A stretch of DNA of 64,000 nucleotides from Naegleria gruberi (lineage: Eukaryota): NCBI GenBank assembly GCA_000004985.1, contig GG738858.1. The stretch is one strand, 5' to 3'. The translations under genes were made by a program, and so were the position numbers. The notes beneath the pieces are model-generated. The model saw nothing but the letters and a program-made list of their open reading frames with translations, made no database searches and was not told where the DNA came from. Shown here in pieces: positions 1 through 64,000 of this stretch. The first letter of the stretch is position 1. The number at the start of each line of letters is the position of its first letter.

Positions 1-276
1 TTTTTAAAGTGTGTTGTCATTGATTCAAATTGAAATTTTTAGCTGCTATTGGTAATTCAGCAAGGTTAGTATTTGTTTTGGAACTATGAGAGTGTTAACA
101 CAACATTTTGAAAAAGTGATACAATTGCTGCCATGCCAGAAGGTTGGAAGGCATCTATGGTAAGTGATACTCAAAATAGAGTTTATTAATGATGATTTTA
201 ATAGGGTAAGTTTATTTTAAATATATTAAGTAATAATATCGAAACTCTATTTCAATCAATTGCCATCGTACTACAG

Positions 277-440
277 GAGCTTTCACTGGAAGTATTTCTC
301 CAACAATCCCAATTTTTGCATGTTTATTCATGAAGCGACCACTCAATAATAGAACCAAATTCATTATTGGAGCATCAAGTGTTGGACTCTTAATTCCAAC
401 CTTTTTCATCAATGTCCCTTCTGGAAGTTCTCATCATTAG
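277..440 (+). CDS. Possible terminal exon of a membrane protein gene whose 5' part lies upstream of the window (AFTGSISPTIPIFACLFMKRPLNNRTKFIIGASSVGLLIPTFFINVPSGSSHH, stop at 438-440). A short exon ATGCCAGAAGGTTGGAAGGCATCTATG at 133-159 followed by GTAAGT may belong to it.
   Basis: Acceptor-like tactacag at 269-276, hydrophobic reading frame, a GTAAGT donor at 160. An overlapping minus-strand 66-aa ORF (212-412) is the alternative reading. Weak support. Confidence 0.3.
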
Positions 441-642
441 AATTTGAGATTATTTGATAAAATTCTAAGGATTTAATACAATAGTATGAGTTACTTGAAA
501 AAGAGAGAATGTAGGATGATTGAGATAGTCAACCAACATGTTGATGCAAATACTAGGAATTCAAAAATAAATTATTTTATGTACATAAGTGAAATATTTT
601 ACAATGCTAATAAAACCATGAATCTTAATTATGATTAGTCCA

Positions 643-1596
643 TTAAGCAATAATACAACCTCCTCCACTGCTACTTTGCGAACTGGATGACGCTGGTTTA
701 TACTCATTCAATCCAACAAGAATTGCTGTTTGGAGAACATTTTGTAAATTATCAGCAGTATAGGCAGAGCATTCCAAATAGGCAGCAGCTTTAAGTTCCT
801 TTGCCAGCTTTTCTCCATCTTCCTTTGTTGTTGGCACTTGTCCTTCCTTTTTGAGTTTACTCAAAGTTTCTTCATCATTTCTCAAATCTGTTTTTAATCC
901 ACAAATAACAATTGGTGTTTTTGGAACATGTTTCTTAATTTCAGGATACCAAACAGTTTTGACGTTGTCGTAGGAATCTGGAGACACAACTGAAAAACAA
1001 ATTAAAATCACATCTGAATTAGGATAAGATAGAGGTCTCAAATTCTCATAACCCTCTAAAATAATTTTCAATCATCTCAATAAATATTTAAAAAAGTAAA
1101 TTTTTAAAATTACCTTGACCAGCAGTATCCCAAAGAGAAAGAGTCACATATTGTCTTGGTTTATACTCAACACTCGAATCACTATAAATTATTAAAAACT
1201 CTGTCCAGAGAGAGGAAAGGGAGCAAAACTTACTAATTTTCAAAAATTGTAGGAACATATTTGGCTGGAAATTCGCCTTTGGCATATCTAATTAATAAAC
1301 CTATTTAAAATATTCCAATAAATAGTTTCGAATACAATTGTTCATTGTTATTATCATCAATCCAATCAATATAATTACATCATCATTAAATTATCCAACC
1401 TCTTTGAAAACTTACAAGTCTTTCCAACAGCACCATCACCAACAGCAACACATTCTATTCGAAATATTAAACTTTGCCATCACTTTCTAATAAAACTTAC
1501 TGCATCGTTTTTCAGTATCTAGCCACACAAACCAAGGCCGAACAAGCACACATTGTCAACCACACAATGAAAAGAACAATCATCACTTACCCATTT
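643..1596 (-). CDS. Rho/Rac/Cdc42-family small GTPase, multi-exon, with C-terminal CAAX box (CIIA)
   Basis: Exon with G1 P-loop ECVAVGDGAVGKT (about 1424-1466). Exon with switch II LWDTAGQ (about 1100-1190). Last exon 643-1071 has DVILICFSVVSP, GLKTDLR and CAAX CIIA. Introns have GTAAGT donors and AT-rich ..atag acceptors. The minimal first exon ATGG at about 1593-1596 after an A-run is inferred, not proven. Confidence 0.75.
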
Positions 1597-2298
1597 TTTT
1601 CTTATCGTGTTGTTGTTTAATAGCTTTTGCTTTTATTTAGAAGTATTCGGTTGTTTATTTTCCTAAACGTTTGACAAGCAGGATCCCGTAAGCACATAAA
1701 AGAGTTCTCTCTCAATGATATTTGGCTGATCTACCAAAGCAATCTTTCACTTTGAATTGTCAGTTGTTTAATAGTAATTACTTGCTTGTATGAAGAACAT
1801 GCTTTTGATGATGAAGATAATTGTTGTGTTATTTTGGTACCCACCTGGAAATGTTTTGACTTTGAAAAAAATTGTGTGATCATTAAATTGATATTATTAT
1901 TATTATTTTTGCTTATTGTTGCATTCCAGGAGTTGGTTGTTTTTCATAGTGCGGAATTGATTATTGGAAGAAGAAATAATAACATATATAATTAAATTAA
2001 TAGTAGTAGTAATGAAAAATATAATAGGATCTGAAGCTGAGGAAACGAACGATCCTAAGGATTGTACTCGGAGAAAAAAGTTTAGAAAAAGAACAGCATT
2101 TGCACCTAACAAGTTAGCCTATTTGGCATATACAGCAGGACAGCATGCCAAAAGTAGGAGGTTAGAAATAGGTATGAATTTTAAATAGTATTAATAGTAG
2201 TAATAATTAATTTAATAATAGCAAACCAGTTAAGAAACGAGGAAAATGTAAATAGTGATGAGTATTTATTTGAAAATGTAAATAGTAATGCAGATTTT

Positions 2299-2784
2299 TT
2301 GGATAATATTTCACAAAATTCGAGTGGAAGCGAATTATCACCACGTTCACCAATTAATTGTGGAAATTCAATATCAAGCACACCAACTTCATCTTTCTTA
2401 CAGGATGATGATGAATTTATAGAAAATTTAGACGTGACAAATCAATCAGGAGAAGAAGGAGAAGAGGAGACACCTGTTTTTATATTCGATATTAAAGGAA
2501 TTAATTCATTGAATCTTGGAATTAATATACCGAATGGAGCAGAAGATTTGATAAGCAATAAGGCCATTTTAAAAAAGGATTATCATTTGGTTCATTTCCT
2601 TCAAAATCTGAAAAAGAGAAGACACAAAGAATGGTTTAGAGCATTTAGAGATTTTACCAATTCGAAACGATCACAAAATCAAGGTGAAACCTCACTCGTT
2701 CTTGCTTCAGATTCAGTAATGGAAGAAAGAATTGATAATCTGATCAAAATGTTCTCAAGACAATTCTCAATTAAAAAAAAATGA
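2299..2784 (+). CDS. Hypothetical acidic or Ser-rich protein (161 aa)
   Basis: Single ORF. No recognisable domain. An upstream ORF at 1964-2188 (RKRTAF..) may be an additional 5' exon, but that is unproven. Confidence 0.35.
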   Translation: MDNISQNSSGSELSPRSPINCGNSISSTPTSSFLQDDDEFIENLDVTNQSGEEGEEETPVFIFDIKGINSLNLGINIPNGAEDLISNKAILKKDYHLVHFLQNLKKRRHKEWFRAFRDFTNSKRSQNQGETSLVLASDSVMEERIDNLIKMFSRQFSIKKK

Positions 2785-2850
2785 AAATTCTTGTCACACT
2801 CATTCAACTAATTCTATCCAATCAAAAATTATCTGTTGTAAATAAATATT

Positions 2851-3809
2851 TTATTGAGATACCACCCCTAGTGATTGTCTCAAAACTGTAGCATACGAAG
2901 CATTTCCTTGAACCATTTCTGGACCTACTTGTTGAAAGAGTTCATCCCTCTTTTCGTCCATACTACTATTAGAAGCACTGTCACTCGAGGAAGATCTTGA
3001 TGAATTTGTTGGTGAGCGAGAATTTTTAGCTCCTCTTTGGTTTGATTTTATGATTTTTGAGATTGGTATCTCAGAAATTGAATTTGTTGGTGAAGTACTA
3101 GTATTTGGAGATTTGACCTGATCATCCTTTTCGTGATTTACTCTGTTTTGAATGGTTGGATGGAAGAATTTGCAATGATAGCCATATTTACATCCCTGCT
3201 TATATGAATAGTGACAGGTACAAAATGTTAAACTATAAGGAATTTCAAATAAAATGTACAAACCTTTCCACTCAAATAAAATGTACAAACTTTAGGTTGG
3301 TAAAATGACACCTCTTCGTCACCATCTTCAAACACTTCACTGTACATACTGATATTTGGTGGAACATATTTTTGTTGATGGTGATGATGATGAGTATTGG
3401 TATTGTGATGATAAGAGTTAGGGGAAGTGAGTTGTTGTTGATTTACAAAATAGGCAGGAGGTTGTGGCATGACTTGACAATAAGGAATCATTGGAGGATT
3501 TGAAATTAATTGTTCTCTTAACAAGATATTATAGTATATCATGAATTCGTTTGGTTGAGGGTGATAGTAAGAGCATTCGATTCCATTCTTACAATATCCA
3601 TTCATAAAATATTTACAAGCAACATTATATTGCTTTGGGTCGATATCATTCATTGGGTTCATAATGATTGACACACTTGTCTGATTGTGTTGTTTTTGAG
3701 ATGAAGAACCACGAAGATAATATTGATTGGTTTTTTTCAATGTGTGTGAGGAAATTCCCCATATGAATGAATCGCTATCGGCAATACAGTCAATTTGTCG
3801 CCGCAACAA
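2851..3809 (-). CDS. Tandem CCCH zinc-finger protein, two exons (ORFs 3228-3809 and 2851-3288 joined by a short intron)
   Basis: Two C-x7-C-x5-C-x3-H motifs: CKYFMNGYCKNGIECSYYH and CHYSYKQGCKYGYHCKFFH. His/Gln-rich N-terminal part, Ser-rich C-terminus. Confidence 0.6.
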
Positions 3810-4670
3810 TTTTCTTTCATCTCAACCTCACTAATTGACCATTTTGATTGACTCTTCTTCATTTGAATGCAAAGTCAATCTATTAGGTTCTTTTTGACTT
3901 GTTGTATAAACAGGATATTGAGATAAACATTGTTGAAAGGTTCATTCATATCACGAACCGAACGATTCATATTGTTGGGAAAATGTAAACACACTCCCAG
4001 AACAAGGATTCTCTTCTTATTTTTCAACTTATTAAGAACACAGTCTGGAAATGGTAATTTTTGAAAGTGTGAAAACGGGACTCGAAAAAAATTGGCGCTA
4101 AATCTCTGATGGAGTGTGTTTACATTTTCTCAGTACATTTATGTATTGTTTGCAATTCTTGAGATGCCTTAGACAAATCGGCTTTTCATCTGATGAGGAA
4201 TTTTTGAAGGAACGAATTAAGGAGGAAATTTATCATTTTTTAAAAATAAGGGAATTGATTACATGTAGATAGCATTCGATGGTGTTGCTTCATTATTTGA
4301 TGGAACTGGACCCGATTTTCCACTAGGTGTTGAAGAAGGCACGTTAAATGTTGTTGAGACAGAATTAGATGGACTGGTTAAATTGGTCGTTGGTACAGGA
4401 GTTGGAGATGTGACAAAGGGTCTATTAGATGGAGGTGATGTTGGAGAGGAATTATTCATGTTATTGTTATTGTAATTTGGAAAATAATTGTTATGATGAG
4501 AATTTGGAATATTTTGTGTTCATTTAAATAGTATTAAGGTTCATTGGAAAGGAATGCTGGTAGCAAAGAACAGTTTGGTTGAATGAGTGTTGTTTGGAAT
4601 AATTGATTTTAATATTTTTATTGATTACGAAAATGATAATCAAAATTTAATAATATCATCTTGAAAAAAA

Positions 4671-5213
4671 ATGACAGGAACAACTGACAGCATGCCACGG
4701 TCAGCTACATCGGGAAGATTTTTAGTGATGATACTTCTTGTTGTTGTTGTTTGTTTGATGACAACACAATCGGCTAACTGTAAAAAAATTGATGTTTTTG
4801 ATGTTCTGGTAAAATATTTGAGGAAACCAGCAAGAAAAGCCAAAACAATGAATGCTGCAAAGGCCACAGACTCTTGTACTCTTCAATGCTCATCCGGTTC
4901 TACTGGACAACATGAATATCAAAAATGTGTAGACTTGTGTAAAGTTCAAATTCCTACAAAGAAAAGAAGCTCTGGAAATACAGAACTTTATGATACTTTG
5001 GCAAGCAAGATTTTGAAATTTAGCCAATTCAAGAAATTGATCGAAGGACCAGAAAATAAGACAAAAGAAGTGTCTGAAAATTGCCAAAAGTGTTTGGATG
5101 TTTGCATCAAAGATAAGAGAGGACCAGCTTGTTATGGACAATGTGGATTGAAATCTTATTGTACATTTGAGGATATCAGTATTGCACCAAATCTCTTAAA
5201 TTTTGTCAATTAA
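4671..5213 (+). CDS. Hypothetical secreted cysteine-rich protein (180 aa)
   Basis: N-terminal hydrophobic signal-like segment LVMILLVVVVCLMTTQSANC, 12 Cys, A-rich leader before the ATG. Confidence 0.5.
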   Translation: MTGTTDSMPRSATSGRFLVMILLVVVVCLMTTQSANCKKIDVFDVLVKYLRKPARKAKTMNAAKATDSCTLQCSSGSTGQHEYQKCVDLCKVQIPTKKRSSGNTELYDTLASKILKFSQFKKLIEGPENKTKEVSENCQKCLDVCIKDKRGPACYGQCGLKSYCTFEDISIAPNLLNFVN

Positions 5214-5507
5214 GTTGATATGTTATTATGACAATTTTGGACAATTCTTTTAAAAGAAAGTTTTTGAGAAGGAATTTCATAATTTCTTTCGATTTAATCT
5301 TTCACATTTTCATCGTTTTCAAAAACAACACAACATTAAATTCTTTAATCTCGATTCATAATCAATTACATTCTCAACAAATTTTGTGCACTCCATAAAT
5401 CGAAAATCAAATAATAGAACTTCTTGATTACAAAAGGAGTTTTAACATTGAACGAATGGTGGATTCTCTCTTAGCGTGCGAACAATTTAAAAAGCAAAAT
5501 CAAAAAA

Positions 5508-7578
5508 ATGTCTAATCAACCTCAACAGGTATCGGATGAGGAGAGTATTGGTGGAGCAGGTGATCAGGAGTTTACACGAACACAATCATCAACACACGCT
5601 GAGAGAGAAAATATTTCGGAAGAGGAAGAAGCTGATTTATCATCAATTCATGAAATTGTTCAACCCCAACAAAAAAGTTTATTCAGGAGATTATTTATAT
5701 TTGCTGATTATCCTATTGCTACATGGTTTATTATAATTAATGAATTATGTGAGAGATTTGCTTTTTATGGATTTAAAACAATCTTGTCATTATATTTAAA
5801 GAAGTATTTGCTTTTTTCTGAGGATAACGCAACTGTAATTGTACACTCATTTGTATTTTTAGCTTATTGTAAGTGTTATTATGAAATGTTAAATATATTG
5901 AAATTATCTTAGTCACTCCATTGATTGGAGGTTTTTTGGCAGATGCTGTTTTAGGAAAATATTGGACTATTGTAATTTTGAGCTGTATGTTAAATGATTA
6001 TTTAAATATTCAAATAATTAATTAATCGAATAGCCATTTATTGTCTTGGACAAATGGTTATCAGTGTAACTGCTATTGATGGGTTGACTGGAACACCACC
6101 TCATTGGTGGGGATGTGTGGTCGGTTTGATTTTGGTTGCAATTGGAACAGGAGGAATTAAATCTTCTGTTAGTACAATGTATGTTTATTGTTCACAAATG
6201 TAAAATATTGATTCAAATATTTGGAATTTTTCATTTATACTCAATCTTTGGTAATATTAGGGGTGGTGATCAATTTAAGGAGAATCAAACCGAATTAATT
6301 GCTTCATTCTTTGCTGTATTCTATTTTAGTATTAATCTTGGATCAACTGTTTCATCATTTGTTTCTCCAATTATTAGAACTAGTTTTGGTTATGCAGTAG
6401 CCTTTGCTGTTCCAGGTAAGTACATACACCCTTTCCTTTCACATCAATACTTCTTTCTTCAACTTCAAAAGCTGTATTATTGGTTATTGCTACCGCCATC
6501 TTTGCCCTTGGTAAGAGATGGTATGTCATAGTTCCTCCAACTGGATTCAAAAACAATCCACTTTTCAAATTTTGCAAAGTATTGGCCACAGCATTCTCAT
6601 TATTATTCAAGAGAGGAAACCAACAACCAATTCAAGACGAATCATCTGAAACTGTACCACTAGATGATGAACCAAAGAATTGGATTGATAGGGCTGTAGT
6701 TAAGCACTCAAAGAAGGATGTCTATGATGCCAAATGTGTTTGGAGTGTATGTGTAATGTTATTGCCAATTATTGTGTTTTGGAGTTTGTTCGATCAACAT
6801 TCGAGTAGATTCGTATTCCAAGCTGAATTGATGGACAGAAAAGTTGGTACATATGAATTTGGAGCTGATCAAATTACCACTTTAAATCCTGTTCTTATTA
6901 TCTTTTTGGTCATTATATTCGATAGAGTAATTTACAAATTCCTCAACAAGTTTGTAAGTATTAAGGAATATTAATTTATATGAAATAACACAAACCCTTT
7001 GAATCCTTCTAGTTCAATTTGACTCCATTGAAGAAGATTTCAATTGGTATGGTAATTGCTACTCTGTCATTTGTTTGTGCTGCTATTGTTGAGACCTTTG
7101 TTAGAATGCGTCCTCATCAAGTTCACGTTGCTTGGCAAATTCCTCAATATGTTTTATTGTCTGTTGGTGAAATTTTGGTTTCTGTTACTGGTAAGTAGTA
7201 GAATTCAAGTTAACATTCTCATCCATTCATTCATGTACATCAGGTATCGAATTTGCCTATTCACAAGCTCCAAAAGAAATGAAATCTCTCATGCAAGCCT
7301 ATTACTTGCTCACTGTTAGTATGGGTAATGTAGTTGTGGTTATCGTTGCATCAATTCCACTTCCTGAAGCTCAATTCAAACAAGTTTATGAATTCTCTTT
7401 CTTTGCCTTCTTGATGATTGTTGCCCTTGTTATTCATTTGATAATGTCTAGAAAATATCACTACAGAAAAATCAAAACTTTCACAGAGAATGGAGATGAA
7501 GTTAAGCCAACCATAGCCTCACCACCATCCAACATATCACTCGATCAACAAGTTGAATTGGATGATAAGGATCTCTAA
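5508..7578 (+). CDS. Proton-dependent oligopeptide transporter (POT/PTR2 family), multi-exon with about 6-8 short introns
   Basis: PTR2 signatures: ELCERFAFYGFKTILSLYL, FYFSINLGS (FYxxINxGS motif), VAWQIPQYVLLSVGEILVSVTG, GIEFAYSQAPKEMKSLMQAY. Exons are separated by GTAAGT/GTATGT..AG introns at 5869-5908, 5987-6040, 6181-6258, 6417-6470 and others. Ends ELDDKDL with stop at 7576-7578. Confidence 0.8.
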
Positions 7579-8051
7579 AAGAATCTCTTTTACAAATACT
7601 CAACATCATTTCCTCAATATAAATTTGTGCTTAATATATTCTATCACTCAATCTCACACAAATAATAATTGTTGCGTTTGTGGGCATTCATTGATTTTCA
7701 ATCTCGGTTATGATCAAGTGCAAGATTGTTCTATGCTAGGAGTTTATCGCTTTGGTTTTGTCCATCATCAAAAAAATCCACAAAAGTCCGTTCCCTCGGC
7801 CACACCAAAATTCTTCTTCTTGAAAAACCCTCAAATTCTAACAAGTGGTAGTGTTGTTGGTCCTATTCTTCTTCGCCACACAATACTTCACAATTGATTT
7901 TTTATTTCAAATCCTTCGGAGGAGGTAATATTTAGATTAGCGATAAATATTGTGTTGATCATCACGTTCTTCTCCACCCACAAACGTTCAAAATACAATT
8001 ATATTTACAATAGCAGCACAACAACAACAAGAAAATATATTAAATAAGAGG

Positions 8052-10102
8052 ATGGGAAACAGTGCAACAAAACCAGGTTTAATATCTAAAATTGCCACAT
8101 CAACAAGTACCGACTATAATGCTGCTCGGTTGATGATGGCCGAAGAAGATTATGATGATGAAACTGTAGAACCAGGCTTGATGATTGATTGCAAAGATCA
8201 ACTATTGAAATGTGGGCAAATGGTGGATGGACAATATAAAATTGAAAAGCTCATTGGAAAGGGAACATATGCTCAAGTTTATAAGGCAGAAAAGAAGAGT
8301 GGTAATTATGGAGAAAAATCAAATGTAGCAATCAAGTGTTGCTATTCGAGAAATGATCAGGATTGGAAATTAATTACCTCAGAAATTTTAGCAATGAAGA
8401 GCCTTAACCACACCAATGTTCTTGAGTTTTACGAGTATTTTGAAATCAAAAAAGATCAAACAATAGATACACCAACCACTACAGAGGATTGCACCCAAAG
8501 GAATGAACCACTTGTTGGTATTGTTATGGAATATTGCAATAATGGATCGATTGGAGATTTTCTTAAAAGAAACAAGCATGTGAATGCCGATTTTTTAACA
8601 ATGATCGATTGGTTTATACAGTCAGTCAAGGGATTAAGCTATTGTCACAAAATGAATTTGTGTCACAGAGATATCAAACCACAGTAAGTTATTCTTCGCT
8701 TCCAATCAAAAATCTCAATACCAAATACAGTAACATTCTCATACACTTGCCTCCAGACTCAACCAGTCAGGTAATTAAGTTGTGTGATTTTGGGCTTAGC
8801 TCACTTCTTCAAGATAAGAAAGAAAAACTCAATACTTTCTGTGGATCTCCGATCTATGCTGCTCCTGAAATTAATAGACTTTGCTATACTCTTTCTGTTG
8901 ACATTTATAGTTTGGGAATTTCGTTTCTAGAACTCTTCTCTAAAATTGAAAATAAGGAATTTCATAGTAGAATGTACAATAAGAGTAGAGACGTATCAGT
9001 TCTAACAAAAGTAATTTCAAACATACCTTTAAAATGTTTGCAAAAGATAATTACAGCCATGACCCTATTTGAACCCAAGGAAAGAATAACTGGAGAGGAA
9101 CTACTTGCTCATCCAATAATAAGAGCTCTCGAATCTACAATATTAATGTCCAAAGGTCTATATTCTGCAGATAACTTGGAGAATGCCAATGAAGAATATA
9201 TTGAAACAATATGCGAATTATTAGGGTTTTACCATAATGATACTTCAAGATTTGAGGTTCTATTCCAGCAACTTACCCAATTATTTGAGTACAAACCTCG
9301 ATTATTTGTGGATGTTGTTACCAAACAAATTAATCAAATTGGAGACGAATTTCTTTTCACCCAAGGAGTTTCTTTAGAAGCTCAATCATGTATATTATTC
9401 ATTCTAATTTCAGTTGCTATTACTCTTTGCTCACAAGAGACGCCAGTTCCAAAACGTCATTCCAGTTTAATGGACAAAAAATCCTCACTGTATAATGTTT
9501 TTGTAGATAGTTTAACGGTAATTAGTGAACATTCACCTCATATTGGCGAAGATGTTGAGCTATTGAAAACTAACATTCATCTAATTGCGAATATTAAGCA
9601 ATTTATACTCGAGTTTGCAAATATTGCAGGTGAAACTATTCAGACCACTATTCTAAGCTTCCTAATTCAAACACTAATGATGGATACAGCAAATAGATCT
9701 CCAAACAATTCATCCAATAACTCACCAAAAAATAGCTCTCCTACCTCATTATTTACAATTGATGATAAGTCATTTGTTTTCAATTTGATTAGAGAAATGG
9801 TCATTCGATTTGAAGCATGTAAAGAAATTGTAATTTTAAAAAACAAACAAATGCCAACTCCTTCTACCACAACAATGACAAGCGATCACTACGCTGCTAA
9901 CAGAATTTCACATTCATTTGGATCATCAACGACTGAATACCTAGTAGCTCATGAAGAAACAACGACCACAACCACTACAGCATCAATAGTGGATCCGGAT
10001 GAAACAGCAAATGAGATACTATCCTCAGAGGCATCTATTGAACTGAGAGTTGCTTTCCTTCGTGCTATTCACCAACGATTACTATCCAGTCAAACGTGGT
10101 GA
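8052..10102 (+). CDS. Ser/Thr protein kinase with a long non-catalytic C-terminal region, two exons (intron about 8686-8742)
   Basis: GKGTYAQVYKAEKK..VAIKC (subdomains I-II), HRDIKP at the exon 1 end with a GTAAGT donor, NILI..KLCDFGLS and GSPIYAAPE in exon 2. Confidence 0.8.
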
Positions 10103-10168
10103 GGGAAATAGGAACTATGTGGAACTTAATAAACACAAGAGATCAATCAGATTTTGTAAAGAAAAAAA

Positions 10169-11149
10169 ATGTCACATCAAACCAACAAGATTAAATTTCC
10201 AAATCAACTCGATAATTTACAGGTACTTTGCGAATTGGTTGGATCATCAAAACCAAAGAAAGTTCAATGTCCGGAAACAAATAATACATTTGTGATGAAA
10301 ATTGGATTTAATGCAGAACATATGCTGAATGAATTTAGAGTAAACTTGTGTTATTCGAGTTTCGGATGCAATATTCCTCAAACAGCCATTTATTTAAATG
10401 ATAAATTGTCAGATCTGACACAGGTTGAGAAGGCACTGAAATCTGACTCCTCCTCACAAGTGACAGTCCTCTCTCAATTTATTGAAAACGCTAAAACATG
10501 GAACGAATTCCAAAAAACAAAATCAAAAGAGGAGTGTAATATCGTCAGAAGAGAAATTAGTCGACATTTTGTTCTTGATTGTTTATTTGCAAATAGAGAT
10601 GTTATTGGAATGGATGATAGCAATATTCTCATTTCTGAAACTGTAGGGCATACTCCCCAATTCATTGCCTATCGAATTGATAATGGTGGAGCACTAAGTT
10701 TTAGAGCTCAGGGAAAGAAGAAAGATGTTGGAGAGTGGCAAGAGTTTGTCTCTGAAATTAATCTCTTCTGTGATGAATCATTTAACAAAAACACAGGGAA
10801 TATGTTCTCTGGATTTGTAAATCAAGATTCCATTCTCCAACAAACTCTCGAAATTATGAGTAATGCAGAGAGATTGATATTTCCATTCCTGGAACCAACT
10901 GATGTTCAAATAGTCCAGCAACGATTGGATTATCTTCAGAATATTCTTGGAATGTTTGCTGTTTCTTCATCAGCTCTCAGTTCCAATACTTTGGGAATTG
11001 TGGATGATCAATTTGATGAGGCAACAGAAGTCAATCAACAACTCGTTGCCTCTCTCATGGAAATGGGATTCTCCAGAGAGCAAAGTGAGATGGCACTCAT
11101 AGCCTCAAACAATAATATTGAAACAGCTCTTTCATTCCTCTTTAATTAA
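10169..11149 (+). CDS. Protein with atypical kinase-like region and C-terminal UBA domain
   Basis: C-terminal LVASLMEMGFSREQSEMALIASNNNIETALSFLF fits the UBA consensus. Central FVLDCLFANRDVIGMDDSNILI resembles the catalytic loop of atypical kinases (actin-fragmin-kinase-like). Family assignment is tentative. Confidence 0.5.
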   Translation: MSHQTNKIKFPNQLDNLQVLCELVGSSKPKKVQCPETNNTFVMKIGFNAEHMLNEFRVNLCYSSFGCNIPQTAIYLNDKLSDLTQVEKALKSDSSSQVTVLSQFIENAKTWNEFQKTKSKEECNIVRREISRHFVLDCLFANRDVIGMDDSNILISETVGHTPQFIAYRIDNGGALSFRAQGKKKDVGEWQEFVSEINLFCDESFNKNTGNMFSGFVNQDSILQQTLEIMSNAERLIFPFLEPTDVQIVQQRLDYLQNILGMFAVSSSALSSNTLGIVDDQFDEATEVNQQLVASLMEMGFSREQSEMALIASNNNIETALSFLFN

Positions 11150-11233
11150 ACAAACTCTTGATGGTTCAATAAAATCTGACAACACACACAATTTCTTGTT
11201 TGCGCCATTTTTGTTTTTTAAATTCAAAAAAAA

Positions 11234-12348
11234 ATGAATCTTCTTCTGAGTCGCTTGAAGTTATTGTTGTTCGCTAAGGCAACTTTTGTATTCAACTTGT
11301 TGGGAATTGTTTTTCTCGTCCTTACCTATAAACCTTACTGCTCTGATAATGGTAAGTTATTCGGATCAGATTTAATTTATTTAAAACAATTAAAGCACAA
11401 GGATCATCACTCTTTAAAAAAGTTTGTGTGCCTTGCCCTGAAAATTCTCTCTGCAGTTTCCGTAAAGTGATTGCATGTTCATATGGATACAGCTTTAGAC
11501 CTGAAAATCAAATTTGCATCAAGGATAGCAAGCAATCTCTTGAAGCCCATCAACTCTCTCTTCGTGCTCAAAGATTTATTGAAGAATCAGCCTTCCGATA
11601 TGAATGTATTGGTGATAAGAATGCTTCTTCTATGATTAGTGAAGATGAATTGTTTGAATATTCAATCTCTGAAACAACAGGATCAGAAACCTATTTGAAC
11701 AAATTATTTGATGAAACATTGTCATTGATGATGAAACATTCAAAGGTTTATCAAATTGCAACTGATGGATCCCAAAATTATTATTCATTCAAGTTCCAAA
11801 GTCTTGGTGCTTGTTTGTTGGATACTTATGAATTCACTAGAGAAGCAGATCCTTCCTATAAGAAGAAGGCAACAATTGTTTCAAGAACTAAGGCTGCAAT
11901 CCCTTCAACATCCTCTAATGATGTTGTTCCTTCTGAAAAACTCCAAAGTTTGGAACAAGAAAAGAAGGAATTGAACAATCAACTCAAACAAACCAAATCT
12001 GATATGAACAAATTGGAAAGAGAAAAGATCTTGTTGGACAATCAACTCAAACAAGATAAGTCGGACAAGGAAAAGTTAGCAAAAGAAAAGGCTTCTTTGG
12101 AAGCTCAATTGAATAAGGTTGTTAAGAGTTCAGGAGAAGAATCATCCAAAAAGGCTGAGGAATTAAGATCTGAATTGGAAAAGAAGAAACAAGAATATGA
12201 TGCTTTAATTGAAGAAGAAAGAGCTAAAGCCATCAAGAAACAACAAGCTCTAGAAAATGAAATTAAACAACTCAAAGAGCTCAAGACCAAGTTAGAAGCT
12301 GAAGTTAAAGCAATTAACACTAAGAAAGAATCTGATGATTACTTTTAA
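11234..12348 (+). CDS. Membrane-anchored coiled-coil protein (exon 1 11234-11348 encodes a TM/signal segment, intron, exon 2 from about 11437)
   Basis: GTAAGT donor at 11349, ctctgcag acceptor near 11453. C-terminal 150 aa are heptad-rich K/E/L/Q repeats (LNNQLKQTKSDMNKLEREK.. repeated). Confidence 0.5.
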
Positions 12349-12489
12349 AAATTCCTAGGCTGTAATAAATAATTATTATTTACATAATTTCAGGTTTAAT
12401 TAAATCAATCCTGAACAAAATTATTGTACAAATACAATTTAAACTCTAGGGGTATTTAGCTATGTACATGATGATGTGTGATAATAGAA

Positions 12490-12870
12490 TTATTCGTCCT
12501 TCTTTTCTTCTTTCTTTGTTGATTTCTTACCACCACCTCTCTTCTTCTTAGGAGCGTCAGCTGCTTTTTGTCTCTTTTCGTGAGAGTTATTACTTGTTCT
12601 AGATGACTTGGTTGCTTCTCCCTTCTTGTAGTCAATATTGGCTCTTCTTCTTGTACCAGTGACAATATTTGAAGCATCAATTGAACAGGAAATCTTCTTT
12701 TCTGGATCGCTTGGCTTTTTGACCTTCTTTTGTTTCTTCACACCCTTTGTAGTTTTTTCAGTACTTGGTGTTTCTTCTTCAGAAGCACTAGCAGCTTCCT
12801 TTTCTTCTTTCTTATTCTTCTTGGCAGCAGGCATTTTGTTGGTGGTGATCAATCCGATAAACAAACACAA
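12490..12870 (-). CDS. Small lysine-rich basic protein (126 aa), probably nuclear or nucleolar
   Basis: About 30% Lys/Arg, runs KKNKKEEKE, KKQKKVKK, KKKRGGGKK. No defined domain. Confidence 0.45.
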   Translation of the reverse strand: MCLFIGLITTNKMPAAKKNKKEEKEAASASEEETPSTEKTTKGVKKQKKVKKPSDPEKKISCSIDASNIVTGTRRRANIDYKKGEATKSSRTSNNSHEKRQKAADAPKKKRGGGKKSTKKEEKKDE

Positions 12871-13673
12871 TGAGTGTAGTGATTGAGGTTTTTTTTTTGA
12901 GTATTAAGAGCTACTTCGCGATTGACGAGTTTAACGGTTTTTACAATTTACCAAGCCTTTGACCGTTACAAAAAAAAGGTGTCTCCAAATGTTCAACACA
13001 AACTGCCCTTAGGAAGAACCAAGCGTAAAATACAGTTTCCAAAAATTTGAAGCTCTTCACTGTTGTGAATGAATCAGAGCAAGATGAACCATCAGACATC
13101 ATCTAGATGAGATCTAACTGTGTAATTATGATACAGATAGTTATCTTTGATCGGAGGGATTATATTAATTGATAATAATAATTATATTTAATAGTGATTA
13201 AATGTTGTTAATAATTAACTAACATGGCAATTTTGATGAACAATCTCTTCTCATTAATCAATATATTAAATTAGAAATGGATATTAGACAGTTCTATCAC
13301 ATATTTCATCAGCCGGCACTTTGATAAAGGGAGATTGAATGTGCCACTTCTCCTATCAATAGTTGTCTAATGATTCATCTCTTCGCGTTAGTTGGATTAA
13401 TCTATTTGAGTGCGATTGACTATGAAAGCACAGATACCAACACAACTTCTATCATCAATTGTTGTTTGTATGGGTAGAGATTGTATTTATCTCAAGAAAA
13501 AGACTTAACAAGAAACATCTATTATCATTGCAATAATAATAATATTATCAAATTGATAAAGAGGAAGTTAGAATTAAATCTTCATCATCAAATCCTTTAT
13601 TCTCTCTTGGAAGGAGTAATAATAGTATTAATATTAATAACAATAATAGGAAAAACACAAAGGAGAGGAAATA

Positions 13674-15968
13674 ATGTCCTCCTCATCTCTAGTACTGAAT
13701 TCCATAGAGGAATCTGGAAGAAATATTACACTGGATGAATTTAGAACATCGATTTCTTCACCACATGTTGGCACGCCTGGAGAAGGAATGGATATTTCCA
13801 TTCACTTCTCAATGGAACCAGTAGTTAAAACAACACCCGCTCATGTCTATGCCCTTAGTGACGGTGAAGGATCCATTACAGAGAGACATTTTCCTTCGTC
13901 TCCTCTTTCTACATCAAGTAGTCATGTAAAACGAGTTTCTAAAACTCTCGTTGCTCTTTCTAAATGTATACTAGTGAATGGTAATAACAACAATGTTTCT
14001 TCCCCTAGCTCACCAACTAAAAAGGAGCAATTGAATGGAAGTTTCTATGCTGATAATGATTGTGTTATTGTAGTTCCTCCAGGATCTGTTGCTGAGTCTT
14101 TCAATTCATTGAGTCCTCGTGCTCCAGAACTATCACCAATATTGTCGAGTAGTGGTAACATTGATGCTAAACTGGTGATTGATAGACTTACTGAAATGAT
14201 TAAAAATAATGAAATGCCCTCAACGAGAAAAGTGACACCTCAAACATATTCCTGCCCAAGCTCTCCAAAGTCTCCTTGCTCTGACTCTTGTAGTACATTC
14301 AGTCAGGACGATGATTGTGATGGTACTCTCATTGGACCGAGTGTTATACAATGTATTACTAATGAAATGTTATGGCCTCAACACTCTTTTTGTTCCTTAT
14401 GCCATTTAGCGGCCAAGTATAATAGTGTAGAAGTTTTGGGATGGTTAAAGGATTGTTGTTGTGATGAGGAATGTACTGGTAGCCATTCAACTACTACTGA
14501 AATGCTTGTAGAACATACGGTTCCAACTCCTGTCGATGCGTCAGCTGTTCAATCTGTCTCCCCTTACTCTATCAACGATTGTCAGTCACCACTCTCAGGC
14601 AAGCCAACTCCAACAAATGATACTTTTTCTACTAACTCTGTAATTTCCAACACTACCTCTTATATGTCTGGTCATTTTCATAATAATGATCATCAACATA
14701 ATTCCTCTTCATCGCCTTCTCATCAAGCTCACCACTCTAATAGCTGTTTGAATAGACAGAGAGAGTTATGGAGTATTGTAGATAATCAGTCCTCATCACC
14801 ATTAATGTATGCCGTTCATTCAGGATCTCATGATGCTTCCGTTTTTCTTTGTTCTCAGCCAACTGTACAGAATCAACTCAATTTTACACGAGATAAGTTT
14901 GGAAATCTTCCCATTGTTCTAGCATTGAAAAAGAGAGATTTTGAGTTGTGTGACATTCTTCAATTATTTGGAGCCAAGATAGATACTATAGGTGGAGTTC
15001 AATTGGGAGAAAGTTTACTTCATTCTGCTTTGAGAGAAAGAGATGTGACTACAGCCGAATATTTAATAAGAAAGAATCCAAAAATTATACTGAAGAAAAA
15101 TCAAAGAGATGAAATCCCATTATTTAGATGTCTTACAGATAATAGACCTACCAGTGTGAATAAGCTAATTACCATTAGTCTTCCTGGAGATTCTCAAAAA
15201 TCTCCCAGTCTTAGATCGAATAGGGTTTCAATTAGAGAGACTCATAAGGTTGGAGAGCACTCTCTTGCACTTTCTCAATTTTTGCAGAAATCAACCGAGT
15301 GGATTGATATCGAGCTCATTGAAAAGTCAATCAGCTCTAAAAATTCGTTTGGAAGAAACTTACTTTTGGAGGCTGTTGCAATCAATGATGTTGACTCGAC
15401 TAAGGTGATTTGTGAGTTTATCAGCCAAAACTATTCTTCATTTGAAACACAAAGCAATTCAAAAAGAGTCAAATCTTACGAGGACATTATTTTAGATACA
15501 GATAAGATTTACTTTATGAATATAATTCAAACAGCAGTTTCTTCAAGCTTACAAGTTATACAGAACAGAAGAGAGGAATTTTTATATGTATTTGCTGGAT
15601 TGAAATGGTTGATAGACTGGTTAGATAGCATGTTTAATCAACCATTCAGCACAATATCTTTGCATGGTATGTTGGCCTTCAAAGATTCGAGAGGGTTAAC
15701 TGCTTTTGATATGGCGAGTAAGGATAAGGAATCTTGTGCGTTCAGTACAATAATGTCTCAATTTCTTGTTGAGACAGAATCAAGGTGGAAACCAACCAAA
15801 GCACAACACCAATCAATGGTTCTTACAAAACGACGTTCATCTATTAGTTTATCTGCCAAAAGTACTTCCTCAACTCCCAACAGTCCTTCTTCTCCATCAA
15901 GTGGTGGACTATTCTCAAAGCTCAAATCTAAATTTCACAAGCACACATCTTCAAGGCAGTTAAAATAA
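13674..15968 (+). CDS. Large Ser-rich protein with ankyrin-repeat-like central region (764 aa)
   Basis: SPLMYAVHSGSHDASVFL..GNLPIVLALKKRDFELCDILQLFGAKID..SLLHSALRERDVTTAEYLI is ankyrin-like. Low-complexity Ser/Thr/His-rich N- and C-terminal regions. Confidence 0.55.
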   Translation: MSSSSLVLNSIEESGRNITLDEFRTSISSPHVGTPGEGMDISIHFSMEPVVKTTPAHVYALSDGEGSITERHFPSSPLSTSSSHVKRVSKTLVALSKCILVNGNNNNVSSPSSPTKKEQLNGSFYADNDCVIVVPPGSVAESFNSLSPRAPELSPILSSSGNIDAKLVIDRLTEMIKNNEMPSTRKVTPQTYSCPSSPKSPCSDSCSTFSQDDDCDGTLIGPSVIQCITNEMLWPQHSFCSLCHLAAKYNSVEVLGWLKDCCCDEECTGSHSTTTEMLVEHTVPTPVDASAVQSVSPYSINDCQSPLSGKPTPTNDTFSTNSVISNTTSYMSGHFHNNDHQHNSSSSPSHQAHHSNSCLNRQRELWSIVDNQSSSPLMYAVHSGSHDASVFLCSQPTVQNQLNFTRDKFGNLPIVLALKKRDFELCDILQLFGAKIDTIGGVQLGESLLHSALRERDVTTAEYLIRKNPKIILKKNQRDEIPLFRCLTDNRPTSVNKLITISLPGDSQKSPSLRSNRVSIRETHKVGEHSLALSQFLQKSTEWIDIELIEKSISSKNSFGRNLLLEAVAINDVDSTKVICEFISQNYSSFETQSNSKRVKSYEDIILDTDKIYFMNIIQTAVSSSLQVIQNRREEFLYVFAGLKWLIDWLDSMFNQPFSTISLHGMLAFKDSRGLTAFDMASKDKESCAFSTIMSQFLVETESRWKPTKAQHQSMVLTKRRSSISLSAKSTSSTPNSPSSPSSGGLFSKLKSKFHKHTSSRQLK

Positions 15969-15974
15969 ACAATA

Positions 15975-16985
15975 TTAGATTTTGCTCAAGTCAACTTCTG
16001 CTAGAATTCCCAAATGGTCCGAGACAAGAATTTCCGAACCATTCTCCAATTTGGTTTTCCACTCAATAAGTTTGTAGGATAACTTGTCATCATTTGTTTG
16101 TTTTGGTACTGTAACTAGCACTCTATCCAAACATTCATCTTTGTGAGTTTCTGGATGTGTAGATCTATCACCCAAAACATCTCTAAATTCATATTTTTCA
16201 TGGTATTGACTACACACTCTTTCATTCAATTTTCCCATAATTTCCTCATAGAAAGGATCTGATCTCGAACAAATATTGAAATCACCAGCAATTACAATAG
16301 ACTGCTTTTCATGTTTGTTTTTTAAAAAGCTTGGCATGGTACATTCTCTAACAAATGTTGTGAGCTCATCAAGTTGACCTCTTCTAACTTCTGTATCGTG
16401 TGCATCCATATGAAGAGTGAAAAGAAAGATAATTCCTTCTTGTGGATGTCTCACTTTTGTGAACAAAATTCCTTTAGCAGTGACATAATCATTCCACGAA
16501 GCATTTTGAAAAACATAATTCTTACATGTCATGATTGGAAATTTACTCAAAATAACCAATCCAGAATCTTGACACATTGGTGATGGATCATCACTAATGG
16601 CCACATGATAATTCAATTTCAATGCCTTCTTCACCAATGTTGAGTGATAGGAATTACTAAACATTTCCATCCAAACATTTCCAAATCTAAAAACTTCTTG
16701 CAAACAAACAAAATCAAATTCTGGACAAATAAATTGTTTAGGAACAGGTCGTGTAGGAGTCTTTCGTATTGCTTTTCCATTATTATTCTTCGGAAGAGTT
16801 TTTTCCGATTGACTTTCATCATCTGTTATTTTCACAGTACATCCCTCCTCTTTCAACTTTTGCATAAATCCTTCGGTTCTTTCCTGTTTGTGTGGAGGTG
16901 GTGCTTTACGGATCGCCAAGGAATTGATGAGCCATAAATTCTGTGTGAGTACTTTCATTTTTTTTAATTTGGTTTTTAGAATCAC
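15975..16985 (-). CDS. Endonuclease/exonuclease/phosphatase (EEP) family phosphodiesterase, neutral-sphingomyelinase-like
   Basis: EEP motifs: CLQEVF, IAGDFNICSR, C-terminal SDHLGILAEVDL. Uninterrupted 336-aa ORF. Confidence 0.55.
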   Translation of the reverse strand: MILKTKLKKMKVLTQNLWLINSLAIRKAPPPHKQERTEGFMQKLKEEGCTVKITDDESQSEKTLPKNNNGKAIRKTPTRPVPKQFICPEFDFVCLQEVFRFGNVWMEMFSNSYHSTLVKKALKLNYHVAISDDPSPMCQDSGLVILSKFPIMTCKNYVFQNASWNDYVTAKGILFTKVRHPQEGIIFLFTLHMDAHDTEVRRGQLDELTTFVRECTMPSFLKNKHEKQSIVIAGDFNICSRSDPFYEEIMGKLNERVCSQYHEKYEFRDVLGDRSTHPETHKDECLDRVLVTVPKQTNDDKLSYKLIEWKTKLENGSEILVSDHLGILAEVDLSKI

Positions 16986-17067
16986 ATTGTAAACAAGTTC
17001 ATTATTTCAATAATTTAAATAATTATTGAGTTTAGTGTATTATAATTATGTGAAAGAGCTAATAAAT

Positions 17068-17847
17068 TTAGGGATAGATAATGTATCTGGTCCATGATGA
17101 ATCATCAGTATTCTTTTCATAGACAATTCTGTCAGCCATTCTGTGAAGACCTTCCTGATAGAATTCGAAACGTGTTGGTTTGACAATGTATCCACACCAA
17201 TAATCTGGACATTCTGATAAATCCTTATGGGAATTTTCTTCAAACTTCTCCCACATGCCTTCTCTTCCCATTTCACATCGATCTGATTGAGGACATGTGT
17301 TAATATTAACTCGATATTCTGGAACTTCATTCTTATAATTTTCAATGACCTTTTCTCTGGAAACTTGATGGGCAATTCCTTCAACTCTGACTTGTCTAAT
17401 AATTGGCAATGTAAACATAAAATTGAGAGCTACCTTATTATTTGTCTGAATATCAATTCCCTTTCTTGATTGACCATTCGTAAAGAATGTAAATCCTTCA
17501 TCATTAATTTCCTTACAAATAATCTTTCTACTCGAAGGTTGCAAACTTTGTGCATTACAAGTAACAAAATCAGCCGAAATATTAGCAATCATCAATTTTG
17601 TAAGCATGGATTGCTTTTCAATAATTCCATTCGATTCGGAAATGTTCATATTTTGTTTAATAAAATCATTACTCAAACCCAACCAATACTTGTACTTTCC
17701 AATCGGATCCTGACTATAAACATCTTGATCTTCATTATTCAATGGAATTTGATTTTTCCATTCATCGGCACTCGATAAAAATCCAAGCGTTAAGCCACGT
17801 GGAAGATTGGTCTGATTCATTTTTTTTTTGATTTTACAATGAAGCAT
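17068..17847 (-). CDS. Pyridoxamine 5'-phosphate oxidase (PNPO/PdxH family), intronless
   Basis: C-terminal RFEFYQEGLHRMADRIVYEK matches the PNPO C-terminal signature (RxEFWQ..RLHDR). FMN-binding split-barrel region FMFTLPIIRQVRVEGIA. Confidence 0.75.
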   Translation of the reverse strand: MLHCKIKKKMNQTNLPRGLTLGFLSSADEWKNQIPLNNEDQDVYSQDPIGKYKYWLGLSNDFIKQNMNISESNGIIEKQSMLTKLMIANISADFVTCNAQSLQPSSRKIICKEINDEGFTFFTNGQSRKGIDIQTNNKVALNFMFTLPIIRQVRVEGIAHQVSREKVIENYKNEVPEYRVNINTCPQSDRCEMGREGMWEKFEENSHKDLSECPDYWCGYIVKPTRFEFYQEGLHRMADRIVYEKNTDDSSWTRYIIYP

Positions 17848-18077
17848 AGTTGTGGTTACTTTGTGCTGTGTGGTTACTGTTAAGTTTGTTAATGAGGAAC
17901 GAATGAAGAGAAGGTTCGGATGTTACCTTATTAGTAGATAATTTACAGTTCTTAATAAGATATGAATCCGATGCAACTCTATGTGTTGTGGAATTTTGAA
18001 ATTTGTCTGTATTCATTAATATTCCTGATAAGAAATGCTCTTTTTAAATTGATTGATTCATATTACATTCATACTAC

Positions 18078-18863
18078 ATGGTGTATGTAACATTTTCTCC
18101 AGATTCCATTTCAAAAAAAATGTTTAGACAAGGAAAAGTGGGTCCATTCGCTCTCAAGTTAAAATCATCATCCAGTAGAAGATTCTATTCTAATCAATTT
18201 GATAAGAATGATGAAATTACTTATTCACTCTATGAACAAGGAATTAAAATCAAACATTGGACTTGCCTTCCAGCTAATCGGAGTATTCCATTTGCTGAGA
18301 TAAAGGAAATTGTCATTCCAAATTATAGTGCACGAAGTAATAATTCATATTTGTGTGCGATAGCAAAGTATGATAGGGAGATTTATGAGGTGAGAACTCG
18401 ATTGAATGAAATTTATTCACTTTCACCAAGAACATGTTTGGAATTACCTCAATTTAGCAAGTGGTATAAGATTTTTACAGAACGCCAAATTCCAATTTAT
18501 GATCAAGGATCTGATTGCATTTGGAAAGATATTAACAAACCATTTCTTTTTGATAAAAAGGTCACAATAAGTGAAAATATTGAATTATTACATGAGCATT
18601 ACAAAATTCCAAAACAAGAATTGAAAGAATTATATGAAAAAATTGAAAATCCAATGAATGAGTATGTGAAATTGAATATTGAGAAGTTCTGCACTCCCCT
18701 CTATTCAGATCTTTACATAAAAAAGGAATGGATTGAGTTGGGATTTTCAGATACATTGGCAGCCATGCAAAGTTCAGAATTTAATCAATTTGCTATTGAG
18801 TTTACTCTTAAATATGAGGATAGATCAAATTGGAAGATTGTAAATGGTGTTAATGTTTTATAA
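18078..18863 (+). CDS. Hypothetical protein (261 aa)
   Basis: Single ORF with ordinary coding composition. No recognised domain. Confidence 0.4.
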   Translation: MVYVTFSPDSISKKMFRQGKVGPFALKLKSSSSRRFYSNQFDKNDEITYSLYEQGIKIKHWTCLPANRSIPFAEIKEIVIPNYSARSNNSYLCAIAKYDREIYEVRTRLNEIYSLSPRTCLELPQFSKWYKIFTERQIPIYDQGSDCIWKDINKPFLFDKKVTISENIELLHEHYKIPKQELKELYEKIENPMNEYVKLNIEKFCTPLYSDLYIKKEWIELGFSDTLAAMQSSEFNQFAIEFTLKYEDRSNWKIVNGVNVL

Positions 18864-19071
18864 ACCATGTTAATGAGATTATTCTTAAATATTTTTACAT
18901 CATGTAAGGTCGCAATTCAACAACTTTCGGATATTGATAAAAGGGAGGATAATTCGGACTGTTTGATATCCTTACAATCAATTTATTCGAAATAGAATTG
19001 AGAAAATAGAAGAAACAATACTTGGTTAATAAATTATTTAATTGGTGCCTTTGTACAAAATTTAAATCTCT

Positions 19072-19677
19072 TTACTCATCAGTATATTTGGAAGGTGAAA
19101 AGAATGAAAATATTTCCTCATTCATTAAATAAAAGTTTCTATTATCATAAACTTCCATCATTATTTTAGAAAATGCTTCTGATCTTTGTTTGATAATTTC
19201 ATCAGTTTTCCAATTGATTAATGAATCCCATTTTTCCTTTTCTGGAAAAGTTAATGTTTCATTATTATATACAATTTGTCCTTGTTTCAATCCAACCATT
19301 CTATCAAACAATTCCTTGAAATGAGTATATCTTCTCCTCAGTGTATAGGAAACAATTTCCTTCTCCAACAAGTAACTCACTTTCACCAAATAATAAACCG
19401 AATGTTGATTGGAAAAGAATGAAAATCCATCTCCTTCACTGCCACCCATCTTTTCAGTTCCTGCAACTTGAAACGATTGGAAATTTTGAATCTTTCTCTG
19501 TAAATCATTACCTCCAACTACTGATGGAGTAGATAGGGACCCTCCGATGGAAATACTTGTCGTGTTGTTGTTGGCAGTAGTACTACCTTGAGAAGCCAAT
19601 GTTGTTGTTGATGAGGATGTCTCATCCTGTAAAGGAATATTAACAATAACTGATGAAGAATCTTCTTGGGGCATCAT
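19072..19677 (-). CDS. PX-domain protein (sorting-nexin-like), 201 aa
   Basis: RRRYTHFKELFDRM fits the PX core motif R-R/K-Y/F-S/T-D/E-F. Ser/Thr-rich N-terminus. Confidence 0.5.
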   Translation of the reverse strand: MMPQEDSSSVIVNIPLQDETSSSTTTLASQGSTTANNNTTSISIGGSLSTPSVVGGNDLQRKIQNFQSFQVAGTEKMGGSEGDGFSFFSNQHSVYYLVKVSYLLEKEIVSYTLRRRYTHFKELFDRMVGLKQGQIVYNNETLTFPEKEKWDSLINWKTDEIIKQRSEAFSKIMMEVYDNRNFYLMNEEIFSFFSPSKYTDE

Positions 19678-19949
19678 TTTTTGATTTTTTTTGAGTTTTA
19701 GTTTTTCAAAGTTTTCTGAGGGAAGAGAAATCGAACGCTCGGGGTTGATGTTTTAGTCCGATTATGGCGATTGATTATTAATCCTGTAGTGCGGTTCATT
19801 GAGTGAGTGGATTCGTGTTTTTGCATGTGCTGTTGTGAGGATTGTAATGATGGAGGGGATTTACGGTTAATTTCTTCAAAAATTGGATATTGAGCTCAGT
19901 ACTGAGGTTTGTTGTTTACAATGTTTGTAAAAACATGTTAATTTATTTC

Positions 19950-20354
19950 CTACCATGAATCACTCACTTCAAAATAAAGCATAAAAACTTTAGGAATTCC
20001 AATATATCTGTGTTCTTCTCTAAATCCACCTCCATAAGAATTGTAACTAAAATAAAACTTGAAACTTTGTAAAGTAGTTGGATTGATATTGCAATCATTT
20101 CTCAAAATTTCCTTCAATCTTGCAAACCATTCAAACTTTTCAAACTCTTCCAAAGTATTCACTTCCACCAGATCGGATTTATCACCAAAATCTCTGTTCA
20201 TAATCTTACCCAAACTTTCTGCATTAAATTTTGTAAAATTGGTAACTTCTCCTTCTCTCAAATCAAAGAATTTAGTGATTTTATCGTTTGTGTTCATCAC
20301 TGTTGGATTTTCTTCTTGAATTTGTGAGAGGTGATGATAAAGTGATTGCGACAT
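19950..20354 (-). CDS. Hypothetical protein (134 aa)
   Basis: Single ORF only. Confidence 0.35.
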   Translation of the reverse strand: MSQSLYHHLSQIQEENPTVMNTNDKITKFFDLREGEVTNFTKFNAESLGKIMNRDFGDKSDLVEVNTLEEFEKFEWFARLKEILRNDCNINPTTLQSFKFYFSYNSYGGGFREEHRYIGIPKVFMLYFEVSDSW

Positions 20355-20522
20355 TTTTTTTAAAGTTTTTTTGCAATTAGATGAACTTGGGAACAGGAAT
20401 CAAAATGATGTTCAAGTGATAAATTTATTGAAATCAAATTGATTGATTGGAGAATGAGAGAATTTTTTGTACACAATGAAAAGAAGACGAGTTTATTGTC
20501 GATTTTGAAGTGTTGTTTTAGT

Positions 20523-22727
20523 TTACATTTCAAAGGTTTCTCTGTGAATGTGAAAATGAACACCACTTTCTTTGGCAACTTTTCTGGAGGCATTGTAGAC
20601 ATCGATATTCATTTGATTTGGACCACAAACAATGATTGCAGCGCTGTTATCAAAGCATCCAACTGTTTCTGATATTAAAGTGAGATATTCTACAAAGTTA
20701 GGTCTTGAATTATAGTGAACTCGATTATTGTAAGCATCTGATGAGTTGATTTTCAAAGAATTTGATGCAGAAGAGGTTACGTAAAAGGATTGTTTCACAT
20801 TCGAATACCTTTCGAGTAGTGATGGGAACATAGTCATGAGGTTTTCATCTTTCATTGTCCAAATAACAAAGATATTCTTTTGTAATGCGTGTTTTGAGTT
20901 ATTGGTCAACTCTTCAAATATTGCATTAATTGGAGTCACTCCAATTCCACCAGCAATCAATACAACATTCGAATAAGAATTGACATCAAGAGATAACTTT
21001 CCATAAGGACCTTCAACTCGTGCAAATATTGATGAAGCACAACATTTTCTCTTGACTGCAAAATCTGCAACATCTTTCGACCATCCCTTTCCATTATTTT
21101 TCACATGGCAAGTAAATTCAACGCTCTGAGGTAGCTTTTCATAGCTGCTGATTGTTAATGGATGTGATTGGAAGAGTGAAACTCCTGGAATGCAAACATG
21201 GACAAACTTGGCCATTCCCAAGCTTTCAGTTGACCACATGCCAAGGTTTGATTTCTCAAAAACAATCTTTGTCACTTGGCACTTTTCATCATATTCCATT
21301 TTGACAACCTTTGTTGGAAGAACATAACCAAAAACGAAACGAAGTAAATAGTCAACTAGTAGCAAACCGATCGCAACACCAAGAACTGGCAATGTTCTTT
21401 CCCAACCTCTTGCATGAATTGAAGAGAAAACCAAAACAACAGGAGCCAAGATGACATGAACAACCTTGAATAGTTCCCAACACTTTCGTCTGATTATTTC
21501 AATTGAGAATAAACTCATAATGACCATGGCAATCCATGCTATTGTTCCAAACAAGATATATCCATTAGCTCTCACACTGACAAGTCTTTCCAGATTTCCT
21601 TTCATTCCCATTGGTATGGCCATGAATATTCCATGGAGTGTGGTTACAAGGAGAGTCAACAAGGAACACCACTTGTGATATTTGATTGCTCTTTCGAAAG
21701 AGATACCAAATATAAAGACAAATGCTGAGTATCTTGTGATTGGTAGGATGGTTGTTGTAAGAGTAATGACACTTGCGTAACCAAACGCTTTCCCAATTTT
21801 GGATAAAATTGGTGAAGAGTTGTTGAAATAGCCGAAACAAAACCAGACAGAAGTAAGCATGAGATGAATGATAATGAGTGTAATTTCACCAATGGTCAAC
21901 TCTAAAATGGGATTCAACCACGAACCAATAAATTCGTTTCTAATCAAATTTGAAAATTTTGTGTGAAAAACTAAACTGATGAAGAAGTTCTTTTCCTTCC
22001 TTGAAATGAACACATAGGACATTCCAGCTAGGGTCATTAAAAGTGCCACAGAACCTGTTGCAATCAGATGGAACTGTATCAATGGTTGTTTAATCAAGTT
22101 TAGGATACCAACATGAGTCATTAAATTAATGTTGAATTGACCATATGAAGAATGAACTTTTGTGACATCAATTGAGTTGGAATTGATTGCCCAACTTATT
22201 CCCACAGTTGCATTTCTTATTGGTTTGTCTGCCAGAACATCACCTGTATCAACCTTTCGAATAAATTTCAATGTAGTTACCCCATTCACAAATGAACCTG
22301 TGACTTGCAAAATATCATTGGTACCTCCAAATATCGAATCATTCTTTGGAATTGATTTACCAGGCATCCAATCATCATAAAGAATTGGCAAATTATTCTC
22401 CTGGTCAAAGAATCCAATAAAACAATCGGCTTGATTCATTCCAGTCTTGTTAAAATCTAAACCAATCGAAAGCCATCCACGAGTTTTAGCCACTATGGCC
22501 ATCTCGATAATGTCATCACCTTGTATAATTCCTGTTTGCTGAGTGTGAAATTTCCAATAGAAACTTAGCATATCTGTTTGGACACTTGATGGATATTCAT
22601 TGGTAGACACAGTGATAGTGTTCATGTCTGAGAGGATGTTTGCAATGAGCATGCATAGTGATATGAGAAGGAGGACTAATTGTTGAACATTCCATGAAAG
22701 ATTTCTTCTGCAACTTGTAGATGACAT
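20523..22727 (-). CDS. Ferric-reductase / NADPH-oxidase-family transmembrane oxidoreductase with N-terminal signal peptide and DOMON-like extracellular domain, intronless (734 aa)
   Basis: N-terminal signal LVLLLISLCMLIANI. DOMON-like block GWLSIGLDFNKTGMNQADCFIGFF. Multi-TM ferric-reductase core with conserved His. FAD site HPLTISS. NAD(P)H site VVLIAGGIGVTP. Confidence 0.8.
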   Translation of the reverse strand: MSSTSCRRNLSWNVQQLVLLLISLCMLIANILSDMNTITVSTNEYPSSVQTDMLSFYWKFHTQQTGIIQGDDIIEMAIVAKTRGWLSIGLDFNKTGMNQADCFIGFFDQENNLPILYDDWMPGKSIPKNDSIFGGTNDILQVTGSFVNGVTTLKFIRKVDTGDVLADKPIRNATVGISWAINSNSIDVTKVHSSYGQFNINLMTHVGILNLIKQPLIQFHLIATGSVALLMTLAGMSYVFISRKEKNFFISLVFHTKFSNLIRNEFIGSWLNPILELTIGEITLIIIHLMLTSVWFCFGYFNNSSPILSKIGKAFGYASVITLTTTILPITRYSAFVFIFGISFERAIKYHKWCSLLTLLVTTLHGIFMAIPMGMKGNLERLVSVRANGYILFGTIAWIAMVIMSLFSIEIIRRKCWELFKVVHVILAPVVLVFSSIHARGWERTLPVLGVAIGLLLVDYLLRFVFGYVLPTKVVKMEYDEKCQVTKIVFEKSNLGMWSTESLGMAKFVHVCIPGVSLFQSHPLTISSYEKLPQSVEFTCHVKNNGKGWSKDVADFAVKRKCCASSIFARVEGPYGKLSLDVNSYSNVVLIAGGIGVTPINAIFEELTNNSKHALQKNIFVIWTMKDENLMTMFPSLLERYSNVKQSFYVTSSASNSLKINSSDAYNNRVHYNSRPNFVEYLTLISETVGCFDNSAAIIVCGPNQMNIDVYNASRKVAKESGVHFHIHRETFEM

Positions 22728-23027
22728 TGTGTTGTTTCGTATGGTTTTGTTTGGGTTTTTTCAAAGTGGAGTAATGATATTAAAGGGTCAAAAAACCAAA
22801 TTCTTTTTTAATAAGAATGCAATAAACTAAAGCTTTCGTCTGGAGAATTTAAACAATTTTCACAGATTTTGAGAATTGTAAGGAGGCCGCTTTTGTAATT
22901 CCTCCAGATTTTTAGATGGATTTTTGTTGAGTGGAAATATTGAGTTGTTACTAGAGGCATGAAAGTTCTACAAATGGAGTTCCATGATTATTAAATAAGT
23001 TGTAGAAACTGTATTCGAAATTCTAAG

Positions 23028-24497
23028 TTTGGACAAAAAGTGTTTCGTGCAAGTTACATGGTCATAAATTAAACCTAACTGGGATTCATACGGATTCCAT
23101 GGTATTGAAATTTCCTTAATGGGAAGTCTACAGTTTGTTTGTCAACTATGAGTACGGACTGCATGACAAGGTCAACTTACAATTGGTTCCTCAACACTTT
23201 TAAACAAATTCCATTTTATTAATCACAAAGCTTACAATCTAACATGTTTCAGTGCACAAAATAATCTCTGTCAGAAAAATAAGCTTACTGGTACAGTTAT
23301 ATCTGCATACCAAATCAATTAATTTGGACGGTTGATATAGAACACAATTATGAGAGAACCAATAGAAAGTATGAATATTTGCAAGACCAGATACACAAAT
23401 CCATTTAGAATTTTAAAAAGATATTTTCTGTTTATCCGACTACACACCAATAAATACGAAAATAATGAGCTTTATTCTACACGCGCAATATATGATGTAA
23501 ACAACTTTGACATCATACCCATTCCACTTGAACTGTTTCAAAGAAATTTCATGAAATGCATACAGTCTTTTAAGAATTCAAGTTTGACGCCTCCTGTCCC
23601 TTTACCAATTTTAACCTGTAATTTGCACAAACCTAAATGGTACTTTTTGAGATAATTAAAAATGTGTCCTTGGATACGGTTAGAAAATAGGAAACCCATG
23701 CCATTTCATTTTCATGAATACTATAAAGGTTTTTTATAATGGAGTTTTAAAAGTAATTCAAGTTTGGACAAAAAGTGTTTCGTGTAAGTTACATGATCAT
23801 AAATTAAACCTAACTGGGATTCACACGGATTCCATGGTATTGAAATTTCCTTACTGGGAAGTCTACTGTTTGTTTGTCAACTGAGTACGGACTGCATGAC
23901 AAGGTCAACTTACAATTGGTTCCTCAACAATTTTAAACAAATTCCATTTTATTAATCACATAGCTTACAATCTAACATGTTTCAGTGCACAAAATAATCT
24001 CTGTCAGAAAAAAAAGCTTACTGGTACAGTTATATCTGCATACCAAATCAATTAATTTGGACGGTTGATATAGAACACAATTATGAGAGAACCAATAGAA
24101 AGTATGAATATTTGCAAGACCAGATACACAAATCCATTTAGAATTTTAAAAAGATATTTTCTGTTTATCCGACTACACACCAATAAATACGAAAATAATG
24201 AGCTTTATTCTACACGTGCCATATATGATGTAAACAACTTTGACATCATACCCATTCCACTTGAACTGTTTCAAAGAAATTTCATGAAATGCATACAGTC
24301 TTTTAAGAATTCAAGTTTGACGCCTCCTGTCCCTTTACCAATTTTAACCTGTAATTTGCACAAACCTAAATGGTACTTTTTGAGATAATTAAAAATGTGT
24401 CCTTGGATACGGTTAGAAAATAGGAAACCCATGCCATTTCATTTTCATGAATACTATAAAGGTTTTTTATAATGGAGTTTTAAAAGTAATTCAAGTT
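23028..24497. repeat. Two tandem, about 97% identical copies of a 733-bp unit (copy 1 about 23028-23760, copy 2 about 23761-24497), each containing an identical 101-aa ORF (23350-23655 and 24083-24388)
   Basis: Direct read-through identity of the two units. Differences are limited to a few substitutions and small indels. The period comes from the ORF offset (24083-23350=733). Confidence 0.9.
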
Positions 24498-24539
24498 TAC
24501 AACCGGATGACATCCAGGTTACAATAAAATTAAAAAAAA

Positions 24540-25288
24540 ATGAAACAAGCAATCAAGCAACTCATTCGCACTTCCAAATCTTGTAAATTTTCTCCTCTTG
24601 CATCTACAAGTACATGCTTGTCAAGTACAGTGTCGATGACATCATCATCATTGAATAATATTTCTCGCAATTTTCATTCCGATCTTATTCATGAAGCCTT
24701 GCAAGAAAATTCCGAACAAGCACAAAAAACAACACACTATGCTACAACATCACTCGGAAAAACAACCAAAACACCAACAATATTCTATCAACGATCACCT
24801 GAGGAATGGGTTAAATTATTTAAATTGAGACAAGAATATGGAATTATTGGTCATATGGGATTTAGAATTGTAGATATTCCAAAAGGTGAGTTTGAATTAA
24901 AATTATATTGATGGAAGTTTGTTAAATATTGGTGGAAAAAGAGGGTGAATTGATTGCTGAAATGACAGCTTCTCAATTCCACATGGCTCCAAATCAATAC
25001 ATGCATGCTGCTTCGATTGTGTTTTTGGCTGATACTGCTGCTGGATTTGGATGCTATTGTAATTTACCAAGTACACATCACAAATTTACAACAATTGAAT
25101 TGAAATCCAATTTTATTTCATCATCAAAGGTTGGAAAACGTGTGGTTTGTAGAGCTCAATTAGTTCATGCTGGTAAATCAACTCAAGTGTGGGATGCTCT
25201 TGTTTTTGAAGATGAATTGGATAGTGGAAAATTGATGGCTACCTTTAGATGCACCCAAATTGTAATGGATTCTAGAGATAAACAATAA
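24540..25288 (+). CDS. PaaI/THEM2-type hotdog-fold acyl-CoA thioesterase with N-terminal presequence, two exons (intron about 24888-24946)
   Basis: Exon 2 GELIAEMTASQFHMAPNQYMHAASIVFLADTAAGF..LVHAGKSTQVWDALVFE is the 4HBT/PaaI hotdog core. GTGAGT donor after PKG. N-terminus is Ser/Thr-rich with basic residues (mitochondrial-presequence-like). Confidence 0.7.
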
Positions 25289-25377
25289 CAGAGCAGCTCA
25301 GTTTGAAAATAAATCAATAGAAACCAGATTATTGAAACAGGTAATCTAATTCAATAGTAAGATTTTAAGGAAGTGCA

Positions 25378-25495
25378 TGGCTACGGCCATATCACGATGA
25401 AAGCACCTCATCCCGTCCGATTTGAGAAGTTAAGCATCGTCGAGCCACATCAGTACTGAGGTTGGAGACAACTTGGGAACCTGTGGTGCTGTAGT
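25378..25495 (+). rRNA. 5S ribosomal RNA gene, copy 1, followed by a T5 run
   Basis: GGCTACGGCCATATCACGATGAAAGCACCTCATCCCGTCCGATTTGAGAAGTTAAGC..GGGAACCTGTGGTGCTGTAGTC matches conserved 5S blocks (GCCATA.CAC, ATCCCGTCCGAT.TG, GAAGTTAAGC, GGGAA.ACC.GGTGCTGTAG). T-run Pol III terminator directly 3'. Confidence 0.9.
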
Positions 25496-25528
25496 CTTTT
25501 TACTTCATAGTCAATAGTCAACCAATAA

Positions 25529-26818
25529 ATGATGTGCAAGGTTTTTTACAAAATAAAAAAAATGTCTTTACAACCTCTCAAAGAAACCATCACAATAGGA
25601 CTTATAGGGGATTATTCTTATTTTGCTGAACGATTTTTCAAGCAATTTAAACTAATTTCAAAATCCAGAACCATCAATTTCGATCACATTGTTTCCGATA
25701 CGAGTAAATTAATTCAATTTGTGAGCATTGCACCTTTTCAATGCTCCATCACAAATATGAACAAGGCTTTGGTAGTCTCGGATTATGCTATTATAATTGT
25801 AGGAACTAATGTTGATGAGGATATCATGAAAAAACGATTAGTAGATTGTATTCGAATGGTGAATTATTCGTTAATGGATAGAATTTTATTGGTGGTGGAT
25901 GATTATAGGAATGGTAAATATGATGATGATAGAGGTTACGATTGGATTAGAGAAGTGATTAGAAAGGAATCAATGGTTGAATTTACCTATGATATATTAT
26001 ATTGGAATTCATTTGACAAATTAAATGATTGGATCAAGTCGTTGCCTGTTAAAAAGGATATTGAACGATTGGCTTCTCAACCTGTAAGAGTGCGAATGTT
26101 GCAAACTGTTTATGCTTATGGTAGAAAGTATAGGCAGTTTAGTTATTGTCTTTTTAAAGTATTAAGTGGAATAGTTCATCAAGGTCAGGACATTTGTTTT
26201 AATACCAACAATGGAGAAAAAAAATTTAAAGTGAATGGCCACTATAATTACTCAGCTCTATCTAATAATATTGAAAGGCCAAAAGTATTTCTACCAGGTC
26301 AAATATTCTGTGTTGCCAATTGTTTAATGGAATTGATTCCTGAAGATAGTTGTACGGAGTATAAACACTTTATTAGTGGAAATTACTACTCTGAAATGAC
26401 CAAGAAAATTAAGGTAGACTCTTTTTGGATTGAATATACTCATTTCGGCTCAAACAATATCAGTAAGGAAATATTTGTAAATAGAATATGTTTGATTTTT
26501 TGCAACTCGAAACTATGTGGACGAATAGAACGAATAAAAAATTCTGAAGGAAAGGGAATGAGAATTGAGATTAAGGTGTTTGACAGGGTTCAATCAGGGC
26601 ACGACAGGTTATTTTCTCAACATGGCTTCCTAACAACATTCGAAAAGAGTTTCCAATTTGGAAGGGTTTTACTAGGTAATAGAAAGGAAATGATTGGCTT
26701 TGGAAAAGTAATATCAGTAATTTATCAAGACATGGACACGAATACCTTGCTTATTGAACATCCCATAAGCTTATTTTCAAAAATTCCAAAGCACTTAAAA
26801 GATATTCATATTGTGTAA
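25529..26818 (+). CDS. Hypothetical protein (429 aa)
   Basis: Single long ORF with A-run before the ATG. No confident domain call. Confidence 0.45.
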   Translation: MMCKVFYKIKKMSLQPLKETITIGLIGDYSYFAERFFKQFKLISKSRTINFDHIVSDTSKLIQFVSIAPFQCSITNMNKALVVSDYAIIIVGTNVDEDIMKKRLVDCIRMVNYSLMDRILLVVDDYRNGKYDDDRGYDWIREVIRKESMVEFTYDILYWNSFDKLNDWIKSLPVKKDIERLASQPVRVRMLQTVYAYGRKYRQFSYCLFKVLSGIVHQGQDICFNTNNGEKKFKVNGHYNYSALSNNIERPKVFLPGQIFCVANCLMELIPEDSCTEYKHFISGNYYSEMTKKIKVDSFWIEYTHFGSNNISKEIFVNRICLIFCNSKLCGRIERIKNSEGKGMRIEIKVFDRVQSGHDRLFSQHGFLTTFEKSFQFGRVLLGNRKEMIGFGKVISVIYQDMDTNTLLIEHPISLFSKIPKHLKDIHIV

Positions 26819-26854
26819 TGTTATTATCTAAGAGTTAATTAAGCCAAAAGGATT

Positions 26855-26937
26855 TGCCAGCGGTGGGGTTCGAACCCACGAACCCATTCGGGATAAGATC
26901 TTAAGTCTTACGCATTTGACCACTCTGCTACGCGGGC
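26855..26937 (-). tRNA. tRNA-Leu (anticodon UAA), class II with long variable arm, 83 nt
   Basis: Minus-strand read GCCCGCG TA GCAG AGTGGTCAAA TGCG TAAGA CTTAAGA TCTTA ..GTGGG TTCGAAC CCCAC CGCTGGC A. T-loop GGTTCGAAC, anticodon loop CUUAAGA. The acceptor stem has one C-U mismatch at pair 4. Confidence 0.8.
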
Positions 26938-27013
26938 TGGTGATAACGAATAATTTTTCTATTTCAAACACACACGATCTAGGATAAAGGTTTTGATTTT
27001 CATAATTATCCCT

Positions 27014-28027
27014 TTAATAATTTACAAAAGTTGCTTTTCTCTTTGTCTTTGGTGGAGGTTTAACACTAAATGACGAAACTGCATTCTTTCCATATTGATA
27101 AGTCGCATATTCCTCTAGCTCATTACTATCCCACAATTCATCGTTATCGTCATCATGCTCCTCTTTTTGACAACCTACAATCTGCCCCACTTTTAAGAAT
27201 AATTGTCTATAGATAGTATCCAATAATTCAAAATGATGAAACGACTCATCGATTCCATCATATCCAACTGGCTCATAACCAATATCAAATACACTCTGCA
27301 TGTTACTCACAATATACTTTGAATTGTTCTTGTAGAAATTACTCCCAATTGCATGATCATTTCTATTCATATGGTATTTTAAATTGTTGATTAGCACATA
27401 ACCTTTATCCGTTAGTGAAAATTTAAGAACTACAGGAAATCCACAATAGGAAAAGATAATGCATTCAGTTTCTTTCAGATCTTGTGAGAGTAAATAAACC
27501 CAACAGTGGGCATTAATTATTTTGAATTCAATGTCACATATATCCATAAATTTGACACTTTCAAAATCTTGCAATAAATATTTCATTTCATTTGCCTCAT
27601 TGACTTTCCTTACCATCTCCTTCAAGTATTTCACATTATTCTTCTTTCTACTATTAAAAGAAGCGAATATGTCCCCAATTTTAGAATATTTTCCTCGTTC
27701 ACCAGGTGTTTTATAAACCTTGATGAGTAAGTTCAATAATTCAACATGACTTTTCAAATTATTCACAAGAGAAGGTCCTCTAATGTTGCTCCTGTCAGTG
27801 CTAGTATTAAACTCAAAGCCTAAACTCAACAAAATTCTCAGCCTTTCCTTCGCATCATTGTTTAATTGGAAGAAATGATGTAAATAGTCCCTTGCAAAAT
27901 TTTCATCACGACAAATGGTAAACCAGTGTTTGTTTACGAGTTGGATGCTGGCTAGTTGATATGGGCAGAGGTAGAGAAACAGCATTTGTAGCAAATCGTC
28001 ATAGAGTGGATGGCGGAGTAATGACAT
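27014..28027 (-). CDS. F-box-like domain protein (337 aa)
   Basis: N-terminal LLQMLFLYLCPYQLASIQLVNKHWFTICRDENF resembles an F-box. The rest is unassigned. Confidence 0.45.
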   Translation of the reverse strand: MSLLRHPLYDDLLQMLFLYLCPYQLASIQLVNKHWFTICRDENFARDYLHHFFQLNNDAKERLRILLSLGFEFNTSTDRSNIRGPSLVNNLKSHVELLNLLIKVYKTPGERGKYSKIGDIFASFNSRKKNNVKYLKEMVRKVNEANEMKYLLQDFESVKFMDICDIEFKIINAHCWVYLLSQDLKETECIIFSYCGFPVVLKFSLTDKGYVLINNLKYHMNRNDHAIGSNFYKNNSKYIVSNMQSVFDIGYEPVGYDGIDESFHHFELLDTIYRQLFLKVGQIVGCQKEEHDDDNDELWDSNELEEYATYQYGKNAVSSFSVKPPPKTKRKATFVNY

Positions 28028-28523
28028 TTTTTTTTAAAATGTTTATTTTTTGGAAGAGTTTACAATATCCATCACGAACTGGATAATTAGCATCGAGAAA
28101 AAAGACTTTATTAATTATTCTAAATTAATATTAAAATATTTCATAGCAAGTTAAATAATAAACGAGGAAAATTATTCTGTTAAGAAGATTTTTGCGGTCT
28201 CATAGTTTACAGGGCAACCATATATGGAATTGACTCATTTGGAAGGATAATGGAAGAAATAATAGAAAGTACAGTTTATAGATATTACTTTACAATCTCA
28301 ACGTTTTTCAAGCTGTTTACTATCAACTGGTTAATAGATGGCCAGCTTTTTGGAATCTTATTCGAAACTCACATCAACACTAAAATAAGGTGGCATTGCC
28401 CTTCAAATATTGTTTTCACTTGGGTTGTCAAGTTAAGTTCTAATTACAACAGAAATATATGTTTCAGGCATGGGGGAAATGTGGAGTTTTGTCTGAGAAT
28501 GCTCTGGAAGAATCTAGAAAAAA

Positions 28524-29579
28524 ATGTCAGACAATACAAATCTTGTAGCAGACGACATGTTAACAAGTTATGGTACCTCTACATGTAAAGGTATGGATGG
28601 ACATACCCAGAAGAGAAGGAGAATACTGCAGTCTAATTCATTTCTGGATTCACTACTTTGTCAGTTTTTTGGTATTTCACATGCAATATTTATTGTGAAA
28701 ACATGTGCCACAAAGAAGAGATTCACACAATTCATCAAGTACTTGATAAGACTCTTTCTATTTCTCATCTTTTTTGGAGTTTCTTCAATGATTGGTAAGA
28801 TAGTCACCATGGTATTCGTTGTGCCAAGAGTTGATGTGCATGCACCACCTGCTTCTGATATTTTACTGGATACTTTTTCACATGCAAATCCTCAAGCATT
28901 CAAAGCAACAGAAATCATGACAGCTTGTTTGGTTTTTCTACTGGTTATCATTAGTGTTGTGCATGGAAGGGAGAGGAGTTTTATTCTGTATAGATTCTTG
29001 TTTATTAGTGGAACCCTAATCAATTTGAGAACTCTATGTATTAGTATAACAACATTTAGTATTCCGTCGAGGGAGCTCTCTCATCAGTGCTCCAAACTCC
29101 AAGAGCTGACTCAAGACAAGTTGTTGTGGAAATCTGTTAACTTTTTCGAGTTTAGTGAAACATGTGGTGATTATGTCTTCTCTGGACATGCCACAGCACT
29201 CATCATTGTAGCATGGTTTGTTTGGTATTATGGAAGGAGTATTTCAATAGTGTCATCGAAATTCCCACCAGTGTTCAACAAGTTGATGAATTTCCTCTTG
29301 GTGAGTTTGGTGATTGTTGGATGCATGTGTATTCTGTTTGCTAAGGAACATTATTCGGTCGATGTGGTTTTAGGAGGAGTGATATCGATCATGTGGTGTA
29401 TACTGTATCATTTGTTGTTGGAAGGATATAGAAGACAATGTGAGGAGAAACATGTCGGAGAGGAAATTGAGAAGTGCGGAAAATGTTCTGTACAGTTGTG
29501 TATCCATTTATGGTTTAGAATGGTAGAAGGCAATTGGAAGAAGCACGAGGATTCAGAAAGTGTTTATAATATCCTTTGA
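28524..29579 (+). CDS. Sphingomyelin-synthase-family (SMS/SMSr-like, PAP2 superfamily) multi-pass membrane enzyme
   Basis: SMS motifs D3 CGDYVFSGHA and D4 HYSVDVVLGGVISIMWCILYH. Six predicted TM segments. An upstream ORF at 28250-28588 may contribute a 5' exon. Confidence 0.7.
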   Translation: MSDNTNLVADDMLTSYGTSTCKGMDGHTQKRRRILQSNSFLDSLLCQFFGISHAIFIVKTCATKKRFTQFIKYLIRLFLFLIFFGVSSMIGKIVTMVFVVPRVDVHAPPASDILLDTFSHANPQAFKATEIMTACLVFLLVIISVVHGRERSFILYRFLFISGTLINLRTLCISITTFSIPSRELSHQCSKLQELTQDKLLWKSVNFFEFSETCGDYVFSGHATALIIVAWFVWYYGRSISIVSSKFPPVFNKLMNFLLVSLVIVGCMCILFAKEHYSVDVVLGGVISIMWCILYHLLLEGYRRQCEEKHVGEEIEKCGKCSVQLCIHLWFRMVEGNWKKHEDSESVYNIL

Positions 29580-30133
29580 TTCCTAACTATTCAAAATATC
29601 TTCAATCTAAGCCCAAAACTGCTTACTAGCATCTCTCCCAGAACCAATGAATACAAATATCAGTACACATCTCTCAAACAGTTCATAAAGCAAAAGATTT
29701 AATATAATAATTTGAAACACATGATATTTAGACAAAAACTGAAATACTTGGCACGTTTTTGGAAAATTCAATCACTCTCTCGGATACTCCAAATAATTGT
29801 ATTACATCTATTGTAAAAAACTTCCATTATTATTGTACATCTTTATAATAATTTGAGAGAGATTGAAAACATTTCAAATATCCTTCGGTTTAAAGCAAGC
29901 ATTACTTTCCCGCCAAAACTTCTTCAGTTCTCGAAATTCTAAAAATCCTCAAAAAAAAACAAGTCAATTAAGAGAGAGATTGTTCTTCGTTGGAGATTGA
30001 ATAGGCATTATCAAGTAAAACTGAGGATTTTCTAATAGGAAGAGGATCCATTCCGACTTTGTTCATTTAGTGTATATAGAATTGTTTCAAAAAACTCGAG
30101 TTTCTAATTCTTGTTCCATCGATTGGAAACATC

Positions 30134-31150
30134 ATGTCCTTAATGGTTAGGAATGTTCAGAAGAGAAGGTCGTTTCAAATGGCTTTCTTACTTGTAATAG
30201 TAGTAATTTTGAATTCAATCATCAATCAGCATTCAACATGTTTCGGAATGAAGTTGAACATTAATTTACAAGGAGGTGTGCAAGTGGCCGATTCTTTAGA
30301 GTTTCCCTTTATGGCCTCTCTTCAATATTCATCAGATCCTGCAGTGAATGCTCCAAATCATCGTTGTGGAGGAACCATCATTGCAAAGAAGTGGATTCTC
30401 ACTGCTGGACATTGTGTTGTGATGGATAGGAAAACTCTGGCAGCTGAAAAACTAACAGTGATGGTTGGGTCGAACAAATTGTCGACGTGTAGCTTGATTG
30501 GATTCTTTGATAAGAGTCAGTCAATTCTCAGATTTTGGAATTGTGTGAGAGCTAGAGTGAAGAATGTGATTGTGCATCCAACTTATTTGAGCTCTTTTAG
30601 TATTGCTGATGTGGCCTTATTGGAATTGTATGATGAGCTTCCGTTTAGTGCAACTATTCAACCTATTGCATTGACCCTGAAGAGGCCATCCTTTGATGTT
30701 CCTCATGTGGTCTCTGGTTGGGGTTATCATGATGAAACCAATAAGGTTGCTGATGTTTTGAGGAAGGGTTACCTCCCAATTGTTCCCGATGACAAGTGTA
30801 ATGCCTTGAGATTGGGAATGTCAACAGCAAGAGGACAAACTTGTGCTGGAGCTGGAGAAGGAGTGGATACATGTGCTGGTGATTCAGGTGGACCATTATT
30901 CTTCTTTCAAAACAGTAAATGGACTCAAACTGGATTGACCAGTTATGGACCAGCAGGTTGTGGAACAACAGCAAGTTATAGCAATCGAGGAGTTTACACC
31001 TCAGTCGATTTCTTTAGTAGTTGGATTATGCAACAGACCAACATTACTGCTCAGGGAAATGTTACAAGAATATTGTACAGTTCGAGCCCTAGAGCACCTT
31101 TACACATTTTTGCCTTACTACTTTCAATCGTTTTAGCATTTTTGATATAG
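30134..31150 (+). CDS. Trypsin-like (S1 family) serine protease with signal peptide and hydrophobic C-terminal tail (possible GPI/TM anchor)
   Basis: Catalytic triad contexts LTAGHCV (His), DVALLEL (Asp), GDSGGPL (Ser). N-terminal signal AFLLVIVVILNS. C-terminal LHIFALLLSIVLAFLI. Confidence 0.85.
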   Translation: MSLMVRNVQKRRSFQMAFLLVIVVILNSIINQHSTCFGMKLNINLQGGVQVADSLEFPFMASLQYSSDPAVNAPNHRCGGTIIAKKWILTAGHCVVMDRKTLAAEKLTVMVGSNKLSTCSLIGFFDKSQSILRFWNCVRARVKNVIVHPTYLSSFSIADVALLELYDELPFSATIQPIALTLKRPSFDVPHVVSGWGYHDETNKVADVLRKGYLPIVPDDKCNALRLGMSTARGQTCAGAGEGVDTCAGDSGGPLFFFQNSKWTQTGLTSYGPAGCGTTASYSNRGVYTSVDFFSSWIMQQTNITAQGNVTRILYSSSPRAPLHIFALLLSIVLAFLI

Positions 31151-31214
31151 GTTTTGTAAATAACAAATGAGAATGTAAATAATAACAACAAATAAAATCT
31201 TATTAATTTGATCT

Positions 31215-34200
31215 TTAAAGACCTTTGAACATTCCTCCTGAAAAGGTCTCTCTTCCTTCTGTGCAGTTCTTGATAATCTTGAATGGCTCTGAGATGTGGA
31301 ATCTGCTATAGGTATCAAGTAAATTGTAAATTAATTCAATTTCCAAATTATCCATTATTGAACTTAATTCGTTCTTGTCAATAGAATCAAAATCCAAAAC
31401 TTCAATTTGAGTACACCAGTGCTCGAAGGAAACACGAGTTCTGGCAGAAATATTTACAGTCATTGGACTTCCGTTTTGAATGTACAAGTATTTCCACTCC
31501 AATACTTCTTTTTTAAAGTCTGGCCAAGTTTTGATGGACTCCTCAGAATTGTTAACCCACATTTCTTGATATTTTTTAGCTTGGAATGTTCTAAGCCAAA
31601 GGGATAGATTCTCCAATGAAAACTCAGACTTGCAAAATGCTTTGAAAATCTTCATTAAATGTTGCGACTCAATCAAAGAGTAAATTTCTGCAAATTCTGT
31701 CTTTGAATTTCTAATCCTTGTTTCCATTACCTTAATTTTGCTAGTAGCATATTTTGAATACAAAGAGGCAACGACTGCCACACCTCCATAAACTCCAATA
31801 AAGCAACAAGTCATTAATATTTCAAATGTATAGCTCAAGGAATCAAGAGTCAATAATTGATACACCTGCACCTCTGTCAACCCAGTATTGTACCTAAAAT
31901 CAAGACTTCTAAATCCTACAATATATGAGGCGATGAAAAATAGCATTCCAATAGTATAGATAACTGCGTCTACTCTAAACAATAATCGGTCGTTTGTAAT
32001 CCAGTAGTGGTATATCTTTGATGGAGTTGTATTTTTACCAAATAAATTTTTCAATTTGTGAACTTGGTTCTTTGTTGAAGATTCAGTGGCAGTACCACCA
32101 GTAGTTTCATTCTCCATAGATGTAATTTCATCACTGATATCACACATTTCATCTGATATTTGTTTAGATCTAAAATCCAAGCGCAAATCTACAACAAAAA
32201 CTGTAATCACACAGGCCATGAGTGAAATCATTATCAGGAAATGAGATATGGACCCTGCTAATGAGTACTGTCTGGCATCAAATACCTCTGTGGCTCTAAG
32301 AATGACTAACAATACAAAGTAAAGAGCAATAATAACACCAATAATAGCCAATAATCCAAATAGAAAGGCATTACTCTTGAGCGTATGGATCCATTTCCTT
32401 CCAATACTTCCCTTGTTCTTGGAATCAACAAATGTCATCCACTCATAATAGTATCTGTAAAACATGTATCTGAGACACACGAACAGATAGCAGCAAACAG
32501 AAATAGATACTAAACTGGATGTGACAACCACTTGGATATTGTTAACTATTGAAGTAGGGCTACTGCTTGAGGGACCTTGTGGTGGACTAGATCCCAATTT
32601 GGCGCCATTCGATGCAATTGTAAAGGCCAACCAAATGAATAAACTTGCAAGGCCAATGTAAGGGAAGAATTGTCTACTCTTTACGGGTTGCTTGTTTCTG
32701 AAAATTATTAATCCAACCACTACAGCACAAATACTAATCAAAAATAAGGATGATATTACAATTTTGACAATCATTAATCCACTATCAATTGCTGAAATCT
32801 TTTTCAAATTAGTATCAGGGCTAACTAGTTGTGAAATAGGAATATACTCCAGGAAGGCAGAGAAGCTAGTAGTATGGTCACAACGACATTGTACTTGATA
32901 ATTTCCCAATACAACTGCACTGCATCCGTAATTGTCCCAAACCTTTGTGACAGTGTTCCAATATCTACAACTAACGTTCTTTGAGTATAGACTTTCATTG
33001 AAGCCTGCTAAGCTTATAGTATCCACATTTTGTGTGTTGAAAACAAACTCGAGAGCATTTGGCAATCCGCTCAGAGGCACATAGTTTCCACCAATGAATG
33101 TTTTAAAACTCATCACGTTACTTATGGAAGTAATGTTTGGATTGGTATTATTTTCAGTTGAAAACCATACACCAATATTATAATTAATAACACCAAATGA
33201 AACATCATTTCCAATATTTTTTACAGAGTCTGGTATGGATATAGAAACTCCAGAGGTGAAGCTTGTTTGATTGGTAACTATTACTTCAAATAATTCAAGA
33301 GCAACCCTAACCAATTTTCTATCAGACCTTATCAGGGAGAGAGTGGATACAGCTTCCATAAGTGTGGTTTGAATATTTGATTCATGTCTGTTGGAATCTG
33401 ATATGACTGGAACTGACAACAAGTTCGAGGAAATATTAAAGCAATCATTCAATACACCTTCTACAAAGAAGGATTCATTGAAAATATTGGCTTTCACTTC
33501 ATCTAGTAATGTAGCAGTCAGATTTGAAACACCGGCTCCTACAAGGAGAGATAGTTCTTCATCAGTTGAATTCCTATTTTCATAAGAACTAATCAAATAA
33601 ATTGTAGAAACATCCTTTGCCTCGAATATAGATTTGATTGATCTATTTGATGCTTCTTTAACAATATTCTTAATTTCAGTCTTGTTCTTCTTTCCCATAT
33701 TTTCTGTAATATCTTTCAAATTACGAGTTGACAAATGTTTCAAATCAGAAACACTCAAACTATTCAAATCAAGTACCATAAAATCAAATTTTGCATTGAA
33801 TAATTTCGTATAATTATACTTTGTTTCAAATACTGTGGCATTCACAAAGTAATCACCAAGTTCAAAAGTGGCAGCTCCAACACTCCAAGTAGAAATATTC
33901 GATTCCAATCTCTCTGCAATCAATCCGCTACTATTATACAATCCAAAACGAAATATTAAATCAGAAAACTTGTCCTGAGCCAATTTGCTCACATCCACCC
34001 ATGCATCCAAGTTTGTTTGTTTCAACAATAAGACAGAACTATCCACTTGCAAATTAAACCATGATCTATTAATTGTTGTCGAAGGATTAACATCACAATT
34101 TAATCCAACATACGGACTCTGACAATCACACACATCTTGCGAACTACATACACCATTCCCTGAGCAAACAGTTGGCACGTTATATCCCTTTCCAAAGCAA

Positions 34201-34564
34201 GTATACGAAGGTTTAGCTGGTGTTTCCTCCCTTTCCAAATTTTCAAACGGAACCAGCTTTCTATTATTCTTGTTATTATTACTATCATTATTTATCAATA
34301 TTAAATTATTCTTCTCTTCATCGATCAATCCAATATTTAACGATGATCGTTGCCTTTCGCTACATGTTGTCCTCCGATGCAACAATGATGATGAAGAAAA
34401 TTACAGTGCTCGTTTTTGTGGTTAATTTTTTGGAGGGAAATTAAATTTGGTGCGTTGAAGATTATTTGTTGTTGATTCTGCTGCTGATAGGATGTTGTTA
34501 GCAAAGTATCAAAGACGAGGAGCAAGAGAAGGATTGTGTTCAACAAGATTGTTGTGATGCTCAT
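31215..34564 (-). CDS. Adhesion-GPCR-like receptor: signal peptide exon (34337-34564), EGF-like Cys-rich module, GPS-like motif, 7TM region and C-terminal RGS domain (main ORF 31215-34385)
   Basis: EGF-like CSGNGVCSSQDVCDCQSPYVGLNCD. GPS-like CRCDHTTSFSAFL just before TM1. Seven hydrophobic helices. C-terminal SLIESQHLMKIFKAFCKSEFSLENLSLWLRTFQAKKY matches the RGS consensus (F..F..EFS.ENL.FW). The joining of the first exon is inferred. Confidence 0.7.
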
Positions 34565-34769
34565 GGTTGCGAGGTTGATGATGTTTTTAAAGATGTTCCA
34601 ATGTACTGAACTTTTTTTTTATTGTTCCTGTTTGATACAGCGTGACTAAAGAGTTTGCATTTGAGAAACAGGAATCAAAATAAGAGTAGACAGGTGACAG
34701 AGCCTTAATCGACTTTATTGGAGATGAAGAAGGCAGAAAATATGTTTCATCCCACAGGGTTTATTTATG

Positions 34770-36563
34770 TTATCTATGCATCAGATTGAGTGTTTCTTCT
34801 ACAATTAGATTTGGACTGGTAAGAGCCATATCAAAATCTGCATCAATTATCTTCCATGCCATTTTGGTGGAATTGTAGTAGGTAGCTAAATCTTGGTGCA
34901 TTGATAAAAAGGCGTTTGCACGTTCTTGTTGATAAATAAGAAAATCATTGCATAGAGCTGTTCCAAAAGAAAGGTAATTGTCCTCGCAAGATCCATAAAG
35001 TAATTTCTTTGATGTGAGTATACTGACTGGAATAATTGTTGAATTTGAAGAATGGAATTGCTGTCTCTTTGCTCTAATATTTATAATATTGCCTGTCGTA
35101 TTTTTCATGTCATCAAGCTCACCCCAAACAGCATTATTGAACTTGTTGATATTTGTTGTATGTTGGTTGTATTTCAGTAAAAGTTGAACAGCTGTTGAAT
35201 TTGGGAAAGATGAAAAATACGTCTTCCAGCCATTCAAGTAATATCGTTCATGGATTGTTCCTAAGGTGGAAGGGAGTTTTTGATAGAAATAATTTGAGAA
35301 ATATCTAGTAAATCCAATAGGTGTTACGAATCTAATGGTATTGGCCATATAGGCTTTCTCTTCTAACATATTGCTTATTTGAGTATCAGTTAAATTATAC
35401 ACACTACCAAGATGATATGTGTCTTGCTTTTCATGAGATGGATGCAACAAGATAACACCCCTCAAGAGTTTTCTGTGATATTCCATGACTGTTCTGGCTG
35501 TGAATGAGGCACTTGAATGTGAAATCAAAATGAATGGTGTTTTGAAAGATGCCTCTTTCACAAGTGCAATCATTTCATTCATTGTTGTATTGCTCAAATC
35601 TCTTGGAAATGGTCCCGAATCGCTGAATCCATATCCTGCTCTCTCAATCACACAAGCTCTCATTCCCTTCTTTGCCAACAGAGTGATTAAACTCTTCATA
35701 TAAGCATATGGTGATGCAACTCCAATATCTGAATCGAGAAGCACTGCATCTTCACTTTCAGAATCTCCTTCACAATACATGTGCATATTCAGTGTTTGAG
35801 CACTCGAGGGTTTAATGCTGTACATGGTTCCAGGGACTTTATATTCATCCTGTGTTATCGAAACTGATTGGACTGTAAACATGATGAATAAGGCACAAAC
35901 TAAAGCCATAAATGTATAGACTAGAAGCTTGATGACTGTTGTAACTCGACAACAAATTCTGGTTCTGAAAAAGCTTTCTTCTCCATACCATTTTTCTTCC
36001 TTCAAATCGAATATTATTGTATTTGATTTTCTAAATTTCTTGAATTGATGATATGCAATTACAAGATATGAAATTGGAGAGATGACAAAAAACAGGCAAA
36101 GCCAACCAGAAAGTCTCTCTCTATTCTCACTATAAAGTCCATAACAAACCCAATTAATCAAACTAGAGATGAAAATAAGTACTCCCCAAAATATTCTCGC
36201 AAAGAGAGCCATGCTATATCCGTCAATATTAATTTGACGAGTTAAATTATCCTTAATAAGTCCTTTCTTTTCAATAAAAGATACAATCCTCTTATACCAT
36301 CTCAATAAAAATAAAGGTCCGAATAGATCAAAAATGAATGTTAATGAAAAAACCATTTGAAATGCACTTGTCCACACAACAGTAGTAGGAGAACCTGCAG
36401 TAAAATATCCTATTTGATCAGAATTACTATTATCCATTGAAATTCCAAACACTACTATGGAGGATAATGCACAAAATAATATTGTTAGAATTGCAACTTT
36501 GTAAATTGCTCCAATTATTCCCTTCTTGGTCTTTTTAGTCTTCTTCTTTGTTGGCTTTTCCAA
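34770..36563 (-). CDS. Membrane-anchored alpha/beta-hydrolase-fold protein, paralog A (N-terminal multi-TM region plus AB-hydrolase-1 domain), intronless
   Basis: ERAGYGFSDSG (the DxRGhGxS-type block) and nucleophile elbow ISHSSAS. Five N-terminal TM helices. Confidence 0.65.
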   Translation of the reverse strand: MEKPTKKKTKKTKKGIIGAIYKVAILTILFCALSSIVVFGISMDNSNSDQIGYFTAGSPTTVVWTSAFQMVFSLTFIFDLFGPLFLLRWYKRIVSFIEKKGLIKDNLTRQINIDGYSMALFARIFWGVLIFISSLINWVCYGLYSENRERLSGWLCLFFVISPISYLVIAYHQFKKFRKSNTIIFDLKEEKWYGEESFFRTRICCRVTTVIKLLVYTFMALVCALFIMFTVQSVSITQDEYKVPGTMYSIKPSSAQTLNMHMYCEGDSESEDAVLLDSDIGVASPYAYMKSLITLLAKKGMRACVIERAGYGFSDSGPFPRDLSNTTMNEMIALVKEASFKTPFILISHSSASFTARTVMEYHRKLLRGVILLHPSHEKQDTYHLGSVYNLTDTQISNMLEEKAYMANTIRFVTPIGFTRYFSNYFYQKLPSTLGTIHERYYLNGWKTYFSSFPNSTAVQLLLKYNQHTTNINKFNNAVWGELDDMKNTTGNIINIRAKRQQFHSSNSTIIPVSILTSKKLLYGSCEDNYLSFGTALCNDFLIYQQERANAFLSMHQDLATYYNSTKMAWKIIDADFDMALTSPNLIVEETLNLMHR

Positions 36564-36620
36564 ATCAAAGAAAGTATATCTATTAATATGAAAATGTTAT
36601 AAAATCATGCAAAATAAAAC

Positions 36621-37346
36621 CTACACAACTGGTTCTTCATCTGCTTGTTCCGTAGTATTTTGAAAAACAGAGAAGAGGGTTTTCTTTTTTGGTTTTTTTA
36701 CAATGGTACGAGTTGAACATCCATCCAAGTCAATGCTGTTAGTACTGTGAAAGCCATGATCAAAGGGGAATTTATGATGTTTTTGCATTTCATTTCTTCC
36801 TTCTCCATGTTCGACAATATCCGATAGTGGTGAATGTGTTTCACCTCCTATTTTAACTCTCAACAACTCTTTTGCTGTAATTATTGCATTATCCTCTAAA
36901 GGATGAGAATTATTTGGCACACGTACGACAGTGTCGCTCAATCCAAGAGAAATTGGTGAAAGGCCTTCAGGTAAGGATGTATTGGATGTATTCTTTTGAT
37001 TATTATTTAAATTGCATGTAATGTGCGTATCATGACACCCCTTCTCAGATGTTGGAGTAAAAGAAACACCATCACTCCTATTGCAAGACTCACTATCACC
37101 ACTTGGTGTAGAATTACTACTATTGCTATTACTATTACTACTGTGTGTATTGATAATAATTTGTGGAGGAAGTGTGGTTTCCATCATGATCATAGAGTCA
37201 TGATGTTGAGTGATATTGGTTATTCCTTCATCATGATGATGATGCTGAGGTAACGGAGAGGAGGAATGCCTTCTAGTCTGTTGTTGTCCTTCTGATGATG
37301 AAGATGAAGAAGAGGAAGGTGTTGAAATTGAATTGAACATTTTCAA
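36621..37346 (-). CDS. Hypothetical Ser/His-rich low-complexity protein (241 aa)
   Basis: Single ORF with poly-Ser and SNS repeats. Weak coding evidence beyond ORF length. Confidence 0.35.
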   Translation of the reverse strand: MKMFNSISTPSSSSSSSSEGQQQTRRHSSSPLPQHHHHDEGITNITQHHDSMIMMETTLPPQIIINTHSSNSNSNSSNSTPSGDSESCNRSDGVSFTPTSEKGCHDTHITCNLNNNQKNTSNTSLPEGLSPISLGLSDTVVRVPNNSHPLEDNAIITAKELLRVKIGGETHSPLSDIVEHGEGRNEMQKHHKFPFDHGFHSTNSIDLDGCSTRTIVKKPKKKTLFSVFQNTTEQADEEPVV

Positions 37347-37701
37347 AGATGTAGTAGTAGACTTGTTGAATACAACAACACACTAATAATTCAGCTATAA
37401 TTTTATGCTTTAATGATGGAAATGCTATTCTTGATGATGCTTGCCAAACAATAATGGCTCATATCATCTATGATATTGGTGAATGGCTGGTTTTTTTGAG
37501 TGGATTTATTTGGTGGTGAGAGGAAAACGAACTGTGATCAGCCACAAACTGATGCGGTTAAGGCATTGAAGAATTGTGAACGAAAAATTTCATTTCAAAG
37601 CCTTCTTGCAAGCTGTGTTGTGCTGAGAACGAAAAATCAACAACAAAAAATATAAGAAGAGGAAACGCCCCTTCAATATCTATGACTGCCCTTTGAGTTT
37701 T

Positions 37702-39570
37702 TCAAAAATCTTGAAGAAAAGGAAGTATTAGTTCGGGATGATGTAAAGCAATATCATAATCCGAGGGGATGTGTTTCCAGGAGACGGAGTAGAGCTTGGG
37801 TTGATTTTTGTAAAAATTGAAGAGATCTTGATGGAGGAGTTGGATGATGAAAGATCTTTGGAATTGTTTTTGGAGGAAATCTTGGCAAATTGATGAACCT
37901 TCTGGAAAGAAATTTTGGCTACAATTTCCATTGAGAAGATAGCTTGATGTGAGGATGATTAGAGGGAGTGGTTTTGTTGAATTGGACATTGTTTGTGGAT
38001 TTTCTCTATTATGGATGATCTGCTTATTATTGAATGGGATGGATTTCAACTCACTCCAAACAGTGTTCGTAAATTTGTTGCTATTGAGAACACTATCGTA
38101 AATTTTCAATAATGTTGAATTAGTGAAAGATGGATAGAAGTACTTTTTCACACCATTCATATAATATCTATCATACCAATTATCCTTTTCATTTTCCTCC
38201 AATAATCCAAAAACTCGAAATATTCCAATAGGAACCAGCATTCTAATGGTATTCACATGGCTTACTTCAGTATTGTAGTGTTCCTCTACTGTTTCATTCT
38301 TGACAAATGTTCTCAGTAATGATTCTTCTTGCTTTTCATGAGATGGATGCAACAAGATAACACCCCTCAAGAGTTTTCTGTGATATTCCATGACTGTTCT
38401 GGCTGTGAATGAGGCACTTGAATGTGAAATCAAAATGAATGGTGTTTTGAAAGATGCCTCTTTCACAAGTGCAATCATTTCATTCATTGTTGTATTGCTC
38501 AAATCTCTTGGAAATGGTCCCGAATCGCTGAATCCATATCCTGCTCTCTCAATCACACAAGCTCTCATTCCCTTCTTTGCCAACAGAGTGATTAAACTCT
38601 TCATATAAGCATATGGTGATGCAACTCCAATATCTGAATCGAGAAGCACTGCATCTTCACTTTCAGAATCTCCCTCACAATATAGATGAAGGTTAATTGT
38701 CTGTGTGTCTTTGGAATATAAGGGCACCTGAACTGTTTGACCTGGCATGCTTTGAATTCCTGCCAAGATAGATACAGCCTGAATAACACAACCTATTAGT
38801 ACCACAATTAGTAGAGTTGTAAATATTAACACTGAAATATGGGCTGCTTTCATGAAGTATTTCATTATGGTTGATCTTTTAGAATACAAAAACAGATAGA
38901 TTTCATGGCAATTTTGTGTCTTTTTGTGCTTATGCTTTCCAAATTTTTCCTCATAGTATTCCTTGACATACCTTCCTTTAACAAACTGGTAATATTTTGT
39001 TAACAAATCAAAGATTACATTACTTACTTGATATACAATCACTAGAATATATGCAATCATTGGAATTAATCCAGAGAATGCAAACCAACCAGTCAATCTA
39101 TCTCTACTCTCCTTTACAGTATATGAAATCCAAATAATGGAAAGCAATAGCATTGTTACAATGGTAATTAATAATTTGATAATTAACATCAGAATAGAAG
39201 TATCCCATGATAGATACATGTAATTTGTATAATTAGTAACAAAAATCTTTTTCCTTTTAATACTAAATCCCATCATACAGCCCATAATTGGTATGAAATA
39301 TGAATCAATAATTAATAATCCAATGTAAAATAGCATTACAATAGAAATCCAAAATATTGTAACTGGTGATCCACTTGTATAAAATCCACTATTCGACACT
39401 ACATTAGCAGCACTAACAGACATTGTAACTATATATGAAATCAAAAAGAATATCAGTGTTATAGTGCTAATTTTGTACAGTGAATGAAAAATCTTCTCCA
39501 CATGTTTGAGTTCACTCGGCTTGGAAACAATTTTTGGACTTGTACTAATTGGAGAACCTTGCATTTCCAT
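37702..39570 (-). CDS. Membrane-anchored alpha/beta-hydrolase-fold protein, paralog B (tandem duplicate of 34770-36563)
   Basis: Same architecture as paralog A. A central 117-aa block is identical to paralog A. The flanking regions are divergent. Confidence 0.65.
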   Translation of the reverse strand: MEMQGSPISTSPKIVSKPSELKHVEKIFHSLYKISTITLIFFLISYIVTMSVSAANVVSNSGFYTSGSPVTIFWISIVMLFYIGLLIIDSYFIPIMGCMMGFSIKRKKIFVTNYTNYMYLSWDTSILMLIIKLLITIVTMLLLSIIWISYTVKESRDRLTGWFAFSGLIPMIAYILVIVYQVSNVIFDLLTKYYQFVKGRYVKEYYEEKFGKHKHKKTQNCHEIYLFLYSKRSTIMKYFMKAAHISVLIFTTLLIVVLIGCVIQAVSILAGIQSMPGQTVQVPLYSKDTQTINLHLYCEGDSESEDAVLLDSDIGVASPYAYMKSLITLLAKKGMRACVIERAGYGFSDSGPFPRDLSNTTMNEMIALVKEASFKTPFILISHSSASFTARTVMEYHRKLLRGVILLHPSHEKQEESLLRTFVKNETVEEHYNTEVSHVNTIRMLVPIGIFRVFGLLEENEKDNWYDRYYMNGVKKYFYPSFTNSTLLKIYDSVLNSNKFTNTVWSELKSIPFNNKQIIHNRENPQTMSNSTKPLPLIILTSSYLLNGNCSQNFFPEGSSICQDFLQKQFQRSFIIQLLHQDLFNFYKNQPKLYSVSWKHIPSDYDIALHHPELILPFLQDF

Positions 39571-40003
39571 TTAGTTATTATTCTCAAAGAACATACTATT
39601 TTCAAATTGATCAGTTTCCTTGACTACCTTTGGATTTTTAAGTCTAGGAATATTCCACAGACTTTTCCACCTCCTCAATCCTTTATTATTTGGTTTTACT
39701 GCATTTTCCTCTTTATTCGGAGTGATTTCTGTCTGCACACTTGGTGTTCCGAGAGTTGCATCCGATGAACACTCTTCTTGATTCTTTAAAGTATCAACAC
39801 TTCCAATCATTCTATTTTTTGTCGATTTGGCTTATAAGTTTAATCGACAAATTTGGAAATTCTCTTTTTGGAAATGCAAGAGAACATTGTTAGTAATTCT
39901 AAAAGGAACTTAACTTTAATGTAACTAATTCTATTTGAACAACAGTATCCAACCATATTTAAGGATAGCAATTTTTAGATTCTCTGGATAACAACAAAAC
40001 AAA

Positions 40004-41629
40004 ATGAAATTAATTCTCATAGCTTTATTTGCAGTACTTGCATGTTTAGTTGCATTGACAAGTTGTGAACATACTATCAAAACCAAGCAATTATCCAAAG
40101 ATTCTCTTGTTTTGGAATCAACCAACAGCAATGAAGATACAATTGAATTCATGTTCAATAATGCCGAGCATTTTCCATTGATTGGAGTTAAGCTTGTTCG
40201 TCAAGCTCCAACCAGCACCAATCAATCATCCAGTCAACAAGCTAGTCAGAGCGGATCTCAAAGTCAACAATCTGGCAGTCAATCTTCTTCACAAACAACA
40301 CAACCTCAACCTCAATCATCCACCAGTCAAATGCAGCAAGAACAAGCAAATGGTACTGTTTCAGCCTCCCAACAGCAACAGCAACAATCCAATGCTTCTT
40401 CACAAGCAGCAAGTCAACAATCTTCTCAATCATCTAATCAAACTCAAACTGTCGAGAAGCAAGACAATCCTCAAGCACAAAGCACTTCACAAGCAGGAAG
40501 TCAAGGTACAGGCAGTTCATCCCAAGCTACTACTCCTCAATCTGGTAATCAAAATAGTACCGCAAGTTCCACTTCCACTTCACAAAGCTCTCAACAAGGA
40601 TCCAGTAGTTCTTCCCAATCCACTGCTCAAACTAATCCTGTCTCTCAAGATAACTCTTCAATTTCTGGCGATACTCACATGGACTTGACACCAAACGTTA
40701 CTCAATCTGTCGGTCAAGGCAATGTTTCATCTACACCATCTGTAACTAACGTCAATACTACCTTGATTAATGAAACTCTCCAAAATATTGGTATCAGTAA
40801 TTCTACTGCATCAAAGGATATTAATATTACAGATATAATCGGAAGAATAATTAGTGGAGAGAACATTACTGAGATTATCAATAGTACCTTAAGAAATTTA
40901 ACTCAATGGCTTAACTCTACACTGAGCAATGATACGGATGACAGCTCTCAAACATCTCAACAATCCAAGAGAGGGTCACTTCGTAGAAGACTTCTTTCCC
41001 TCCTTGAAGAAAATGAAGAAAATGAAAACTATGCTCAATATCTCAAATTTAACAAGCTCAAGCTTATGTCAAGTGAAGGTGAAACTGTCAAGGAAATTCC
41101 ACTTTCAGATGCAAATATTCACTGGAATTATGGCCACTCCGTTGTAGTCAATAATGAGCAAGCATTTAAGGTTCCTCACGTTGATGTTGAAATTCCTCTC
41201 TCATCTTCCAGTAATAGACCATCACTCAAGATTAGAACCATGATGACTGAGGCACCATCTCATATTGAAAGAAATGGTAGGGATATTCAGTTGAATCCAA
41301 GATCTATGGATATTCAAATTACTTTGAACAACCTCCATGATTTATTATCTGAAAAAGAGAAGAAGCTATCAGGTGCTAAATGGACCATAGAAACTGAATT
41401 GACATCCACAACAAATTCATTGCACTTGATGCAAACCAAGAACCTGAACGGTGTTCAAAGAGTTGTTGTAATGGGTAACAATTTCACTCCAAAAGGCCAA
41501 TTTACTTTTAATTCTTCCCCTAATATGAAAGTTATCCAAGATTCTGACAATGACGACCTTATCTCTATTCAAATTCAAGACTCATCCAACTCAATTCAAC
41601 TCAACCCAATCAAATTTGGTGTGCAATAA
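40004..41629 (+). CDS. Secreted Ser/Gln/Thr-rich mucin-like protein (541 aa)
   Basis: Signal peptide MKLILIALFAVLACLVALTSC. About 200 aa of SQ/SS/QQ low-complexity sequence. Many N-x-S/T sites in the C-terminal half. Confidence 0.6.
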   Translation: MKLILIALFAVLACLVALTSCEHTIKTKQLSKDSLVLESTNSNEDTIEFMFNNAEHFPLIGVKLVRQAPTSTNQSSSQQASQSGSQSQQSGSQSSSQTTQPQPQSSTSQMQQEQANGTVSASQQQQQQSNASSQAASQQSSQSSNQTQTVEKQDNPQAQSTSQAGSQGTGSSSQATTPQSGNQNSTASSTSTSQSSQQGSSSSSQSTAQTNPVSQDNSSISGDTHMDLTPNVTQSVGQGNVSSTPSVTNVNTTLINETLQNIGISNSTASKDINITDIIGRIISGENITEIINSTLRNLTQWLNSTLSNDTDDSSQTSQQSKRGSLRRRLLSLLEENEENENYAQYLKFNKLKLMSSEGETVKEIPLSDANIHWNYGHSVVVNNEQAFKVPHVDVEIPLSSSSNRPSLKIRTMMTEAPSHIERNGRDIQLNPRSMDIQITLNNLHDLLSEKEKKLSGAKWTIETELTSTTNSLHLMQTKNLNGVQRVVVMGNNFTPKGQFTFNSSPNMKVIQDSDNDDLISIQIQDSSNSIQLNPIKFGVQ

Positions 41630-42192
41630 TCAAAAGTGTTATCCCTTCACCTTTTGAGAATTTTGAGAGCAAACAACTACACTTGTGAGCAATATTCTAA
41701 TAAAACTACTTGCCATTACTTACACATTTATTTTTTGAATTCACATCAACCTCAATAATTTCATAATAACATGTGTCCTGGTTCACTCAACCTTTCCACT
41801 TTGTGAACAGTCTCTTGTAAATGGCCTCGAGTGAACAGTTTGGAAACCTCACAAAGCAGCTGTATCCTGACAAAAAAATCCTCTTCGGTAAACTGCTCCC
41901 AAACATATCAACTCGCATACTTCATCCTGTCACCTAACCGTCTCCTGTCAACGCCCATCAATAATTTCGTTAAAACATTTTTAAAAAAAATTCACCTCAC
42001 GTGAACCAAACACACACAGAGTGAAAACCTAACTTTCTCTAGATAAAAAACCTATCGAAGATTCTATTTGTTCCTGTTGATTAGCTTCTTCACACTATAA
42101 AGAAAACAAAACTTTGGAACCTCCTTTTATTTACCGCCAAAATTTACAATTTCTCCTTTCCTTTCTATTTGCTCCAATAACAACAAGAAAAA

Positions 42193-42420
42193 ATGGCCAA
42201 CCGTATGAATGACTTTGTCCTGCAGCAATTATTAGCTGAAAATCAGAGACTTCAACAAGATTTGGATTCCTGTCGAAAGGCTATACCCATTTCTGAGGCT
42301 TGTAAAACCCTGATTGAATATACTAATGAACACAAAGTTAAGGATATGTTGGTTACCTCTGATCCAACCAATCCATATCTGAATCCTCCAAAGGATGGAG
42401 GTTGTTGTATGATCATGTAA
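42193..42420 (+). CDS. Heterotrimeric G-protein gamma subunit (GGL domain) with C-terminal CAAX box (CMIM)
   Basis: 75 aa. Coiled N-terminus LQQLLAENQRLQQDLD. DPTNPYLNPPK loop region. Terminal CCMIM prenylation motif. Confidence 0.65.
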   Translation: MANRMNDFVLQQLLAENQRLQQDLDSCRKAIPISEACKTLIEYTNEHKVKDMLVTSDPTNPYLNPPKDGGCCMIM

Positions 42421-42747
42421 TTTTATTATAATAATAATAGTTGAAGAAGAAGGAGAGCACGTTGTTAATGTGTACTCACATTATTGCAAGATTACCTATG
42501 TTACTTCTTTAATATTACTATTACTATTATTATTTATTTTACATGTTATCATTCCATATATTCTACTACTTTTGTAAAACTGACAATTAGTTTTACTTTT
42601 TCCACCTTGCTAATAGTTTTTCACATCTCTCAGTTGTACACATAATAATATTAAAAAACTCACATTATAATTTCTTCTCTTGATGGATATTACGAGAATA
42701 ACATTCGATGAGAGTTTAGCGATGCCGAACCTATTCGAAACTTTATT

Positions 42748-43383
42748 TCACTTAAAGTTTTTTCTTGGTCTACCAACTCCTCTCTTCCCAACCAAACGAC
42801 ATTTGTCCCTCATCATATCGACTGTATCATTACAGAAAGTTGTGGTAGTCATGGTGAAGAGCATTGAGTTCATCTGGTTGGCGTTTTGCTTTCTTGTCTT
42901 GAATTGTTTAGAGATTTTCGAGTTGTTGACACTTCCACAGCAACTGCTGTCATCAGAGGATGATATCATGGCAGGAGAAGTTCCAACCGATTGCTTATTA
43001 ATTTCTGGTGTTAATGTACAAGTTAACCCAATTGGGTAATCAGGAATTTCGTTATTATTTTCGTTAGTTTCTGTTGAGTCGGTTAAGAAATAATTAGTCT
43101 GCTGTTGTCGTTCAGTAGTTTCAAAATAGTGATGATCTGGTAATGACCAAGGAGTAGATAATTGCTCTTGTGCATTCAACATTTGGAAACCATCATTGAA
43201 AGCAGTTGAACTGTTTGGAAAGTATTTCATCAAAACAAACTGCTGTAGTATTTCAATTGTATGGGGAGGAAGATTTTCTATGAGCTGTTGGAGAGTTGAG
43301 CTGTCCAACGAAGTGAATGTGGAATCTGTTGAGCTTGATTGCATTTGATTTAATGACAATTTATTTGCTTGTTGAATGGTCAT
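42748..43383 (-). CDS. AT-hook-containing protein, paralog 1 (211 aa)
   Basis: C-terminal KRGVGRPRKNFK AT-hook. Q/L-rich N-terminus. Confidence 0.5.
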   Translation of the reverse strand: MTIQQANKLSLNQMQSSSTDSTFTSLDSSTLQQLIENLPPHTIEILQQFVLMKYFPNSSTAFNDGFQMLNAQEQLSTPWSLPDHHYFETTERQQQTNYFLTDSTETNENNNEIPDYPIGLTCTLTPEINKQSVGTSPAMISSSDDSSCCGSVNNSKISKQFKTRKQNANQMNSMLFTMTTTTFCNDTVDMMRDKCRLVGKRGVGRPRKNFK

Positions 43384-44059
43384 ACTTGAACTGAGAATGT
43401 TTTCATCATAACATCTTTGCTCATTATTGTAAAAGTAACTTTCGAAAGTTGATAATTCGATGAAAATGGAAATACTGATGTTGGTTGTTAATGCACGTGG
43501 GAAGACACAAAGTGAGAGATCTTCCTTTGTATTTTGATGGATGTATTGAGAAAATAAACGTGGTTGAGGAGAGATATCATGAAGTTCTCAGATAATGATG
43601 GAGCAAATAGAAATTGGTCATGCTGAGCAGAAAATGATAATCGGATTTCTGTTTAAAAGATAGTAATGCTGTTTATCAATTAAACACGAAACTCATAAAA
43701 TCTACTTAACAAGAAAGATTCCAAACGAATGACAGAAAAATAGCCATAACAAGATTTTAGATGTTATTCTCTCGATGGAACTCGAATTAGGGTTATTTCT
43801 TGCATGTTGGAATACATAAGAAGAGAAGTTTCAACTGGTTCAACTCTTCGACATGTATATAACCTGAAAGCTTTTCATTTTGTTGTATTGAAAGCCTTCC
43901 AATTTCTCTTTCAATGATGTAAAAGATTGGCTAGAGATTTCTTCCTTGGTTTATGAATTGAATGATTGCCAATGATATTGGTGATGAGATAATTTCGTCA
44001 AGTTTGTACATACTTTAATATAACCAAATATAGAACTTGTGTAGATTCACTCAAAACAG

Positions 44060-45136
44060 TTATTGTTTATTAAAATGTACATGATGAAAAGCGCTTTTCA
44101 TGTAAAATGAATTTGTCGATGATTGATTTTGAGATTGTAAAGTTTCGTCTGGTTGTTTTCTTGGTCTTCCTCTTCCTCGTTTCTCCGTGTTAGTTAGTTT
44201 CTTCTTGAGGGTGTCCACAGTATAGTTACAAAACTGATTCAGTAGCAATTCCTTATTGTTGTTATTGTTAGTTTTTAAAGGAGTTATTAAACTATTAGAA
44301 TGTATATCTGAATGGTTTTCTGAGAGAGTTTGTTTTGATATCTTTCGTTTCTGATGGATTTCTTCGTGATTACTCTGTTGTATTGTAGCGGATTGTTCTG
44401 TTGTGGTCGGCGCTTCGTCAATTCTCTTTCTCTTCTTGGTGCTCTCATTATTAGAGTCTGAAATCTTATTCGAAAGCAACGAAGAATGGGAGGAATCAGA
44501 GTGATGTCCCTCCTTAACAGCCATATGAACTGTGTTACAAAATTCTTCCTTAACAGGAATATTCGATTCATGATTTTCAGGTTTAGTCTCATGTTTCAAA
44601 TTCGAATTTAAAGAATTCAAATAGATAATCTGATCAATCAAATCAACCAGTTGAGCAATCATTAACTGATTATTCAATGCATCTTCTGAATTGGAAATAT
44701 ATTTCAAGGTACTTTTTAAACGATTCGATTCGATGCAGTTCAAAATTTGTTCAAAATTGGAATTACTGAATATTGGAGTGGAGAAATTGTTTGTTGTAGG
44801 TGGAGAAATTAATGTAGTGGAATGACTCGAATAAGGTTTCGAATAGTTTTGATCAGTGTTTGTAGAGATGTTGGAAGATGAGCTCGTGCATGTTTGGTGG
44901 GATAACATGGAAGATGTTTGAATACAATAGTTATTGGAAATGTTATTGGAAGGTTGTGGAAAGGATAATTGATTCGGCAATAAGAATTGTTGTGGAGGAG
45001 GTTGGATAACAGGAAGACTTGTTATTGGGCCACATATTTCGTCCATTGAATTTTGTTGAAGTAATTGTTTCATCATTTCCATGACTAGTTTCGTACTAAA
45101 ATCGTTCATATTGTAAAGGAGCTGTTTCTTGATCAA
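44060..45136 (-). CDS. AT-hook-containing protein, paralog 2 (358 aa)
   Basis: C-terminal KRGRGRPRKQPDE AT-hook. LLQQN N-terminus. Ser/Asn-rich middle. Confidence 0.5.
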   Translation of the reverse strand: MIKKQLLYNMNDFSTKLVMEMMKQLLQQNSMDEICGPITSLPVIQPPPQQFLLPNQLSFPQPSNNISNNYCIQTSSMLSHQTCTSSSSNISTNTDQNYSKPYSSHSTTLISPPTTNNFSTPIFSNSNFEQILNCIESNRLKSTLKYISNSEDALNNQLMIAQLVDLIDQIIYLNSLNSNLKHETKPENHESNIPVKEEFCNTVHMAVKEGHHSDSSHSSLLSNKISDSNNESTKKRKRIDEAPTTTEQSATIQQSNHEEIHQKRKISKQTLSENHSDIHSNSLITPLKTNNNNNKELLLNQFCNYTVDTLKKKLTNTEKRGRGRPRKQPDETLQSQNQSSTNSFYMKSAFHHVHFNKQ

Positions 45137-45616
45137 GAAAAAGTGATACAGTTAGTGTGTATTGTCGAGTAAATGCTCTTTGTGTGGTTTTTTTGTTGAT
45201 GTATTTTACTACTACACTGTTTGAGCTCCTGTTCTTGAGATTTGGAAATAATATTAATTAAGATGCAAACTTTAAAAATTCCAAAAAAGAAACATGAAGA
45301 TCAAAAATGAATCAATGCAACTTTTTTGGATGAAAAAGCAAATTTTTTTTAAATATTGATAAGGAAGGCATTATGGTAAATGGCTATCAGGATTTCCAAG
45401 ATTGTATTTTTGACGAAACCACACTAAACCTCAGAAAATAATGAGCTGAAGTGCAATCTTAATTGATGTTTCACTTTTCTGAATGACATAATCGATTGTT
45501 TAGGAAATTGCCTTCTCCAGTTTTAAATTTGTTATTTGGTAAGGTTAATATTCTGATTACAATTAATTTAATAGTTACAATAACAAATAATTGAATGTAA
45601 TAAAATTAAAAAAAAA

Positions 45617-46882
45617 ATGTTAAAATCACTCCAAGAATCAACCTGTTGTGCCTCAGCAGAGGACATTTCCCGTCTGATTGAGGCCCTCGAATCCGACGAT
45701 CATCAAACCCTTAAACAAATTCACGACTCTTATCCAACCCTTGAATTTTACAAGAGAATTCCCTCACATCACAACGATACAATTCTTCATCTCGTCTATC
45801 GATATACAGGCAGGGTTATGTATGAATCATTCGAGGTGTTGTCCATCTTTTCCACTCCAAGTGATGAACTTCAACTCTCCGATCATGAATTTAAGGAAGC
45901 CCTCTTTCAACCGAATTTATATGGATTTACTCCTATTCACTATTGTATGATGTATGCTACCTTTGAGGATTCAGCTAATTTAATTTGTCAATTCCTTAAT
46001 GATGACGATGATGATGATCAAGATGATGATAAGGATGAAAAGATGAAGAATTCATCCTGTGGTTATTTAGAAAGAATTTTAGCCTTGGAAAAGATTGGTA
46101 CTCTCATACAACAATGTAATGATCGAGTGGAAGACTCGGAAAAGTTGAGTCAAGAAGAACAACTGGTGTTGGTGAAGGAAATTTCCGAAGGTTTGAATCA
46201 AAAGTTTAGGGAATGTTGTGTTTATGATCAATATTTGAACTTGTTGAGGGTTTTACACATGTTGGGAAGTGATAATTCATCAGGTCATGCCAATAATATG
46301 ATTAATGTGGAATCTGTGGATTTAACTGGTTCAACTCCCTTGTTGATTGCCATGCAAAGAGAATGTGAAGAGATTATTCAATATTTGGTTGATCATGGAG
46401 CTAATATTAATGCTGTGGATATTAGATTGAAATCAACCCTATCGTATTGTATCAGATTTGAGGAGACGATTGCTTGGTTGCAATACTTTTTGGAGAAGGG
46501 AGCTCAAGTGAATGTTGGAGATTGTATTCATGTTGCTTGTGAGGAAGGTTATGCAGAGGCTGTTGAAATGCTTCTAAACTGGAGAAGTGATTTGGATGTT
46601 TGTTCATTCGATAGTGAAGGAAACTCTGTGTTTATTTGTTTGGTGAAACATAAACATGAGAAAATGTTTGAGATTTTGAATATGATACTTCCACAAGCTC
46701 TGAAGAATTTAGATAATGATAAGGAAAAGCTGAGATGTTTGCTTCTTCTCCCTTGCCAGCCACCAAAGAGTTTGAATGGAGAAGATTTGGATGTGGAATA
46801 TGAAGCATTTACACTTCATGGAAAGTTAACAGAATATGGTTGCAAGGATGCTTTACAATTAATTGATGCATATTCAAGCTAA
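45617..46882 (+). CDS. Ankyrin-repeat protein (421 aa)
   Basis: GSTPLLIAMQRECEEIIQYLVDHGANINAVD and further ANK-like repeats. Poly-Asp acidic stretch. A-run before the ATG. Confidence 0.6.
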   Translation: MLKSLQESTCCASAEDISRLIEALESDDHQTLKQIHDSYPTLEFYKRIPSHHNDTILHLVYRYTGRVMYESFEVLSIFSTPSDELQLSDHEFKEALFQPNLYGFTPIHYCMMYATFEDSANLICQFLNDDDDDDQDDDKDEKMKNSSCGYLERILALEKIGTLIQQCNDRVEDSEKLSQEEQLVLVKEISEGLNQKFRECCVYDQYLNLLRVLHMLGSDNSSGHANNMINVESVDLTGSTPLLIAMQRECEEIIQYLVDHGANINAVDIRLKSTLSYCIRFEETIAWLQYFLEKGAQVNVGDCIHVACEEGYAEAVEMLLNWRSDLDVCSFDSEGNSVFICLVKHKHEKMFEILNMILPQALKNLDNDKEKLRCLLLLPCQPPKSLNGEDLDVEYEAFTLHGKLTEYGCKDALQLIDAYSS

Positions 46883-47065
46883 ATGAATTAAATAATATAA
46901 CAGTATTCTAAAGCCAGATACTATTTAAATAATTTGCTCTTGTCTTGAAGAAGTTATTTTTGAAATACTTGAAACAACCAAAGAACTTATTTCCTTTTTC
47001 AAAATCTTTAAATAGCAAAAAAATCTGGAGCCAATCAATGAATTCAACAAAGAAAATAACACAAC

Positions 47066-47443
47066 ATGAATAATAATAACTTTAATAAAAGCATGATGAA
47101 TAACAATAGAAGAGTAGGAGAGCAAGATTTGAATCCATTGCCTGGGTTTCAACCTTTACAAGGAAATGCTCCTTCCTCAATGAGTATTGGATTTGGTGGC
47201 AATCTCGTTGGACCAAATAATCCAATTTTCAATGGCTCGAATATTCCTTCTGCTTCTTCAATGGGAGGAGGTATGAAACCTCAGATGTTACCTGGTTCTA
47301 GATTTGATCCAGTTTATCCTATCATTGGGCCATTTGGAGGTTCTGTAAGTGGAAATAGAGGTGAAAGTTCTTCATCGTCTTCATTTGGAAATATTAATCC
47401 AGATCATCACAAACCTCCACAATTTGGAGATGAAGATTTGTAA
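47066..47443 (+). CDS. Small Gly/Ser/Asn/Pro-rich hypothetical protein (125 aa)
   Basis: ORF only. Low complexity. Confidence 0.3.
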   Translation: MNNNNFNKSMMNNNRRVGEQDLNPLPGFQPLQGNAPSSMSIGFGGNLVGPNNPIFNGSNIPSASSMGGGMKPQMLPGSRFDPVYPIIGPFGGSVSGNRGESSSSSSFGNINPDHHKPPQFGDEDL

Positions 47444-47559
47444 TTTCGATAACGAGTGAAACAAGAGTTTCAATAAATATAGCCCGAGTTTAATGTGAAT
47501 AAAATTTGCTTTCAAAGATTTTCAATATTCTTTATATTTATTGTGTTAAGGTAATGAAT

Positions 47560-47677
47560 GGCTACGGCCATATCACGATGAATGCACCTCATCCCGTCCG
47601 ATTTGAGAAGTTAAGCATCGTCGAGCCACATCAGTACTGAGGTTGGAGACAACTTGGGAACCTGTGGTGCTGTAGTC
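47560..47677 (+). rRNA. 5S ribosomal RNA gene, copy 2 (one substitution relative to copy 1: GAATGC vs GAAAGC), followed by T5
   Basis: 118-nt match to copy 1. Preceded by about 75 bp that is shared with copy 3. Confidence 0.9.
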
Positions 47678-47790
47678 TTTTTATCACACATTAATTTCGA
47701 TAAATAGATGATTCACAGCACCAAAAAAAAGGAAATTCAACTTTTTCAACACTCATTGGAATTGCTGATTTACAGAGCTCAACAGCCAAT

Positions 47791-48927
47791 TTAGAAACAC
47801 TTTCTATGAACAAAACCTGGACCAGCCTCCTCATATTCCTCTTTCGATATCCACATCTGCTGAAAGGTTGCAAGACTCGCGAGGATACTACCTCCAATCC
47901 AAACTGAATACTTTCTTTCAGGTGGGGCGACAACCTTTATCTTCATTGAGGCTGGTGCCAAAGCAGTCAATTCCTTGGTCATTCTTTCAGCAATACCTTC
48001 GAACATGGTATTACCACCTGACAAGACAACATTTCCATACAATTCCTTTCTAATGTCAATGTCACATTTACCAATTGAGTTGAATGCCATTTCATGAACA
48101 CCAGCAGCCTCCATTTTTTCAACCAAATTAGGTTGGAATAAAACTTCTGGACATCTGAATCGTTCGTTACCAATTGTTATCACATTACCATCTGGTAATT
48201 CGTATAACTTTTCCACGGAGGATGATTCAGCAGCAACTTTCATTTCAGCTTCGAAATCTAAAGCAATATAACAGAGCTTTTCCTTAATACCTCTGACAAC
48301 TTCTCTTTCAGCAGTAGTATTGAATGAGTAACCTCTTTCCATCAAAATATTCATCAAACAATCAGTCAAGTCACGACCAGCCAAATCCAATCTCAAAATG
48401 GCATGTGGCAAGGCATAACCTTCATAAATTGGAACAGTGTGTGAAACACCATCACCAGAATCCAAAACTATACCAGTACTTCTACCAGAAGCATACAATG
48501 ACAAGACAGCTTGAATGGAAACATACATGGCCGGAACTGAGAAGGTTTCAAACATGATTTGACTCATCTTTTCTCTATTTGGCTTTGGATTAAAAGGAGC
48601 TTCAGTCAACAAGACTGGATGTTCCTCAGGAGCAACACATAATTCATTGTAGAAGGTGTGATGCCAGATCTTTTCCATATCATCCCAATTAGTAACAATA
48701 CCGTGCTCAATTGGATACCTTAAAGTCAAGACACCACACTTGTATTGAGCTTCATCACCAACATAGGCATCCTTACCAAACATTCCAATCATGATTGACT
48801 TTTGCTTTGGTCTAGCAACAATTGAGGGAAAGACAGCTCTTGGAGCATCATCACCAGCAAAACCAGCTTTACACATACCAGAACCGTTGTCAACAACGAG
48901 AGTTTGAACGTCTTCATAGAAAGACAT
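47791..48927 (-). CDS. Actin (about 80% identical to conventional actin), intronless. The likely start is the Met of [17 protein letters not shown] at 48927; the ORF extends 21 codons further upstream to 48990.
   Basis: [103 protein letters not shown], terminal VHRKCF. A-rich context AAAAAAAACAAATCAAATG precedes the internal Met. Confidence 0.9.
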
Positions 48928-49219
48928 TTGATTTGTTTTTTTTAAAGTTTGTTCATCTGGACAACATTTGACAATTTGAAGTTGACTCAAGTCTTCATAT
49001 CAGAGCTATCAGTCATATCCGTCAAGTAAATGAAAAAAGAACTTTTGAATTTTTGCTGGTTCCTAAATTTAGAAAATATTGAAATGATATGGAGTTGGAT
49101 TGTTCTTTGTTCGATAGTAATTCAAAATAATTCAAAGATTGTTGTGAACATCCCTTGTTGAAGATCAATAGGTAAGAATGCTTACCATTCCCCAAATGAT
49201 TTCATCTATATTTCAGTTT

Positions 49220-50218
49220 TTATTCAAATATTCTAATGGAAAAGGCCTGTTGATCAGCAATGAACAATAATCCACTTTTCTCATCAAAATCCATTCCAAA
49301 TGGGCTTAGTGTAGATGTAGAATCTTGTATGTGTGAATGTATTAAATTTCCATCCAAATCAAACACTAAAATTCTCTTATTATCATAATCTGAAAGGAAG
49401 AATTTCTTGCCAGTTCTATCAATTGCAAATCCTAATGGTTGACTACAGGGAATATTATCCACTTGGTTAATTGTTCGAATTAATTTCCATTCATTTGGAT
49501 TAATCTCATCATAAATAAAGCAGGCATTAACAGCAAGATCTGAAACAATCATCCTATTTGGTCTAAGAAATTTAACATCCACTATTCTACTGAGATTTTC
49601 AAGTTTGAGCTGGGCAATAATTTTGCCATCTGTGGTATCTATGACATCCATCTCTTTGCTCATATTGTTAAATCTGAATAATTGTTTCCGATTTCCAATT
49701 TCTCTGATGGCCATTCCATATTGATGATTAGTCTCAATACTCCAAATACATTCAGCTTCATTTCCCAATTTCAATAAATCCTTAACTCTATATTTCCCTA
49801 AACCATTTGAGCATCTAAAGTAAATGGCGTCATTATTAAAATTTTCTTCAATCACTAAACTCATACATCTGCCAACAATTGGAAATGCTGTCAAATATTC
49901 TAAACTAGTCAAATCAAAAAATTTAATTTCCTTATTCGCATCATCAGCCACACAAACAAAGTTATGGGTGTGAGAAATCTTTACATCGGATGGAAAGCGA
50001 AGACCATGATTCTTGTTTGAATCAATTTTTTTAATTTCATTAAACTTCATTGCAAACGGAATTGTTTTCTGATAATTTCTCATCTTGTTTTTTAATTGAT
50101 CAAATAAAACATGATCGGATTTTAATTGATCAAAATCGAGCAGGGAAACATTTAGAGAGCGTGTGTCCTCTTCCTGCAATAATTGGTGAAGAAGATTCGG
50201 AGAAGGTTGTTGCGACAT
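49220..50218 (-). CDS. NHL-repeat (beta-propeller) protein (332 aa)
   Basis: Repeated blocks of the type PxGxAxD..G..aVsDxxNxRIxxF, e.g. LSPFGMDFDEKSGLLFIADQQAFSIRIFE and FFLSDYDNKRILVFD. Confidence 0.5.
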   Translation of the reverse strand: MSQQPSPNLLHQLLQEEDTRSLNVSLLDFDQLKSDHVLFDQLKNKMRNYQKTIPFAMKFNEIKKIDSNKNHGLRFPSDVKISHTHNFVCVADDANKEIKFFDLTSLEYLTAFPIVGRCMSLVIEENFNNDAIYFRCSNGLGKYRVKDLLKLGNEAECIWSIETNHQYGMAIREIGNRKQLFRFNNMSKEMDVIDTTDGKIIAQLKLENLSRIVDVKFLRPNRMIVSDLAVNACFIYDEINPNEWKLIRTINQVDNIPCSQPLGFAIDRTGKKFFLSDYDNKRILVFDLDGNLIHSHIQDSTSTLSPFGMDFDEKSGLLFIADQQAFSIRIFE

Positions 50219-50405
50219 TTTTTTTTAATTTATTTTTACAACAGTTTCAATCTTTGTAACCAAACTGTGCAAGAAACACTGGAATTTGAGAGTTTTTAGT
50301 ATTCTTTACAATATAGGTCCAGCCTTGTTTAATATATAACATGAATAAATTTTGCTTTCGGAGATTTTCAATATTCTTTATATTCATTGTATTAAGGTAA
50401 TGAAT

Positions 50406-50523
50406 GGCTACGGCCATATCACGATGAAAGCACCTCATCCCGTCCGATTTGAGAAGTTAAGCATCGTCGAGCCACATCAGTACTGAGGTTGGAGACAACT
50501 TGGGAACCTGTGGTGCTGTAGTC
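50406..50523 (+). rRNA. 5S ribosomal RNA gene, copy 3 (identical to copy 1), followed by T5
   Basis: 118/118 identity with 25378-25495. Shares about 75 bp of upstream sequence with copy 2. Confidence 0.9.
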
Positions 50524-50704
50524 TTTTTAATTAAGTTTTAAGACACATGAATCTTTAAAGTTGTTCATGTAGTCTTTTTGAGGAGAATTTTACTCCCTGT
50601 TCAAAGTATTAACATTTGATATTTGGGCATTTAATTAAAGTAGTACCACAACATCTTTCTCGGCCAATTGGCTTTGATCGAGTGAAGTTTCTGTTCTTTT
50701 CAGT

Positions 50705-51094
50705 TTAATAGCTGAAAGCAGCCCAAGGGTTGCCTCCTCTCAATCTCAATACTAAATGCACAGTTGAGTCCTTTTGAAGATTGTAATCATTAATGGTTCT
50801 GCCATCTTCCAATTGTTTTCCTGCATAAATCAATCGTTGTTGATCTGAAGGAATACCTTCTTTATCAAATATCTTTTGTTTCATATTCTCAACAGTATCA
50901 CTCGATTCCATTTCAATTGTAATTGTCTTTCCAGTTAAGGTTTTTACTTGTTTTCCAGCAAAGATGAGTCTTTGTTGATCTGGTGAAATTCCTTCCTTTT
51001 CTTGAACTTTTCTTTTCACATTTTCAATTGAATCATTAGATTCAACTTCCAAAGTGATTGTTCTACCAATGAGTGTCTTGACGAATAATTGCAT
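50705..51094 (-). pseudogene. Degenerate ubiquitin-like gene: Ub(1-49) fused in frame to Ub(5-76) plus an 8-aa tail, with multiple substitutions relative to the near-invariant ubiquitin sequence
   Basis: [49 protein letters not shown] | [80 protein letters not shown]. Canonical ubiquitin differs at 15 or more positions. Confidence 0.6.
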
Positions 51095-51096
51095 TA

Positions 51097-52477
51097 TGTT
51101 TGTTGTTTTTTTTTCTTATTGTTTTTCTTTGAATTCAAAGCATTTCTTTGCATTTTATTCTTGTAAACCTCCATTCCAATAAGATTTGGTTGAAATAATA
51201 TCTCAGTAGTTTTGAATCTTTCATTCCCAAGTGAAATTACATTTCCATCTGGCAATTCTAGACCGTGGGAGGTGAGAAGGATTGACAAATATTTTAAAAA
51301 AAAATTAAGAAGTCACTCAAAAAACAATTTGTTAAAGTCGAGCCGAAGGTTTATTGGACCAAGAGTGAGACAGTGTGTTCAAAGTATCAATTACCACTTG
51401 TTCTTCTAGAAACAAGTACTTCTGGGTTCTTGTACATGAACCTTCGCTTTAATGTACCAACAATTTCAAGTAAATGGGCAGGCACTTATCTAGATGATGT
51501 TTTGGTGAGGTGAATGTAGTAATGGCTGGTGAGGAAGGAAGCAAAGGGAGAACTCTCCTCATGGTGGCTTCTCAAGGTAGCATGCTGAAGGTGGGAATAC
51601 CAACCAATATACCTATTTAGCAGGGTGATGATGAAATCATGATGAGTAATTGTTGTTTGTTGTTTTTTTTTGTTGAATATTTAACGGTCAGAACAGACAA
51701 CTTTCAGCGGTTATTGGTTGGCGCGAAATTACCGTGATGTAACATTTTTTAGCTCACCTCCCTCGGTCTAGGCAATTCATATAAACTTTCTTTCGCTGTT
51801 TCTGCCAAAAAATTACTGGCAACATAACCAGTTTTTTCCTTCATATCCCTGACTAGTTCAGTTTCACCCATCGTGCTGAAATTATATCCTCGTTCCATTA
51901 ACATTTTCTTCAAATAATCTGTCAGGTCTTTGCCTCCTAATTCCAATCTTTTGGTGGCATGTGACAGGGCATATCCTTCATAAACAGGTACTGAATTAGT
52001 GACGCCATCACCTGATTCCAATACTACACCTGTCATTCTACCATTTGCAAATATTGACATGGCACATTGATTTGCCAAACACAAACCTCTCACCTTAAAA
52101 CTTTCAAACATGATTTGTGTCATTTTCACTTTCACATCCTTTGAATTTAGTGGCATTTCCATCAGTAATACTTCATGCTCCTCAGGAGCAACTCTTAACT
52201 CATTGTAAAATGTATGATGCCATATCTTTTCCATATGATACCAATCTGAAATTAATCCACGATCAATTGGATATTTGTAAACATTAATACCCCTCCTACA
52301 CAATGCATAATCTCCAACGTAAGTTTCGATAGAGCCCATTGAAAGGAGGAAGGGTGCTACTTTTCGATGTGAAGTTACTGTGGGAAAGACTGCTCGTGGA
52401 GCATAATCACCAGAAAAACCAGCTTTCATTTGAGAGGAACCATTATCAATGATGAGTGGTGGATTTTCATCAGTCAT
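51097..52477 (-). pseudogene. Truncated divergent actin paralog interrupted by a 512-bp MITE-like insertion. The coding parts are 51771-52477 and 51097-51258; the stop TAA overlaps the ATG of the downstream ubiquitin-like ORF as TAATG.
   Basis: [76 protein letters not shown] | insertion | [28 protein letters not shown], then a basic tail. Lacks about 100 C-terminal actin residues. Confidence 0.7.
51259..51770. mobile_element. Non-autonomous DNA transposon (MITE-like), 512 bp, with 18-bp terminal inverted repeats (TAGACCGTGGGAGGTGAG .. CTCACCTCCCTCGGTCTA, 17/18 match) and an exact 8-bp target site duplication GGCAATTC at 51251-51258 and 51771-51778
   Basis: TIR and TSD read directly from the sequence. 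Removing the element and one TSD copy restores the in-frame actin sequence ..[18 protein letters not shown]... No ORF of significance inside. Confidence 0.8.
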
Positions 52478-52575
52478 TTTTTTTTGTAAGTTTTAAATTG
52501 GGAACTTGGAACAATATTTCACTTGCATTAAAAGTTCAAAATTTTTGTGATTATCTCAATAATATAAAATCTTAA

Positions 52576-52646
52576 CTCGAACGCCGGGAATTGAACCCGG
52601 GTCGCCAGAGTGACAGTCTGGAATGCTACCACTATACCACGCCCGA
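52576..52646 (-). tRNA. tRNA-Asp (anticodon GUC), 71 nt
   Basis: Minus-strand read TCGGGCG TG GTA TAGTGGTAG CAT TCCAGA CTGTCAC TCTGG CGA CCCGG GTTCAAT TCCCGG CGTTCGA G. Anticodon loop CUGUCAC. Acceptor stem closes with two G-U pairs. Confidence 0.85.
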
Positions 52647-52779
52647 TTACATACCTTACGAAATCTCACCTTAATTCACCTTAATAACAAATCTCACTCA
52701 ATTCTGGCTAATTTGTATTTATTCAAAGGTATTTATGTTTTTAAAAGCTCCATGAACTTGGCTGGAAATTCAATTAAAT

Positions 52780-54060
52780 GTGGAAACTTCTCTATTTGTT
52801 TCAGATGTGCATTTTCGAAAATGCATCTTTTTTTTCAAATATGAATCACAAATGGACAAAGTTGATGGAAACACAACCAAAAAAATGGATCCACAACTAA
52901 CGTTCAAGGCATACAGCAAGATTGAAAATCATCATCAGGAGAGTTTCGTTTCAAAGTTATTGGAAAAGGAAACTGAAGATTCGGATAAGAAATTGGAATG
53001 GGTTTGCTTGGAGAAAGTGCATGGTAGCAATTTCAGCTTTATTGTTGTTCCTAAAGAAGGATCACAAGATAAAGTTGAAGTATTGAAAGCAAATCGTACC
53101 AATGTTCTTACCATATTAAGTAATTTCTTTGTGGAAGCTCAAAAAGAAGTTTACGAAAGATATTACAAGAGTTGTGTTAAATTATTCGAAATTATTTCTC
53201 AAAATGCAGAAAAATTCAAACGAAAGACTATGGAAACTGAAAGTGAAATTACAAAAATTCACATATTTGGTGAATTATTTGGTGGATACTTTCCAAAATT
53301 GAAAAATGATCAAGATTCGAATGGTATTCGTAAAGCACACATTCAAAAAGGTGTTTACTATTGTCCACATTATGATTTTTACGTATTTGATGTGGCAGTG
53401 ACATTTGGCGACCAAGATACTTGGTTACTTTTCGATGAGGCAGATCCAATTCTTGAAGAAGCAGGATTTAGAGTTAGAGCTAAACCACTTTTTAGAGGTT
53501 CATTGAAGGAATGTTTGGATTTTGATGTGGAAATTAACACGATAATTCCACAAACTTTTTATTCTGACATTTTGACAGAAAATGATATTTTATTTAAGGA
53601 AAAGGAAAATATTTGTGAAGGAGTGGTGATTAAACCTGCTAATGGTACTGTATTTGTCGGATCGAGGGCAATTATTAAGAAGAAGAATTCAAAATTTACT
53701 GAAGTCAATCCTGCCAAAGATAAATCTAAACGAATGAAGAAACAGGAAAAATCTGTGGATCAAGACGAACAAGAAATGATTTCTAATGTGTGGAATGAAA
53801 TTGAGCGATATTTGAATAATAATCGTCTTGATAATGTCGTTTCCAAAGTTGGAAATATTACTAGAGAAAATCTTTCACTTGTTTTGAAGAATTTTGTGAA
53901 CGATGCCATTGAGGATTATGATAAAGATCAACAAGAATTGGGAGAAGAAGGAGCTACCCTATCATCCCTTCCAGTCAACATTCAAAAATCAATCAAGAAG
54001 AAATTGGGATCCACCTGTCAAGCAATTCTTCTAAAATACATGAACGAAAACAAACAATAA
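52780..54060 (+). CDS. ATP-dependent RNA ligase of the Rnl2 family (nucleotidyltransferase motifs I, III, IV, V), intronless, 426 aa
   Basis: Motif I EKVHGSN (KxHGxN lysine-adenylate site). Motif III IHIFGELFGGYFP. Motif IV CEGVVIKPANG. Motif V AIIKKKNSKF. The true start may be the internal Met (MDKVDG) at about 52852. Confidence 0.75.
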   Translation: METSLFVSDVHFRKCIFFFKYESQMDKVDGNTTKKMDPQLTFKAYSKIENHHQESFVSKLLEKETEDSDKKLEWVCLEKVHGSNFSFIVVPKEGSQDKVEVLKANRTNVLTILSNFFVEAQKEVYERYYKSCVKLFEIISQNAEKFKRKTMETESEITKIHIFGELFGGYFPKLKNDQDSNGIRKAHIQKGVYYCPHYDFYVFDVAVTFGDQDTWLLFDEADPILEEAGFRVRAKPLFRGSLKECLDFDVEINTIIPQTFYSDILTENDILFKEKENICEGVVIKPANGTVFVGSRAIIKKKNSKFTEVNPAKDKSKRMKKQEKSVDQDEQEMISNVWNEIERYLNNNRLDNVVSKVGNITRENLSLVLKNFVNDAIEDYDKDQQELGEEGATLSSLPVNIQKSIKKKLGSTCQAILLKYMNENKQ

Positions 54061-54293
54061 ACCCAGATTCTAACACTCTTACCTTAATAAATTCCCATCT
54101 TTAAATCAGTTAATGTACTTCACTTGCATGAAGATGATCTTTTTGAGAGAGAGATTTAAAAAGTTCATCAAAACTCAATCTCTGAAATTTTATTTCATCG
54201 TAATGAACCAGAAAAAAATATTATTTTTTTAATCATCAAAAAAAAACCTTAATAACAAACTCTGTCGGGAACAGATAGCAATTATCATTATTA

Positions 54294-55649
54294 TTGTTAT
54301 CAATCAATATGAAGGAAATAATAACAATTCATGTCGGAGGGGCCGGATGTCAAATAGGCGATCAGTTGTGGGAGTTATATTGTAAGGAACACGGTATACA
54401 ACGTGCTGCAGATCATCATACCAATAATACAACCTCCATGATGGAATCATCAGCTGCCTTTTCATCAGCAGAGAGTTTGTTCTATGAAACGAGTCATACA
54501 GAAAAGCAACAATATGTTCCATTGGCTATCTTTTTCGATAACGACTCATCAAGAGTGCACGAATCGAGGAAGAGATTTGGTAACTTAATGTCCTCAGACA
54601 ATATGATTGGAGGTAAGGAAGATGCTGCCAATAATTTTGTGAGAGGATGCTACACGATTGGAAAGGAGAATATGGATACAGTCTTGGAGAGGATTAGAAT
54701 ATTGAGTGAGAAGTGTGATAGTTTGCAGGGAATTAATGTTGTGAACTCGTTGGGAGGAGGAACAGGCTCTGGATCAGGAACATTATTGCTTGATAGAATG
54801 AGTATAGACTTTGCAAAGGTTCCAATTCATTTGAATACTGTTGCACCATCTCCAAAATTGTATGATACAGTTGTGGAACCATATAATTTTTGTTGGGCTA
54901 TGGAACCAATGTGTGAAAAGGGATGCACAGCAACTTTTTATGATAATGAGGCCTTGTACAATGTTTGTGGAAATCATTTGGGAATTAATGATCCGAAATT
55001 AGCTGATATTAATCAAATTATTGCACACCACATTTCCACAAGCTTTTCCAGTTGTAGAATTGGATCTAATTGTGCAATGCCTGTTTCATTTGGAGATGTA
55101 AATCAGACACTTGTTCCAATTCCAAACTTTGAATTACTTACCCCTTCATTTGTACCATTTGGTTCTGCTCAGAACGAGTTGAGTATGGCAGAGAGGGGCA
55201 AACTTGCATTTAGTCCTTCCAACACTTTGATTTCTTACAACATCTTGGAAGGAAAAATGCTGAGCTCACTGTTAAGTTATAGAGGAAATGTAACTATGGG
55301 AGATAACTTTGAATGTTTGAGTGCTGTCAAAAAGATGGAGGGTATTTCTATGGGCCCTTCTTGGATTCCAAATACTTTCAGTTGCCACATCTCCAAAGCT
55401 CCAACAACTCTTTTGGATGATTCAGTTCTTGGGGTTGTGCCAAGTGAAAAGATGCTTGCAGTAACAACCAACACAACTGCCATCACCAAAAAATTGAATC
55501 AAATTATGGTAAACTTTGATAAAATGTATGAAAAGAGAGCATTTGTTCATTGGTATGTTGGAGAGGGCATAGAAGATGAATATTTTAGATATGGAAGATC
55601 TATACTCGAAGAAAAGGTTGCCACCTATGGAGAGTTGATTTCACAATAA
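54294..55649 (+). CDS. Highly divergent alpha-tubulin-like protein, intronless (451 aa)
   Basis: MKEIITIHVGGAGCQIGDQLWELYCKEHGIQ. GKEDAANNFVRGCYTIGKE. GTP-binding box SLGGGTGSGSG. TTNTTAI. KRAFVHWYVGEGIEDEYF. Long stretches between these blocks are unlike canonical alpha-tubulin. Confidence 0.75.
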   Translation: MLSINMKEIITIHVGGAGCQIGDQLWELYCKEHGIQRAADHHTNNTTSMMESSAAFSSAESLFYETSHTEKQQYVPLAIFFDNDSSRVHESRKRFGNLMSSDNMIGGKEDAANNFVRGCYTIGKENMDTVLERIRILSEKCDSLQGINVVNSLGGGTGSGSGTLLLDRMSIDFAKVPIHLNTVAPSPKLYDTVVEPYNFCWAMEPMCEKGCTATFYDNEALYNVCGNHLGINDPKLADINQIIAHHISTSFSSCRIGSNCAMPVSFGDVNQTLVPIPNFELLTPSFVPFGSAQNELSMAERGKLAFSPSNTLISYNILEGKMLSSLLSYRGNVTMGDNFECLSAVKKMEGISMGPSWIPNTFSCHISKAPTTLLDDSVLGVVPSEKMLAVTTNTTAITKKLNQIMVNFDKMYEKRAFVHWYVGEGIEDEYFRYGRSILEEKVATYGELISQ

Positions 55650-55656
55650 ATTTCTC

Positions 55657-57363
55657 TTACTGTACAATTATTTCAATATCTGATAAGCAGTTCTCATTAG
55701 CACTCATAAAGTATAATCTGTTAAAGAAATCAAATGATCCACATTTTGGTCTCATCCATATCTTTCCAAAATCCAAAAAGTCAATTGTGGCAATGTTCAA
55801 ACTTCCATTAATCATAAAATCACAAATCAATTTTCTACTGTTACTGTTAAAGGTGATCTTGCCATAAAATAATCCATTTTGATTTTCCTTATTATGAGAA
55901 GGTGTTACAACATATTCAGACATTCCATTGTTGGTCATGTTATCAAAATTAAGGATTGGAATCTTTCTCTCATTTGTGATAAAATAGTTCAGTAGCAAGT
56001 GTTTCAATTGGTGGGTGGTCTCTGTGGAACAGATTTGATTTCTGTGAAACTTAAAATCTCCAAATCCAAACATTAATGGGAATTTTCTTTCTCCACTTTC
56101 ATTCTTTGATGGCTTGAATATTGACTTGTATGCTCCTTCTTTGTTTCTCTTGAAAGTAAATAATCCAGGTGGACACCAACCAAAGCACTTTCCCACACCC
56201 TTATAGCTTAATTTGGCAGAGCTTCCCTTGGTATAGATTAGATATCCTCTCAAGTTATTGGCCAAGCAATTGTATCCAGATATGAATTCTGATAGAGAAA
56301 GGCTTGTTGCACTATTCTTTTCATCACTATATATTATCTGACAAGCATCAATGTAAGAAATATTATCAATTTCTACTGTTACGAATGGTTTCTTCTTCTT
56401 TACAGTAAAATAATTGTATTGAATATGTTGCAACTGAATGGTAGAGTGATTTAGTTGGATGGAAAATCCACCAGGTCTGAAATCCAATTGAGCAGTCCCA
56501 TGATACAGACAATTATCCTCCATTTGTAGATAATTATTAAATTTTAGAGAGTAATCTTGTTTTTCCTTTCTTCCAAAATACTTTTCAATTTTGGATAAAT
56601 CCAAGCTTGAATTTCTAAATTTTCCATAATAATTCGACATGAAATCATTAAAGTCTTTCAAGGGATTATCACTCGAAAGGTTGTAAACTCTTGTCTGATT
56701 TACAAAGATTACAAATTTCTTGCAAGTCCAAATTGCTTTTGCACTCACTCCACATTCATTATCAGCTCCGTAATAAATTTTCCCTTTCATCTCCACTTGA
56801 AAATCAACAATATCTGACTGTTTGCAATAATCAATTTTAAATACAATGCTAGAAAACTCAAAATTCACATCGTGTAATTGAATGTCATATAATTTACAAT
56901 TCATACAGAGGAGATATTTAGTGTTCGCTGTGATTTCAATGCATGAATCGTACTTTTCCGACCAAATATCTGTTTTACATTCGATACTTTCAAATTCCAC
57001 ACTATTCCTATCAAAATCGAATATTTCTCCATCTAGAAAATTGGCAAATTGTTTAATGTAAGGAGAAACCTGAGAATGTTCAGCCATAATTTCTATCAGT
57101 TTGTCCAAGCTTGAGTTGATATCCGAATTGTGAATTTCTTGTGAAAATAAAGAACACAATTTCTTCTTAATCCGAGCTCTTTTACTCTTGTTTCCAATAT
57201 TTTTACTTGTTACAAATTCAACAATTTGTTTTTGGTAAGTAACAAAGTCCAATTCCAGTAGTGGTGTTGATAATGCGGTGTTGTCCTGATCTGCATCTGC
57301 CAGCAAAATATTATTCGAATCTGTTCGGCGAAGCCATGTAGGCCTCAGCACGTTTGGACACAT
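55657..57363 (-). CDS. Hypothetical protein (568 aa)
   Basis: Long uninterrupted ORF with coding-like composition. No domain recognised. Confidence 0.45.
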   Translation of the reverse strand: MCPNVLRPTWLRRTDSNNILLADADQDNTALSTPLLELDFVTYQKQIVEFVTSKNIGNKSKRARIKKKLCSLFSQEIHNSDINSSLDKLIEIMAEHSQVSPYIKQFANFLDGEIFDFDRNSVEFESIECKTDIWSEKYDSCIEITANTKYLLCMNCKLYDIQLHDVNFEFSSIVFKIDYCKQSDIVDFQVEMKGKIYYGADNECGVSAKAIWTCKKFVIFVNQTRVYNLSSDNPLKDFNDFMSNYYGKFRNSSLDLSKIEKYFGRKEKQDYSLKFNNYLQMEDNCLYHGTAQLDFRPGGFSIQLNHSTIQLQHIQYNYFTVKKKKPFVTVEIDNISYIDACQIIYSDEKNSATSLSLSEFISGYNCLANNLRGYLIYTKGSSAKLSYKGVGKCFGWCPPGLFTFKRNKEGAYKSIFKPSKNESGERKFPLMFGFGDFKFHRNQICSTETTHQLKHLLLNYFITNERKIPILNFDNMTNNGMSEYVVTPSHNKENQNGLFYGKITFNSNSRKLICDFMINGSLNIATIDFLDFGKIWMRPKCGSFDFFNRLYFMSANENCLSDIEIIVQ

Positions 57364-57646
57364 TTTTTTCGAATGGTGTTAACTTGCCGAGGATTCAAAA
57401 AGGTTGATTAAAAAGGAAACATGGTACATTCTTGTTTTTCTAAAGTCAAATGTCGTTGTAAACTAAAATTTTTAAACTGTAGTATTTATGTTACAATTTT
57501 CCAATGTCAATACAGTATAATGCAATAAAACATCAAGGTCCCAAAATAGAGTTATATTGTATGCTGAAAACTTCAAAAGATTTCAAAACTCAAACTTCAT
57601 TCTAAATGAAATCTTTCAATAAACATCCAAATTCAAATACAAAAAA

Positions 57647-58336
57647 ATGAATGGTGTTGCTATTACGTAAGTTTTCTCTTTGATCTACTGATATGAAATC
57701 TACTATTATCAAAACAATAGAGGATCTGTCGCCTCAATGAGCACAATGATGCTCTATACTGGAGGAATGGCAACTTGGGGATGTAAGTATTTGCTCTCCT
57801 CCAATTAAATTAAATCCATTCTAATAGTTTTGGTTTGGTCCGAGTTCAGTACTACCAAGGTCGATAAAGATTCCCTCCTCTGTCAGGGAAGTACAATCCT
57901 CAATCTACTTCTCTCCTTCAATATCATTCTAGTTGTTCAGTGTGTTCTAGTCATCCTAGCTCTCCTCTCATCAGCTCTCTTCTCCTATAAGAAAGATTCC
58001 AAAGCTTTGGTCATTATGAGCTATTTCTTCTCGAGACTTTCCACTTGTTTCGTCGTCCTGTGCTATAAGGCCATGTTAGGTCTTAACATTGCCATCACAG
58101 TTCTTCTCTACTCTAAGAGTTGCAACATGAGTGCTCCTAAAATGTTGGCCAAATTGGAGCCTTTCATCATTACTCAATTCGTTCTTCTACCATTCAGTTT
58201 GTGTTGTATTGGATGTTGTGTTGCTTGCAATGGACTTGTTGGTGCTCTGAAGGAGAATGAATATTACAAGTCGAGCAAGAATAAGGATGAAGAAATGATT
58301 CAAACCAAACTTCTTGAATATTCCGATGGTCAATAA
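57647..58336 (+). CDS. Small four-TM membrane protein, 3 exons (exon 1 ATGAATGGTGTTGCTATTAC, then GTAAGT)
   Basis: Two GTAAGT introns (57667-57712 and about 57787-57841). Last exon 57830-58336 encodes four hydrophobic helices. Confidence 0.5.
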
Positions 58337-58727
58337 GGATTAAAAATCGAATCCATGGATCATTATTGAGTGTGTTTTCCTTTTGAGTGATATTAAATAG
58401 TAAATACTTTAAAAAACCTTATTTAATTTCATACTTCAACATTATCATCTTATCGCCTTTTTAAATTCTCCCCTAATCATTTTTTTATTCTTTACAATTT
58501 TCCAATGGAAGAAAAGAGTGAATTATTAATAGCCTTTGGTGTTTCTTAGCAATACTCCTTAAGAATCAAGTCTTTGAGGGTGTATTTGAGGAGGCGAAAT
58601 AACCCATCCATTTATGCGTCCTGTTTACGTTCTCTCGTTTTTTTCTAGTTGAAATCCTATTAAAAGAGCGGATTTCCTTACCTTGAAATTCTCAAAAAAA
58701 AAGAATCACAACAATAATCATACAAAC

Positions 58728-59132
58728 ATGTCCTTGAAGAATACCATTCAACAACTTGTCTCATCCAACAAGGTTACAATCTTCTCCAAGACTTATTGTC
58801 CATACTGTACAAATGGTAAGTTTTTTGAAAGATCGGAATGATTAATATTAACTTGGATTAATTGGATTAATATAATAATAATATTATTATTAATATTGTT
58901 GGATTGGAATATTCAAATAGCCAAGAAGCTCTTTGCTGAATTAGGAGTTGATTATAAAGCAATTGAATTGGACACAATGAAGGAAGGAACTGAATATCAA
59001 AATACTCTCAAGGAAATGACTAATCAATCAACTGTTCCATCTGTGTGGGTTAATGGTGAATTCATTGGAGGATTCAGTGATACATCAAAGCTCCACCAAC
59101 AAGGAAAGCTCGTTTCCAAGCTCGGATTGTAA
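58728..59132 (+). CDS. Glutaredoxin (CPYC active site), two exons: 58728-58806 and 58921-59132
   Basis: Exon 1 MSLKNTIQQLVSSNKVTIFSKTYCPYCTN then GTAAGT donor. Acceptor aaatag at 58920. Exon 2 AKKLFAELGVDYKAIELD..TVPSVWVNGEFIGGFSDTSKLHQQGKL (Grx TVP and GG motifs). Confidence 0.85.
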
Positions 59133-59213
59133 ATAAAAGTTTAATTTATTTAAATAAAAATCATAGAACTATTTTGAATTGTTACAAAATTAATTTACAA
59201 AATTGTTTTTTGG

Positions 59214-59825
59214 TTACCAATAGGATTCATGAACAGCAGCTGCTTCTTCTTCCATAATTGGACCAATTAGTGGAATGTTCAAACCTTCGGAACGTTCCTC
59301 GAATATTTCTCTACAGGCAATAGTCAAACTACCACTATTCTTCAAATTATTTCCATCTTGCTTTCTTCTGACAATTTCACGAAGTCTACTTGCAGGACAA
59401 GCATAAACAACCTTTCCAATTCCAACCCAGAAAATGGCACCTGCACACATAATGCAAGGTTCAGTTGAGGTGTACATTGTGCAATTAGTGAGATAGTCAC
59501 GAGGGTATTTCTTTGATGCCATACTAGACAAGTTCAATTCAGCATGTCTTGTACGATCATTTTCAGTGTGGACTGTATTGTGAGCTTCAAGAATAATTTC
59601 ATTAGTATCATTATCAATCAAGAGAGCACCAAAAGGATGATTACCGTGATCATTACAAGATTCCTTTGACAAATCAATTGCTCTCTTCATCAATTTTTCA
59701 TGCAAATGCTTTTGTTCATCAGATTGTTGTGAAGAACAACCTGAACAACAACGAATAGTGGTGACCAATTCTTGTGGAGTTGTTTCTGTTGTTGTTGATG
59801 TAGTTATGGTTTGTGTTGTAGACAT
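59214..59825 (-). CDS. CMP/dCMP-type zinc deaminase family protein (tRNA adenosine/cytidine deaminase-like)
   Basis: Zn ligand motifs HAELN (H-A-E) and TEPCIMCAGAI (PC..C). Confidence 0.65.
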   Translation of the reverse strand: MSTTQTITTSTTTETTPQELVTTIRCCSGCSSQQSDEQKHLHEKLMKRAIDLSKESCNDHGNHPFGALLIDNDTNEIILEAHNTVHTENDRTRHAELNLSSMASKKYPRDYLTNCTMYTSTEPCIMCAGAIFWVGIGKVVYACPASRLREIVRRKQDGNNLKNSGSLTIACREIFEERSEGLNIPLIGPIMEEEAAAVHESYW

Positions 59826-60395
59826 TTTTTTGGATACTCCTCACTAATTCATGAACTGGAAAGGTGTACTCCCGATAATCGTCAAGATAACAAGAAGATT
59901 CTCTATTCATAACAACCAATTTGGCTATGAAGATAGAAAGTGGTTTCTCCTTGGTTTGGTATCAAAATAAAGTCTCATGCTGATAATACCAATATTAAGT
60001 CTACCAAAATCTTTAAATTTTAAATAGAATATTTTTGGTTCCTTTGGTTGTTGAAATTCTGATTGAAAATGTTTTCTTGTCTTTTCTTCTTGTTAGATTG
60101 TTGTTAGAAAGCAAGTCACCATCCAATCAGCGAGGAAAACATTTGATGTAAAATTTCCAAGTTGGTATTTTGATAATTTTTTTAAAAATAAATTTGATGA
60201 TTTTTTAAATTTAAAAAAAATAGCAAACACCTAGATTGAGTGCGGACGAGTTTTTATTCTTCAAAGATACGGAATCGTCCACTACTGATTGTCATCATCT
60301 TTGGATACTTAGTATACTAGTCAAACTCGAGTAGTAAATAGTTTTTCCTAAACAAGTGAGGAGGATTTGGATATTCTAATATTTAAATCCGTTTA

Positions 60396-61991
60396 ATGTG
60401 TTGTTTTGGTTGTGTATTTTCCAATTTTTTCAGAGAAGTAATGGGAGTAAGAGAATTTACGATCCGTCTGTTTAAGAGCGAAGATCGTTCGAAAACATAC
60501 AAACCACTGATTGATATCCTTCCGTGGTGGGCTGTTTTAGTCCTTTTTATTATTGCAACAGTATTATTTGGTATTGCTATCATTGTGGGTGTCTTTGCAG
60601 GCCCAGTCGTATTGGATTCACACTATGTGGAAATGGATACAAGAAAGAACACAACAACAAGTTCACGTGGATCTATTGATTTTGTGCCAAGAACATCATC
60701 ACATTTGAGATATGCTCAATATACTTTGGATGGAGATCATGATGATCTCAAGCCACTTTTCTATGGTCAAGAACAAGTCTTGGCTACAGCACCAACAACA
60801 TTTAGTGCCATTAATCAAGAGATTAATTTTCTCTGTTATTTGAAATCTAATACTTCAACATTTTCTGTGGAATCTGAAAAGGCCTTTGGTTTCCAAAAGT
60901 CTAACCTCCAGTTCTTCTTGCAACTTTTTGGTAAGGATGAAGCTGATGGTGATTGGGAGCTTATTGTGAATGGTACCTATTCCAGACCATTGGTTTGTAC
61001 TTCCACTAGTGAACTCTGTGATCCAATTACACTATTCTATGAATCACATATTAGACATCCATACTATCGTATTGGTGTGAGCTTCCTCAACTCTCGTGAA
61101 TTATATGATAATACTCTTATTGATCCACATTTCGTCAAGATGGAATTTGAAAGCTACAATGCTGCTTATTCAAATTGGGAATTGGGCTGGAGATATAGTA
61201 TAATCTTTATCACTGCTCCACTCTGTATTGCTTTCATTATTGCCAATATTATTAGAAGTCACTTTGTAAATTGGGCTACTGAACAAAAGTGGATTGGATT
61301 GTTGCTCATTTTCCTTGTACTTTACAATAATCCTATTTTTGCATTGATTTTCACAGCAGGTAACTGGGCTTTCTCCTTTATTAATATTGTATTTATTATT
61401 AGTTTCGTTTGCTTTTTAATGTTTGTGGTGCTGGTTTTCACTGATTCTCTTGTCATTCCACAAAAAGATAGATCATTCCTGTGGTTCTACATCCCAAAGA
61501 TTGTATTGGTTGGCATTCTCTTTGTATTTGTCATTACTACCTTTACCTACGTCAGACTTCAAGAACAAGAAGATCCAGGTTACAATTTGGGAATTGTTCA
61601 AGGACTTTCCTCATATCAAACATTGGGCATTATTGTTGTATTGATTATGCTTGTCTACATCTTTGTTCTTATTTATTATTTGATGAGAGTTATTGAAAAG
61701 CACAGAATGAACTTGTTACCAAAGAGAAATGCTTGGCGTAGTAAGGTTATTTGGTTCTTGACCATTACAATGGTTATTGGTACTATTGTGGAAATCTTCC
61801 TCTACGTTTTCAGTAAGGATTGGAATAGCTCTGCTCAATTCTTGTCCTACTTTATGTTCTACAGTTTGTACGTTTGGCTCATTACCATTCTCTATTGGCC
61901 AAGCTTTACTGCCGTTCAACAAGAAGAATTCGACGAAGAAAATAACACCCAAGCCAAAGAAGATGATTACTTTGATGAAATGGATGAATAA
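60396..61991 (+). CDS. Multi-pass membrane protein with a large N-terminal extracytoplasmic domain followed by about 7 TM helices (Wntless/TMEM181-like topology), 531 aa
   Basis: TM1 WWAVLVLFIIATVLFGIAIIVGVFAG. A roughly 200-aa hydrophilic Cys-containing domain. A cluster of TM helices. Acidic C-terminus. Family assignment is tentative. Confidence 0.5.
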   Translation: MCCFGCVFSNFFREVMGVREFTIRLFKSEDRSKTYKPLIDILPWWAVLVLFIIATVLFGIAIIVGVFAGPVVLDSHYVEMDTRKNTTTSSRGSIDFVPRTSSHLRYAQYTLDGDHDDLKPLFYGQEQVLATAPTTFSAINQEINFLCYLKSNTSTFSVESEKAFGFQKSNLQFFLQLFGKDEADGDWELIVNGTYSRPLVCTSTSELCDPITLFYESHIRHPYYRIGVSFLNSRELYDNTLIDPHFVKMEFESYNAAYSNWELGWRYSIIFITAPLCIAFIIANIIRSHFVNWATEQKWIGLLLIFLVLYNNPIFALIFTAGNWAFSFINIVFIISFVCFLMFVVLVFTDSLVIPQKDRSFLWFYIPKIVLVGILFVFVITTFTYVRLQEQEDPGYNLGIVQGLSSYQTLGIIVVLIMLVYIFVLIYYLMRVIEKHRMNLLPKRNAWRSKVIWFLTITMVIGTIVEIFLYVFSKDWNSSAQFLSYFMFYSLYVWLITILYWPSFTAVQQEEFDEENNTQAKEDDYFDEMDE

Positions 61992-62564
61992 ATTCATCAT
62001 CATGATTTTTCACACAACAAGAATGATTCAAATTTTCACACTCAATCTTTCCATTAGTTATAAAGTTACTGAAATATCGAGGAGAATAAAGAAAACTATT
62101 GATTGTAAACAGCATTCCTGATCCATCACCATTCCAAGCCATTCTATAACAACATGTTTGGAAAATTCACCAAACAAGAGCTCTGTTTTCGCTTTTCATA
62201 TTTCCCGCCAAATTAATAACGGAGAATTTTAAAAAGAAAAAAACAAACAAATTCTTCGCTCATTTTGGCTTTCGAGTAATAAGAAAAAACTCAACAACAA
62301 TAATTCACCACAACTCCAGAAGAATATATTATAGCATTGCATTTGCAAATCATTGTAACAACATTAGAGCCTTTTTTCTCTTTTCCGTTTCAGCAACTTT
62401 ACAATTTTAATTAATTAATTATAATAATTTTTATATTAGAGGCCAAAACTTCATCATTAATGAGTGAAAATATCAACGTATCATCATTAATTAACGAGTA
62501 TAATTATACACAACAAGATTTGAATTATTATAGACATCAATAGAAAAAGTTTTTCATCATCATC

Positions 62565-63744
62565 ATGGAATCGACAACAACAGGACAACAAACAACAGAA
62601 TTCAACATTAATAATACAACAAGTGTTAGTGAGGATGTTGATAATGTTAAGAAGGCTTCGTTTATGGAAATTATGAAACAATTTTCAAAGGAATGCTTTG
62701 CTGGAAGTATTGCTGGTTCTTCGGGACTTATTGTTGGCCATCCATTGGGTATGTTGCAATTAATAATTAATTGAGAGAAATTAATTTAATTTGTTTACTT
62801 TTTCACAAATTAATGGAATTGTGTTCAAATTATGTGATTTTGAAAATAATATAGACACTATTAGAGTGAGAGCTCAAACTAGTACTAGCAGTAGAGGAGC
62901 AATGTATTTATTCAGAGAAGCTCTTGCAAAGGAAGGACCTCGTTCACTTTTTAAAGGATTACTCTCACCACTCATTGGAGAATCAATTAATAATTGCATT
63001 CTCTTTGGTGTCTACAATGGCTTGCTTCCATTCCTCTTTAGAACTGCTCTTGGAAACCAAACAGTTGAAGAAGAGACTGAAATGAGAAGAAATTCAATTC
63101 CACTCCAATTCGTCAGTGGGTCCCTTGCAGGTGCATGCATTGCTTTTGTTGTGTGCCCAACCGAGCTCATTAAAATTAGACTTCAAACCTCAACAGATCC
63201 AATCAAGACAAGAGCTACTGACGGAGTTGCTGGAAGAAGAGGATTTAAGGATTGTGCCAAATATATTTGGAAGAATGAAGGAGGATTGAGAGGAATCTAC
63301 CATGGTTTATCTGCAACCATGATGAGAGAATTAACATTTAATGGAATTTACTTTGCCACCTACGAACAAGGTAAAACTAGATTATCTAAATATTTTGCTT
63401 CAAGACAACTTGGAGAAAATGCTTCTGAAAAGGAAGTGAATCAATTGACTGAGGAACTTCGTTCTAACTGGAAAGTTGTCATGACCAGTGGTGGTATGGC
63501 TGGTTTAGCAGCTTGGGGATTTACCTATCAAACAGATGTCATTAAGAGTGTAGTTCAAGCAAGATCTCCTGTTCTTGCTAGAAATGGAACTTACAATGTC
63601 AAGATTGCAGATGTTTTTGCAGAATGCAGACAATCCAAATCTCTCTTCAAAGGTATTGGACCAACACTGGTGAGAGCTGTTCCTGTAAATGCCACAACCT
63701 TCATGGTTTATGAATTAATAAGTGGATTCCTGAACAGAGAATAA
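62565..63744 (+). CDS. Mitochondrial carrier family (SLC25) protein, two exons: 62565-62748 and 62855-63744
   Basis: Spliced GHPL|DTIRVRAQT gives the carrier signature PxD..R.Q. Second and third repeats PTELIKIRLQ and QTDVIKSVVQ. GTATGT donor, atatag acceptor. Confidence 0.8.
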
Positions 63745-64000
63745 TTTAATTGCATTAAAAACAACTCGAGAGAAACACAATTTTCAAATAATACCGAATT
63801 TATTTGCTAATAAAATCCAAGAATTGAGAAATAATTAGGTGCTGCACTTAGTGAGGAAACCTCCTCAATTGAAAGATGGAAAACTGGAATGGATTATCAA
63901 CAATAATAACACAGTCGCAGTGTTACTAGTAATTTGATAATAGAAAGTGGTGGTAGTAGAAGATGGGAAAGGAACTATGTACAAAGGGAAAAAGTGATTG

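Follow-up and report, generated by a model that had tools for sequence, protein, structure and literature searches.

Two hydrolase-like genes share a block of identical sequence

The window, 64,000 nt of Naegleria gruberi contig GG738858.1, carries two neighbouring genes, g1 and g2, and a block of a few hundred nucleotides that lies in frame within both of these same-strand ORFs (Table 1). Both ORFs are on the minus strand with a gap of 1138 nt, in agreement with an earlier note, made from the letters alone, that had described a same-strand pair about 1.1 kb apart.

Table 1. Features of the g1/g2 locus, in window positions.
Feature	Position	Strand	Remarks
g1, main coding body	34770..36579	-	Predicted multi-pass membrane domain, then alpha/beta-hydrolase-fold domain
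g1, identity island	35422..35768	-	Codons 266-381 of the 597-codon ORF; exact run and blastn
g1, island extension	9 nt more, to 35777	-	One synonymous mismatch; total 356 nt
Antisense 72-aa ORF	35485..35703	+	Inside the tract; identical twin at 38390-38608
45-nt GT-AG intron (GTAGGT...AATAG), predicted	36580..36624	-	Read from sequence
241-aa ORF, low-complexity	36625..37346	-	ORF list; no Pfam match
g2, 622-aa paralog	37702..39570	-	Architecture as g1; flanks strongly diverged from g1
g2, identity island	38327..38673	-	Codons 300-415; reaches 38682 with one mismatch
79-aa ORF	39571..39810	-	Directly upstream of g2, same frame, only TAA between

The ORF listed for g1 (34770-36563, 597 codons) starts at a TTG; its frame is open from 36596, and the N-terminal motif FFDLEKP, common to g1, P0001 (another organism's homologue) and P0002, sits upstream of that start. 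The g1 exon would begin at 36579, after a 45-nt intron that would connect the 241-aa ORF to g1, and the same junction (...EEPVV/YTFFDLEKP) is used in the public model NAEGRDRAFT_65586 (P0275, clustered under P0273). The 241-aa ORF is probably exon 1, an N-terminal extension of g1; between its N terminus and the N. lovaniensis homologue's there is only weak similarity (E about 0.5), and the N. lovaniensis and N. fowleri homologues have N-terminal extensions of roughly 250-300 aa. The 79-aa ORF, which may be either an upstream ORF or a spliced 5' exon of g2, is spliced onto g2 in the public model, and its protein is identical in the second strain described below. That model (2302 aa) fuses g1, g2 and an unrelated receptor-like GPS/7TM gene, a mis-annotation that hides both hydrolase-like genes from protein databases.

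The membrane-anchored alpha/beta-hydrolase architecture proposed in the earlier note is borne out by a Pfam match, a structure model and a hydropathy scan. The two matches to Pfam PF00561 (Abhydrolase_1) scored 31.3 and 32.9 bits, above the curated cut-off of 25.8, and covered residues 284-378 of g1, inside the tract, and residues 318-474 of g2, in the tract and beyond. An AlphaFold2 model of moderate confidence (mean pLDDT 66.6, hydrolase strands mostly above 70) has the order of strands and helices, with a lid insertion, that is expected for an alpha/beta hydrolase. All top PDB matches in Foldseek were alpha/beta hydrolases (probability 1.00, E about 1e-7 to 1e-6), and among solved structures epoxide hydrolases, haloalkane dehalogenases and related esterases come nearest in fold. 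Unlike these solved structures, with which it shares only 10-15% sequence identity, the g1/g2 domain is fused behind membrane helices, about five of which precede it according to the structure model and the hydropathy scan. Mapped onto the model, the tract would extend from beta3 to beta6, including the nucleophile elbow, and would end where the lid begins.

A nucleophile Ser, S350 of the 597-codon g1 ORF, is present in a small-x-Ser-x-small elbow (SHSSA). When the g1/g2 clade is aligned with canonical relatives, the GHSFGG proteins P0129-P0133, a His aligns with their Asp, and Phe or Tyr aligns with their catalytic His (SSHNI), at a position outside the tract. The block had previously been called the catalytic core; this holds for the oxyanion-hole region and the nucleophile elbow, which lie in the tract, but not for the aligned canonical His. 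Because that position is Phe or Tyr, the label catalytic is unproven and the activity of the domain in g1 and g2 is putative. The conserved residues H349, H374 and H377 could stand in for the canonical His.

Identity ends sharply at both edges of the block

The two copies are identical at 347 of 347 nucleotides, with an offset of 2905, so that the tract of about 350 bp and 100% identity noticed at the outset is real. Blastn stretches it to 356 nt at 99.7%, the sole mismatch being a synonymous GAA/GAG difference in the Glu of YCEG, and detected no third copy within the window. The g1 copy encodes EGDSESEDAV...HPSHEKQ. The earlier note had the length right (35427-35775 against 38337-38685) and placed the second copy 10-12 nt too high, which implied an offset of 2910. 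The sharp boundary that it had reported was recovered when the alignment was run: both edges were mapped, and synonymous differences are back within a few codons on either side. Identity in the tract is far above chance. Among residues identical in both proteins, the same codon is used at 110 of 111 core positions, against 46.7 +/- 4.9 expected from the codon usage of the window (log10 P = -45.7). The identical antisense 72-aa ORFs, cited in the earlier note as confirmation, do exist; they are identical because the underlying DNA is, and as a mere by-product of it they are not evidence of a gene.

Outside the tract, amino acid identity between g1 and g2 is 27% towards the N terminus and 35% towards the C terminus, which upholds the strong divergence of both termini described before. 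Ungapped nucleotide identity falls to background there, and codon-aligned identity is about 0.4-0.6. Synonymous codon matches in the flanks number 75 against 68.8 +/- 5.8 expected, showing no excess, as at saturated sites. Because synonymous matching is at chance level and protein identity is this low, the duplication must be old, and we conclude from the sequences that g1 and g2 are ancient tandem paralogs rather than merely diverged ones. Neighbour-joining trees with bootstrap show a conflict between core and flank phylogenies: the core grouped g1 with g2 in 200 of 200 replicates, whereas the flanks grouped g1 with P0001 in 187 of 200 and with g2 in none of the 200.

Within the family, the tract falls on the block that is conserved best, where species share 55-65% identity as opposed to 22-45% in the flanks. 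The cores of homologous genes in other organisms are only 66% identical to it in nucleotides, and protein-level selection therefore cannot explain identity of 100%. Core identity to outgroups was 55-65% for all pairs and indicated no donor for the tract. The homologue loci of P0001 and N. lovaniensis P0004 hold one copy each and are without synteny to the window. A metagenome scan with the family alignment recovered only distant relatives, most likely bacterial, which apart from two very short matches have 27-41% core identity. An explanation by exon boundaries was dropped, as the intron of the N. lovaniensis gene does not lie near the tract.

A second strain carries the same mosaic

A second strain was available as two contigs, L034 and L035, of an independent short-read metagenome assembly (ERZ929261, raw reads ERR1078381), 1-2% diverged from the window. 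L035 (99.25% match) covers the whole g2 tract with g2-specific sequence on both sides, and L034 (98.0% match) holds the 3' junction of g1 and 68 nt of the tract, where it ends. The mosaic and the same 3' boundary are thus present in the second strain. A contig between the two tracts of this strain was sought through a 239-aa ORF and was not found.

One informative site falls in the part of the g1 tract covered in the second strain, 68 nt as opposed to the other 279 nt. At positions 35454 and 38359, the window has T in both genes and the second strain has A in both. The variant lies 33 nt from copy-specific flank, a distance that a single 127-mer of the k127 contigs spans, which makes its assignment to each copy secure. 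Parallel mutation is an unlikely source of this pattern, its probability being roughly 0.003 by our own estimate. Because the variant is common to both paralogs within each strain and differs between strains, the pattern indicates concerted evolution. Together with the shared mosaic, it suggests that the island was already there before the strain split and underwent conversion once more after it.

Three of the 347 tract sites vary between strains, each of them synonymously, compared with 8 of 1310 and 6 of 649 sites in the flanks; at 38467 and 38524, the second strain's g2 has C. This match in rate suggests that no extra constraint acts on the tract DNA itself. Across g2, there are 9 synonymous and 2 nonsynonymous changes, which indicates purifying selection. 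At the between-strain rate, zero differences in 347 nt has a probability of about 0.03-0.12; taken alone, the identity of the two copies is not clearly younger than the strain split.

Probable recurrent gene conversion and its alternatives

We consider it likely that the tract is kept identical by recurrent interlocus gene conversion between g1 and g2. The earlier note had proposed recent ectopic gene conversion and had suggested allelic data as a check. Conversion is supported by the boundaries, the saturated flanks, the tree conflict and the second strain, but a single recent event is not: the process appears to be recurrent and older than the strain split.

Homologous-recombination and mismatch-repair genes are reported in Naegleria by a genus-wide gene survey (PMC9928731). 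In the mechanism that we propose, a break or gap in one copy would be repaired by homologous recombination with the other copy as template, in a non-reciprocal transfer between the cores of direct-orientation paralogs whose homologous positions lie 2905 bp apart. Nearly all of g1 and g2 would have diverged past the reach of homologous recombination, except the block of 347-356 nt. Heteroduplex and copying would be confined to this block, and its edges would stay sharp and stable, because the flanks offer no homology into which heteroduplex could spread. The island would have lasted since the flanks escaped, rather than arising in a later rare event and then being maintained. GC3 in the tract, at 0.32 compared with 0.28 (p = 0.43), shows no increase and gives no sign of GC-biased conversion, a process that to our knowledge is not established for Naegleria.

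A bolder reading, which we regard as possible but somewhat doubtful, is that the block is a conversion island of long standing that perpetuates itself. Its two copies would have remained identical from a duplication that, with dS of 1.5 or more in the flanks and about 0.03 between strains, is older than the strain split by a factor of at least about 50. Selection might also help to set its edges, by acting against conversion of the membrane and lid domains, which have diverged in function. If this reading is true, few stable islands of concerted evolution described so far would be smaller or older, the block would provide a natural gauge of how little homology suffices for recombination in a heterolobosean, and hybrid genes joining g2 to g1 in frame, as well as deletions or duplications of 2.9 kb, would be predicted in populations.

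We weighed four other origins for the tract. The strongest of them, although unlikely, is a single patch replacement between ancient, diverged paralogs with no ongoing conversion, through recombination of diverged sequences or template switching at a few bases of microhomology; identity would then reflect the youth of the event. Sharp edges without a gradient of divergence just outside them, which a slowly eroding island might show, count in favour of such a replacement, as does the missing GC3 signature of long-term conversion, and 0 of 347 differences fits a very young event. Yet an island and 3' boundary held in common with a strain 1-2% diverged cannot be very young, and the T/T versus A/A site requires further conversion after the island formed. 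Moreover, if the cores had earlier diverged as far as those of different species (66%), almost no homology would have remained to start recombination. We consider it very improbable that the genes arose by a simple recent tandem duplication and that all but the core then diverged very fast. Such a history suits two adjacent genes in the same orientation, one of which, g2, lacks a clear orthologue in a set of 1.84 billion representative proteins, and it was the reading that uniformly high identity across the genes would have favoured; instead, the flanks are saturated at synonymous sites, those of g1 group with P0001 and not with g2, and complete synonymous identity of the core would need conversion in any case.

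We give almost no credence to either of the two remaining origins. Selection on the DNA itself, through an antisense gene, an RNA or a regulatory element, could hold the tracts identical and would make something of the 72-aa antisense ORFs present in both copies, but these follow automatically from identical DNA, homologous cores in other organisms have only 66% nucleotide identity, and the tract gains synonymous changes between strains as fast as its flanks do. An assembly or polishing artefact, whether through collapse or chimerism of a repeat or because two similar cores had been falsely homogenised, is largely refuted, and nothing was found in its favour. The independent metagenome contigs reproduce both the g2 tract between g2-specific flanks and the junction of g1 flank and tract, and a deposited N. 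gruberi protein model derived from the 782-kb contig of the window holds two copies of the tract peptide. The N. gruberi reference assembly reportedly rests on Sanger reads that exceed the tract in length.

Relation to known cases of conversion

Our literature search found nothing on the g1/g2 locus or on project PRJEB11402. Interlocus gene conversion itself is a well-known, textbook process, and the present case leaves the concept unchanged. Examples include mammalian HSP70 genes (PMC5865164), Caenorhabditis paralogs (PMC3966223), GOT1 in Tigriopus (PMC3728101) and the flagellar alpha-tubulin family of N. gruberi (PMC2115128). As in such cases, the g1/g2 tract is homogenised at synonymous sites too, has sharp boundaries, yields trees that conflict with those of its flanks, and carries between-strain variants shared by the paralogs within a strain; its length, about 350 nt, is also usual for such tracts. 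Textbook conversion pairs are mostly at least 80-90% identical overall, whereas the flanks of g1 and g2 are saturated, with 27-35% amino acid identity, so that only a few hundred bases remain, as an isolated island, in paralogs otherwise unable to recombine.

How duplicated genes escape from gene conversion was reportedly modelled by Walsh in 1987 and by Teshima and Innan in 2004. In escape models, a part that has diverged past the homology threshold escapes for good, and slowly diverging segments can stay trapped. Trapping of the best-conserved block of g1 and g2 resembles this behaviour, although the fit is qualitative only, the comparison being with models and not with a sequence family.

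The recombination biology of N. gruberi is almost unstudied, and the locus offers an unusually clean natural case, an isolated block of about 350 nt with a cross-strain sign of continuing conversion. The tract would set a lower bound on the homology sufficient for ectopic recombination in Naegleria, and the two repeats are predicted to give rise to a hybrid gene and to copy-number variants by rearrangement. Trees or dates drawn from the conserved hydrolase domain would wrongly give a very recent duplication.

An identical tract within two diverged hydrolase-like paralogs

A repeat scan of the window joined g1 and g2, tandem paralogs encoding membrane and alpha/beta-hydrolase-like proteins, by a direct repeat. 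The two copies are offset by 2905 nt and agree exactly over 347 nt, and blastn extends this tract to 356 nt at 99.7% identity; blastn of the 64-kb window revealed no third copy. The sole mismatch within the 356 nt, a synonymous GAA/GAG difference, affects the Glu codon of the YCEG motif and, read in coding orientation, sits 9 nt in from the 5' edge. An earlier note had the length of the tract (about 350 nt) and its peptide right but placed the second copy 10-12 nt too high. It also correctly described the gene ends as diverged: outside the tract, amino-acid identity between g1 and g2 falls to 27% N-terminally and 35% C-terminally, with codon-aligned nucleotide identity of about 0.4-0.6. Both edges are sharp, because different codons are used at four of the seven conserved residues of QT.N.H.YCE directly upstream, and the genes are unrelated from the first codon downstream.

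Coordinates of features in the window
Feature	Position	Strand	Remark
g1	34770-36563	minus	ORF, 597 codons as listed
g2	37702-39570	minus	ORF, 622 codons
Exact identity run	35422-35768 (g1); 38327-38673 (g2)		347 nt
blastn extension of tract	35422-35777 (g1); 38327-38682 (g2)		356 nt
Site variable between strains	35454 (g1); 38359 (g2)		T/T in window, A/A in second strain
Match to contig L034	35489 to 28104		98.0%
Match to contig L035	42182 to 37914		99.25%
Fused public model P0275	31215-39810	minus	2302 aa
Predicted GT-AG intron	36624 to 36580		45 nt
79-aa ORF	39571-39810		in frame with g2
Possible GTATGT...AG intron	39596 to 39558		39 nt
Actin paralogs	47791-48990; ~51834-52426	minus	~3.5 kb apart
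5S rRNA genes, three dispersed	25379-25497; 47560-47678; 50406-50524 (+)		105-106 bits
U2 snRNA gene	50651-50773	+
Tandem direct repeat	23019-24498		~740 nt, 98.3% identity
Identical 101-aa ORFs in tandem repeat	23350-23655; 24083-24388
Divergent alpha-tubulin ORF	54294-55649	+

A recently overwritten core in probably old genes

For aligned residues identical in g1 and g2 we scored how often both genes use the same codon, taking the codon usage of 24 long ORFs in the window as the basis for the expected number. Of 149 such residues in the flanks, 75 share a codon (expected 68.8 +/- 5.8), with saturated synonymous sites; of 111 in the core, 110 do (expected 46.7 +/- 4.9), the log10 probability of all codons matching by chance being -45.7. 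The tract had no excess of GC3 (0.32 vs 0.28, p = 0.43), and beyond its edges divergence formed no gradient; this lends no support to very long-term conversion yet is compatible with it.

When 1.84 billion representative proteins were searched exhaustively, nine family members of full or nearly full length emerged, none exceeding 44% identity to g2. Neighbour-joining on the flanks grouped g1 with P0001, a member found in two assemblies (one an ENA metagenome, one from Logan), in 187 of 200 bootstraps and with g2 in 0 of 200; on the core it joined g1 to g2 in all 200. Nucleotide identity of the core to the homologous genes in sequences L001, L002 and L003 (N. lovaniensis) is just 66%. This conflict between trees and the low core identity imply that either the g1/g2 duplication is old or g2 evolves very fast, and that the core was recently overwritten. 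Old paralogs appear the better account, because synonymous sites in the flanks are saturated. Two actin paralogs in the window provide a useful contrast to the hydrolase pair, showing 67.7% identity over 600 nt and no conversion tract.

A second strain carries the same mosaic

Searching with a neighbouring gene led to an ENA metagenome protein of 98% identity and thereby to assembly ERZ929261, in which contigs L034 (7369 bp) and L035 (4272 bp) represent a strain 1-2% diverged from the window. L035 contains the whole g2 tract with g2-specific sequence on either side, and L034 contains the g1-specific C-terminal flank and 68 nt of tract. Because these contigs reproduce the tract edges on both sides in g2 and on the C-terminal side in g1, the mosaic is not an artefact of one assembly. 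L034 begins 68 nt into the tract, where a repeat-induced break at k=127 would give about 126 nt, and unlike the g1 tract in L034, the g2 tract passes uninterrupted through L035. The early end of L034 could reflect low coverage or tract differences between g1 and g2 in the second strain.

Between strains, 6 of 649 nt differ in the C-terminal coding part of g1 (all synonymous), 8 of 1310 in the g2 flanks (6 synonymous, 2 nonsynonymous) and 3 of 347 in the g2 tract (all synonymous). Purifying selection acts on both genes, and from strain to strain the tract changes at an ordinary rate. At the one variable site comparable in both genes, each strain has its own nucleotide in both copies. With copy-specific flank just 33 nt away, each variant shares a single 127-mer with that flank in the k127 contigs, which makes it safe to assign the variant to its copy. 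Since the 3' boundary of the tract is also common to both strains, the island predates the strain split and, on the evidence of this one site, at least one further conversion has occurred since. We estimate the probability of the alternative, parallel mutation, at about 0.003.

Probable recurrent conversion and its alternatives

The best reading of these results is recurrent interlocus gene conversion between g1 and g2. Homologous recombination between the direct tandem paralogs would have converted them repeatedly, but only within a homologous island of some 350 nt, the flanks having escaped. The coincidence of this island with the slowest-evolving part of the protein agrees with models of escape from conversion. 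Recombination and mismatch-repair genes are reported in Naegleria (PMC9928731), and conversion has long been under discussion for its alpha-tubulin family (PMC2115128). Comparison of core identities gave no signal of donor or direction. Sharp edges, saturated flanks, tree conflict and the second-strain mosaic all bear out the earlier note's proposal of gene conversion; its word "recent" suits the overwriting of the core but not the island, which is older than the strain split and was converted again afterwards.

A single, one-off replacement of the core is weakened by the presence of the island in both strains and of a strain-specific variant in both paralogs. Simple recent duplication, which would leave uniformly high identity along both genes, is excluded by the saturated flanks, and selection at the nucleotide level to keep the tracts identical is excluded by the low interspecies identity of the core and the normal substitution rate of the tract between strains. 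An assembly artefact such as a collapsed repeat is excluded in practice, the mosaic being present in independent contigs. The phenomenon itself is well known; this case adds modestly to it through its extremely diverged flanks, its evidence from two strains and the faulty annotation that it exposed.

The tract encodes a possibly remodelled hydrolase core

Both proteins score above the curated cut-off for Pfam Abhydrolase_1, with a match that lies inside the tract in g1 and begins in the tract and runs past it in g2. An AlphaFold2 model of g1 from a 7-sequence alignment (mean pLDDT 66.6) has about five long membrane helices, backed by a hydropathy scan, followed by an alpha/beta-hydrolase domain. 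Foldseek matched this model to epoxide hydrolases, haloalkane dehalogenases and esterases (probability 1.00, identity just 10-15%). In the model, the tract (g1 residues 266-381) runs from just past beta2 through beta3, helix A, beta4, helix B, beta5, the nucleophile elbow, helix C and beta6, ending at the start of the lid helices (380-498). It is the best-conserved block of the family, with 55-65% interspecies identity vs 22-45% in the flanks.

In more distant relatives (proteins P0129-P0133) the elbow reads GHSFGG, as is canonical, beta6 is followed by an Asp, and a C-terminal SSHNI motif contains a His. In the Naegleria-type clade, to which g1 and g2 belong, the elbow is SHSSAS and a His (LLHPSHE) occupies the aligned Asp position (both in g1 residues 345-378), while Phe or Tyr occupies the aligned catalytic His position (g1 ~575-582); protein P0003 has Ala in place of the nucleophile. 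Judged from these residues, proteins of this clade may be remodelled or inactive hydrolases. The tract was earlier called a catalytic core, which fits its oxyanion-hole region and nucleophile elbow, but the canonical elbow, Asp and His positions are all altered in the clade.

A fused gene model conceals both genes

Protein searches, including that of 1.84 billion representative proteins, found no separate N. gruberi hydrolase protein, because the public model NAEGRDRAFT_65586 / XP_002679403.1 (P0275) fuses both genes. It joins a 79-aa ORF upstream of g2, part of g2, a 241-aa low-complexity ORF between g2 and g1, g1 itself and, downstream, an unrelated 1056-aa gene with a GPS motif; the tract peptide is present twice. 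Other homologues occur on their own, as proteins of 540-950 aa, so the fusion almost certainly arose as an artefact of gene prediction. The TTG listed as the g1 start lies downstream of a conserved FFDLEKP motif, which suggests that the 241-aa ORF is probably the first exon of g1. A 45-nt intron predicted independently of P0275 agrees with the junction ...EEPVV/YTFFDLEKP in that model. Just a TAA codon separates the 79-aa ORF from the g2 ATG (39570), and a possible 39-nt intron would join the two in phase; the 79-aa protein is unchanged in the second strain.

Other features of the window

The 5S rRNA copies explain a dispersed repeat of 140-190 nt (~97% identity), and about 60 nt upstream of 5S are also common to two copies. 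A tandem direct repeat contains two identical ORFs. The alpha-tubulin ORF matches N. gruberi XP_002679287.1, encoded on a 782,252-bp contig, at 100% identity, which identifies the window as N. gruberi DNA; this tubulin is highly divergent, with just 35-40% identity to conventional alpha-tubulins.

Follow-up and report, generated by a model that had tools for sequence, protein, structure and literature searches.

The window, the whole stretch of 64 kb that was analysed, covers roughly 672-736 kb of scaffold_14 of Naegleria gruberi NEG-M, to which exact protein matches assign it. It carries three 5S rRNA genes (Table 1) that are already known, being catalogued in the 5S census of PMC3369914, and the coordinates and spacings in Table S1 of that work agree with those of the window. 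Each gene matches the full Rfam RF00001 model (positions 1-120) with 105-106 bits, compared to a gathering score of 38. These matches and the sequence itself bear out the initial annotation in its claim of three plus-strand 5S genes, each followed by TTTTT, and its starts at 47560 and 50406 are correct. However, Rfam gives a length of 119 nt and not 118 nt, and copy 1 begins at 25379 and not at 25378. The 3' end of each gene reads ...GTAGTCTTTTT, with the run of at least four T residues of a Pol III terminator (TTTTT in 3/3 copies). The box A pattern of PMC3369914 has a single match within the gene, at +50, and a box C match with two mismatches is found at +80, in agreement with a type-1 internal control region; the IE pattern is not specific enough to add information. 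Copies 1 and 3 are identical in sequence to a 5S copy from a metagenome (L002). Copy 2 is set apart from the other two by A24T, and the genes of copies 2 and 3 are identical at 118 of 119 positions. T24 is also present in the orthologue of copy 2 from a related strain (ENA, L003) and in 4/4 N. lovaniensis copies examined.

The copies are spaced by 22,181 and 2,846 bp with protein genes in between, and hence do not form a tandem array, as had been noted before. Three copies in 64 kb point to a local enrichment, since 0.44 would be predicted from the 279 published copies and an assumed genome size of ~41 Mb (Poisson P(>=3) = 0.01). Rfam detects no large rRNA in the window, and the 5S genes are thus not linked to the 18S-5.8S-28S unit; the Naegleria rDNA resides on an extrachromosomal plasmid (PMC12482156). 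Judged from their sequence, the three loci are ordinary, probably functional members of the dispersed N. gruberi 5S family, and the standard type-1 model would predict their use by Pol III.

Table 1. Position of the 5S rRNA genes, their upstream flanks and their neighbours in the window.
Feature	Position	Strand	Description
Proximal 14 bp upstream of copy 1, TTAAGGAAGTGCAT	25365..25378	+	in-register match to TTAAGGTAATGAAT at 11/14 positions, binomial p = 1e-4
5S rRNA copy 1	25379..25497	+	Rfam RF00001, 106.3 bits; canonical sequence; T-run 25497-25501; scaffold_14:697379 in PMC3369914 Table S1
tRNA-Leu	26855-26937	-	near copy 1
64-bp upstream block, copy 2	47496..47559	+	59/64 identical to 50342-50405; TATATTTA at -27..-20, TTAAGG at -14
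5S rRNA copy 2	47560..47678	+	Rfam RF00001, 105.4 bits; A24T variant, loop B; T-run 47678-47682; scaffold_14:719563 in PMC3369914 Table S1
Actin gene NAEGRDRAFT_44432	47791..48927	-	ORF, exact protein match; 378 aa; shares 88-90% identity with other N. gruberi actins; convergent with copy 2
NHL-repeat protein EFC46663	49220..50218	-	ORF; start codon 188 bp from copy 3, divergent orientation
64-bp upstream block, copy 3	50342..50405	+	homologous to copy 2 block
5S rRNA copy 3	50406..50524	+	Rfam RF00001, 106.3 bits; canonical sequence; T-run 50524-50528; scaffold_14:722406 in PMC3369914 Table S1
U2 snRNA-like element	50651..50773	+	Rfam RF00004, 74.2 bits vs gathering 46; 5' ~87 nt well aligned
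Degenerate di-ubiquitin-like ORF EFC46664	50705..51094	-	fusion of Ub residues 1-49 with 5-76, and 8 additional residues
Detached actin fragment, actin residues ~243-271	51168..51258	-	tblastn 74% over 27 aa; blastn 72% to 48108-48201
Truncated actin-like ORF EFC46665	51749..52477	-	242 aa; 53% identity with neighbouring actin, residues 10-245
tRNA-Asp(GTC)	52576..52646	-	ARAGORN and Rfam; belongs to local small-RNA gene cluster

Neighbours of the 5S genes

Two of the 5S genes are convergent with the gene downstream. Copy 2 ends at 47678, leaving 112 bp to the actin stop codon, and copy 3 ends at 50524, leaving 180 bp to that of the ubiquitin-like ORF, which confirms the distances (~110 and ~180 bp) and the opposite strands given in the initial annotation. 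The U2-like element sits in the 180-bp gap after copy 3 and extends over the ~22 terminal codons of the ubiquitin-like ORF, and the 8 extra residues of EFC46664 are encoded antisense to it. Within the element GUGAAGUU replaces the consensus GUGUAGUA, and the otherwise invariant branch-point recognition sequence GUAGUA is thereby altered. The Rfam RF00004 alignment reveals neither a clear Sm site nor 3' stem-loops and leaves the 3' 100 model positions essentially without a counterpart; this unaligned 3' region is antisense to ubiquitin-coding sequence. Folding of the element yielded no informative structure (z = -0.8). It is probably a fragment or pseudogene. The U2-like element, the A24T change of copy 2 and the nearby tRNA-Leu and tRNA-Asp had not been part of the initial annotation.

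Upstream flanks within and between Naegleria species

Upstream of copies 2 and 3 lies an ungapped block of 64 bp with 92% identity (59/64, binomial p ~1e-27). Beyond -64 (8/36 identities) and after TTTTTA (9/30 identities) the similarity of the two copies is not above shuffles. A shared upstream sequence of ~75 bp followed by divergence had been described earlier; homology and outside divergence hold, but the length is 64 bp. An extension to about -90 and ~25 bp past the terminator, suggested by MAFFT, was dropped because these stretches are not above shuffles. Among the four independent N. gruberi-type 5S flanks that we compared, those of different copies are generally unrelated (copy 1 and L002 versus copies 2 and 3), and the copy 2/3 pair is the exception. 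The block is absent from copy 1 and from L002, whose flanks are at shuffle level compared to copies 2 and 3, and in L002 this is the case even though the 5S gene is identical to that of copy 1. Only the last ~14 bp of the copy 1 flank resemble the block, the remaining flank being at background. Thus, the block is no obligatory part of N. gruberi 5S loci, and the idea that it might accompany every 5S copy does not hold. In the locus of the related strain that is orthologous to copy 2 (L003) the block is kept with a single mismatch, located inside the TATA-like motif. Since both the block and T24 are kept there, the copy 2/3 pair is older than that strain split. We consider it probable that the 64-bp block is the flank signature of one 5S subfamily and no obligatory promoter, and the last ~15 bp and the AT-rich patch near -25 are at most candidate promoter-proximal elements.

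Four N. lovaniensis 5S copies have in common a species-specific upstream block of 35-65 bp that ends at the gene, indicating that the pattern is genus-wide. Between species, including N. fowleri versus N. lovaniensis, no pair of upstream regions is clearly above shuffles (best 5/500 among 36 tests), and conservation of an upstream Pol III promoter element between species was not found. The sole recurring upstream element across species is TGAAT at -5..-1, which N. fowleri and all four N. lovaniensis copies share with copies 2 and 3. Copies 1-3 have TTAA at -14; its position is -15 in L002 and -11 in N. fowleri. The stretch from -33 to -16 is AT-rich in every copy, and only copies 2 and 3 contain a clear TATA-like string, at -27. 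In N. lovaniensis one 5S copy is preceded, at a distance of 233 bp, by a tRNA-Met of the same strand.

These motifs could also be read in functional terms, the block being a selected upstream Pol III control region with a TATA-like sequence near -27 and a TTAAGG/TGAAT proximal element, and the block-bearing copies being the active ones. Such a control region would be plausible if N. gruberi truly is without TFIIIA, and a TATA box and the lack of detectable TFIIIA have been described (PMC3369914). The positions of TATATTTA and TTAAGG, the proximal 14 bp common to copy 1 (11/14), the TGAAT directly before +1 in three species, the upstream block in 4/4 N. lovaniensis copies and a within-species homology that ends exactly at the transcript end in every pair are in line with it. 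However, copy 1 and L002 have identical genes and yet no block, and no significant upstream similarity is seen between species, not even between N. fowleri and N. lovaniensis, which are sister species. Moreover, the sole substitution in the related-strain block falls in the TATA-like motif, the five mismatches between copies 2 and 3 are scattered over the block without sparing any particular motif, and TATA-like strings are frequent in a genome of 34% GC. We therefore regard a selected control region as unlikely.

The dispersed 5S family of Naegleria

The census lists 279 putative N. gruberi 5S genes on 117 scaffolds and describes an internal control region and an upstream TATA box, without a link to the rDNA unit (PMC3369914). 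The family is rated as 'tandem' there, but its own coordinates describe a dispersed family with close pairs. In Table S1 an excess of pairs lies 1.5-3.5 kb apart, with 22 neighbour gaps <=3 kb compared to 3.3 expected, and the smallest spacing is 1.1 kb, save for one 462-bp pair that involves a weak partial match. Shared upstream blocks, the actin neighbourhood and the U2-like element are not described in PMC3369914. A 22-nt 5S pattern retrieved one real Naegleria contig (L002) and one spurious match (L001) from JGI metagenomes, and nothing from prokaryotic genome contigs or viral contigs.

A search for actins returned five conventional N. gruberi actins among the best 120 matches; with 279 5S copies, a general 5S-actin linkage cannot hold. 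A 5S gene is found <2 kb from actin at one N. fowleri locus and at 2/3 N. lovaniensis loci, which is only suggestive of a 5S-actin proximity in these species commoner than the N. gruberi density predicts. Orthologous loci anchored on the RNA ligase gene (N. lovaniensis, N. fowleri, ENA Naegleria) contain no 5S, U2 or tRNA gene, indicating that the small-RNA cluster is specific to the N. gruberi lineage; the ligase itself is the sole neighbour common to these loci. At orthologous sites of N. fowleri and N. lovaniensis, 5S genes differ in presence or absence and, in one case, in orientation. An extra N. lovaniensis locus picked at random (L020) has no 5S gene.

Dispersed 5S gene families exist in Neurospora crassa and Schizosaccharomyces pombe, and both species, like Arabidopsis, have a TATA-like 5S promoter element near -30/-25. 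Yarrowia lipolytica has 108 scattered 5S copies (PMC2566860). These fungal families resemble that of Naegleria in consisting of about a hundred or more single Pol III units that have no linkage to the large rDNA, are flanked for the most part by unrelated sequence and carry short AT-rich or TATA-like upstream elements. In contrast to them, Naegleria has a marked surplus of pairs 1.5-3.5 kb apart and species-specific upstream blocks of 35-65 bp. Half of the Yarrowia copies are tRNA-5S dicistronic genes, while none of the window copies has a tRNA directly before it. A Yarrowia-type fusion was rejected here, as the tRNA genes of the window have the opposite orientation (minus strand) and follow copies 1 and 3 at distances of 1.4 and 2.1 kb.

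Drouin and de Sa in 1995 reportedly described 5S genes linked to histone, spliced-leader, snRNA and ubiquitin repeats. The position of 5S genes beside ubiquitin-, actin- and U2-related sequences is similar, but those cases are tandem units in which both genes are co-amplified, while in the window each partner is a single, degenerate copy and only two such arrangements are present. SINE3-type SINEs are mobile elements derived from 5S. Cassandra TRIMs have the same origin (bioRxiv 10.1101/2023.07.14.548913). As in these elements, the window copies are dispersed 5S-related sequences with an internal Pol III promoter; however, they are complete 5S genes with their own terminator and without a non-5S body, an LTR or a LINE-like tail. 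A retroelement or SINE origin was rejected, since there is no target-site duplication, no tail and no flush direct repeat, and the flanks are unrelated directly outside.

Colinear 5S-actin units and the origin of the cassette

Homology between the surroundings of copies 2 and 3 extends beyond the 5S genes. Three colinear segments were identified: the 5S cassette (47491-47683 and 50337-50529, 96% identity) and two actin segments (48108-48201 and 51168-51258, 72%; 48263-48972 and 51819-52522, 66%), with offsets that increase from 2846 to 3060 and 3556. The same order and orientation, from 5S to the 3' part and then the 5' part of actin, is hence present twice. The 5S-to-actin spacers of the two units show no homology, and no second copy was found of the NHL-repeat gene that lies between the units. 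Divergence is uneven, at 7.8% in the upstream block compared to ~34% in the actin segments, and by hand calculation the Jukes-Cantor distance K is ~0.08 in the block and ~0.45 between the two actins. Divergence in the actin parts hence exceeds that of the supposedly neutral 64-bp flank about fivefold, contrary to the even divergence of a segmental duplication. The actin-like copy differs from the neighbouring actin at 33/25/48% of the three codon positions, indicating that it is old. The actin-like ORF has the canonical residue wherever the neighbouring actin is derived, so that descent from that very neighbour is no more than a supposition. Homology ends exactly at the T-run, in the copy 2/3 pair as well as in 6/6 N. 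lovaniensis pairs. Such an end point is unlike the random ends of conversion or duplication and fits upstream constraint or transcript-sized copying at least as well.

The initial annotation had offered two explanations, an old segmental duplication of a 5S-plus-actin module or a 5S unit with its own upstream element, and each captures a part of these data. The colinear order speaks for the former, while the unequal divergence, the unrelated spacers and the unduplicated NHL-repeat gene speak against it. The discrete ~190-bp cassette (-64 to the T-run) and the N. lovaniensis blocks are in line with the latter, but the block is absent from copy 1 and L002 and the blocks of different species are unlike each other. 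It seems reasonably likely that ordinary members of the 5S family took part in an old, by now eroded 5S-actin duplication, and that the ~190-bp cassette was converted or copied again later. Each 5S copy would be a self-contained unit that works wherever it is inserted, with an AT-rich 5' flank, an internal control region (box A at +50, box C-like element at +80) and a T5 terminator. Copies 2 and 3, 96% identical over the ~190-bp cassette, would be a local paralogous pair inside an older colinear duplication that also took along the actin gene. One actin would have remained intact and the other decayed to the disrupted actin-like ORF, with the degenerate di-ubiquitin and the U2-like fragment now placed between the decayed actin and 5S copy 3. 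A later homogenisation or re-copying is suggested by the far higher similarity of the cassette compared to the actin parts. Gene conversion between the two nearby 5S genes may have been the homogenising step, or else the cassette may have been copied anew.

Alternatively, the cassette (about -64 to the T-run) might have been copied independently into a second site, by a reverse-transcribed, upstream-initiated transcript or by templated break repair. The vicinity of actin would then reflect insertion or retention near highly expressed genes and no co-duplication. The sharp boundaries at -64 and at the terminator would fit such a process, as would the genome-wide surplus of 5S pairs in adjacent intergenic regions, the differences in presence and orientation between N. 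fowleri and N. lovaniensis, and the 5S genes near actin in these two species when compared with the N. gruberi density. However, the cassette ends lack target-site duplications, terminal repeats and an A-tail, 5S primary transcripts normally begin at +1 so that an RNA copy should be without the block, and co-duplication accounts for the colinear actin homology more simply. Independent copying is thus quite improbable. Least probable is a single old duplication of the whole module with likeness by descent alone, because, despite the colinear segments in the same orientation, neither the spacers nor the region beyond -64 are homologous, and a flank free of constraint would be expected to have diverged no less than actin, with its ~34%, and 48% at third codon positions, a contradiction that only a strongly constrained block, and hence the control region discussed above, would remove.

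Beyond bookkeeping, the significance of the preferred reading, an old duplication with a later event in the cassette, is small. The description of the N. gruberi 5S family is corrected from 'tandem' to dispersed with close pairs, and the annotated 'predicted proteins' EFC46664 and EFC46665 are decayed ubiquitin and actin copies adjoining a U2-like fragment. A broader and rather doubtful conjecture is that Naegleria 5S genes in general multiply as transcript-sized cassettes (about -65 to the T-run) into neighbouring intergenic regions, with fast turnover and beside actin, small-RNA genes and edges of segmental duplications, behaving like mobile elements without transposon hallmarks. If cassette-like copying were true genome-wide, Naegleria would be convenient for studying the birth, homogenisation and loss of dispersed Pol III genes.

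5S rRNA genes of the window and their genomic setting

The proteins of the window match EFC46533-46541 and EFC46658-46666 of N. gruberi NEG-M exactly. As the initial annotation described, the three 5S rRNA genes (copies 1, 2 and 3) are found on the plus strand and each ends in TTTTT; all score 105-106 bits against a Rfam gathering score of 38. Copies 1 and 3 are identical in sequence, and copy 2 differs by a single A24T in the unpaired loop B. Within the internal control region, box A is found at precisely +50, and box C, which has two mismatches, at +80. Because each gene has a standard internal control region and a T-run terminator, dispersal is tolerated, and we regard these as ordinary dispersed 5S genes.

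For N. gruberi, a published survey that compares 5S systems gives 279 putative genes, among them scaffold_14:697379, 719563 and 722406 (PMC3369914 Table S1). Their spacings of 22,184 and 2,843 bp agree with those in the window (22,181 and 2,846 bp), hence the three genes were already catalogued and the feature is of a known kind. When parsed, the 279 entries of Table S1 are spread over 117 scaffolds with a smallest spacing of 1.1 kb, one weak partial hit excepted. The table holds no true tandem arrays and the N. gruberi family is dispersed, not tandem; Table 1 of PMC3369914 scores it as tandem. Neighbour gaps of up to 3 kb number 22 in Table S1 versus 3.3 expected at random, and those of up to 4 kb number 29. 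Close 5S pairs, located in adjacent intergenic regions, are clearly in excess across the genome, and copies 2 and 3 form one of them. Local enrichment is modest, with three copies in 64 kb versus 0.44 expected (Poisson p = 0.01). Both expectations, for close gaps and for copies per 64 kb, assume an N. gruberi genome size of 41 Mb.

Copy 2 sits where a PI31-like ORF and actin (NAEGRDRAFT_44432) converge across a gap of 347 bp; the end of copy 2 and the actin stop are 112 bp apart. Copy 3 and an NHL-repeat gene are divergently oriented, with 188 bp between copy 3 and that gene's start codon, and 127 bp downstream of copy 3 follows a U2 snRNA-like element that the initial annotation did not mention. 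The 5' ~87 nt of this element align well to U2, and the model's 3' half stays unaligned. At the otherwise invariant site for branch-point recognition it reads GUGAAGUU in place of GUGUAGUA. Its right part runs antisense to the end of a degenerate ubiquitin ORF where RLRGG is encoded, and the element is followed by TTTT. The element looks like a fragment or pseudogene. EFC46664 is a decayed ubiquitin copy, 1.65 units long and internally deleted, and EFC46665 is a decayed actin copy; both carry the annotation 'predicted protein'. Between the detached actin fragment and the actin-like ORF lie ~500 bp of unrelated sequence. Two tRNA genes, also absent from the initial annotation, lie 1.4-2.1 kb away from copies 1 and 3.

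Two further repeats occur in the window. A 356-bp repeat (35422-35777 / 38327-38682, 99.7% identity), whose surroundings lack similarity, sits within two minus-strand ORFs (34770-36563 and 37702-39570) and may have arisen when one paralogue recently converted a patch of the other. A tandem duplication of ~680 bp (23019-23700 / 23755-24433) has 98% identity.

Small-RNA genes, decayed ORFs and homologous segments in the window and at N. lovaniensis loci
Feature	Sequence	Position	Strand	Remark
5S rRNA gene copy 1	window	25379-25497	+	Rfam, full length
5S rRNA gene copy 2	window	47560-47678	+	Rfam, full length
5S rRNA gene copy 3	window	50406-50524	+	Rfam, full length
tRNA-Leu	window	26855-26937	-	same scans
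tRNA-Asp	window	52576-52646	-	same scans
U2 snRNA-like element	window	50651-50773	+	Rfam
Degenerate ubiquitin ORF EFC46664	window	50705-51094	-	Ub residues 1-49 fused to 5-76, plus eight extra residues
Detached actin fragment	window	51168-51258	-	residues 243-271
Actin-like ORF EFC46665	window	within 51168-52477	-	242 aa; N-terminal 236 residues; 53% identical to neighbouring actin
Homology, 5S cassette	window	47491-47683 / 50337-50529		96%
Homology, actin part	window	48108-48201 / 51168-51258		72%
Homology, actin part	window	48263-48972 / 51819-52522		66%
5S gene	L018	5360-5478	+	
5S gene	L018	5918-6036	-	
5S gene	L018	8280-8398	-	
5S gene	L019	7987-8105	-	
tRNA-Met	L019	8339-8410	-	233 bp upstream of 5S, same strand

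The shared upstream block and the history of copies 2 and 3

Upstream of copies 2 and 3 lies a common ungapped block (47496-47559 vs 50342-50405) in which 59/64 positions are identical; the block is real, but it spans 64 bp and not the 75 bp first proposed. In-register identity is 14/15, 18/19 and 27/30 inside the block, and falls to 8/36 beyond -64 (counted from 5S +1) and 9/30 past the T-run. Since identity is high inside and low outside, the repeated unit is a discrete ~190-bp cassette reaching from -64 to the terminator. A multiple-alignment hint of extension to about -90 and ~25 bp past the terminator did not exceed shuffled controls on either side. No flush direct repeats were found around the cassette.

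Copy 1 matches only the last 14 bp of the block (TTAAGGAAGTGCAT vs TTAAGGTAATGAAT, 11/14, p = 1e-4), the remainder of its upstream flank being at background level. On L002, a Naegleria-like metagenome contig retrieved by a 22-nt 5S pattern, the 5S gene is identical in sequence and has a T4 terminator, but the block is absent. Thus, the block is not general in N. gruberi. Another metagenome contig (L003, ENA) is a related strain's orthologue of the copy 2 locus. The block persists there with a single mismatch, inside the TATA-like TATATTTA, and the L003 5S gene retains T24 and has an extra G25A that turns a G-U pair into A-U. The copy 2/3 pair is therefore older than that strain split.

Sensitive alignment of the two units, copy 2 plus actin and copy 3 plus the ubiquitin-like and actin-like ORFs, recovers three homologous stretches that are colinear, with order and orientation preserved, and this favours descent of both units from one 5S-plus-actin segment. 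The divergences are unequal, however: 7.8% of sites differ in the block, ~34% in the actin parts and 48% at actin third codon positions (hand-calculated Jukes-Cantor distances of ~0.08 for the block and ~0.45 for the actin parts). An unconstrained flank of equal age should have diverged at least as much as the actin copy. The spacers of the two units are unrelated, and their comparison revealed no second copy of the NHL-repeat gene between them. The simplest reading is an old 5S-plus-actin duplication, since eroded, in which conversion between the two neighbouring 5S genes later homogenised the 5S cassette, or the cassette was copied anew. Because the actin-like ORF has the canonical residue where the neighbouring actin is derived, its descent from that actin is plausible only. 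The initial annotation had offered either an old segmental duplication of this kind or a 5S repeat unit with its own upstream promoter element. Each is right in part: the colinear homologies and the discrete cassette speak for them, the unequal divergence and the lack of the block at copy 1 and L002 against.

5S upstream regions in other Naegleria species

We compared loci from N. fowleri and N. lovaniensis assemblies, most of them picked via actin. One N. fowleri actin locus (L009; L012 is a second, nearly identical contig) has a 5S gene (8504-8622) 1.4 kb upstream of actin. It borders on a segmental duplication containing a 100-aa gene and actin, lying ~20 bp outside the boundary (vs L008/L010). 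5S genes are present at two of three N. lovaniensis actin loci, three in L018 and one in L019. All four share a species-specific upstream block, strongest at -34 to -1 and traceable to about -65, all four have the T24 of window copy 2, and their homology also stops at the T-run. Between species no significant upstream similarity was found, including the single N. fowleri copy versus N. lovaniensis; only TGAAT just before +1 recurs. At one orthologous intergenic site (L009, L018) the 5S gene is reversed between the two species without flank homology, and the L019 stretch with 5S and tRNA-Met has no detectable counterpart in the orthologous N. fowleri locus L008. The N. lovaniensis loci L014 (RNA ligase) and L020 (random pick) contain no 5S genes. 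Orthologous RNA-ligase loci, N. fowleri and N. lovaniensis among those examined, contain no 5S, U2 or tRNA genes; the small-RNA gene cluster of the window is specific to the N. gruberi lineage.

The Rnl2-type RNA ligase of the window (52849-54060, plus strand; EFC protein P0141) has orthologues in N. fowleri, N. lovaniensis and Willaertia. It adjoins a divergent tubulin-family ORF (54294-55649, plus strand), whereas the downstream neighbour in N. fowleri and N. lovaniensis is a T4 Rnl1-like ligase. In L014 a piggyBac-type transposase gene (DDE_Tnp_1_7, 6591-8524) is located 1.5 kb upstream of the ligase orthologue.

Proposed conversion, possible promoter function and the question of actin linkage

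The block pattern fits co-duplication and conversion better than a fixed promoter. Even so, the block could include a functional upstream element, in line with a TATA box reported in N. gruberi, where TFIIIA is reported absent (PMC3369914), and with the notable fact that the 3' homology boundary coincides exactly with the terminator. A general 5S-actin linkage cannot hold, because there are 279 5S copies, and the best 120 hits of the actin search include only five conventional actins of N. gruberi. In three species 5S genes recur no more than 2 kb away from actin, which is suggestive only, most loci having been picked via actin. Shared short upstream blocks among nearby 5S copies appear to be a genus-wide property; the blocks evolve in a lineage-specific manner and are not required in N. 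gruberi.

Follow-up and report, generated by a model that had tools for sequence, protein, structure and literature searches.

Does the stretch of the Naegleria gruberi NEG-M nuclear genome in which an actin-like reading frame meets a ubiquitin-like one across a shared TAATG hold a fusion gene of a new type, or the remains of genes? The locus occupies positions 50705–52477 of the window, the 64,000-nucleotide stretch of DNA that we analyzed, and its features lie where they were originally predicted to be. Both open reading frames (ORFs) have already been deposited as "predicted proteins," NAEGRDRAFT_65595 (actin-like) and NAEGRDRAFT_32234 (ubiquitin-like), and the window ORFs are identical to the N. 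gruberi proteins XP_002679409.1 and XP_002679408.1, whose accessions are consecutive and whose scaffold is 782,252 bp long. Neither gene is named in any paper found by searching the published literature for the two locus tags, and a search of the literature on Naegleria polyubiquitin, U2, MITEs, and 5S genes returned nothing specific.

Read along the minus strand, the locus consists of actin codons 1–264 (split by a MITE), the leader of a di-ubiquitin gene, a di-ubiquitin coding sequence (CDS) carrying a deletion, and nucleotides 1–83 of U2 snRNA in antisense. Comparison with intact paralogs identifies these fragments, fixes their limits, and reveals the parts that have been lost, and the insertion bears the hallmarks of a transposon. 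This is an ordinary locus in decay and not a new type of fusion gene. Judging from its sequence, it is very probably a mosaic pseudogene, a non-functional patchwork of gene fragments.

The locus is bordered by small-RNA genes. A tRNA-Asp(GTC) gene (52576..52646, minus strand) lies 98 nt upstream of the actin-like ATG and marks one edge of the locus. At the other end, a 5S rRNA gene (50406..50524, plus strand; Rfam 106 bits) lies 126 nt upstream of the U2 fragment, tail to tail with the ubiquitin piece; the same arrangement of di-ubiquitin and 5S genes is found at an intact di-ubiquitin copy, L001. A scan of the locus with bacterial promoter and terminator models, applied here to a eukaryotic host, gave only background levels.

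A Truncated Actin-Like Gene Interrupted by a Transposon

The actin-like ORF (52477..51749, minus strand, 242 aa) terminates within the MITE insertion. Codons 1–233 (51779..52477, minus strand) begin with the ATG at 52477, run as far as the MITE target site, and correspond to XP_002679409.1/NAEGRDRAFT_65595, while codons 234–264 (51166..51258, minus strand), located by tblastn and by alignment to the protein P0002, form the last actin-homologous stretch. P0002 (NAEGRDRAFT_29917, 368 aa) is the closest full-length paralog, with 90% amino-acid identity to the actin-like part; its scaffold, of 941,567 bp, bears the actin NAEGRDRAFT_55094 as well. Once its frame is restored, this part is unmistakably an actin homolog by Pfam (Actin, PF00022, E = 2e-73), with a match confined to profile positions 2–300 of 410.

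Homology to P0002 ends after ...LIGMEV at residue 264, where P0002 continues with AGIHENIF and the window with YKNKMQ. A paralog short by about 100 C-terminal residues had been predicted, and 104 are absent relative to P0002; no remnant of the actin C terminus was found across the rest of the window. A functional actin has the complete actin/Hsp70/hexokinase ATPase fold, and here the final ~100 residues, which hold the adenosine-binding and connect-2 segments, are missing.

The transposon thought to have inserted into the locus is indeed present. The MITE, a non-autonomous DNA transposon of 512 bp (51259..51770, no strand assigned), lies within the actin-like CDS and has no coding capacity. 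Its terminal inverted repeats are 18 nt long (TAGACCG[A/T]GGGAGGTGAG, 17 of 18 positions matching), and it is flanked by two copies of a perfect 8-bp target-site duplication, GGCAATTC (51771..51778 and 51251..51258, no strand assigned). Chance predicts 0.01 occurrences of the inverted-repeat pattern in the window; two are present, and none of 100 shuffles produced two matches. Excising the MITE together with one copy of the duplication restores the actin frame. No further copies of the element or of its inverted repeats were found within the 64-kb window.

A Stop–Start Overlap Inherited from a Di-Ubiquitin Leader

The actin-like codons are joined bluntly to the native leader of a di-ubiquitin gene (70 nt; 51095..51164, minus strand), which aligns to positions 601–672 of L001 and 126–193 of L002 and also to L084, all of them intact di-ubiquitin copies. 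The 23-residue "Lys-rich tail" of the actin ORF is this leader read in the actin frame. The predicted one-base overlap of a TAA stop and an ATG is likewise present at 51096–51092 on the minus strand, where the actin-frame stop and the ubiquitin start codon share base 51094 of TAATG (51092..51096). This TAATG is the end of the leader's own ...ACATAATG, and the intact copies carry the same: ...CATAATG is present in L001, L002, and L084, and the leader ...ACAACAAACATAATG is native to intact di-ubiquitin copies without an upstream ORF. Because it already existed in the leader of the intact copies, the TAATG was not selected at this locus, and the idea of a stop–start arrangement that evolved here has to be given up. 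Termination–reinitiation coupling of the UAAUG kind does not describe the site either, given that intact leaders without an actin ORF have the TAATG and that the upstream frame stops in the MITE.

Conserved motifs lie at about −150 and −90 in L001, L002, and L084. We sought these family motifs, TTTGTGTCCAGAAAC and CTTTCTAAAAATA, upstream of the leader and found them absent, with actin CDS in their place. The ubiquitin piece has no TATA-like box of the di-ubiquitin family.

An Internally Deleted Di-Ubiquitin

The ubiquitin-like ORF (51094..50705, minus strand, 129 aa; Pfam ubiquitin, E = 1.4e-45) joins codons 1–49 of di-ubiquitin unit 1 (50948..51094, minus strand, by alignment to the intact copies) to codons 5–76 of unit 2 (50732..50947, minus strand), which ends in RLRGG. 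The in-frame fusion of these two segments had been recognized from the start; comparison with the intact 152-aa copies identifies it as a deletion of exactly 93 bp, equivalent to L001 820–912, with its junction at 50948/50947. The 31 lost codons are unit 1 residues 50–76 and unit 2 residues 1–4. Leader and CDS together, starting at −70 and ending with the last Gly codon, are 90–93% identical in nucleotide sequence to L001 and L002, and the 93-bp gap is the only one. Unequal crossing-over between ubiquitin units was considered as the cause of the deletion and rejected, because it would take a whole 228-bp unit and because the breakpoints share no sequence.

Downstream of the ubiquitin CDS, we looked for the family stop codon and for the ~75-nt 3′ UTR conserved between L001 and L002; both are absent. 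The ORF ends with the extension NPWAAFSY and a stop (50705..50731, minus strand), encoded by U2 stems IIa/IIb read on the opposite strand. A polyubiquitin is built of full-length 76-residue units arranged head to tail, each closing with Gly-Gly; this piece has no such array, and it is also without the promoter region and 3′ UTR that belong to a di-ubiquitin gene.

At least 15 substitutions had been noted in this ORF and read as decay. The count stands, with 24 differences from canonical ubiquitin (10 of 49 residues in unit 1, by a visual count against human ubiquitin, and 14 of 72 in unit 2). The reading does not, as 21 of the 24 are found in every intact N. gruberi di-ubiquitin (P0198, P0204, P0207, P0214, P0221, and others), leaving only three private residues: T9I, D32E, and an N-to-S change. 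The divergence of Naegleria from textbook ubiquitin is thus a family trait and no sign of decay. A search of JGI metagenomes for further di-ubiquitin family loci gave 80, all of them 72–83% identical and none of the Naegleria type; the similarity of canonical ubiquitin, 80.6%, is at about the same level. AlphaFold2, run on the single 129-aa sequence without an alignment, returned a mean pLDDT of 41.9, too low to be informative.

A 5′ Fragment of U2 in Antisense

Directly after the final Gly-Gly of ubiquitin sits an 83-nt fragment of U2 snRNA on the opposite strand (50651..50733, plus strand, U2 nucleotides 1–83; Rfam RF00004, 74.2 bits, E = 1e-14), which supplies NPWAAFSY and its stop. It comprises stem I, the branch-point-pairing region, and stems IIa and IIb, and it matches the U2 5′ domain with high posterior probability over RF00004 model positions 1 to ~100. 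Only about these first 100 positions are really aligned; model positions 107–185 are essentially deleted, and the Sm site and the 3′ stem-loops (III and IV) are missing. Beyond 50733, the DNA is di-ubiquitin CDS, 92.6% identical to L001.

No U2 3′ half was found within 51000–53200, where one beyond the locus would have signaled an insertion into a U2 gene. A 24-nt exact pattern for full-length Naegleria U2 gave 0 matches in metagenomes. The original prediction had missed that NPWAAFSY is antisense U2, that the Lys-rich tail is di-ubiquitin leader, and that the ubiquitin substitutions are nearly all family-wide.

Origin of the Mosaic

All three junctions (51165/51166, 50947/50948, and ~50733) are blunt or share at most 1–2 nt, which favors deletions of the end-joining type, or filler capture, over homologous recombination. 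From this arrangement of fragments, we infer a non-functional mosaic, an end-joining mechanism, and the following order of events. A divergent actin of the NAEGRDRAFT_29917 type, present as a redundant duplicate, would have lost everything beyond codon 264. At the break, it would have been joined to a di-ubiquitin fragment that spans position −70 through its final Gly codon, with 93 bp gone internally, and the other end of this fragment would have met a convergent U2 snRNA gene cut down to its 5′ 83 nt. Broken actin and U2 genes may have captured the ubiquitin fragment between them, or three deletions may have eroded neighbors that were once intact. Insertion of the MITE into the actin part is placed after the joining of the fragments.

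The open frames would be incidental to these events. The A-rich ubiquitin leader happens to be stop-free in the actin frame until ...CATAATG, the size of the internal deletion is apparently by chance a multiple of three, and antisense U2 would simply provide eight codons before a TAA.

Mammals have snRNA/mRNA chimeric retro-pseudogenes, and a retro-copied, RNA-derived chimera could have arisen here if reverse transcripts of a di-ubiquitin mRNA and of U2 snRNA had been captured at a break. Such an origin would suit a 3′-truncated U2 piece that begins at U2 nucleotide 1 or at most 2 nt from it, and a ubiquitin piece that begins ~70 nt before the ATG, near a possible transcript start. The ubiquitin homology starts only ~10 nt past the position of the TATA-like box, however, probably upstream of the true start site, and ubiquitin and U2 sequences lie on opposite strands, whereas template-switch chimeras are co-linear. 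A processed pseudogene should begin where its transcript begins, end in a poly(A) tract, and be flanked by direct repeats; the ubiquitin fragment has neither a poly(A) tract nor a 3′ UTR, and a search for flanking direct repeats found none. The U2 piece follows a co-oriented 5S gene at a distance of 126 nt, which fits a small-RNA gene cut in place; it may be a resident gene cut by deletion. We consider retro-copying unlikely.

We also weighed whether at least one junction might be a chimeric join in the 2010 Sanger assembly. The locus does combine multi-copy families (actin, di-ubiquitin, 5S, and U2), which are classic sources of mis-joins. The fragments have nevertheless diverged from the known copies (90% amino-acid identity to P0002; three private changes relative to P0198) and therefore are not simply stitched reads of intact paralogs, and at the 93-bp deletion, as at the junctions, the sequence is not repeated and the two sides have none in common. 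An assembly artefact thus appears very unlikely.

Probable Loss of Function and the Rival Reading as a Chimeric Gene

Structural evidence supports the proposal that the locus is pseudogenised while retaining open frames. The actin part has lost 104 residues from its C terminus and is interrupted by the MITE; the ubiquitin piece is without upstream elements, 31 codons, a stop codon, and a 3′ UTR; and the adjoining U2 is a 5′ fragment only. The MITE aside, neither fragment contains a frameshift or an internal stop.

Comparison of dN and dS, which had been suggested as a test for decay, did not reveal it. Pairwise ω between the ubiquitin piece and intact copies is ~0.04–0.07, and the piece has 3–4 private amino-acid changes versus 12 synonymous ones. 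Set against the 20 synonymous and 0 replacement differences between the intact copies L001 and L002, this pattern (Fisher p = 0.03–0.07) gives a weak hint of relaxation. The actin-like part has not evolved faster than its full-length paralog (11 versus 9 private changes, p = 0.82), and its distance from the neighboring actin (dN 0.33, dS 1.30) is near saturation and silent on recent constraint. The lack of clear relaxation in these tests indicates that the damage to the locus is structural and probably recent. Substitution patterns alone are no proof of function loss, as they would fit either recent disabling or continued constraint.

Might the open frames instead belong to a young chimeric gene, with a bicistronic transcript that runs from the actin-like promoter through the ubiquitin piece? 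The products would be a truncated actin (subdomains 1–2 and part of 3–4) and a 121-residue ubiquitin variant ending in Gly-Gly once trimmed, the latter made by re-initiation at the TAATG or by leaky scanning; the MITE would perhaps be spliced as an intron. Both frames are open and frameshift-free, the substitution tests show no marked relaxation, and of the 76 ubiquitin residues unit 2 retains 72, with RLRGG at its C terminus. In theory, the MITE could be excised in frame through either of two GT-AG pairs, with a donor at 51786 (AAGAAA/GTTTAT) and acceptors ending at 51258 or 51249, but the candidate donor GTTTAT is weak and the spliced actin would still lack the adenosine-binding and connect-2 parts. 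In the present sequence, the MITE closes the actin frame ~650 nt short of the ubiquitin ATG, the two frames differ, and a stop lies between them; the actin/ubiquitin fusion transcript offered as an alternative in the original prediction finds no support. The TAATG, moreover, is a legacy of the ubiquitin leader, and the ubiquitin piece is without its own family's polyadenylation region. The ubiquitin half-unit at the start cannot adopt the β-grasp fold on its own, and among database proteins the structure is seen at this locus alone. A young chimeric gene is in our view distinctly unlikely.

We think it highly improbable that the mosaic, transcribed from the actin-like promoter, has acquired a function, either as a U2 decoy or regulator RNA or as a newborn protein gene. 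A decoy RNA would carry at its 3′ end 83 nt perfectly complementary to the U2 5′ domain, including the branch-point-pairing region, and a newborn protein gene would deliver ubiquitin with a half-ubiquitin N-terminal extension.

Relation to Known Systems

The components of the putative mosaic pseudogene each have recognizable relatives. The ubiquitin piece shares with the N. gruberi di-ubiquitin family (152 aa, e.g., XP_002670147.1, which is P0198) the leader and the unit-specific residues of both units, and it differs from P0198 by just 3 private amino-acid changes. Unlike the family, it is without upstream motifs, stop codon, 3′ UTR, and 31 codons, and it has gained the 8-residue antisense-U2 extension. 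The MITE resembles hAT-like non-autonomous transposons in its terminal inverted repeats, 8-bp target duplication, absence of a transposase ORF, and length of 512 bp; its ends (TAGAC...) and target GAATTGCC differ from the hAT consensus. Where known MITE families have multiple members, one copy is visible here, in 64 kb. For human U1, U2, and U3, 3′-truncated snRNA pseudogenes have been described. The U2 fragment is like these in that only the 5′ part is present, the Sm site and 3′ stem-loops being gone, and unlike them in that no flanking direct repeats were found around it.

The chlorarachniophyte fusion reportedly described by Archibald et al. 2003 has an N-terminal ubiquitin in frame with a complete actin. 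As in those genes, ubiquitin and actin coding sequences adjoin at the Naegleria locus. A ubiquitin fusion gene has an in-frame, N-terminal ubiquitin and no intervening stop; here, the order is reversed, with actin upstream, the frames differ, a TAA lies between them, and both parts are truncated. PMC6332867, which summarizes that work and writes the term "ubiquitin-actin," reports such a fusion only from Bigelowiella and its relatives (chlorarachniophytes).

The locus by itself raises no new biological question, and it offers what is probably a small, clean case, from a heterolobosean genome, of sequences joined without homology and hit by a transposon. Its closest counterparts are unprocessed mosaic pseudogenes, of the kind that arises when deletion and end joining follow a gene duplication. 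It departs from typical examples in that three unrelated genes, one of them an antisense RNA gene, are brought together within 1.8 kb, every join leaves open frames, and substitution-level decay is not yet detectable. It shares with them the duplicate of an intact paralog, the terminal loss of coding, promoter, and UTR sequence, the non-homologous junctions, and the transposon insertion. As at other such loci, incidental open frames have been caught by automatic gene prediction, and the database entries XP_002679409.1 and XP_002679408.1 would be corrected from independent proteins to pieces of one decayed mosaic.

Results

Judged from sequence comparison, the region at 50705–52477 (minus strand) is probably best described as a mosaic of three truncated genes and a transposon. 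Intact relatives carry parts missing here, so each component is truncated: the final quarter of the fold is missing from the actin-like part; the di-ubiquitin part is without promoter blocks, 31 codons of its interior, a stop codon, and a 3′ UTR; and a U2 snRNA fragment lacks the Sm site and 3′ domain. All of the sequence features described in the original prediction of a decaying gene pair are present. A protein search gave identical matches for the 242-aa ORF at 52477..51749 (−), XP_002679409.1/NAEGRDRAFT_65595 ("predicted protein [Naegleria gruberi]"), and the 129-aa ORF at 51094..50705 (−), XP_002679408.1/NAEGRDRAFT_32234. These consecutive accessions lie on one 782,252-bp scaffold, and a literature search found no mention of NAEGRDRAFT_65595 or NAEGRDRAFT_32234.

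The window is AT-rich (G+C ∼34%), with compact, eukaryotic, mostly uninterrupted genes and RNA genes for 5S rRNA (three), tRNA (two), and U2 snRNA (one match). A T4 Rnl2-type RNA ligase gene at 52852–54060 (+) (Pfam RNA_ligase and T4_Rnl2_C) adjoins a tRNA-Asp gene. The 125-aa ORF at 47066–47443 (+) matches only the C-terminal domain of proteasome regulator PI31 in Pfam and may represent a short version, or else one exon of an intron-bearing gene. A tandem duplication at 23019–24498 (unit ∼740 bp, copies 98% identical) carries the same 101-aa ORF twice (23350–23655 and 24083–24388). Two otherwise diverged tandem paralogous genes, encoding 597-aa and 622-aa membrane proteins, share a 356-bp segment (35422–35777 and 38327–38682, 99.7% identical) that looks like a recent gene-conversion tract.

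The actin-like copy is 90% identical over the common part to NAEGRDRAFT_29917 (P0002, 368 aa), a full-length N. gruberi paralog. Co-linearity ends after ...LIGMEV, residue 264, beyond which P0002 continues AGIHENIFTS... and the window encodes an unrelated 23-residue Lys-rich tail; 104 C-terminal residues are therefore missing, in agreement with the predicted loss of about 100. Pfam Actin coverage spans profile positions 2–300 of 410 only, and no actin C-terminal remnant was found in the whole window. Counting private changes against two outgroups, P0028 and canonical actin (NAEGRDRAFT_55094, P0052), gave 11 for the window copy and 9 for P0002 (relative-rate p = 0.82). The truncated copy is thus without detectably faster protein-level degeneration, and its substitutions give no sign of the decay originally proposed.

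This ORF ends inside a 512-bp MITE, a non-autonomous DNA transposon, at 51259–51770. Its 18-nt terminal inverted repeats, TAGACCG[A/T]GGGAGGTGAG, match at 17/18 positions, and the repeat pattern occurs at two sites in the window, both MITE ends, versus 0.01 expected. A perfect 8-bp target-site duplication, GGCAATTC, flanks the element (51251–51258 and 51771–51778), and deletion of the insertion plus one duplication copy restores the actin-like frame. The perfect duplication and the near-identity of the ends suggest that the insertion is recent.

The neighboring actin at 47791–48927 (−), previously taken as functional, is only 90% identical to NAEGRDRAFT_55094. Radical replacements occur at positions that are usually conserved (e.g., R→C twice, Y→C, and GMGNKD→GMFGKD), along with a one-residue insertion. 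Compared with the coding sequence for P0052 (in L085), dN/dS is 0.10 and dS 0.57. The gene may be a relaxed duplicate. The partners of both window actins (90% identical each) share one 941,567-bp scaffold, a layout that suggests that the pair was duplicated as a segment long ago.

We compared the ubiquitin-like ORF with intact di-ubiquitin genes: P0204, encoded on two contigs (L001 and L002), and a third family copy (L084). In the alignment, the 70 nt directly 5′ of their ATG correspond to window 51164–51095 with ∼90% identity, and all three leaders end in ...ACAACAAACATAATG. At 51096–51092 (TAATG), the actin-frame TAA shares one base with the ubiquitin ATG; given this common leader end, the overlap simply comes from reading the di-ubiquitin leader in the actin frame. 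The Lys-rich tail and TAATG overlap are thus present as predicted, with an origin in an inherited leader. Two further blocks common to the intact copies, TTTGTGTCCAGAAAC (near −150) and the TATA-like CTTTCTAAAAATA (near −90), are absent from the window copy in this alignment, where actin coding sequence occupies those positions. The actin/leader junction lies at 51166/51165, with at most one ambiguous base.

Alignment to intact copies also bears out the in-frame join of unit 1 residues 1–49 to unit 2 residues 5–76 in the 129-aa ORF, which then ends in NPWAAFSY*. Exactly 93 bp are deleted (L001 820–912), and the breakpoints have no common sequence. The ∼75-nt 3′ UTR common to L001 and L002 is absent from the window copy. 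By protein search, the N. gruberi di-ubiquitin family comprises at least seven genes of 152/153 aa dispersed over different scaffolds (P0198, P0204, P0207, P0214, P0221, P0223, and P0232), in which fixed positions distinguish the two units from one another as well as from textbook ubiquitin. Deletion and extension aside, only three changes separate the window copy from P0198: T9I, D32E, and one Asn→Ser. The substitutions noted earlier (15 or more) are therefore real but represent a lineage trait, not decay. Nor does dN/dS indicate decay: pairwise omega against L001 and L002 is 0.04–0.07. Window-private changes number 12 synonymous and 4 replacement (one of these also in P0198), versus 20 and 0 between L001 and L002 (Fisher p = 0.03–0.07), a weak hint that the ubiquitin part may be under relaxed constraint.

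Polyubiquitin units normally encode identical proteins, unlike those of the N. gruberi family genes (L001 673–1131, L002 194–652, and L084 367–825). Counted by hand, unit 1 and unit 2 differ at 14 amino acids from each other and at 11 and 16, respectively, from human ubiquitin. Both units are conserved among the dispersed copies, and synonymous divergence between units is saturated. P0192 of N. fowleri is heterogeneous in the same way.

A U2 snRNA match at 50651–50773 (+) (Rfam, 74 bits, E = 1e-14) is truly aligned only in stem I, the branch-point region, and stems IIa/IIb; the Sm site and 3′ stem-loops are collapsed. Since DNA from 50733 upward is di-ubiquitin coding sequence (92.6% identity to L001), the U2-derived stretch is 50651–50733, ∼83 nt. 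It abuts the last Gly codon (possible overlap 1–2 nt), and NPWAAFSY* is its reverse complement, translated. The far side of the locus contains no U2 3′ half. At 50651–50700 the fragment reads GAGUGAAGUUUCUGUUCUU versus the Rfam consensus AAGUGUAGUAUCUGUUCUU, with GAAGUU in place of GUAGUA, the near-universal branch-point-pairing hexamer; this could be either pseudogene decay or a heterolobosean trait.

The window's three 5S rRNA genes are dispersed over 64 kb (25379–25497, 47560–47678, and 50406–50524, all +). Two sit 112–126 nt from the 3′ side of actin loci and have 64 nt of upstream sequence in common (47496–47683 versus 50342–50529, 96.8% identical). L001 carries one tail-to-tail (1297–1403), ∼165 nt past the di-ubiquitin stop, and there may be a real association between 5S genes and the 3′ ends of some Pol II genes. 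The sequence TGTAGTCTTTTT, made up of the terminal 12 nt of the 5S gene with its terminator, recurs at 50570–50581, ∼45 nt downstream of that gene in the spacer leading to the U2 fragment; this could be chance or a remnant of another 5S copy.

Discussion

The non-homologous junctions point to end-joining-type events. In one complex event, convergent actin-like and U2 genes would have broken and trapped a di-ubiquitin fragment between their ends; alternatively, serial deletions would have occurred among once-intact neighbors. Evidence on the origin is mixed. The 5S/U2-fragment/di-ubiquitin order resembles that of L001, favoring a resident di-ubiquitin, and 5S followed by U2 on the same strand favors a resident U2. 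An RNA-derived origin is disfavored, as the mosaic is devoid of a poly(A) tract, a 3′ UTR, and flanking repeats, and its U2 piece lies in antisense. Mis-assembly is unlikely because each piece shows divergence from every known intact copy. The absence of decay at the substitution level suggests that the whole lesion set is recent relative to divergence from the paralogs.

The two "predicted proteins" are best filed as one fragmentary mosaic pseudogene cut in two by automatic annotation. This finding is real and ordinary; it is useful mainly as a correction to the annotation and as evidence that the odd ubiquitin residues of Naegleria are family-wide.

Natural ubiquitin–actin fusions have been reported from chlorarachniophytes only (PMC6332867). 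A functional chimeric or bicistronic actin/ubiquitin transcript from the window locus is very improbable: two theoretical GT–AG pairs would excise the MITE in frame, but the donor is weak, the actin would be truncated even after splicing, and TAATG is inherited, with no selection for it here. The chlorarachniophyte fusion, as originally described, reportedly has an N-terminal ubiquitin in frame with a complete actin, an architecture that differs from that of the window locus.

Follow-up and report, generated by a model that had tools for sequence, protein, structure and literature searches.

A 512-bp segment interrupting an actin-paralog fragment of Naegleria gruberi: a probable insertion of a short non-autonomous cut-and-paste transposon

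What is the 512-bp segment that separates the two parts of an actin-like reading frame in the amoeboflagellate Naegleria gruberi, and how did it get there? The segment occupies positions 51259-51770 of a 64,000-nt stretch of contig GG738858.1 (assembly GCA_000004985.1), which is termed the window in the following and to which all coordinates refer. A preliminary description, made from the letters of this stretch, had interpreted it as a MITE-like DNA transposon sitting precisely within the frame of an actin paralog. In our analysis, the segment is very probably a single insertion of a short non-autonomous class II cut-and-paste transposon into the nuclear genome of N. gruberi NEG-M. The window has a GC content of 34% and contains three 5S rRNA genes, one U2 snRNA gene, and two tRNA genes. 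Its open reading frames (ORFs) are long, free of introns, and written in the standard genetic code, and nine of them are identical to N. gruberi reference proteins, all from one scaffold of 782,252 bp. A Trichomonas origin, at first suspected from the actin sequence, was dismissed in view of these nine proteins and of the closest relative of the host ORF. An eliminated sequence or a scrambled actin gene of a ciliate was ruled out on the basis of these long standard-code ORFs and of the identity of the proteins to the N. gruberi reference.

The element is bounded by 18-nt terminal inverted repeats, TAGACCGTGGGAGGTGAG at the left end (51259-51276, plus strand; detected by an inverted-repeat search and an 18-mer scan) and CTCACCTCCCTCGGTCTA at the right end (51753-51770, minus strand; reverse complement TAGACCGAGGGAGGTGAG), which differ at one of 18 positions. 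Each inverted end directly abuts a copy of the 8-bp sequence GGCAATTC, the left one being located at 51251-51258 and the right one, found by a direct-repeat search, at 51771-51778. The two copies are identical at eight of eight positions and represent a target-site duplication; on the coding (minus) strand the left copy reads GAATTGCC, which corresponds to E-L-P(1-2). The 18-bp termini with a single mismatch and the exact flanking duplication agree in coordinates and sequence with those given in the preliminary description. When the 18-mer was sought with up to three mismatches, only two sites were found in the 64 kb, compared to 0.01 expected from shuffled sequences. We also scanned for the complete structure, defined as inverted arms of 18 nt that differ by at most three mismatches, lie 60-5000 bp apart, and are directly bordered on the outside by a perfect 8-bp direct repeat. 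The only match in the window was the element at 51259-51770, with its one mismatch, and 100 first-order Markov simulations of the window yielded two cases altogether (~0.02 per window); the structure is therefore considered as real and not as a chance arrangement. Since C51258 is complementary to G51771, the inverted ends can alternatively be extended to 19 nt (CTAG..), which shortens the duplication to 6 bp (GCAATT). Both parses lead to the identical pre-insertion site, and the one with the 8-bp duplication is preferred as the more parsimonious.

If the element and one copy of GGCAATTC are excised, the host frame is rejoined in frame and becomes colinear both with NAEGRDRAFT_29917 (P0002), an intact actin paralog of 368 amino acids which is the closest relative of the host ORF, and with a full-length actin gene of the window. 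In a tblastn comparison of P0002 with the window, residues 1-236 aligned to positions 52477-51770 and residues 234-264 to positions 51258-51166. As required of a target-site duplication, ELP, the tripeptide for which GAATTGCC(A) codes, is found to the left as well as to the right of the element. P0002 itself is continuous across ..YELPDGNV.., and the full-length actin gene at 47791-48927, 3.5 kb away, holds the uninterrupted site TACGAATTACCAGATGGT, to be compared with the reconstructed site TATGAATTGCCAGATGGA (codons TAC GAA TTA CCA GAT GGT in the full-length gene and TAT GAA TTG CCA GAT GGA in the reconstructed host). The preliminary description had maintained that removal of the element plus one duplication copy restores the actin sequence expected at this position, and had proposed to compare orthologous or allelic actin-paralog loci for an empty site: the restored sequence matches P0002 as well as the actin DNA within the window, and the site is uninterrupted in NAEGRDRAFT_29917 and in the actin gene at 47791-48927. 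Judged from these empty sites, which are those of paralogs and not of alleles of the host locus, the interpretation of the segment as an insertion appears secure. A finding named beforehand as speaking against mobility, namely that the termini belong to a larger inverted duplication of the host gene, was not made. Beyond 19 nt the termini are no longer inverted copies of each other, and the sequence between them lacks similarity to actin or to the rest of the window, so that the termini are not part of such a duplication.

The host itself is less complete than had been thought. The 5' part of the actin-paralog fragment (51771-52477, minus strand) comprises codons 1-236 and ends with ..SLYELP; the 3' part (51166-51258, minus strand) matches P0002 residues 234-264 at 30 of 31 positions. 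Behind it, the interrupted frame continues into a tail of 23 unrelated, lysine-rich codons (51094-51165, minus strand), and its TAA stop and the ATG of a chimeric ubiquitin-like ORF (50705-51094, minus strand) overlap; it is this junction that truncates the actin copy. Homology to actin ends at codon 264 of 368 (at about 51166), and no counterpart of P0002 residues 265-368 was found at the host locus when P0002 was compared with the window by tblastn; the host is therefore a 3'-truncated actin gene fragment. Thus, of the original claim, the precise interruption of an actin-paralog reading frame stands, whereas the frame concerned is not that of an intact gene. Because of this truncation, the target of the insertion was probably a gene copy already dead, or at least one that is incomplete as an actin gene today. 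The host ORF (51749-52477, minus strand) corresponds to the annotated NAEGRDRAFT_65595 (EFC46665.1; D2V980), a "predicted protein" of 242 amino acids whose last seven codons (PRPREVS) and stop codon are derived from the right inverted end of the element. The annotation of NAEGRDRAFT_65595/D2V980 should accordingly be changed to that of an actin-paralog fragment with a C-terminus and stop contributed by the end of the presumed transposon.

The interior of the element, with a GC content of 38.9% compared to 34% in the window, has no coding capacity. Its longest open frame comprises 71 codons. A query made of the concatenated ORFs of all six frames, intended to detect gene calls inside sibling copies, gave no match at E<=10 among 5.8 billion proteins. 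When the 71-codon frame was compared with 1.84 billion representatives in a full HMMER search, five matches were obtained whose scores were sums of weak tandem-repeat matches; as they belong to unrelated tandem-repeat families (Ig, C-type lectin, PKD-like), they were judged spurious. The absence of a transposase ORF from the element, as originally proposed, was confirmed in that its longest frame is devoid of real protein homologs, and no transposase gene was found among the 30 ORFs of the window. Rfam reported SNORD113 alone (17 bits, E=1.8), which was dismissed as noise. Within positions 379-416 of the element, 20 of 21 nt agree with sequence upstream of the ubiquitin ORF; this resemblance was likewise discarded, as it concerns a T-rich low-complexity tract that is common in the genome. 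The single-stranded fold of the element is more stable than those of shuffled sequences (z = -3.7), mainly due to pairing of the inverted ends and of A/T runs. Five copies of the tetranucleotide CGGT/ACCG are present in the element (9.8 per kb), an approximately 10-fold enrichment over the 0.9 per kb of the window. Three of these motifs are subterminal, being located close to the right end with a spacing of 23 nt (51685, 51708, and 51731; span 51685-51734), and one further copy is located in each inverted end (51262 and 51764); the left end is otherwise poor in the motif. From their arrangement, these motifs are possible candidates for subterminal repeats bound by a transposase. With its size of 512 bp (below ~800 bp), its lack of coding sequence, its inverted ends, and its target-site duplication, the element corresponds to a MITE in size and structure; a MITE in the full sense would in addition have many homogeneous copies in its genome.

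From the anatomy of the element we infer an integration mediated by a transposase and a mobilisation in trans. A transposase supplied in trans would recognise the element by its 18-nt inverted ends, with probable additional binding to the subterminal CGGT-type motifs, excise the element from its donor site, and join its 3' ends to a target cut with an 8-bp stagger, the repair of the resulting gaps yielding the duplication of GGCAATTC. The target would have been codons 234-236 (E-L-P) of the divergent actin paralog that today is a 3'-truncated fragment, and the insertion would terminate the annotated ORF seven codons into the element. The near-identity of the inverted ends and the perfect duplication suggest that this event was fairly recent. 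The insertion is of textbook quality yet mechanistically ordinary and reveals nothing new in mechanism. Its practical value is mainly one of annotation. In addition, it would indicate fairly recent activity of at least one cut-and-paste transposon in N. gruberi, in whose genome very few transposons have been recognised, and its inverted ends provide a handle for tracing the family and its transposase.

A recently active transposase would usually be expected to have left sibling copies. Within the 64-kb window, no second copy of the element and no further inverted end was found. Scans with the inverted end revealed no copy in IMG/VR, where five mutually related contigs (~50% GC) showed a one-sided 23-nt match, and none in the JGI/ENA metagenomes, where ten one-sided matches were located on contigs with 43-69% GC. 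In GTDB (596 Gb of prokaryote genomes), 11 single 18-mer matches were obtained versus ~35 expected by a rough estimate. All these one-sided matches are treated as chance, and BLASTN of the element against the PLSDB plasmids gave no match. The negative outcome is weak since the collections scanned exclude the remaining ~41 Mb of the N. gruberi genome. The element might nevertheless be an orphan, i.e., a true transposon insertion that persists as a single- or very low-copy relic and whose source is extinct in this species or reached it by horizontal transfer. Apart from the lack of further copies in the window and in the scanned collections, this would be in line with the scarcity of recognisable transposon DNA in N. 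gruberi, which amounts to 0.28% of the genome in one survey (bioRxiv 10.64898/2026.06.24.734286), most of the repeats being unclassified and only a small fraction classifiable (PMC12344493). We consider a relic of this kind unlikely, because the part of the genome in which siblings would have to be sought lies outside these collections and because a single mismatch between the inverted ends together with a perfect duplication argues for recency and hence for a recently active transposase. A literature search found no paper describing the element at 51259-51770 or hAT elements in Naegleria; the element may already be catalogued in Repbase.

Readings that deny mobility altogether fare much worse. 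Filler DNA of a double-strand break, a larger inverted duplication, an assembly artefact, or a contaminating prokaryotic IS element or MITE could be invoked for the sole reason that further copies are lacking. Such origins are hardly conceivable in view of the combination of inverted ends and duplication, which is expected only ~0.02 times per window even when three mismatches are tolerated, of the short extent of the inverted repeat and the non-actin interior, of flanks made up of genuine N. gruberi genes that lie on a scaffold of 782 kb, and of the prokaryote and plasmid collections, which gave nothing beyond chance 18-mers. More specific is the suggestion that the element is an intron which is spliced out, leaving the host frame not truly interrupted. 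Huff, Zilberman and Roy reportedly showed in 2016 that the introners of Micromonas and Aureococcus are short non-autonomous DNA transposons, which are said to land in coding sequence, to carry splice signals in their ends, and to be spliced out exactly. Ds1-type elements are partly spliced from transcripts. In the element described here, both inverted ends hold AG|GTGAG 13 nt from the tip, so that a consensus 5' splice site is on offer whichever strand is transcribed, the element end ..TCTA forms a TAG| acceptor with the G that follows here, and 14 cryptic GT/GC-AG combinations would preserve the frame with small indels. However, no GT/GC-AG pair at the locus removes exactly 520 nt, i.e., the element plus one duplication, which distinguishes it from introners, and the inverted-end donor combined with the terminal TAG acceptor leaves +20 nt and hence a frameshift. 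Moreover, in the public gene model the element is not spliced out but supplies the stop, and the host copy is truncated regardless. The intron reading was rejected on the first two of these grounds and is regarded as extremely improbable. Little more can be granted to the far-reaching idea that the nearly transposon-free N. gruberi harbours a non-autonomous family which was recently active and is not yet catalogued, with the element as the first of its members to be described; the AG|GTGAG ends of this family could allow partial splicing in either orientation, and it might be an intermediate toward intron-generating transposons in a deep-branching eukaryote; we consider this very improbable.

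For the transposon insertion favoured here, the assignment to a superfamily can only be tentative. The leading candidate, at somewhat less than even odds, is hAT, as suggested by a duplication of 8 bp, inverted ends of 18 nt, and a tip reading TAGAC, and the clustered CGGT motifs also count toward this as yet unproven guess. The terminal motif of hAT elements is 5'-YARNG, with which the tip TAGAC agrees at four of five positions, the fifth base being C and not G. According to its definition, hAT comprises elements with 8-bp duplications and inverted ends of 5-27 bp (PMC3517528), ranges that include both values found here, and the layout of CGGT/ACCG near the right end resembles that of the subterminal repeats which hAT transposases bind (PMC10368747). 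The target GGCAATTC/GAATTGCC, which is one site compared with statistical consensuses, fits neither nTnnnnAn (Ac family) nor nnnTAnnn (Buster family) (PMC10368747, PMC3517528). The designation "hAT- or P-like" in the preliminary description has the 8-bp duplication as its sole basis, and the target departs from both hAT consensuses. In view of the deviating base in the tip, the divergent target, and the lack of a known partner transposase, hAT remains unproven.

Mutator is one possible alternative, as are P, Merlin, Zisupton, and Novosib-type elements. In Mutator, the inverted ends are usually longer and the duplications measure 9-11 bp, rarely 8 bp, and an element with an 8-bp duplication and 18-nt inverted ends would be atypical among them. 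An origin outside hAT and P, i.e., from Mutator/MuDR, Merlin, Zisupton, or Novosib (8- or 8-9-bp duplications), or from a family with 6-bp duplications if the alternative parse allowed by C51258 and G51771 were correct, is a possibility to be taken seriously, if a doubtful one. It would accord with the deviating tip and target (PMC10368747, PMC3517528) and with the documentation of full-length MuDRF with 9-bp duplications in N. gruberi (PMC3164196). That DNA transposons occur in this organism, with Harbinger and MuDRF entered in Repbase (PMC3164196) and Kolobok also documented (PMC9587614), supports the transposon reading in general. For N. lovaniensis, a sister species, EnSpm and piggyBac are listed among the repeats but no hAT (PMC6125883), which speaks against hAT. 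Against an origin outside hAT and P, an 8-bp duplication combined with inverted ends of less than 30 nt that start with T-A-G is most typical of hAT (PMC3517528 and general knowledge of the superfamily), and the usual dimensions of Mutator termini and duplications mentioned above differ from those observed.

Several known systems resemble the element in part. Mar and Vege, hAT-derived MITEs of Drosophila willistoni, are AT-rich, 610 or 884 bp in length, and possess inverted ends of 11-12 bp (PMC3517528). They share with the element short inverted ends, 8-bp duplications, the lack of coding sequence, and a frequent location in or near genes, and they too were first placed in hAT on the length of duplication and inverted ends alone (PMC3517528). 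Unlike the element, Mar is represented by dozens of copies, has the target consensus nnnTAnnn and a reconstructed full-length partner, and the tips differ (TAGAC in the element versus CAG(G/A)G in Mar and Vege) (PMC3517528). The Ds1-type elements of the maize Ac/Ds system (~400 bp) likewise generate 8-bp duplications and insert into exons, and Ds1 has little in common with the autonomous element beyond short inverted ends and subterminal motifs (PMC3260210). They differ from the element in belonging to another kingdom, in showing no sequence similarity to it, and in having the Ac transposase as a known partner (PMC3260210). Hermes, a hAT element with imperfect inverted ends of 17 bp, 8-bp duplications, and asymmetric subterminal repeats, comes close in architecture, and its short subterminal repeats are bound by the BED domain (PMC10368747). 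Hermes differs in its motif, AAG(T/C), and in its target, nTnnnnAn (PMC10368747), the element having CGGT/ACCG as candidate motif and GGCAATTC as target. MuDRF is, like the element, a DNA transposon with inverted repeats from N. gruberi and is listed in Repbase; it differs by its 9-bp duplications and by encoding a transposase, the comparison being one of descriptions and not of termini (PMC3164196).

Some further features of the window and of related loci were noted in the course of the analysis. The third member of the divergent actin subfamily, P0028 (NAEGRDRAFT_44350), is encoded outside the window, and its gene model lacks 25 residues (SNF..SLGNE) which span exactly the site homologous to that of the insertion; an inserted or deleted stretch at this locus may have been taken for an intron in the model. 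The three 5S rRNA genes are dispersed (25310-25502, 47491-47683, and 50337-50529) and form conserved units of 193 nt that are 81-96% identical. Two of them flank actin genes, and together with the U2 gene and a tRNA-Asp gene (52576-52646) they make the region from 47 to 53 kb a cluster of small-RNA genes and gene fragments. The U2 snRNA gene (50651-50773, plus strand) is antisense to the last 69 nt of the ubiquitin-like NAEGRDRAFT_32234 (50705-51094, minus strand), which is chimeric in that its first ubiquitin unit stops at ..IFAGKQ and passes directly into another unit at ..VKTLTGK; behind LRLRGG it ends in NPWAAFSY, which is antisense U2 read as protein.

Duplications of other kinds are present elsewhere in the window. 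Two tandem paralogs with an alpha/beta-hydrolase fold (34770-36563 and 37702-39570) are 43% identical overall and share a 100% identical core of ~117 amino acids (at least 300 nt; 35422-35721 = 38327-38626), for which recent gene conversion or a collapse of the assembly could be responsible. A non-coding unit of ~740 nt is duplicated head-to-tail at 23019-23765 and 23755-24498 with 98.3% identity; this duplication (23019-24498) is absent from the TRF output because its period exceeds 500. Beside the tRNA-Asp gene, the ORF at 52852-54060 (NAEGRDRAFT_47786) encodes a T4 Rnl2-like RNA ligase with RNA_ligase and T4_Rnl2_C domains.

Follow-up and report, generated by a model that had tools for sequence, protein, structure and literature searches.

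The presence of a T4-Rnl2-type RNA ligase gene beside a tRNA-Asp gene in Naegleria gruberi nuclear DNA raises the question of where the gene came from, and whether its product has anything to do with the neighbouring tRNA. An earlier sequence-only reading of the 64,000-nucleotide stretch analysed here (the window) had placed the gene in the Rnl2 clade, regarded it as possibly laterally acquired, and suggested roles in the repair or processing of tRNA or non-coding RNA. Our analysis points, at a probability of about 0.8, to an ATP-dependent Rnl2-family RNA ligase of the cytosol or nucleus as the gene product, one member of a lineage-specific set of Naegleria paralogs.

The gene is real, intact and of the two-domain T4-Rnl2 type. 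The mechanically called ORF runs on the plus strand from a GTG at 52780 to 54060 (426 aa), but the true start is the ATG at 52852; translating 52852-54057 gives 402 aa that match the N. gruberi annotation XP_002679286.1 along their whole length at 100% identity. The gene was already known, having been annotated since publication of the N. gruberi genome, and Unciuleac & Shuman (2015; PMC4408790) named its product among the five Rnl2 paralogs of N. gruberi in a catalogue of 13 ATP-dependent RNA ligases, reporting also seven Rnl1-type and two RtcB ligases in this organism. A literature search on the accession and locus tag for characterisation of the ligase found it cited in that paper alone. 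The reading frame is one unbroken ORF, collinear over its full length with both T4 Rnl2 and its relatives, which indicates an intronless gene. Its lack of introns had been recognised from the sequence and taken to set it apart from many of its neighbours; the observation stands, but it distinguishes the gene little, because several window neighbours are single ORFs too, among them actin (47794-48990), tubulin-like, ankyrin and Wntless-like genes, each spanning its Pfam model.

Table 1. Features of the ligase gene and the adjoining tRNA gene, in window coordinates. Pfam coordinates were converted from the 426-aa GTG ORF to the 402-aa protein.
Feature	Position	Strand	Remarks
tRNA-Asp(GTC) gene, 71 nt, intronless	52576..52646	-	ARAGORN; Rfam RF00005 54.4 bits, E=2e-10
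Rnl2-family RNA ligase CDS, single exon, 402 aa + stop	52852..54060	+	= XP_002679286.1 / EFC46542.1 / NAEGRDRAFT_47786; ORF and protein identity
NTase (adenylyltransferase) domain, Pfam RNA_ligase PF09414, aa 49-277 of 402	52996..53682	+	E=1.1e-19, profile positions 2-170/171
Motif I KVHGSN, aa 55-60	53014..53031	+	K55 = predicted AMP-accepting lysine, aligned to T4 Rnl2 K35
Motif Ia region KANRT, aa 79-83	53086..53100	+	R82 aligned to T4 Rnl2 R55
Motif III FGELFGG, aa 139-145	53266..53286	+	E141 aligned to T4 E99
Motif IIIa YVFDV, aa 177-181	53380..53394	+	F179, D180 aligned to T4 F119, D120
Motif IV EGVVIKP, aa 256-262	53617..53637	+	E256 aligned to T4 E204, K261 to T4 K209
Motif V KKKNSKF, aa 276-282	53677..53697	+	K276, K278 aligned to T4 K225, K227
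Interdomain linker, lysine-rich, predicted disordered, aa 283-303, ...NPAKDKSKRMKKQEKS...	53698..53760	+	pLDDT <50 at aa 292-299
C-terminal domain, all-helical, Pfam T4_Rnl2_C PF18043, aa 306-390	53767..54021	+	E=2.1e-25, profile positions 3-81/82

The domain content of the protein is shown in Table 1; the PF09414 and PF18043 matches both exceed the Pfam gathering scores, and the four motifs singled out earlier (KVHGSN, FGELFGG, EGVVIKP and KKKNSKF) were all located in the translated ORF. In an alignment of 47 family members the K, H and N of motif I are invariant or nearly so, and the arginine of motif Ia is identical in all 47 sequences. Residues E34, K35, H37, N40, R55, E99, F119, D120, E204, K209, K225, K227, R266 and D292 of T4 Rnl2 are all conserved in the alignment, the last two as R325 and D351 of the C-terminal domain. 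We take K35, H37, R55, E99, F119, D120, E204, K225 and K227, together with R266 and D292 of the C-terminal domain, to be essential in T4 Rnl2 by published mutagenesis. The AF2 model has a pLDDT of 87.7, with a high-pLDDT NTase domain that Foldseek matches to 1s68 and 1xdn, and with four helices and no OB fold in the C-terminal domain (aa 304-400). Low pLDDT is seen in a stretch of ~25 aa after motif III, which is without a counterpart in T4 Rnl2 and is found in bacterial, heterolobosean and REL1 sequences. The lysine-rich linker could possibly contain a nuclear-localisation-like patch.

The assignment to the Rnl2 clade was borne out by Pfam, NCBIfam, PDB and Foldseek, all of which favour Rnl2 over DNA ligase or capping enzyme. 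The sole NCBIfam match is TIGR02307 ‘RNA ligase, Rnl2 family’ (E=2.6e-45, 155.3 bits, profile positions 1-318/326), the best PDB sequence matches are T4 Rnl2 (2hvq, 1.3e-17; 1s68, 6e-14) and Trypanosoma REL1 (1xdn, 1.4e-8), and Foldseek puts the AF2 model closest, among PDB entries, to full-length T4 Rnl2 (2hvr and 2hvq; 385 columns aligned at E=6e-19), with REL1 and the NTase domain of Rnl2 also among the best matches. The TIGR02307 score does not reach the equivalog cut-off of 197.15 bits, and scores of ~156 were likewise obtained for an N. gruberi paralog and for the relative in N. fowleri. The below-cut-off score places the ligase in a divergent subfamily, not outside the Rnl2 family, and its substrate preference might differ from that of T4 Rnl2.

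Other ligase families were considered and rejected. DNA ligases and mRNA capping enzymes gave Foldseek E-values of 2e-5 or higher at 10-16% identity, the C-terminal domain of the Naegleria protein is helical, and the Pfam scan of the protein returned no DNA-ligase or capping domain at E<=0.01. The same scan returned no PF09511 match, which was the ground for rejecting the Rnl1 family, and Rnl5 (NgrRnl/DraRnl) was set aside on the N-terminal position of the NTase domain in the ligase and on a Foldseek E-value of ~1e-4 for NgrRnl, at 12-16% identity.

To our knowledge, the 13 ATP-dependent RNA ligases of Naegleria make up the richest such set in a eukaryote. The other Rnl2 paralogs of N. gruberi are XP_002669886.1, XP_002676530.1, XP_002679917.1 and XP_002672691.1. 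The nearest to the ligase is XP_002669886.1, at 42% identity, the gene model of which is without the motif Ia region. XP_002676530.1, at about 32% identity, is annotated as ‘mitochondrial RNA ligase’, yet it begins directly at the conserved MFKGYSS, and because of this start the label appears to derive from homology only.

In Naegleria fowleri, Naegleria lovaniensis and Willaertia the ligase has close relatives, about 50-55% identical over aligned positions, and more distant Rnl2 members or paralogs are present in Acrasis and Percolomonas. In neighbour-joining trees with Kimura distances, the ligase falls with Naegleria and Willaertia sequences, XP_002669886.1 among them, in a clade (clade A) with 100% bootstrap support. 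As a whole, the heterolobosean Rnl2 sequences group together in a single clade (69-76%) in the three trees for which this was assessed, but not in a fourth, larger-taxon tree; their monophyly stayed intact when 16 viral sequences were added, and in the trees examined no virus, bacterium or kinetoplastid REL is nested among them. An all-eukaryote Rnl2 grouping has only 23% support, and neighbour-joining does not settle the heterolobosean position relative to bacteria, Amoebozoa and REL. Values of dN/dS are 0.13 for the N. fowleri/N. lovaniensis pair of relatives and 0.13-0.25 within clade A. On these comparisons purifying selection acts on the gene family, which is a long-standing resident of Heterolobosea and did not arrive by recent lateral transfer.

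As to origin, a phage, giant virus or bacterium is very unlikely to have donated the gene recently, even though the family is mostly bacterial, phage and metagenomic (2198 representatives at E<=1e-3), with 1355 phage records and with amoeba giant-virus Rnl2 proteins in BFVD. Its eukaryotic distribution is indeed patchy, covering Heterolobosea, some Amoebozoa and kinetoplastids, as the phrase ‘scattered eukaryotes’ in the sequence-only reading had conveyed, and this, like the lack of introns, would suit a foreign origin. Against it, the nearest non-heterolobosean sequences share only about 33-38% identity over aligned positions and phage or viral relatives 34% at most, whereas close relatives are present in four heterolobosean species (three of Naegleria, and Willaertia) and further members in Acrasis and Percolomonas, in a clade holding no nested virus or bacterium. 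The flanking genes are ordinary eukaryotic ones (actin, ubiquitin, tubulin), and comparison with neighbours found no compositional sign of transfer in GC3 (0.266, against 0.25-0.33) or in codon usage (RSCU correlation 0.83, against 0.71-0.90). Thus the proposal of lateral acquisition did not survive either the phylogeny or the codon-usage and GC3 comparison; vertical inheritance in the host lineage is supported at the level at which it can be tested, and an ancient transfer into the heterolobosean ancestor or stem is possible. A viral donor was rejected separately, an IMG/VR scan with the family alignment reaching a maximum of 33-34% identity and the giant-virus Rnl2 proteins of BFVD 20-26%. 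Very improbable too is descent of the ligase, vertically within Discoba, as a REL1/REL2 counterpart acting in mitochondrial RNA processing or editing. Such descent would agree with the position of Heterolobosea as sister group of Euglenozoa (PMC4599027), with the place of REL1 as third among the PDB matches, with the ‘mitochondrial’ annotation of XP_002676530.1, and with the stretch after motif III that the ligase and REL1 have in common. That stretch, however, is also in the bacterial Rnl2 consensus, and identity to REL is 21-27%, below that to bacterial Rnl2. The REL clade stands separate with 100% support, a grouping of Heterolobosea with REL has 0% bootstrap, and a REL1-seeded protein search for REL-like Naegleria paralogs returned kinetoplastid-type sequences only. 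The N-terminus of the ligase extends only 17 aa beyond the position of T4 Rnl2 Met1, three of these residues being Asp, and no presequence was recognised in it by eye, whereas a kinetoplastid REL-like protein has one (MLRRSVARLGVLRATVALRG). We also know of no uridine insertion/deletion editing in Naegleria mitochondria, which counts against a REL counterpart.

With respect to function, the tRNA-Asp gene sits in the 374-bp spacer that separates the ligase gene from an actin-like gene on the minus strand (ATG at 52477); it lies 98 bp upstream of that ATG and shares the orientation of the actin-like gene. Its reported location, about 130 bp upstream of the ligase on the opposite strand, was right as to strand, but 133 bp is the distance only to the GTG, and the true ATG is 205 bp away. 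That the ligase is a tRNA repair or splicing enzyme functionally coupled to this gene is the least probable of the explanations weighed here. The closeness of the two genes is uncommon a priori, with only two tRNA genes in the window, and ligases of other families (Rnl1, Trl1, RtcB) act on tRNA (PMC4408790); Rnl2 enzymes, by comparison, seal duplex nicks rather than anticodon-loop breaks, and seven Rnl1-type and two RtcB ligases are available for such roles in N. gruberi (PMC4408790). The tRNA-Asp is a standard one, transcribed away from the ligase and, in eukaryotes, by a different polymerase. In N. fowleri and N. lovaniensis, no tRNA was found near the close relatives out to a distance of 6 kb, tblastn with eight flanking proteins gave no hit and thus no gene in common between these loci and the window, and gene order at the Willaertia locus is different again. 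Because the relatives have no tRNA nearby and gene order is not shared, the adjacency is a coincidence without functional signal. Only slightly less remote is the prospect that the ligase has lost its activity or is decaying, as a redundant copy in a set of five: the number of paralogs, the missing motif Ia region in the nearest of them and the score under the TIGR02307 cut-off would fit decay, but the ORF is intact, every catalytic residue is conserved, the fold is predicted with confidence, and dN/dS within clade A is low in the range already given.

As an active Rnl2-family ligase of the cytosol or nucleus, the protein would act in three steps, in which Lys55 of motif I would attack ATP to give ligase-AMP, the AMP would be transferred to the 5'-phosphate at a nick, and the RNA 3'-OH would attack the adenylylated end. 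The outcome would be the sealing of 3'-OH/5'-PO4 nicks in RNA duplexes or RNA:DNA hybrids. As in T4 Rnl2, the helical C-terminal domain would help with adenylylation and with recognising the nick; the nick-sealing specificity of Rnl2 enzymes and the role of this domain are summarised in PMC4408790. The substrate would presumably be broken structured or duplex RNA, within the unusually large RNA-repair ligase repertoire of Naegleria. We infer the enzymatic activity, the compartment and the physiological substrate, and regard them as likely.

In N. fowleri and N. lovaniensis an Rnl1-family ligase gene lies 72-92 bp downstream of the Rnl2 relative on the same strand, and in Willaertia the Rnl2 relative abuts a gene for a 2397-aa helicase-RdRP. 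It is conceivable, although unlikely, that in vahlkampfiid amoebae clade-A Rnl2 and an Rnl1-type ligase act as a module of two ligases, for RNA repair or anti-viral defence; the Rnl2-Rnl1 pairing occurs in two closely related species only and is absent from N. gruberi. Were such a module real, the growth of the Rnl2 set to five paralogs would be the product of an arms race against RNA-cleaving toxins or giant viruses and not of housekeeping repair. The ligase itself is of little weight as a discovery, its accession having been named in 2015 (PMC4408790), and its value is as a pointer to the Naegleria Rnl2 enzymes. What the analysis adds is a well-supported Naegleria/Willaertia subclade, the spread of the family across Heterolobosea (Naegleria, Willaertia, Acrasis and Percolomonas), the lack of a specific affinity to kinetoplastid editing ligases, and purifying selection on the ligase.

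Among known systems, T4 Rnl2 (gp24.1; PDB 2HVQ, 2HVR, 1S68) is the closest solved structure by sequence and by fold, with the same N-terminal NTase domain carrying all NTase motifs and the same all-helical PF18043 C-terminal domain. It differs in that identity to the Naegleria ligase is only ~26-30% and in its length of 334 aa against 402, the Naegleria protein owing its extra residues to the 17 aa at its N-terminus, to insertions behind motifs I and III, and to the lysine-rich linker; the gene of the Naegleria ligase is, moreover, a nuclear one of a eukaryote, and its codon usage resembles that of the host. Bacterial Rnl2 proteins (e.g. of Bacteroidota/Prevotella; TIGR02307) are collinear with it over their full length at 32-38% identity over aligned positions and share the GELFGGxYP...IQKGVYYCP segment after motif III, which T4 Rnl2 is without, whereas the heterolobosean proteins form a separate clade under the TIGR02307 equivalog cut-off. 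REL1 and REL2 (PDB 1XDN) have the same NTase fold and motifs and are likewise nuclear-encoded Rnl2-family enzymes of Discoba, but, beyond the differences in identity, grouping and presequence described above, the Naegleria ligase has no known editosome context. In NgrRnl (Rnl5, PDB 5COU), which belongs with the Rnl2 paralogs to the set of 13 ligases catalogued for N. gruberi, the domain order is reversed, an N-terminal domain being followed by a C-terminal NTase.

The ligase gene starts at an ATG at position 52852, not at the GTG at 52780 that opens the mechanical ORF, and translation of 52852-54057 gives 402 amino acids that are 100% identical over the full length to the protein deposited as 'predicted protein [Naegleria gruberi]' (EFC46542.1 = XP_002679286.1 = NAEGRDRAFT_47786), which marks the window as nuclear DNA of N. 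gruberi. A full-text search with its identifiers matched PMC4408790 only, which lists five N. gruberi Rnl2 members by accession, XP_002679286.1 among these. Moreira et al. 2015 (PMC4599027) built a tree with a different N. gruberi Rnl2, whose placement was unsupported, and a literature search found no paper characterising any Naegleria Rnl2 protein. The gene belongs to a known N. gruberi expansion and is catalogued but uncharacterised.

Features of the ligase gene, its protein and its neighbours (window positions unless marked aa)
Feature	Position	Strand	Details
Actin	47794-48990		complete single ORF
Di-ubiquitin-like ORF	50705-51094	-	129 aa; two PF00240 stretches (ubiquitin-like repeats)
Actin-like gene	51749-52477	-	stops after 242 aa; Pfam Actin positions 2-266/410
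tRNA-Asp(GTC)	52576-52646	-	ARAGORN; Rfam RF00005, 54.4 bits
Mechanical ORF	52780 (GTG)-54060	+	one long ORF in region
RNA_ligase PF09414	ligase protein		Pfam E=1.1e-19, above gathering score
T4_Rnl2_C PF18043	ligase protein		Pfam E=2.1e-25, above gathering score
KVHGSN motif	aa 55-60		
FGELFGG motif	aa 139-145		
EGVVIKP motif	aa 256-262		
KKKNSKF motif	aa 276-282		
Divergent tubulin-like gene	54309-55649	+	Pfam Tubulin only 6e-47, Tubulin_C only 1e-8
NHL-repeat protein			neighbour of ligase
Cytidine deaminase			neighbour of ligase
Wntless-like protein			neighbour of ligase
Mitochondrial carrier			neighbour of ligase

The sequence-only reading had assigned the protein to the Rnl2 family on four motifs; all four were located, and the assignment is borne out by both Pfam domains and by the sole NCBIfam match, TIGR02307 'RNA ligase, Rnl2 family' (E=2.6e-45, profile positions 1-318/326). 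At 155 bits, this match stays under the curated equivalog cut-off (197), as do, with equal scores, the N. gruberi paralog and the relative in N. fowleri, whereas a kinetoplastid REL-like protein reaches 283; the heterolobosean proteins thus form a divergent subfamily. The closest solved structures by sequence are T4 Rnl2 (2hvq, 1.3e-17; 1s68, 6e-14), followed by Trypanosoma brucei REL1 (1xdn, 1.4e-8). An AlphaFold2 model built from an alignment of 35 sequences (mean pLDDT 87.7) predicts an N-terminal alpha/beta domain joined by a lysine-rich, disordered linker (residues ~283-303) to a C-terminal domain of four helices. Its top Foldseek match in the PDB is full-length T4 Rnl2 (E=6e-19, 385 aligned columns), with REL1 and the Rnl2 NTase domain next; DNA ligases and the yeast capping enzyme, the families that might have provided better homologs, appear with the Aquifex ligase and NgrRnl (Rnl5) only at E >= 2e-5 and 10-16% identity. 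A 47-sequence alignment shows that the ligase keeps the counterparts of T4 Rnl2 E34, K35, H37, N40, R55, E99, F119, D120, E204, K209, K225, K227, R266 and D292, residues essential in T4 Rnl2 by published mutagenesis.

The genes flanking the ligase are ordinary eukaryotic genes. The adjacent tRNA-Asp does lie upstream on the opposite strand, as first described, in the same orientation as the actin-like gene starting at 52477; the distance of ~130 bp fits the GTG only (133 bp), the gap to the true ATG being 205 bp. The adjacency is incidental, since the relatives' genes in N. fowleri and N. lovaniensis have no tRNA within 6 kb and a search of the window with eight proteins encoded around the N. 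fowleri relative gave no match; the suggested functional link to tRNA finds no support. Likewise, the gene is a single ORF, but this does not set it apart, because several neighbours are single ORFs spanning a whole Pfam model; the N. fowleri, N. lovaniensis and Willaertia relatives are also single-exon. Among the neighbours, the short actin-like ORF and a second actin-like piece in a separate ORF (51094-51288) suggest a large intron or a decaying actin paralog at 51094-52477 (- strand), with the di-ubiquitin-like ORF immediately downstream. The tubulin-like gene carries an unusual insertion past the N-terminal GTP-binding segment and possibly belongs to the divergent tubulins of Naegleria.

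The nearest relative, at 55% identity (BLASTP), is P0002, from a metagenomic contig that also carries eukaryotic kinase and EF-hand genes, followed by proteins of N. lovaniensis (48%), N. fowleri (47%) and Willaertia magna (46%), and by the N. gruberi paralog XP_002669886.1 (42% over aligned positions). Remoter heterolobosean members are N. gruberi XP_002676530.1, a second Willaertia gene, two Acrasis kona genes and a Percolomonas cosmopolitus transcript; amoebozoan transcripts (Soliformovum, Stenamoeba, Arcella, Dermamoeba) and many Bacteroidota-type bacterial proteins show about 30-38% identity. A whole-library HMMER search of 1.84 billion cluster representatives returned 2198 family members at E<=1e-3, a number that falls to 1255 at E<=1e-10 and to 63 at E<=1e-30. 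In neighbour-joining trees (Kimura distances, 100-300 bootstraps), the Naegleria and Willaertia sequences that include the ligase and XP_002669886.1 form a clade with 100% support (clade A), within which the ligase groups with Willaertia and P0002 (71-86%), N. fowleri with N. lovaniensis (100%), and XP_002669886.1 with the metagenomic P0141 (100%).

The proposal of lateral acquisition, if a recent event is meant, is not upheld by these relatives and trees. All heterolobosean sequences form one clade (69-76%) in each of the three trees for which the grouping was assessed, though not in a fourth with more taxa. A grouping of Heterolobosea with the kinetoplastid editing ligases received 0% bootstrap, the REL clade and the T4-like phages each standing separate at 100%. 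None of 16 IMG/VR viral sequences, giant-virus bins included, fell inside the heterolobosean clade or exceeded 34% identity, and the best BFVD structural matches, giant-virus Rnl2 proteins, share 20-26%. Composition gives no foreign signal in a window of ~34% GC: GC3 is 0.266 against 0.25-0.33 in ten adjacent ORFs, and the RSCU correlation with these is 0.83, compared with 0.71-0.90 among themselves. For the gene pair of N. fowleri and N. lovaniensis dN/dS is 0.13. Together these data show a family that is old in Heterolobosea, has duplicated repeatedly and evolves under purifying selection. As to its deeper origin, all eukaryotes group at only 23%, and these trees are compatible both with ancient transfer into the heterolobosean stem and with descent from an older eukaryotic ancestor.

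Some observations on the relatives deserve record. In N. fowleri (L001 7386-8786) and N. lovaniensis (L002 7334-8731), an RNA ligase gene of the Rnl1 family (PF09511, E about 1e-35) follows the Rnl2 relative at a distance of 72-92 bp in the same orientation, so that each species has an Rnl2-Rnl1 tandem pair; the N. gruberi window holds no Rnl1 counterpart. The Willaertia clade-A gene is convergent, at ~49 bp, with a gene for a 2397-aa protein (L008 9603-16796) combining a DEAD/ResIII helicase and a eukaryotic RNA-dependent RNA polymerase domain (PF05183). The nearest N. gruberi paralog, XP_002669886.1, is annotated as a 342-aa protein without the motif Ia segment (R55 equivalent) that its close relative P0141 has; either an intron was wrongly predicted or this paralog is degenerate. 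XP_002676530.1, labelled 'mitochondrial RNA ligase', begins directly with the conserved MFKGYSS and has no presequence ahead of it, and its label is probably a homology carry-over from kinetoplastid REL. On a 425 kb IMG/VR contig (L027 3001-3900), a viral Rnl2 homolog is apparently interrupted right before motif I; the translated ORF (...HDIEVEDNHNFFADDILVHNSNFSFWY) resembles the terminal part of an inserted intein or homing endonuclease.

By analogy with the classic pathway of Rnl2 enzymes, summarised in PMC4408790, we infer the activity and substrates of the ligase, which most likely follows the same route: ATP would adenylylate Lys55, the AMP would be passed to the 5'-phosphate at a nick, and the nick would be sealed by attack of the RNA 3'-OH, the C-terminal domain presumably aiding adenylylation and nick recognition. 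At its N-terminus the ligase reaches just 17 residues past T4 Rnl2 Met1, three of them aspartates, which suggests a cytosolic or nuclear protein, in contrast to the kinetoplastid REL-like protein, which starts with a typical arginine-rich presequence.
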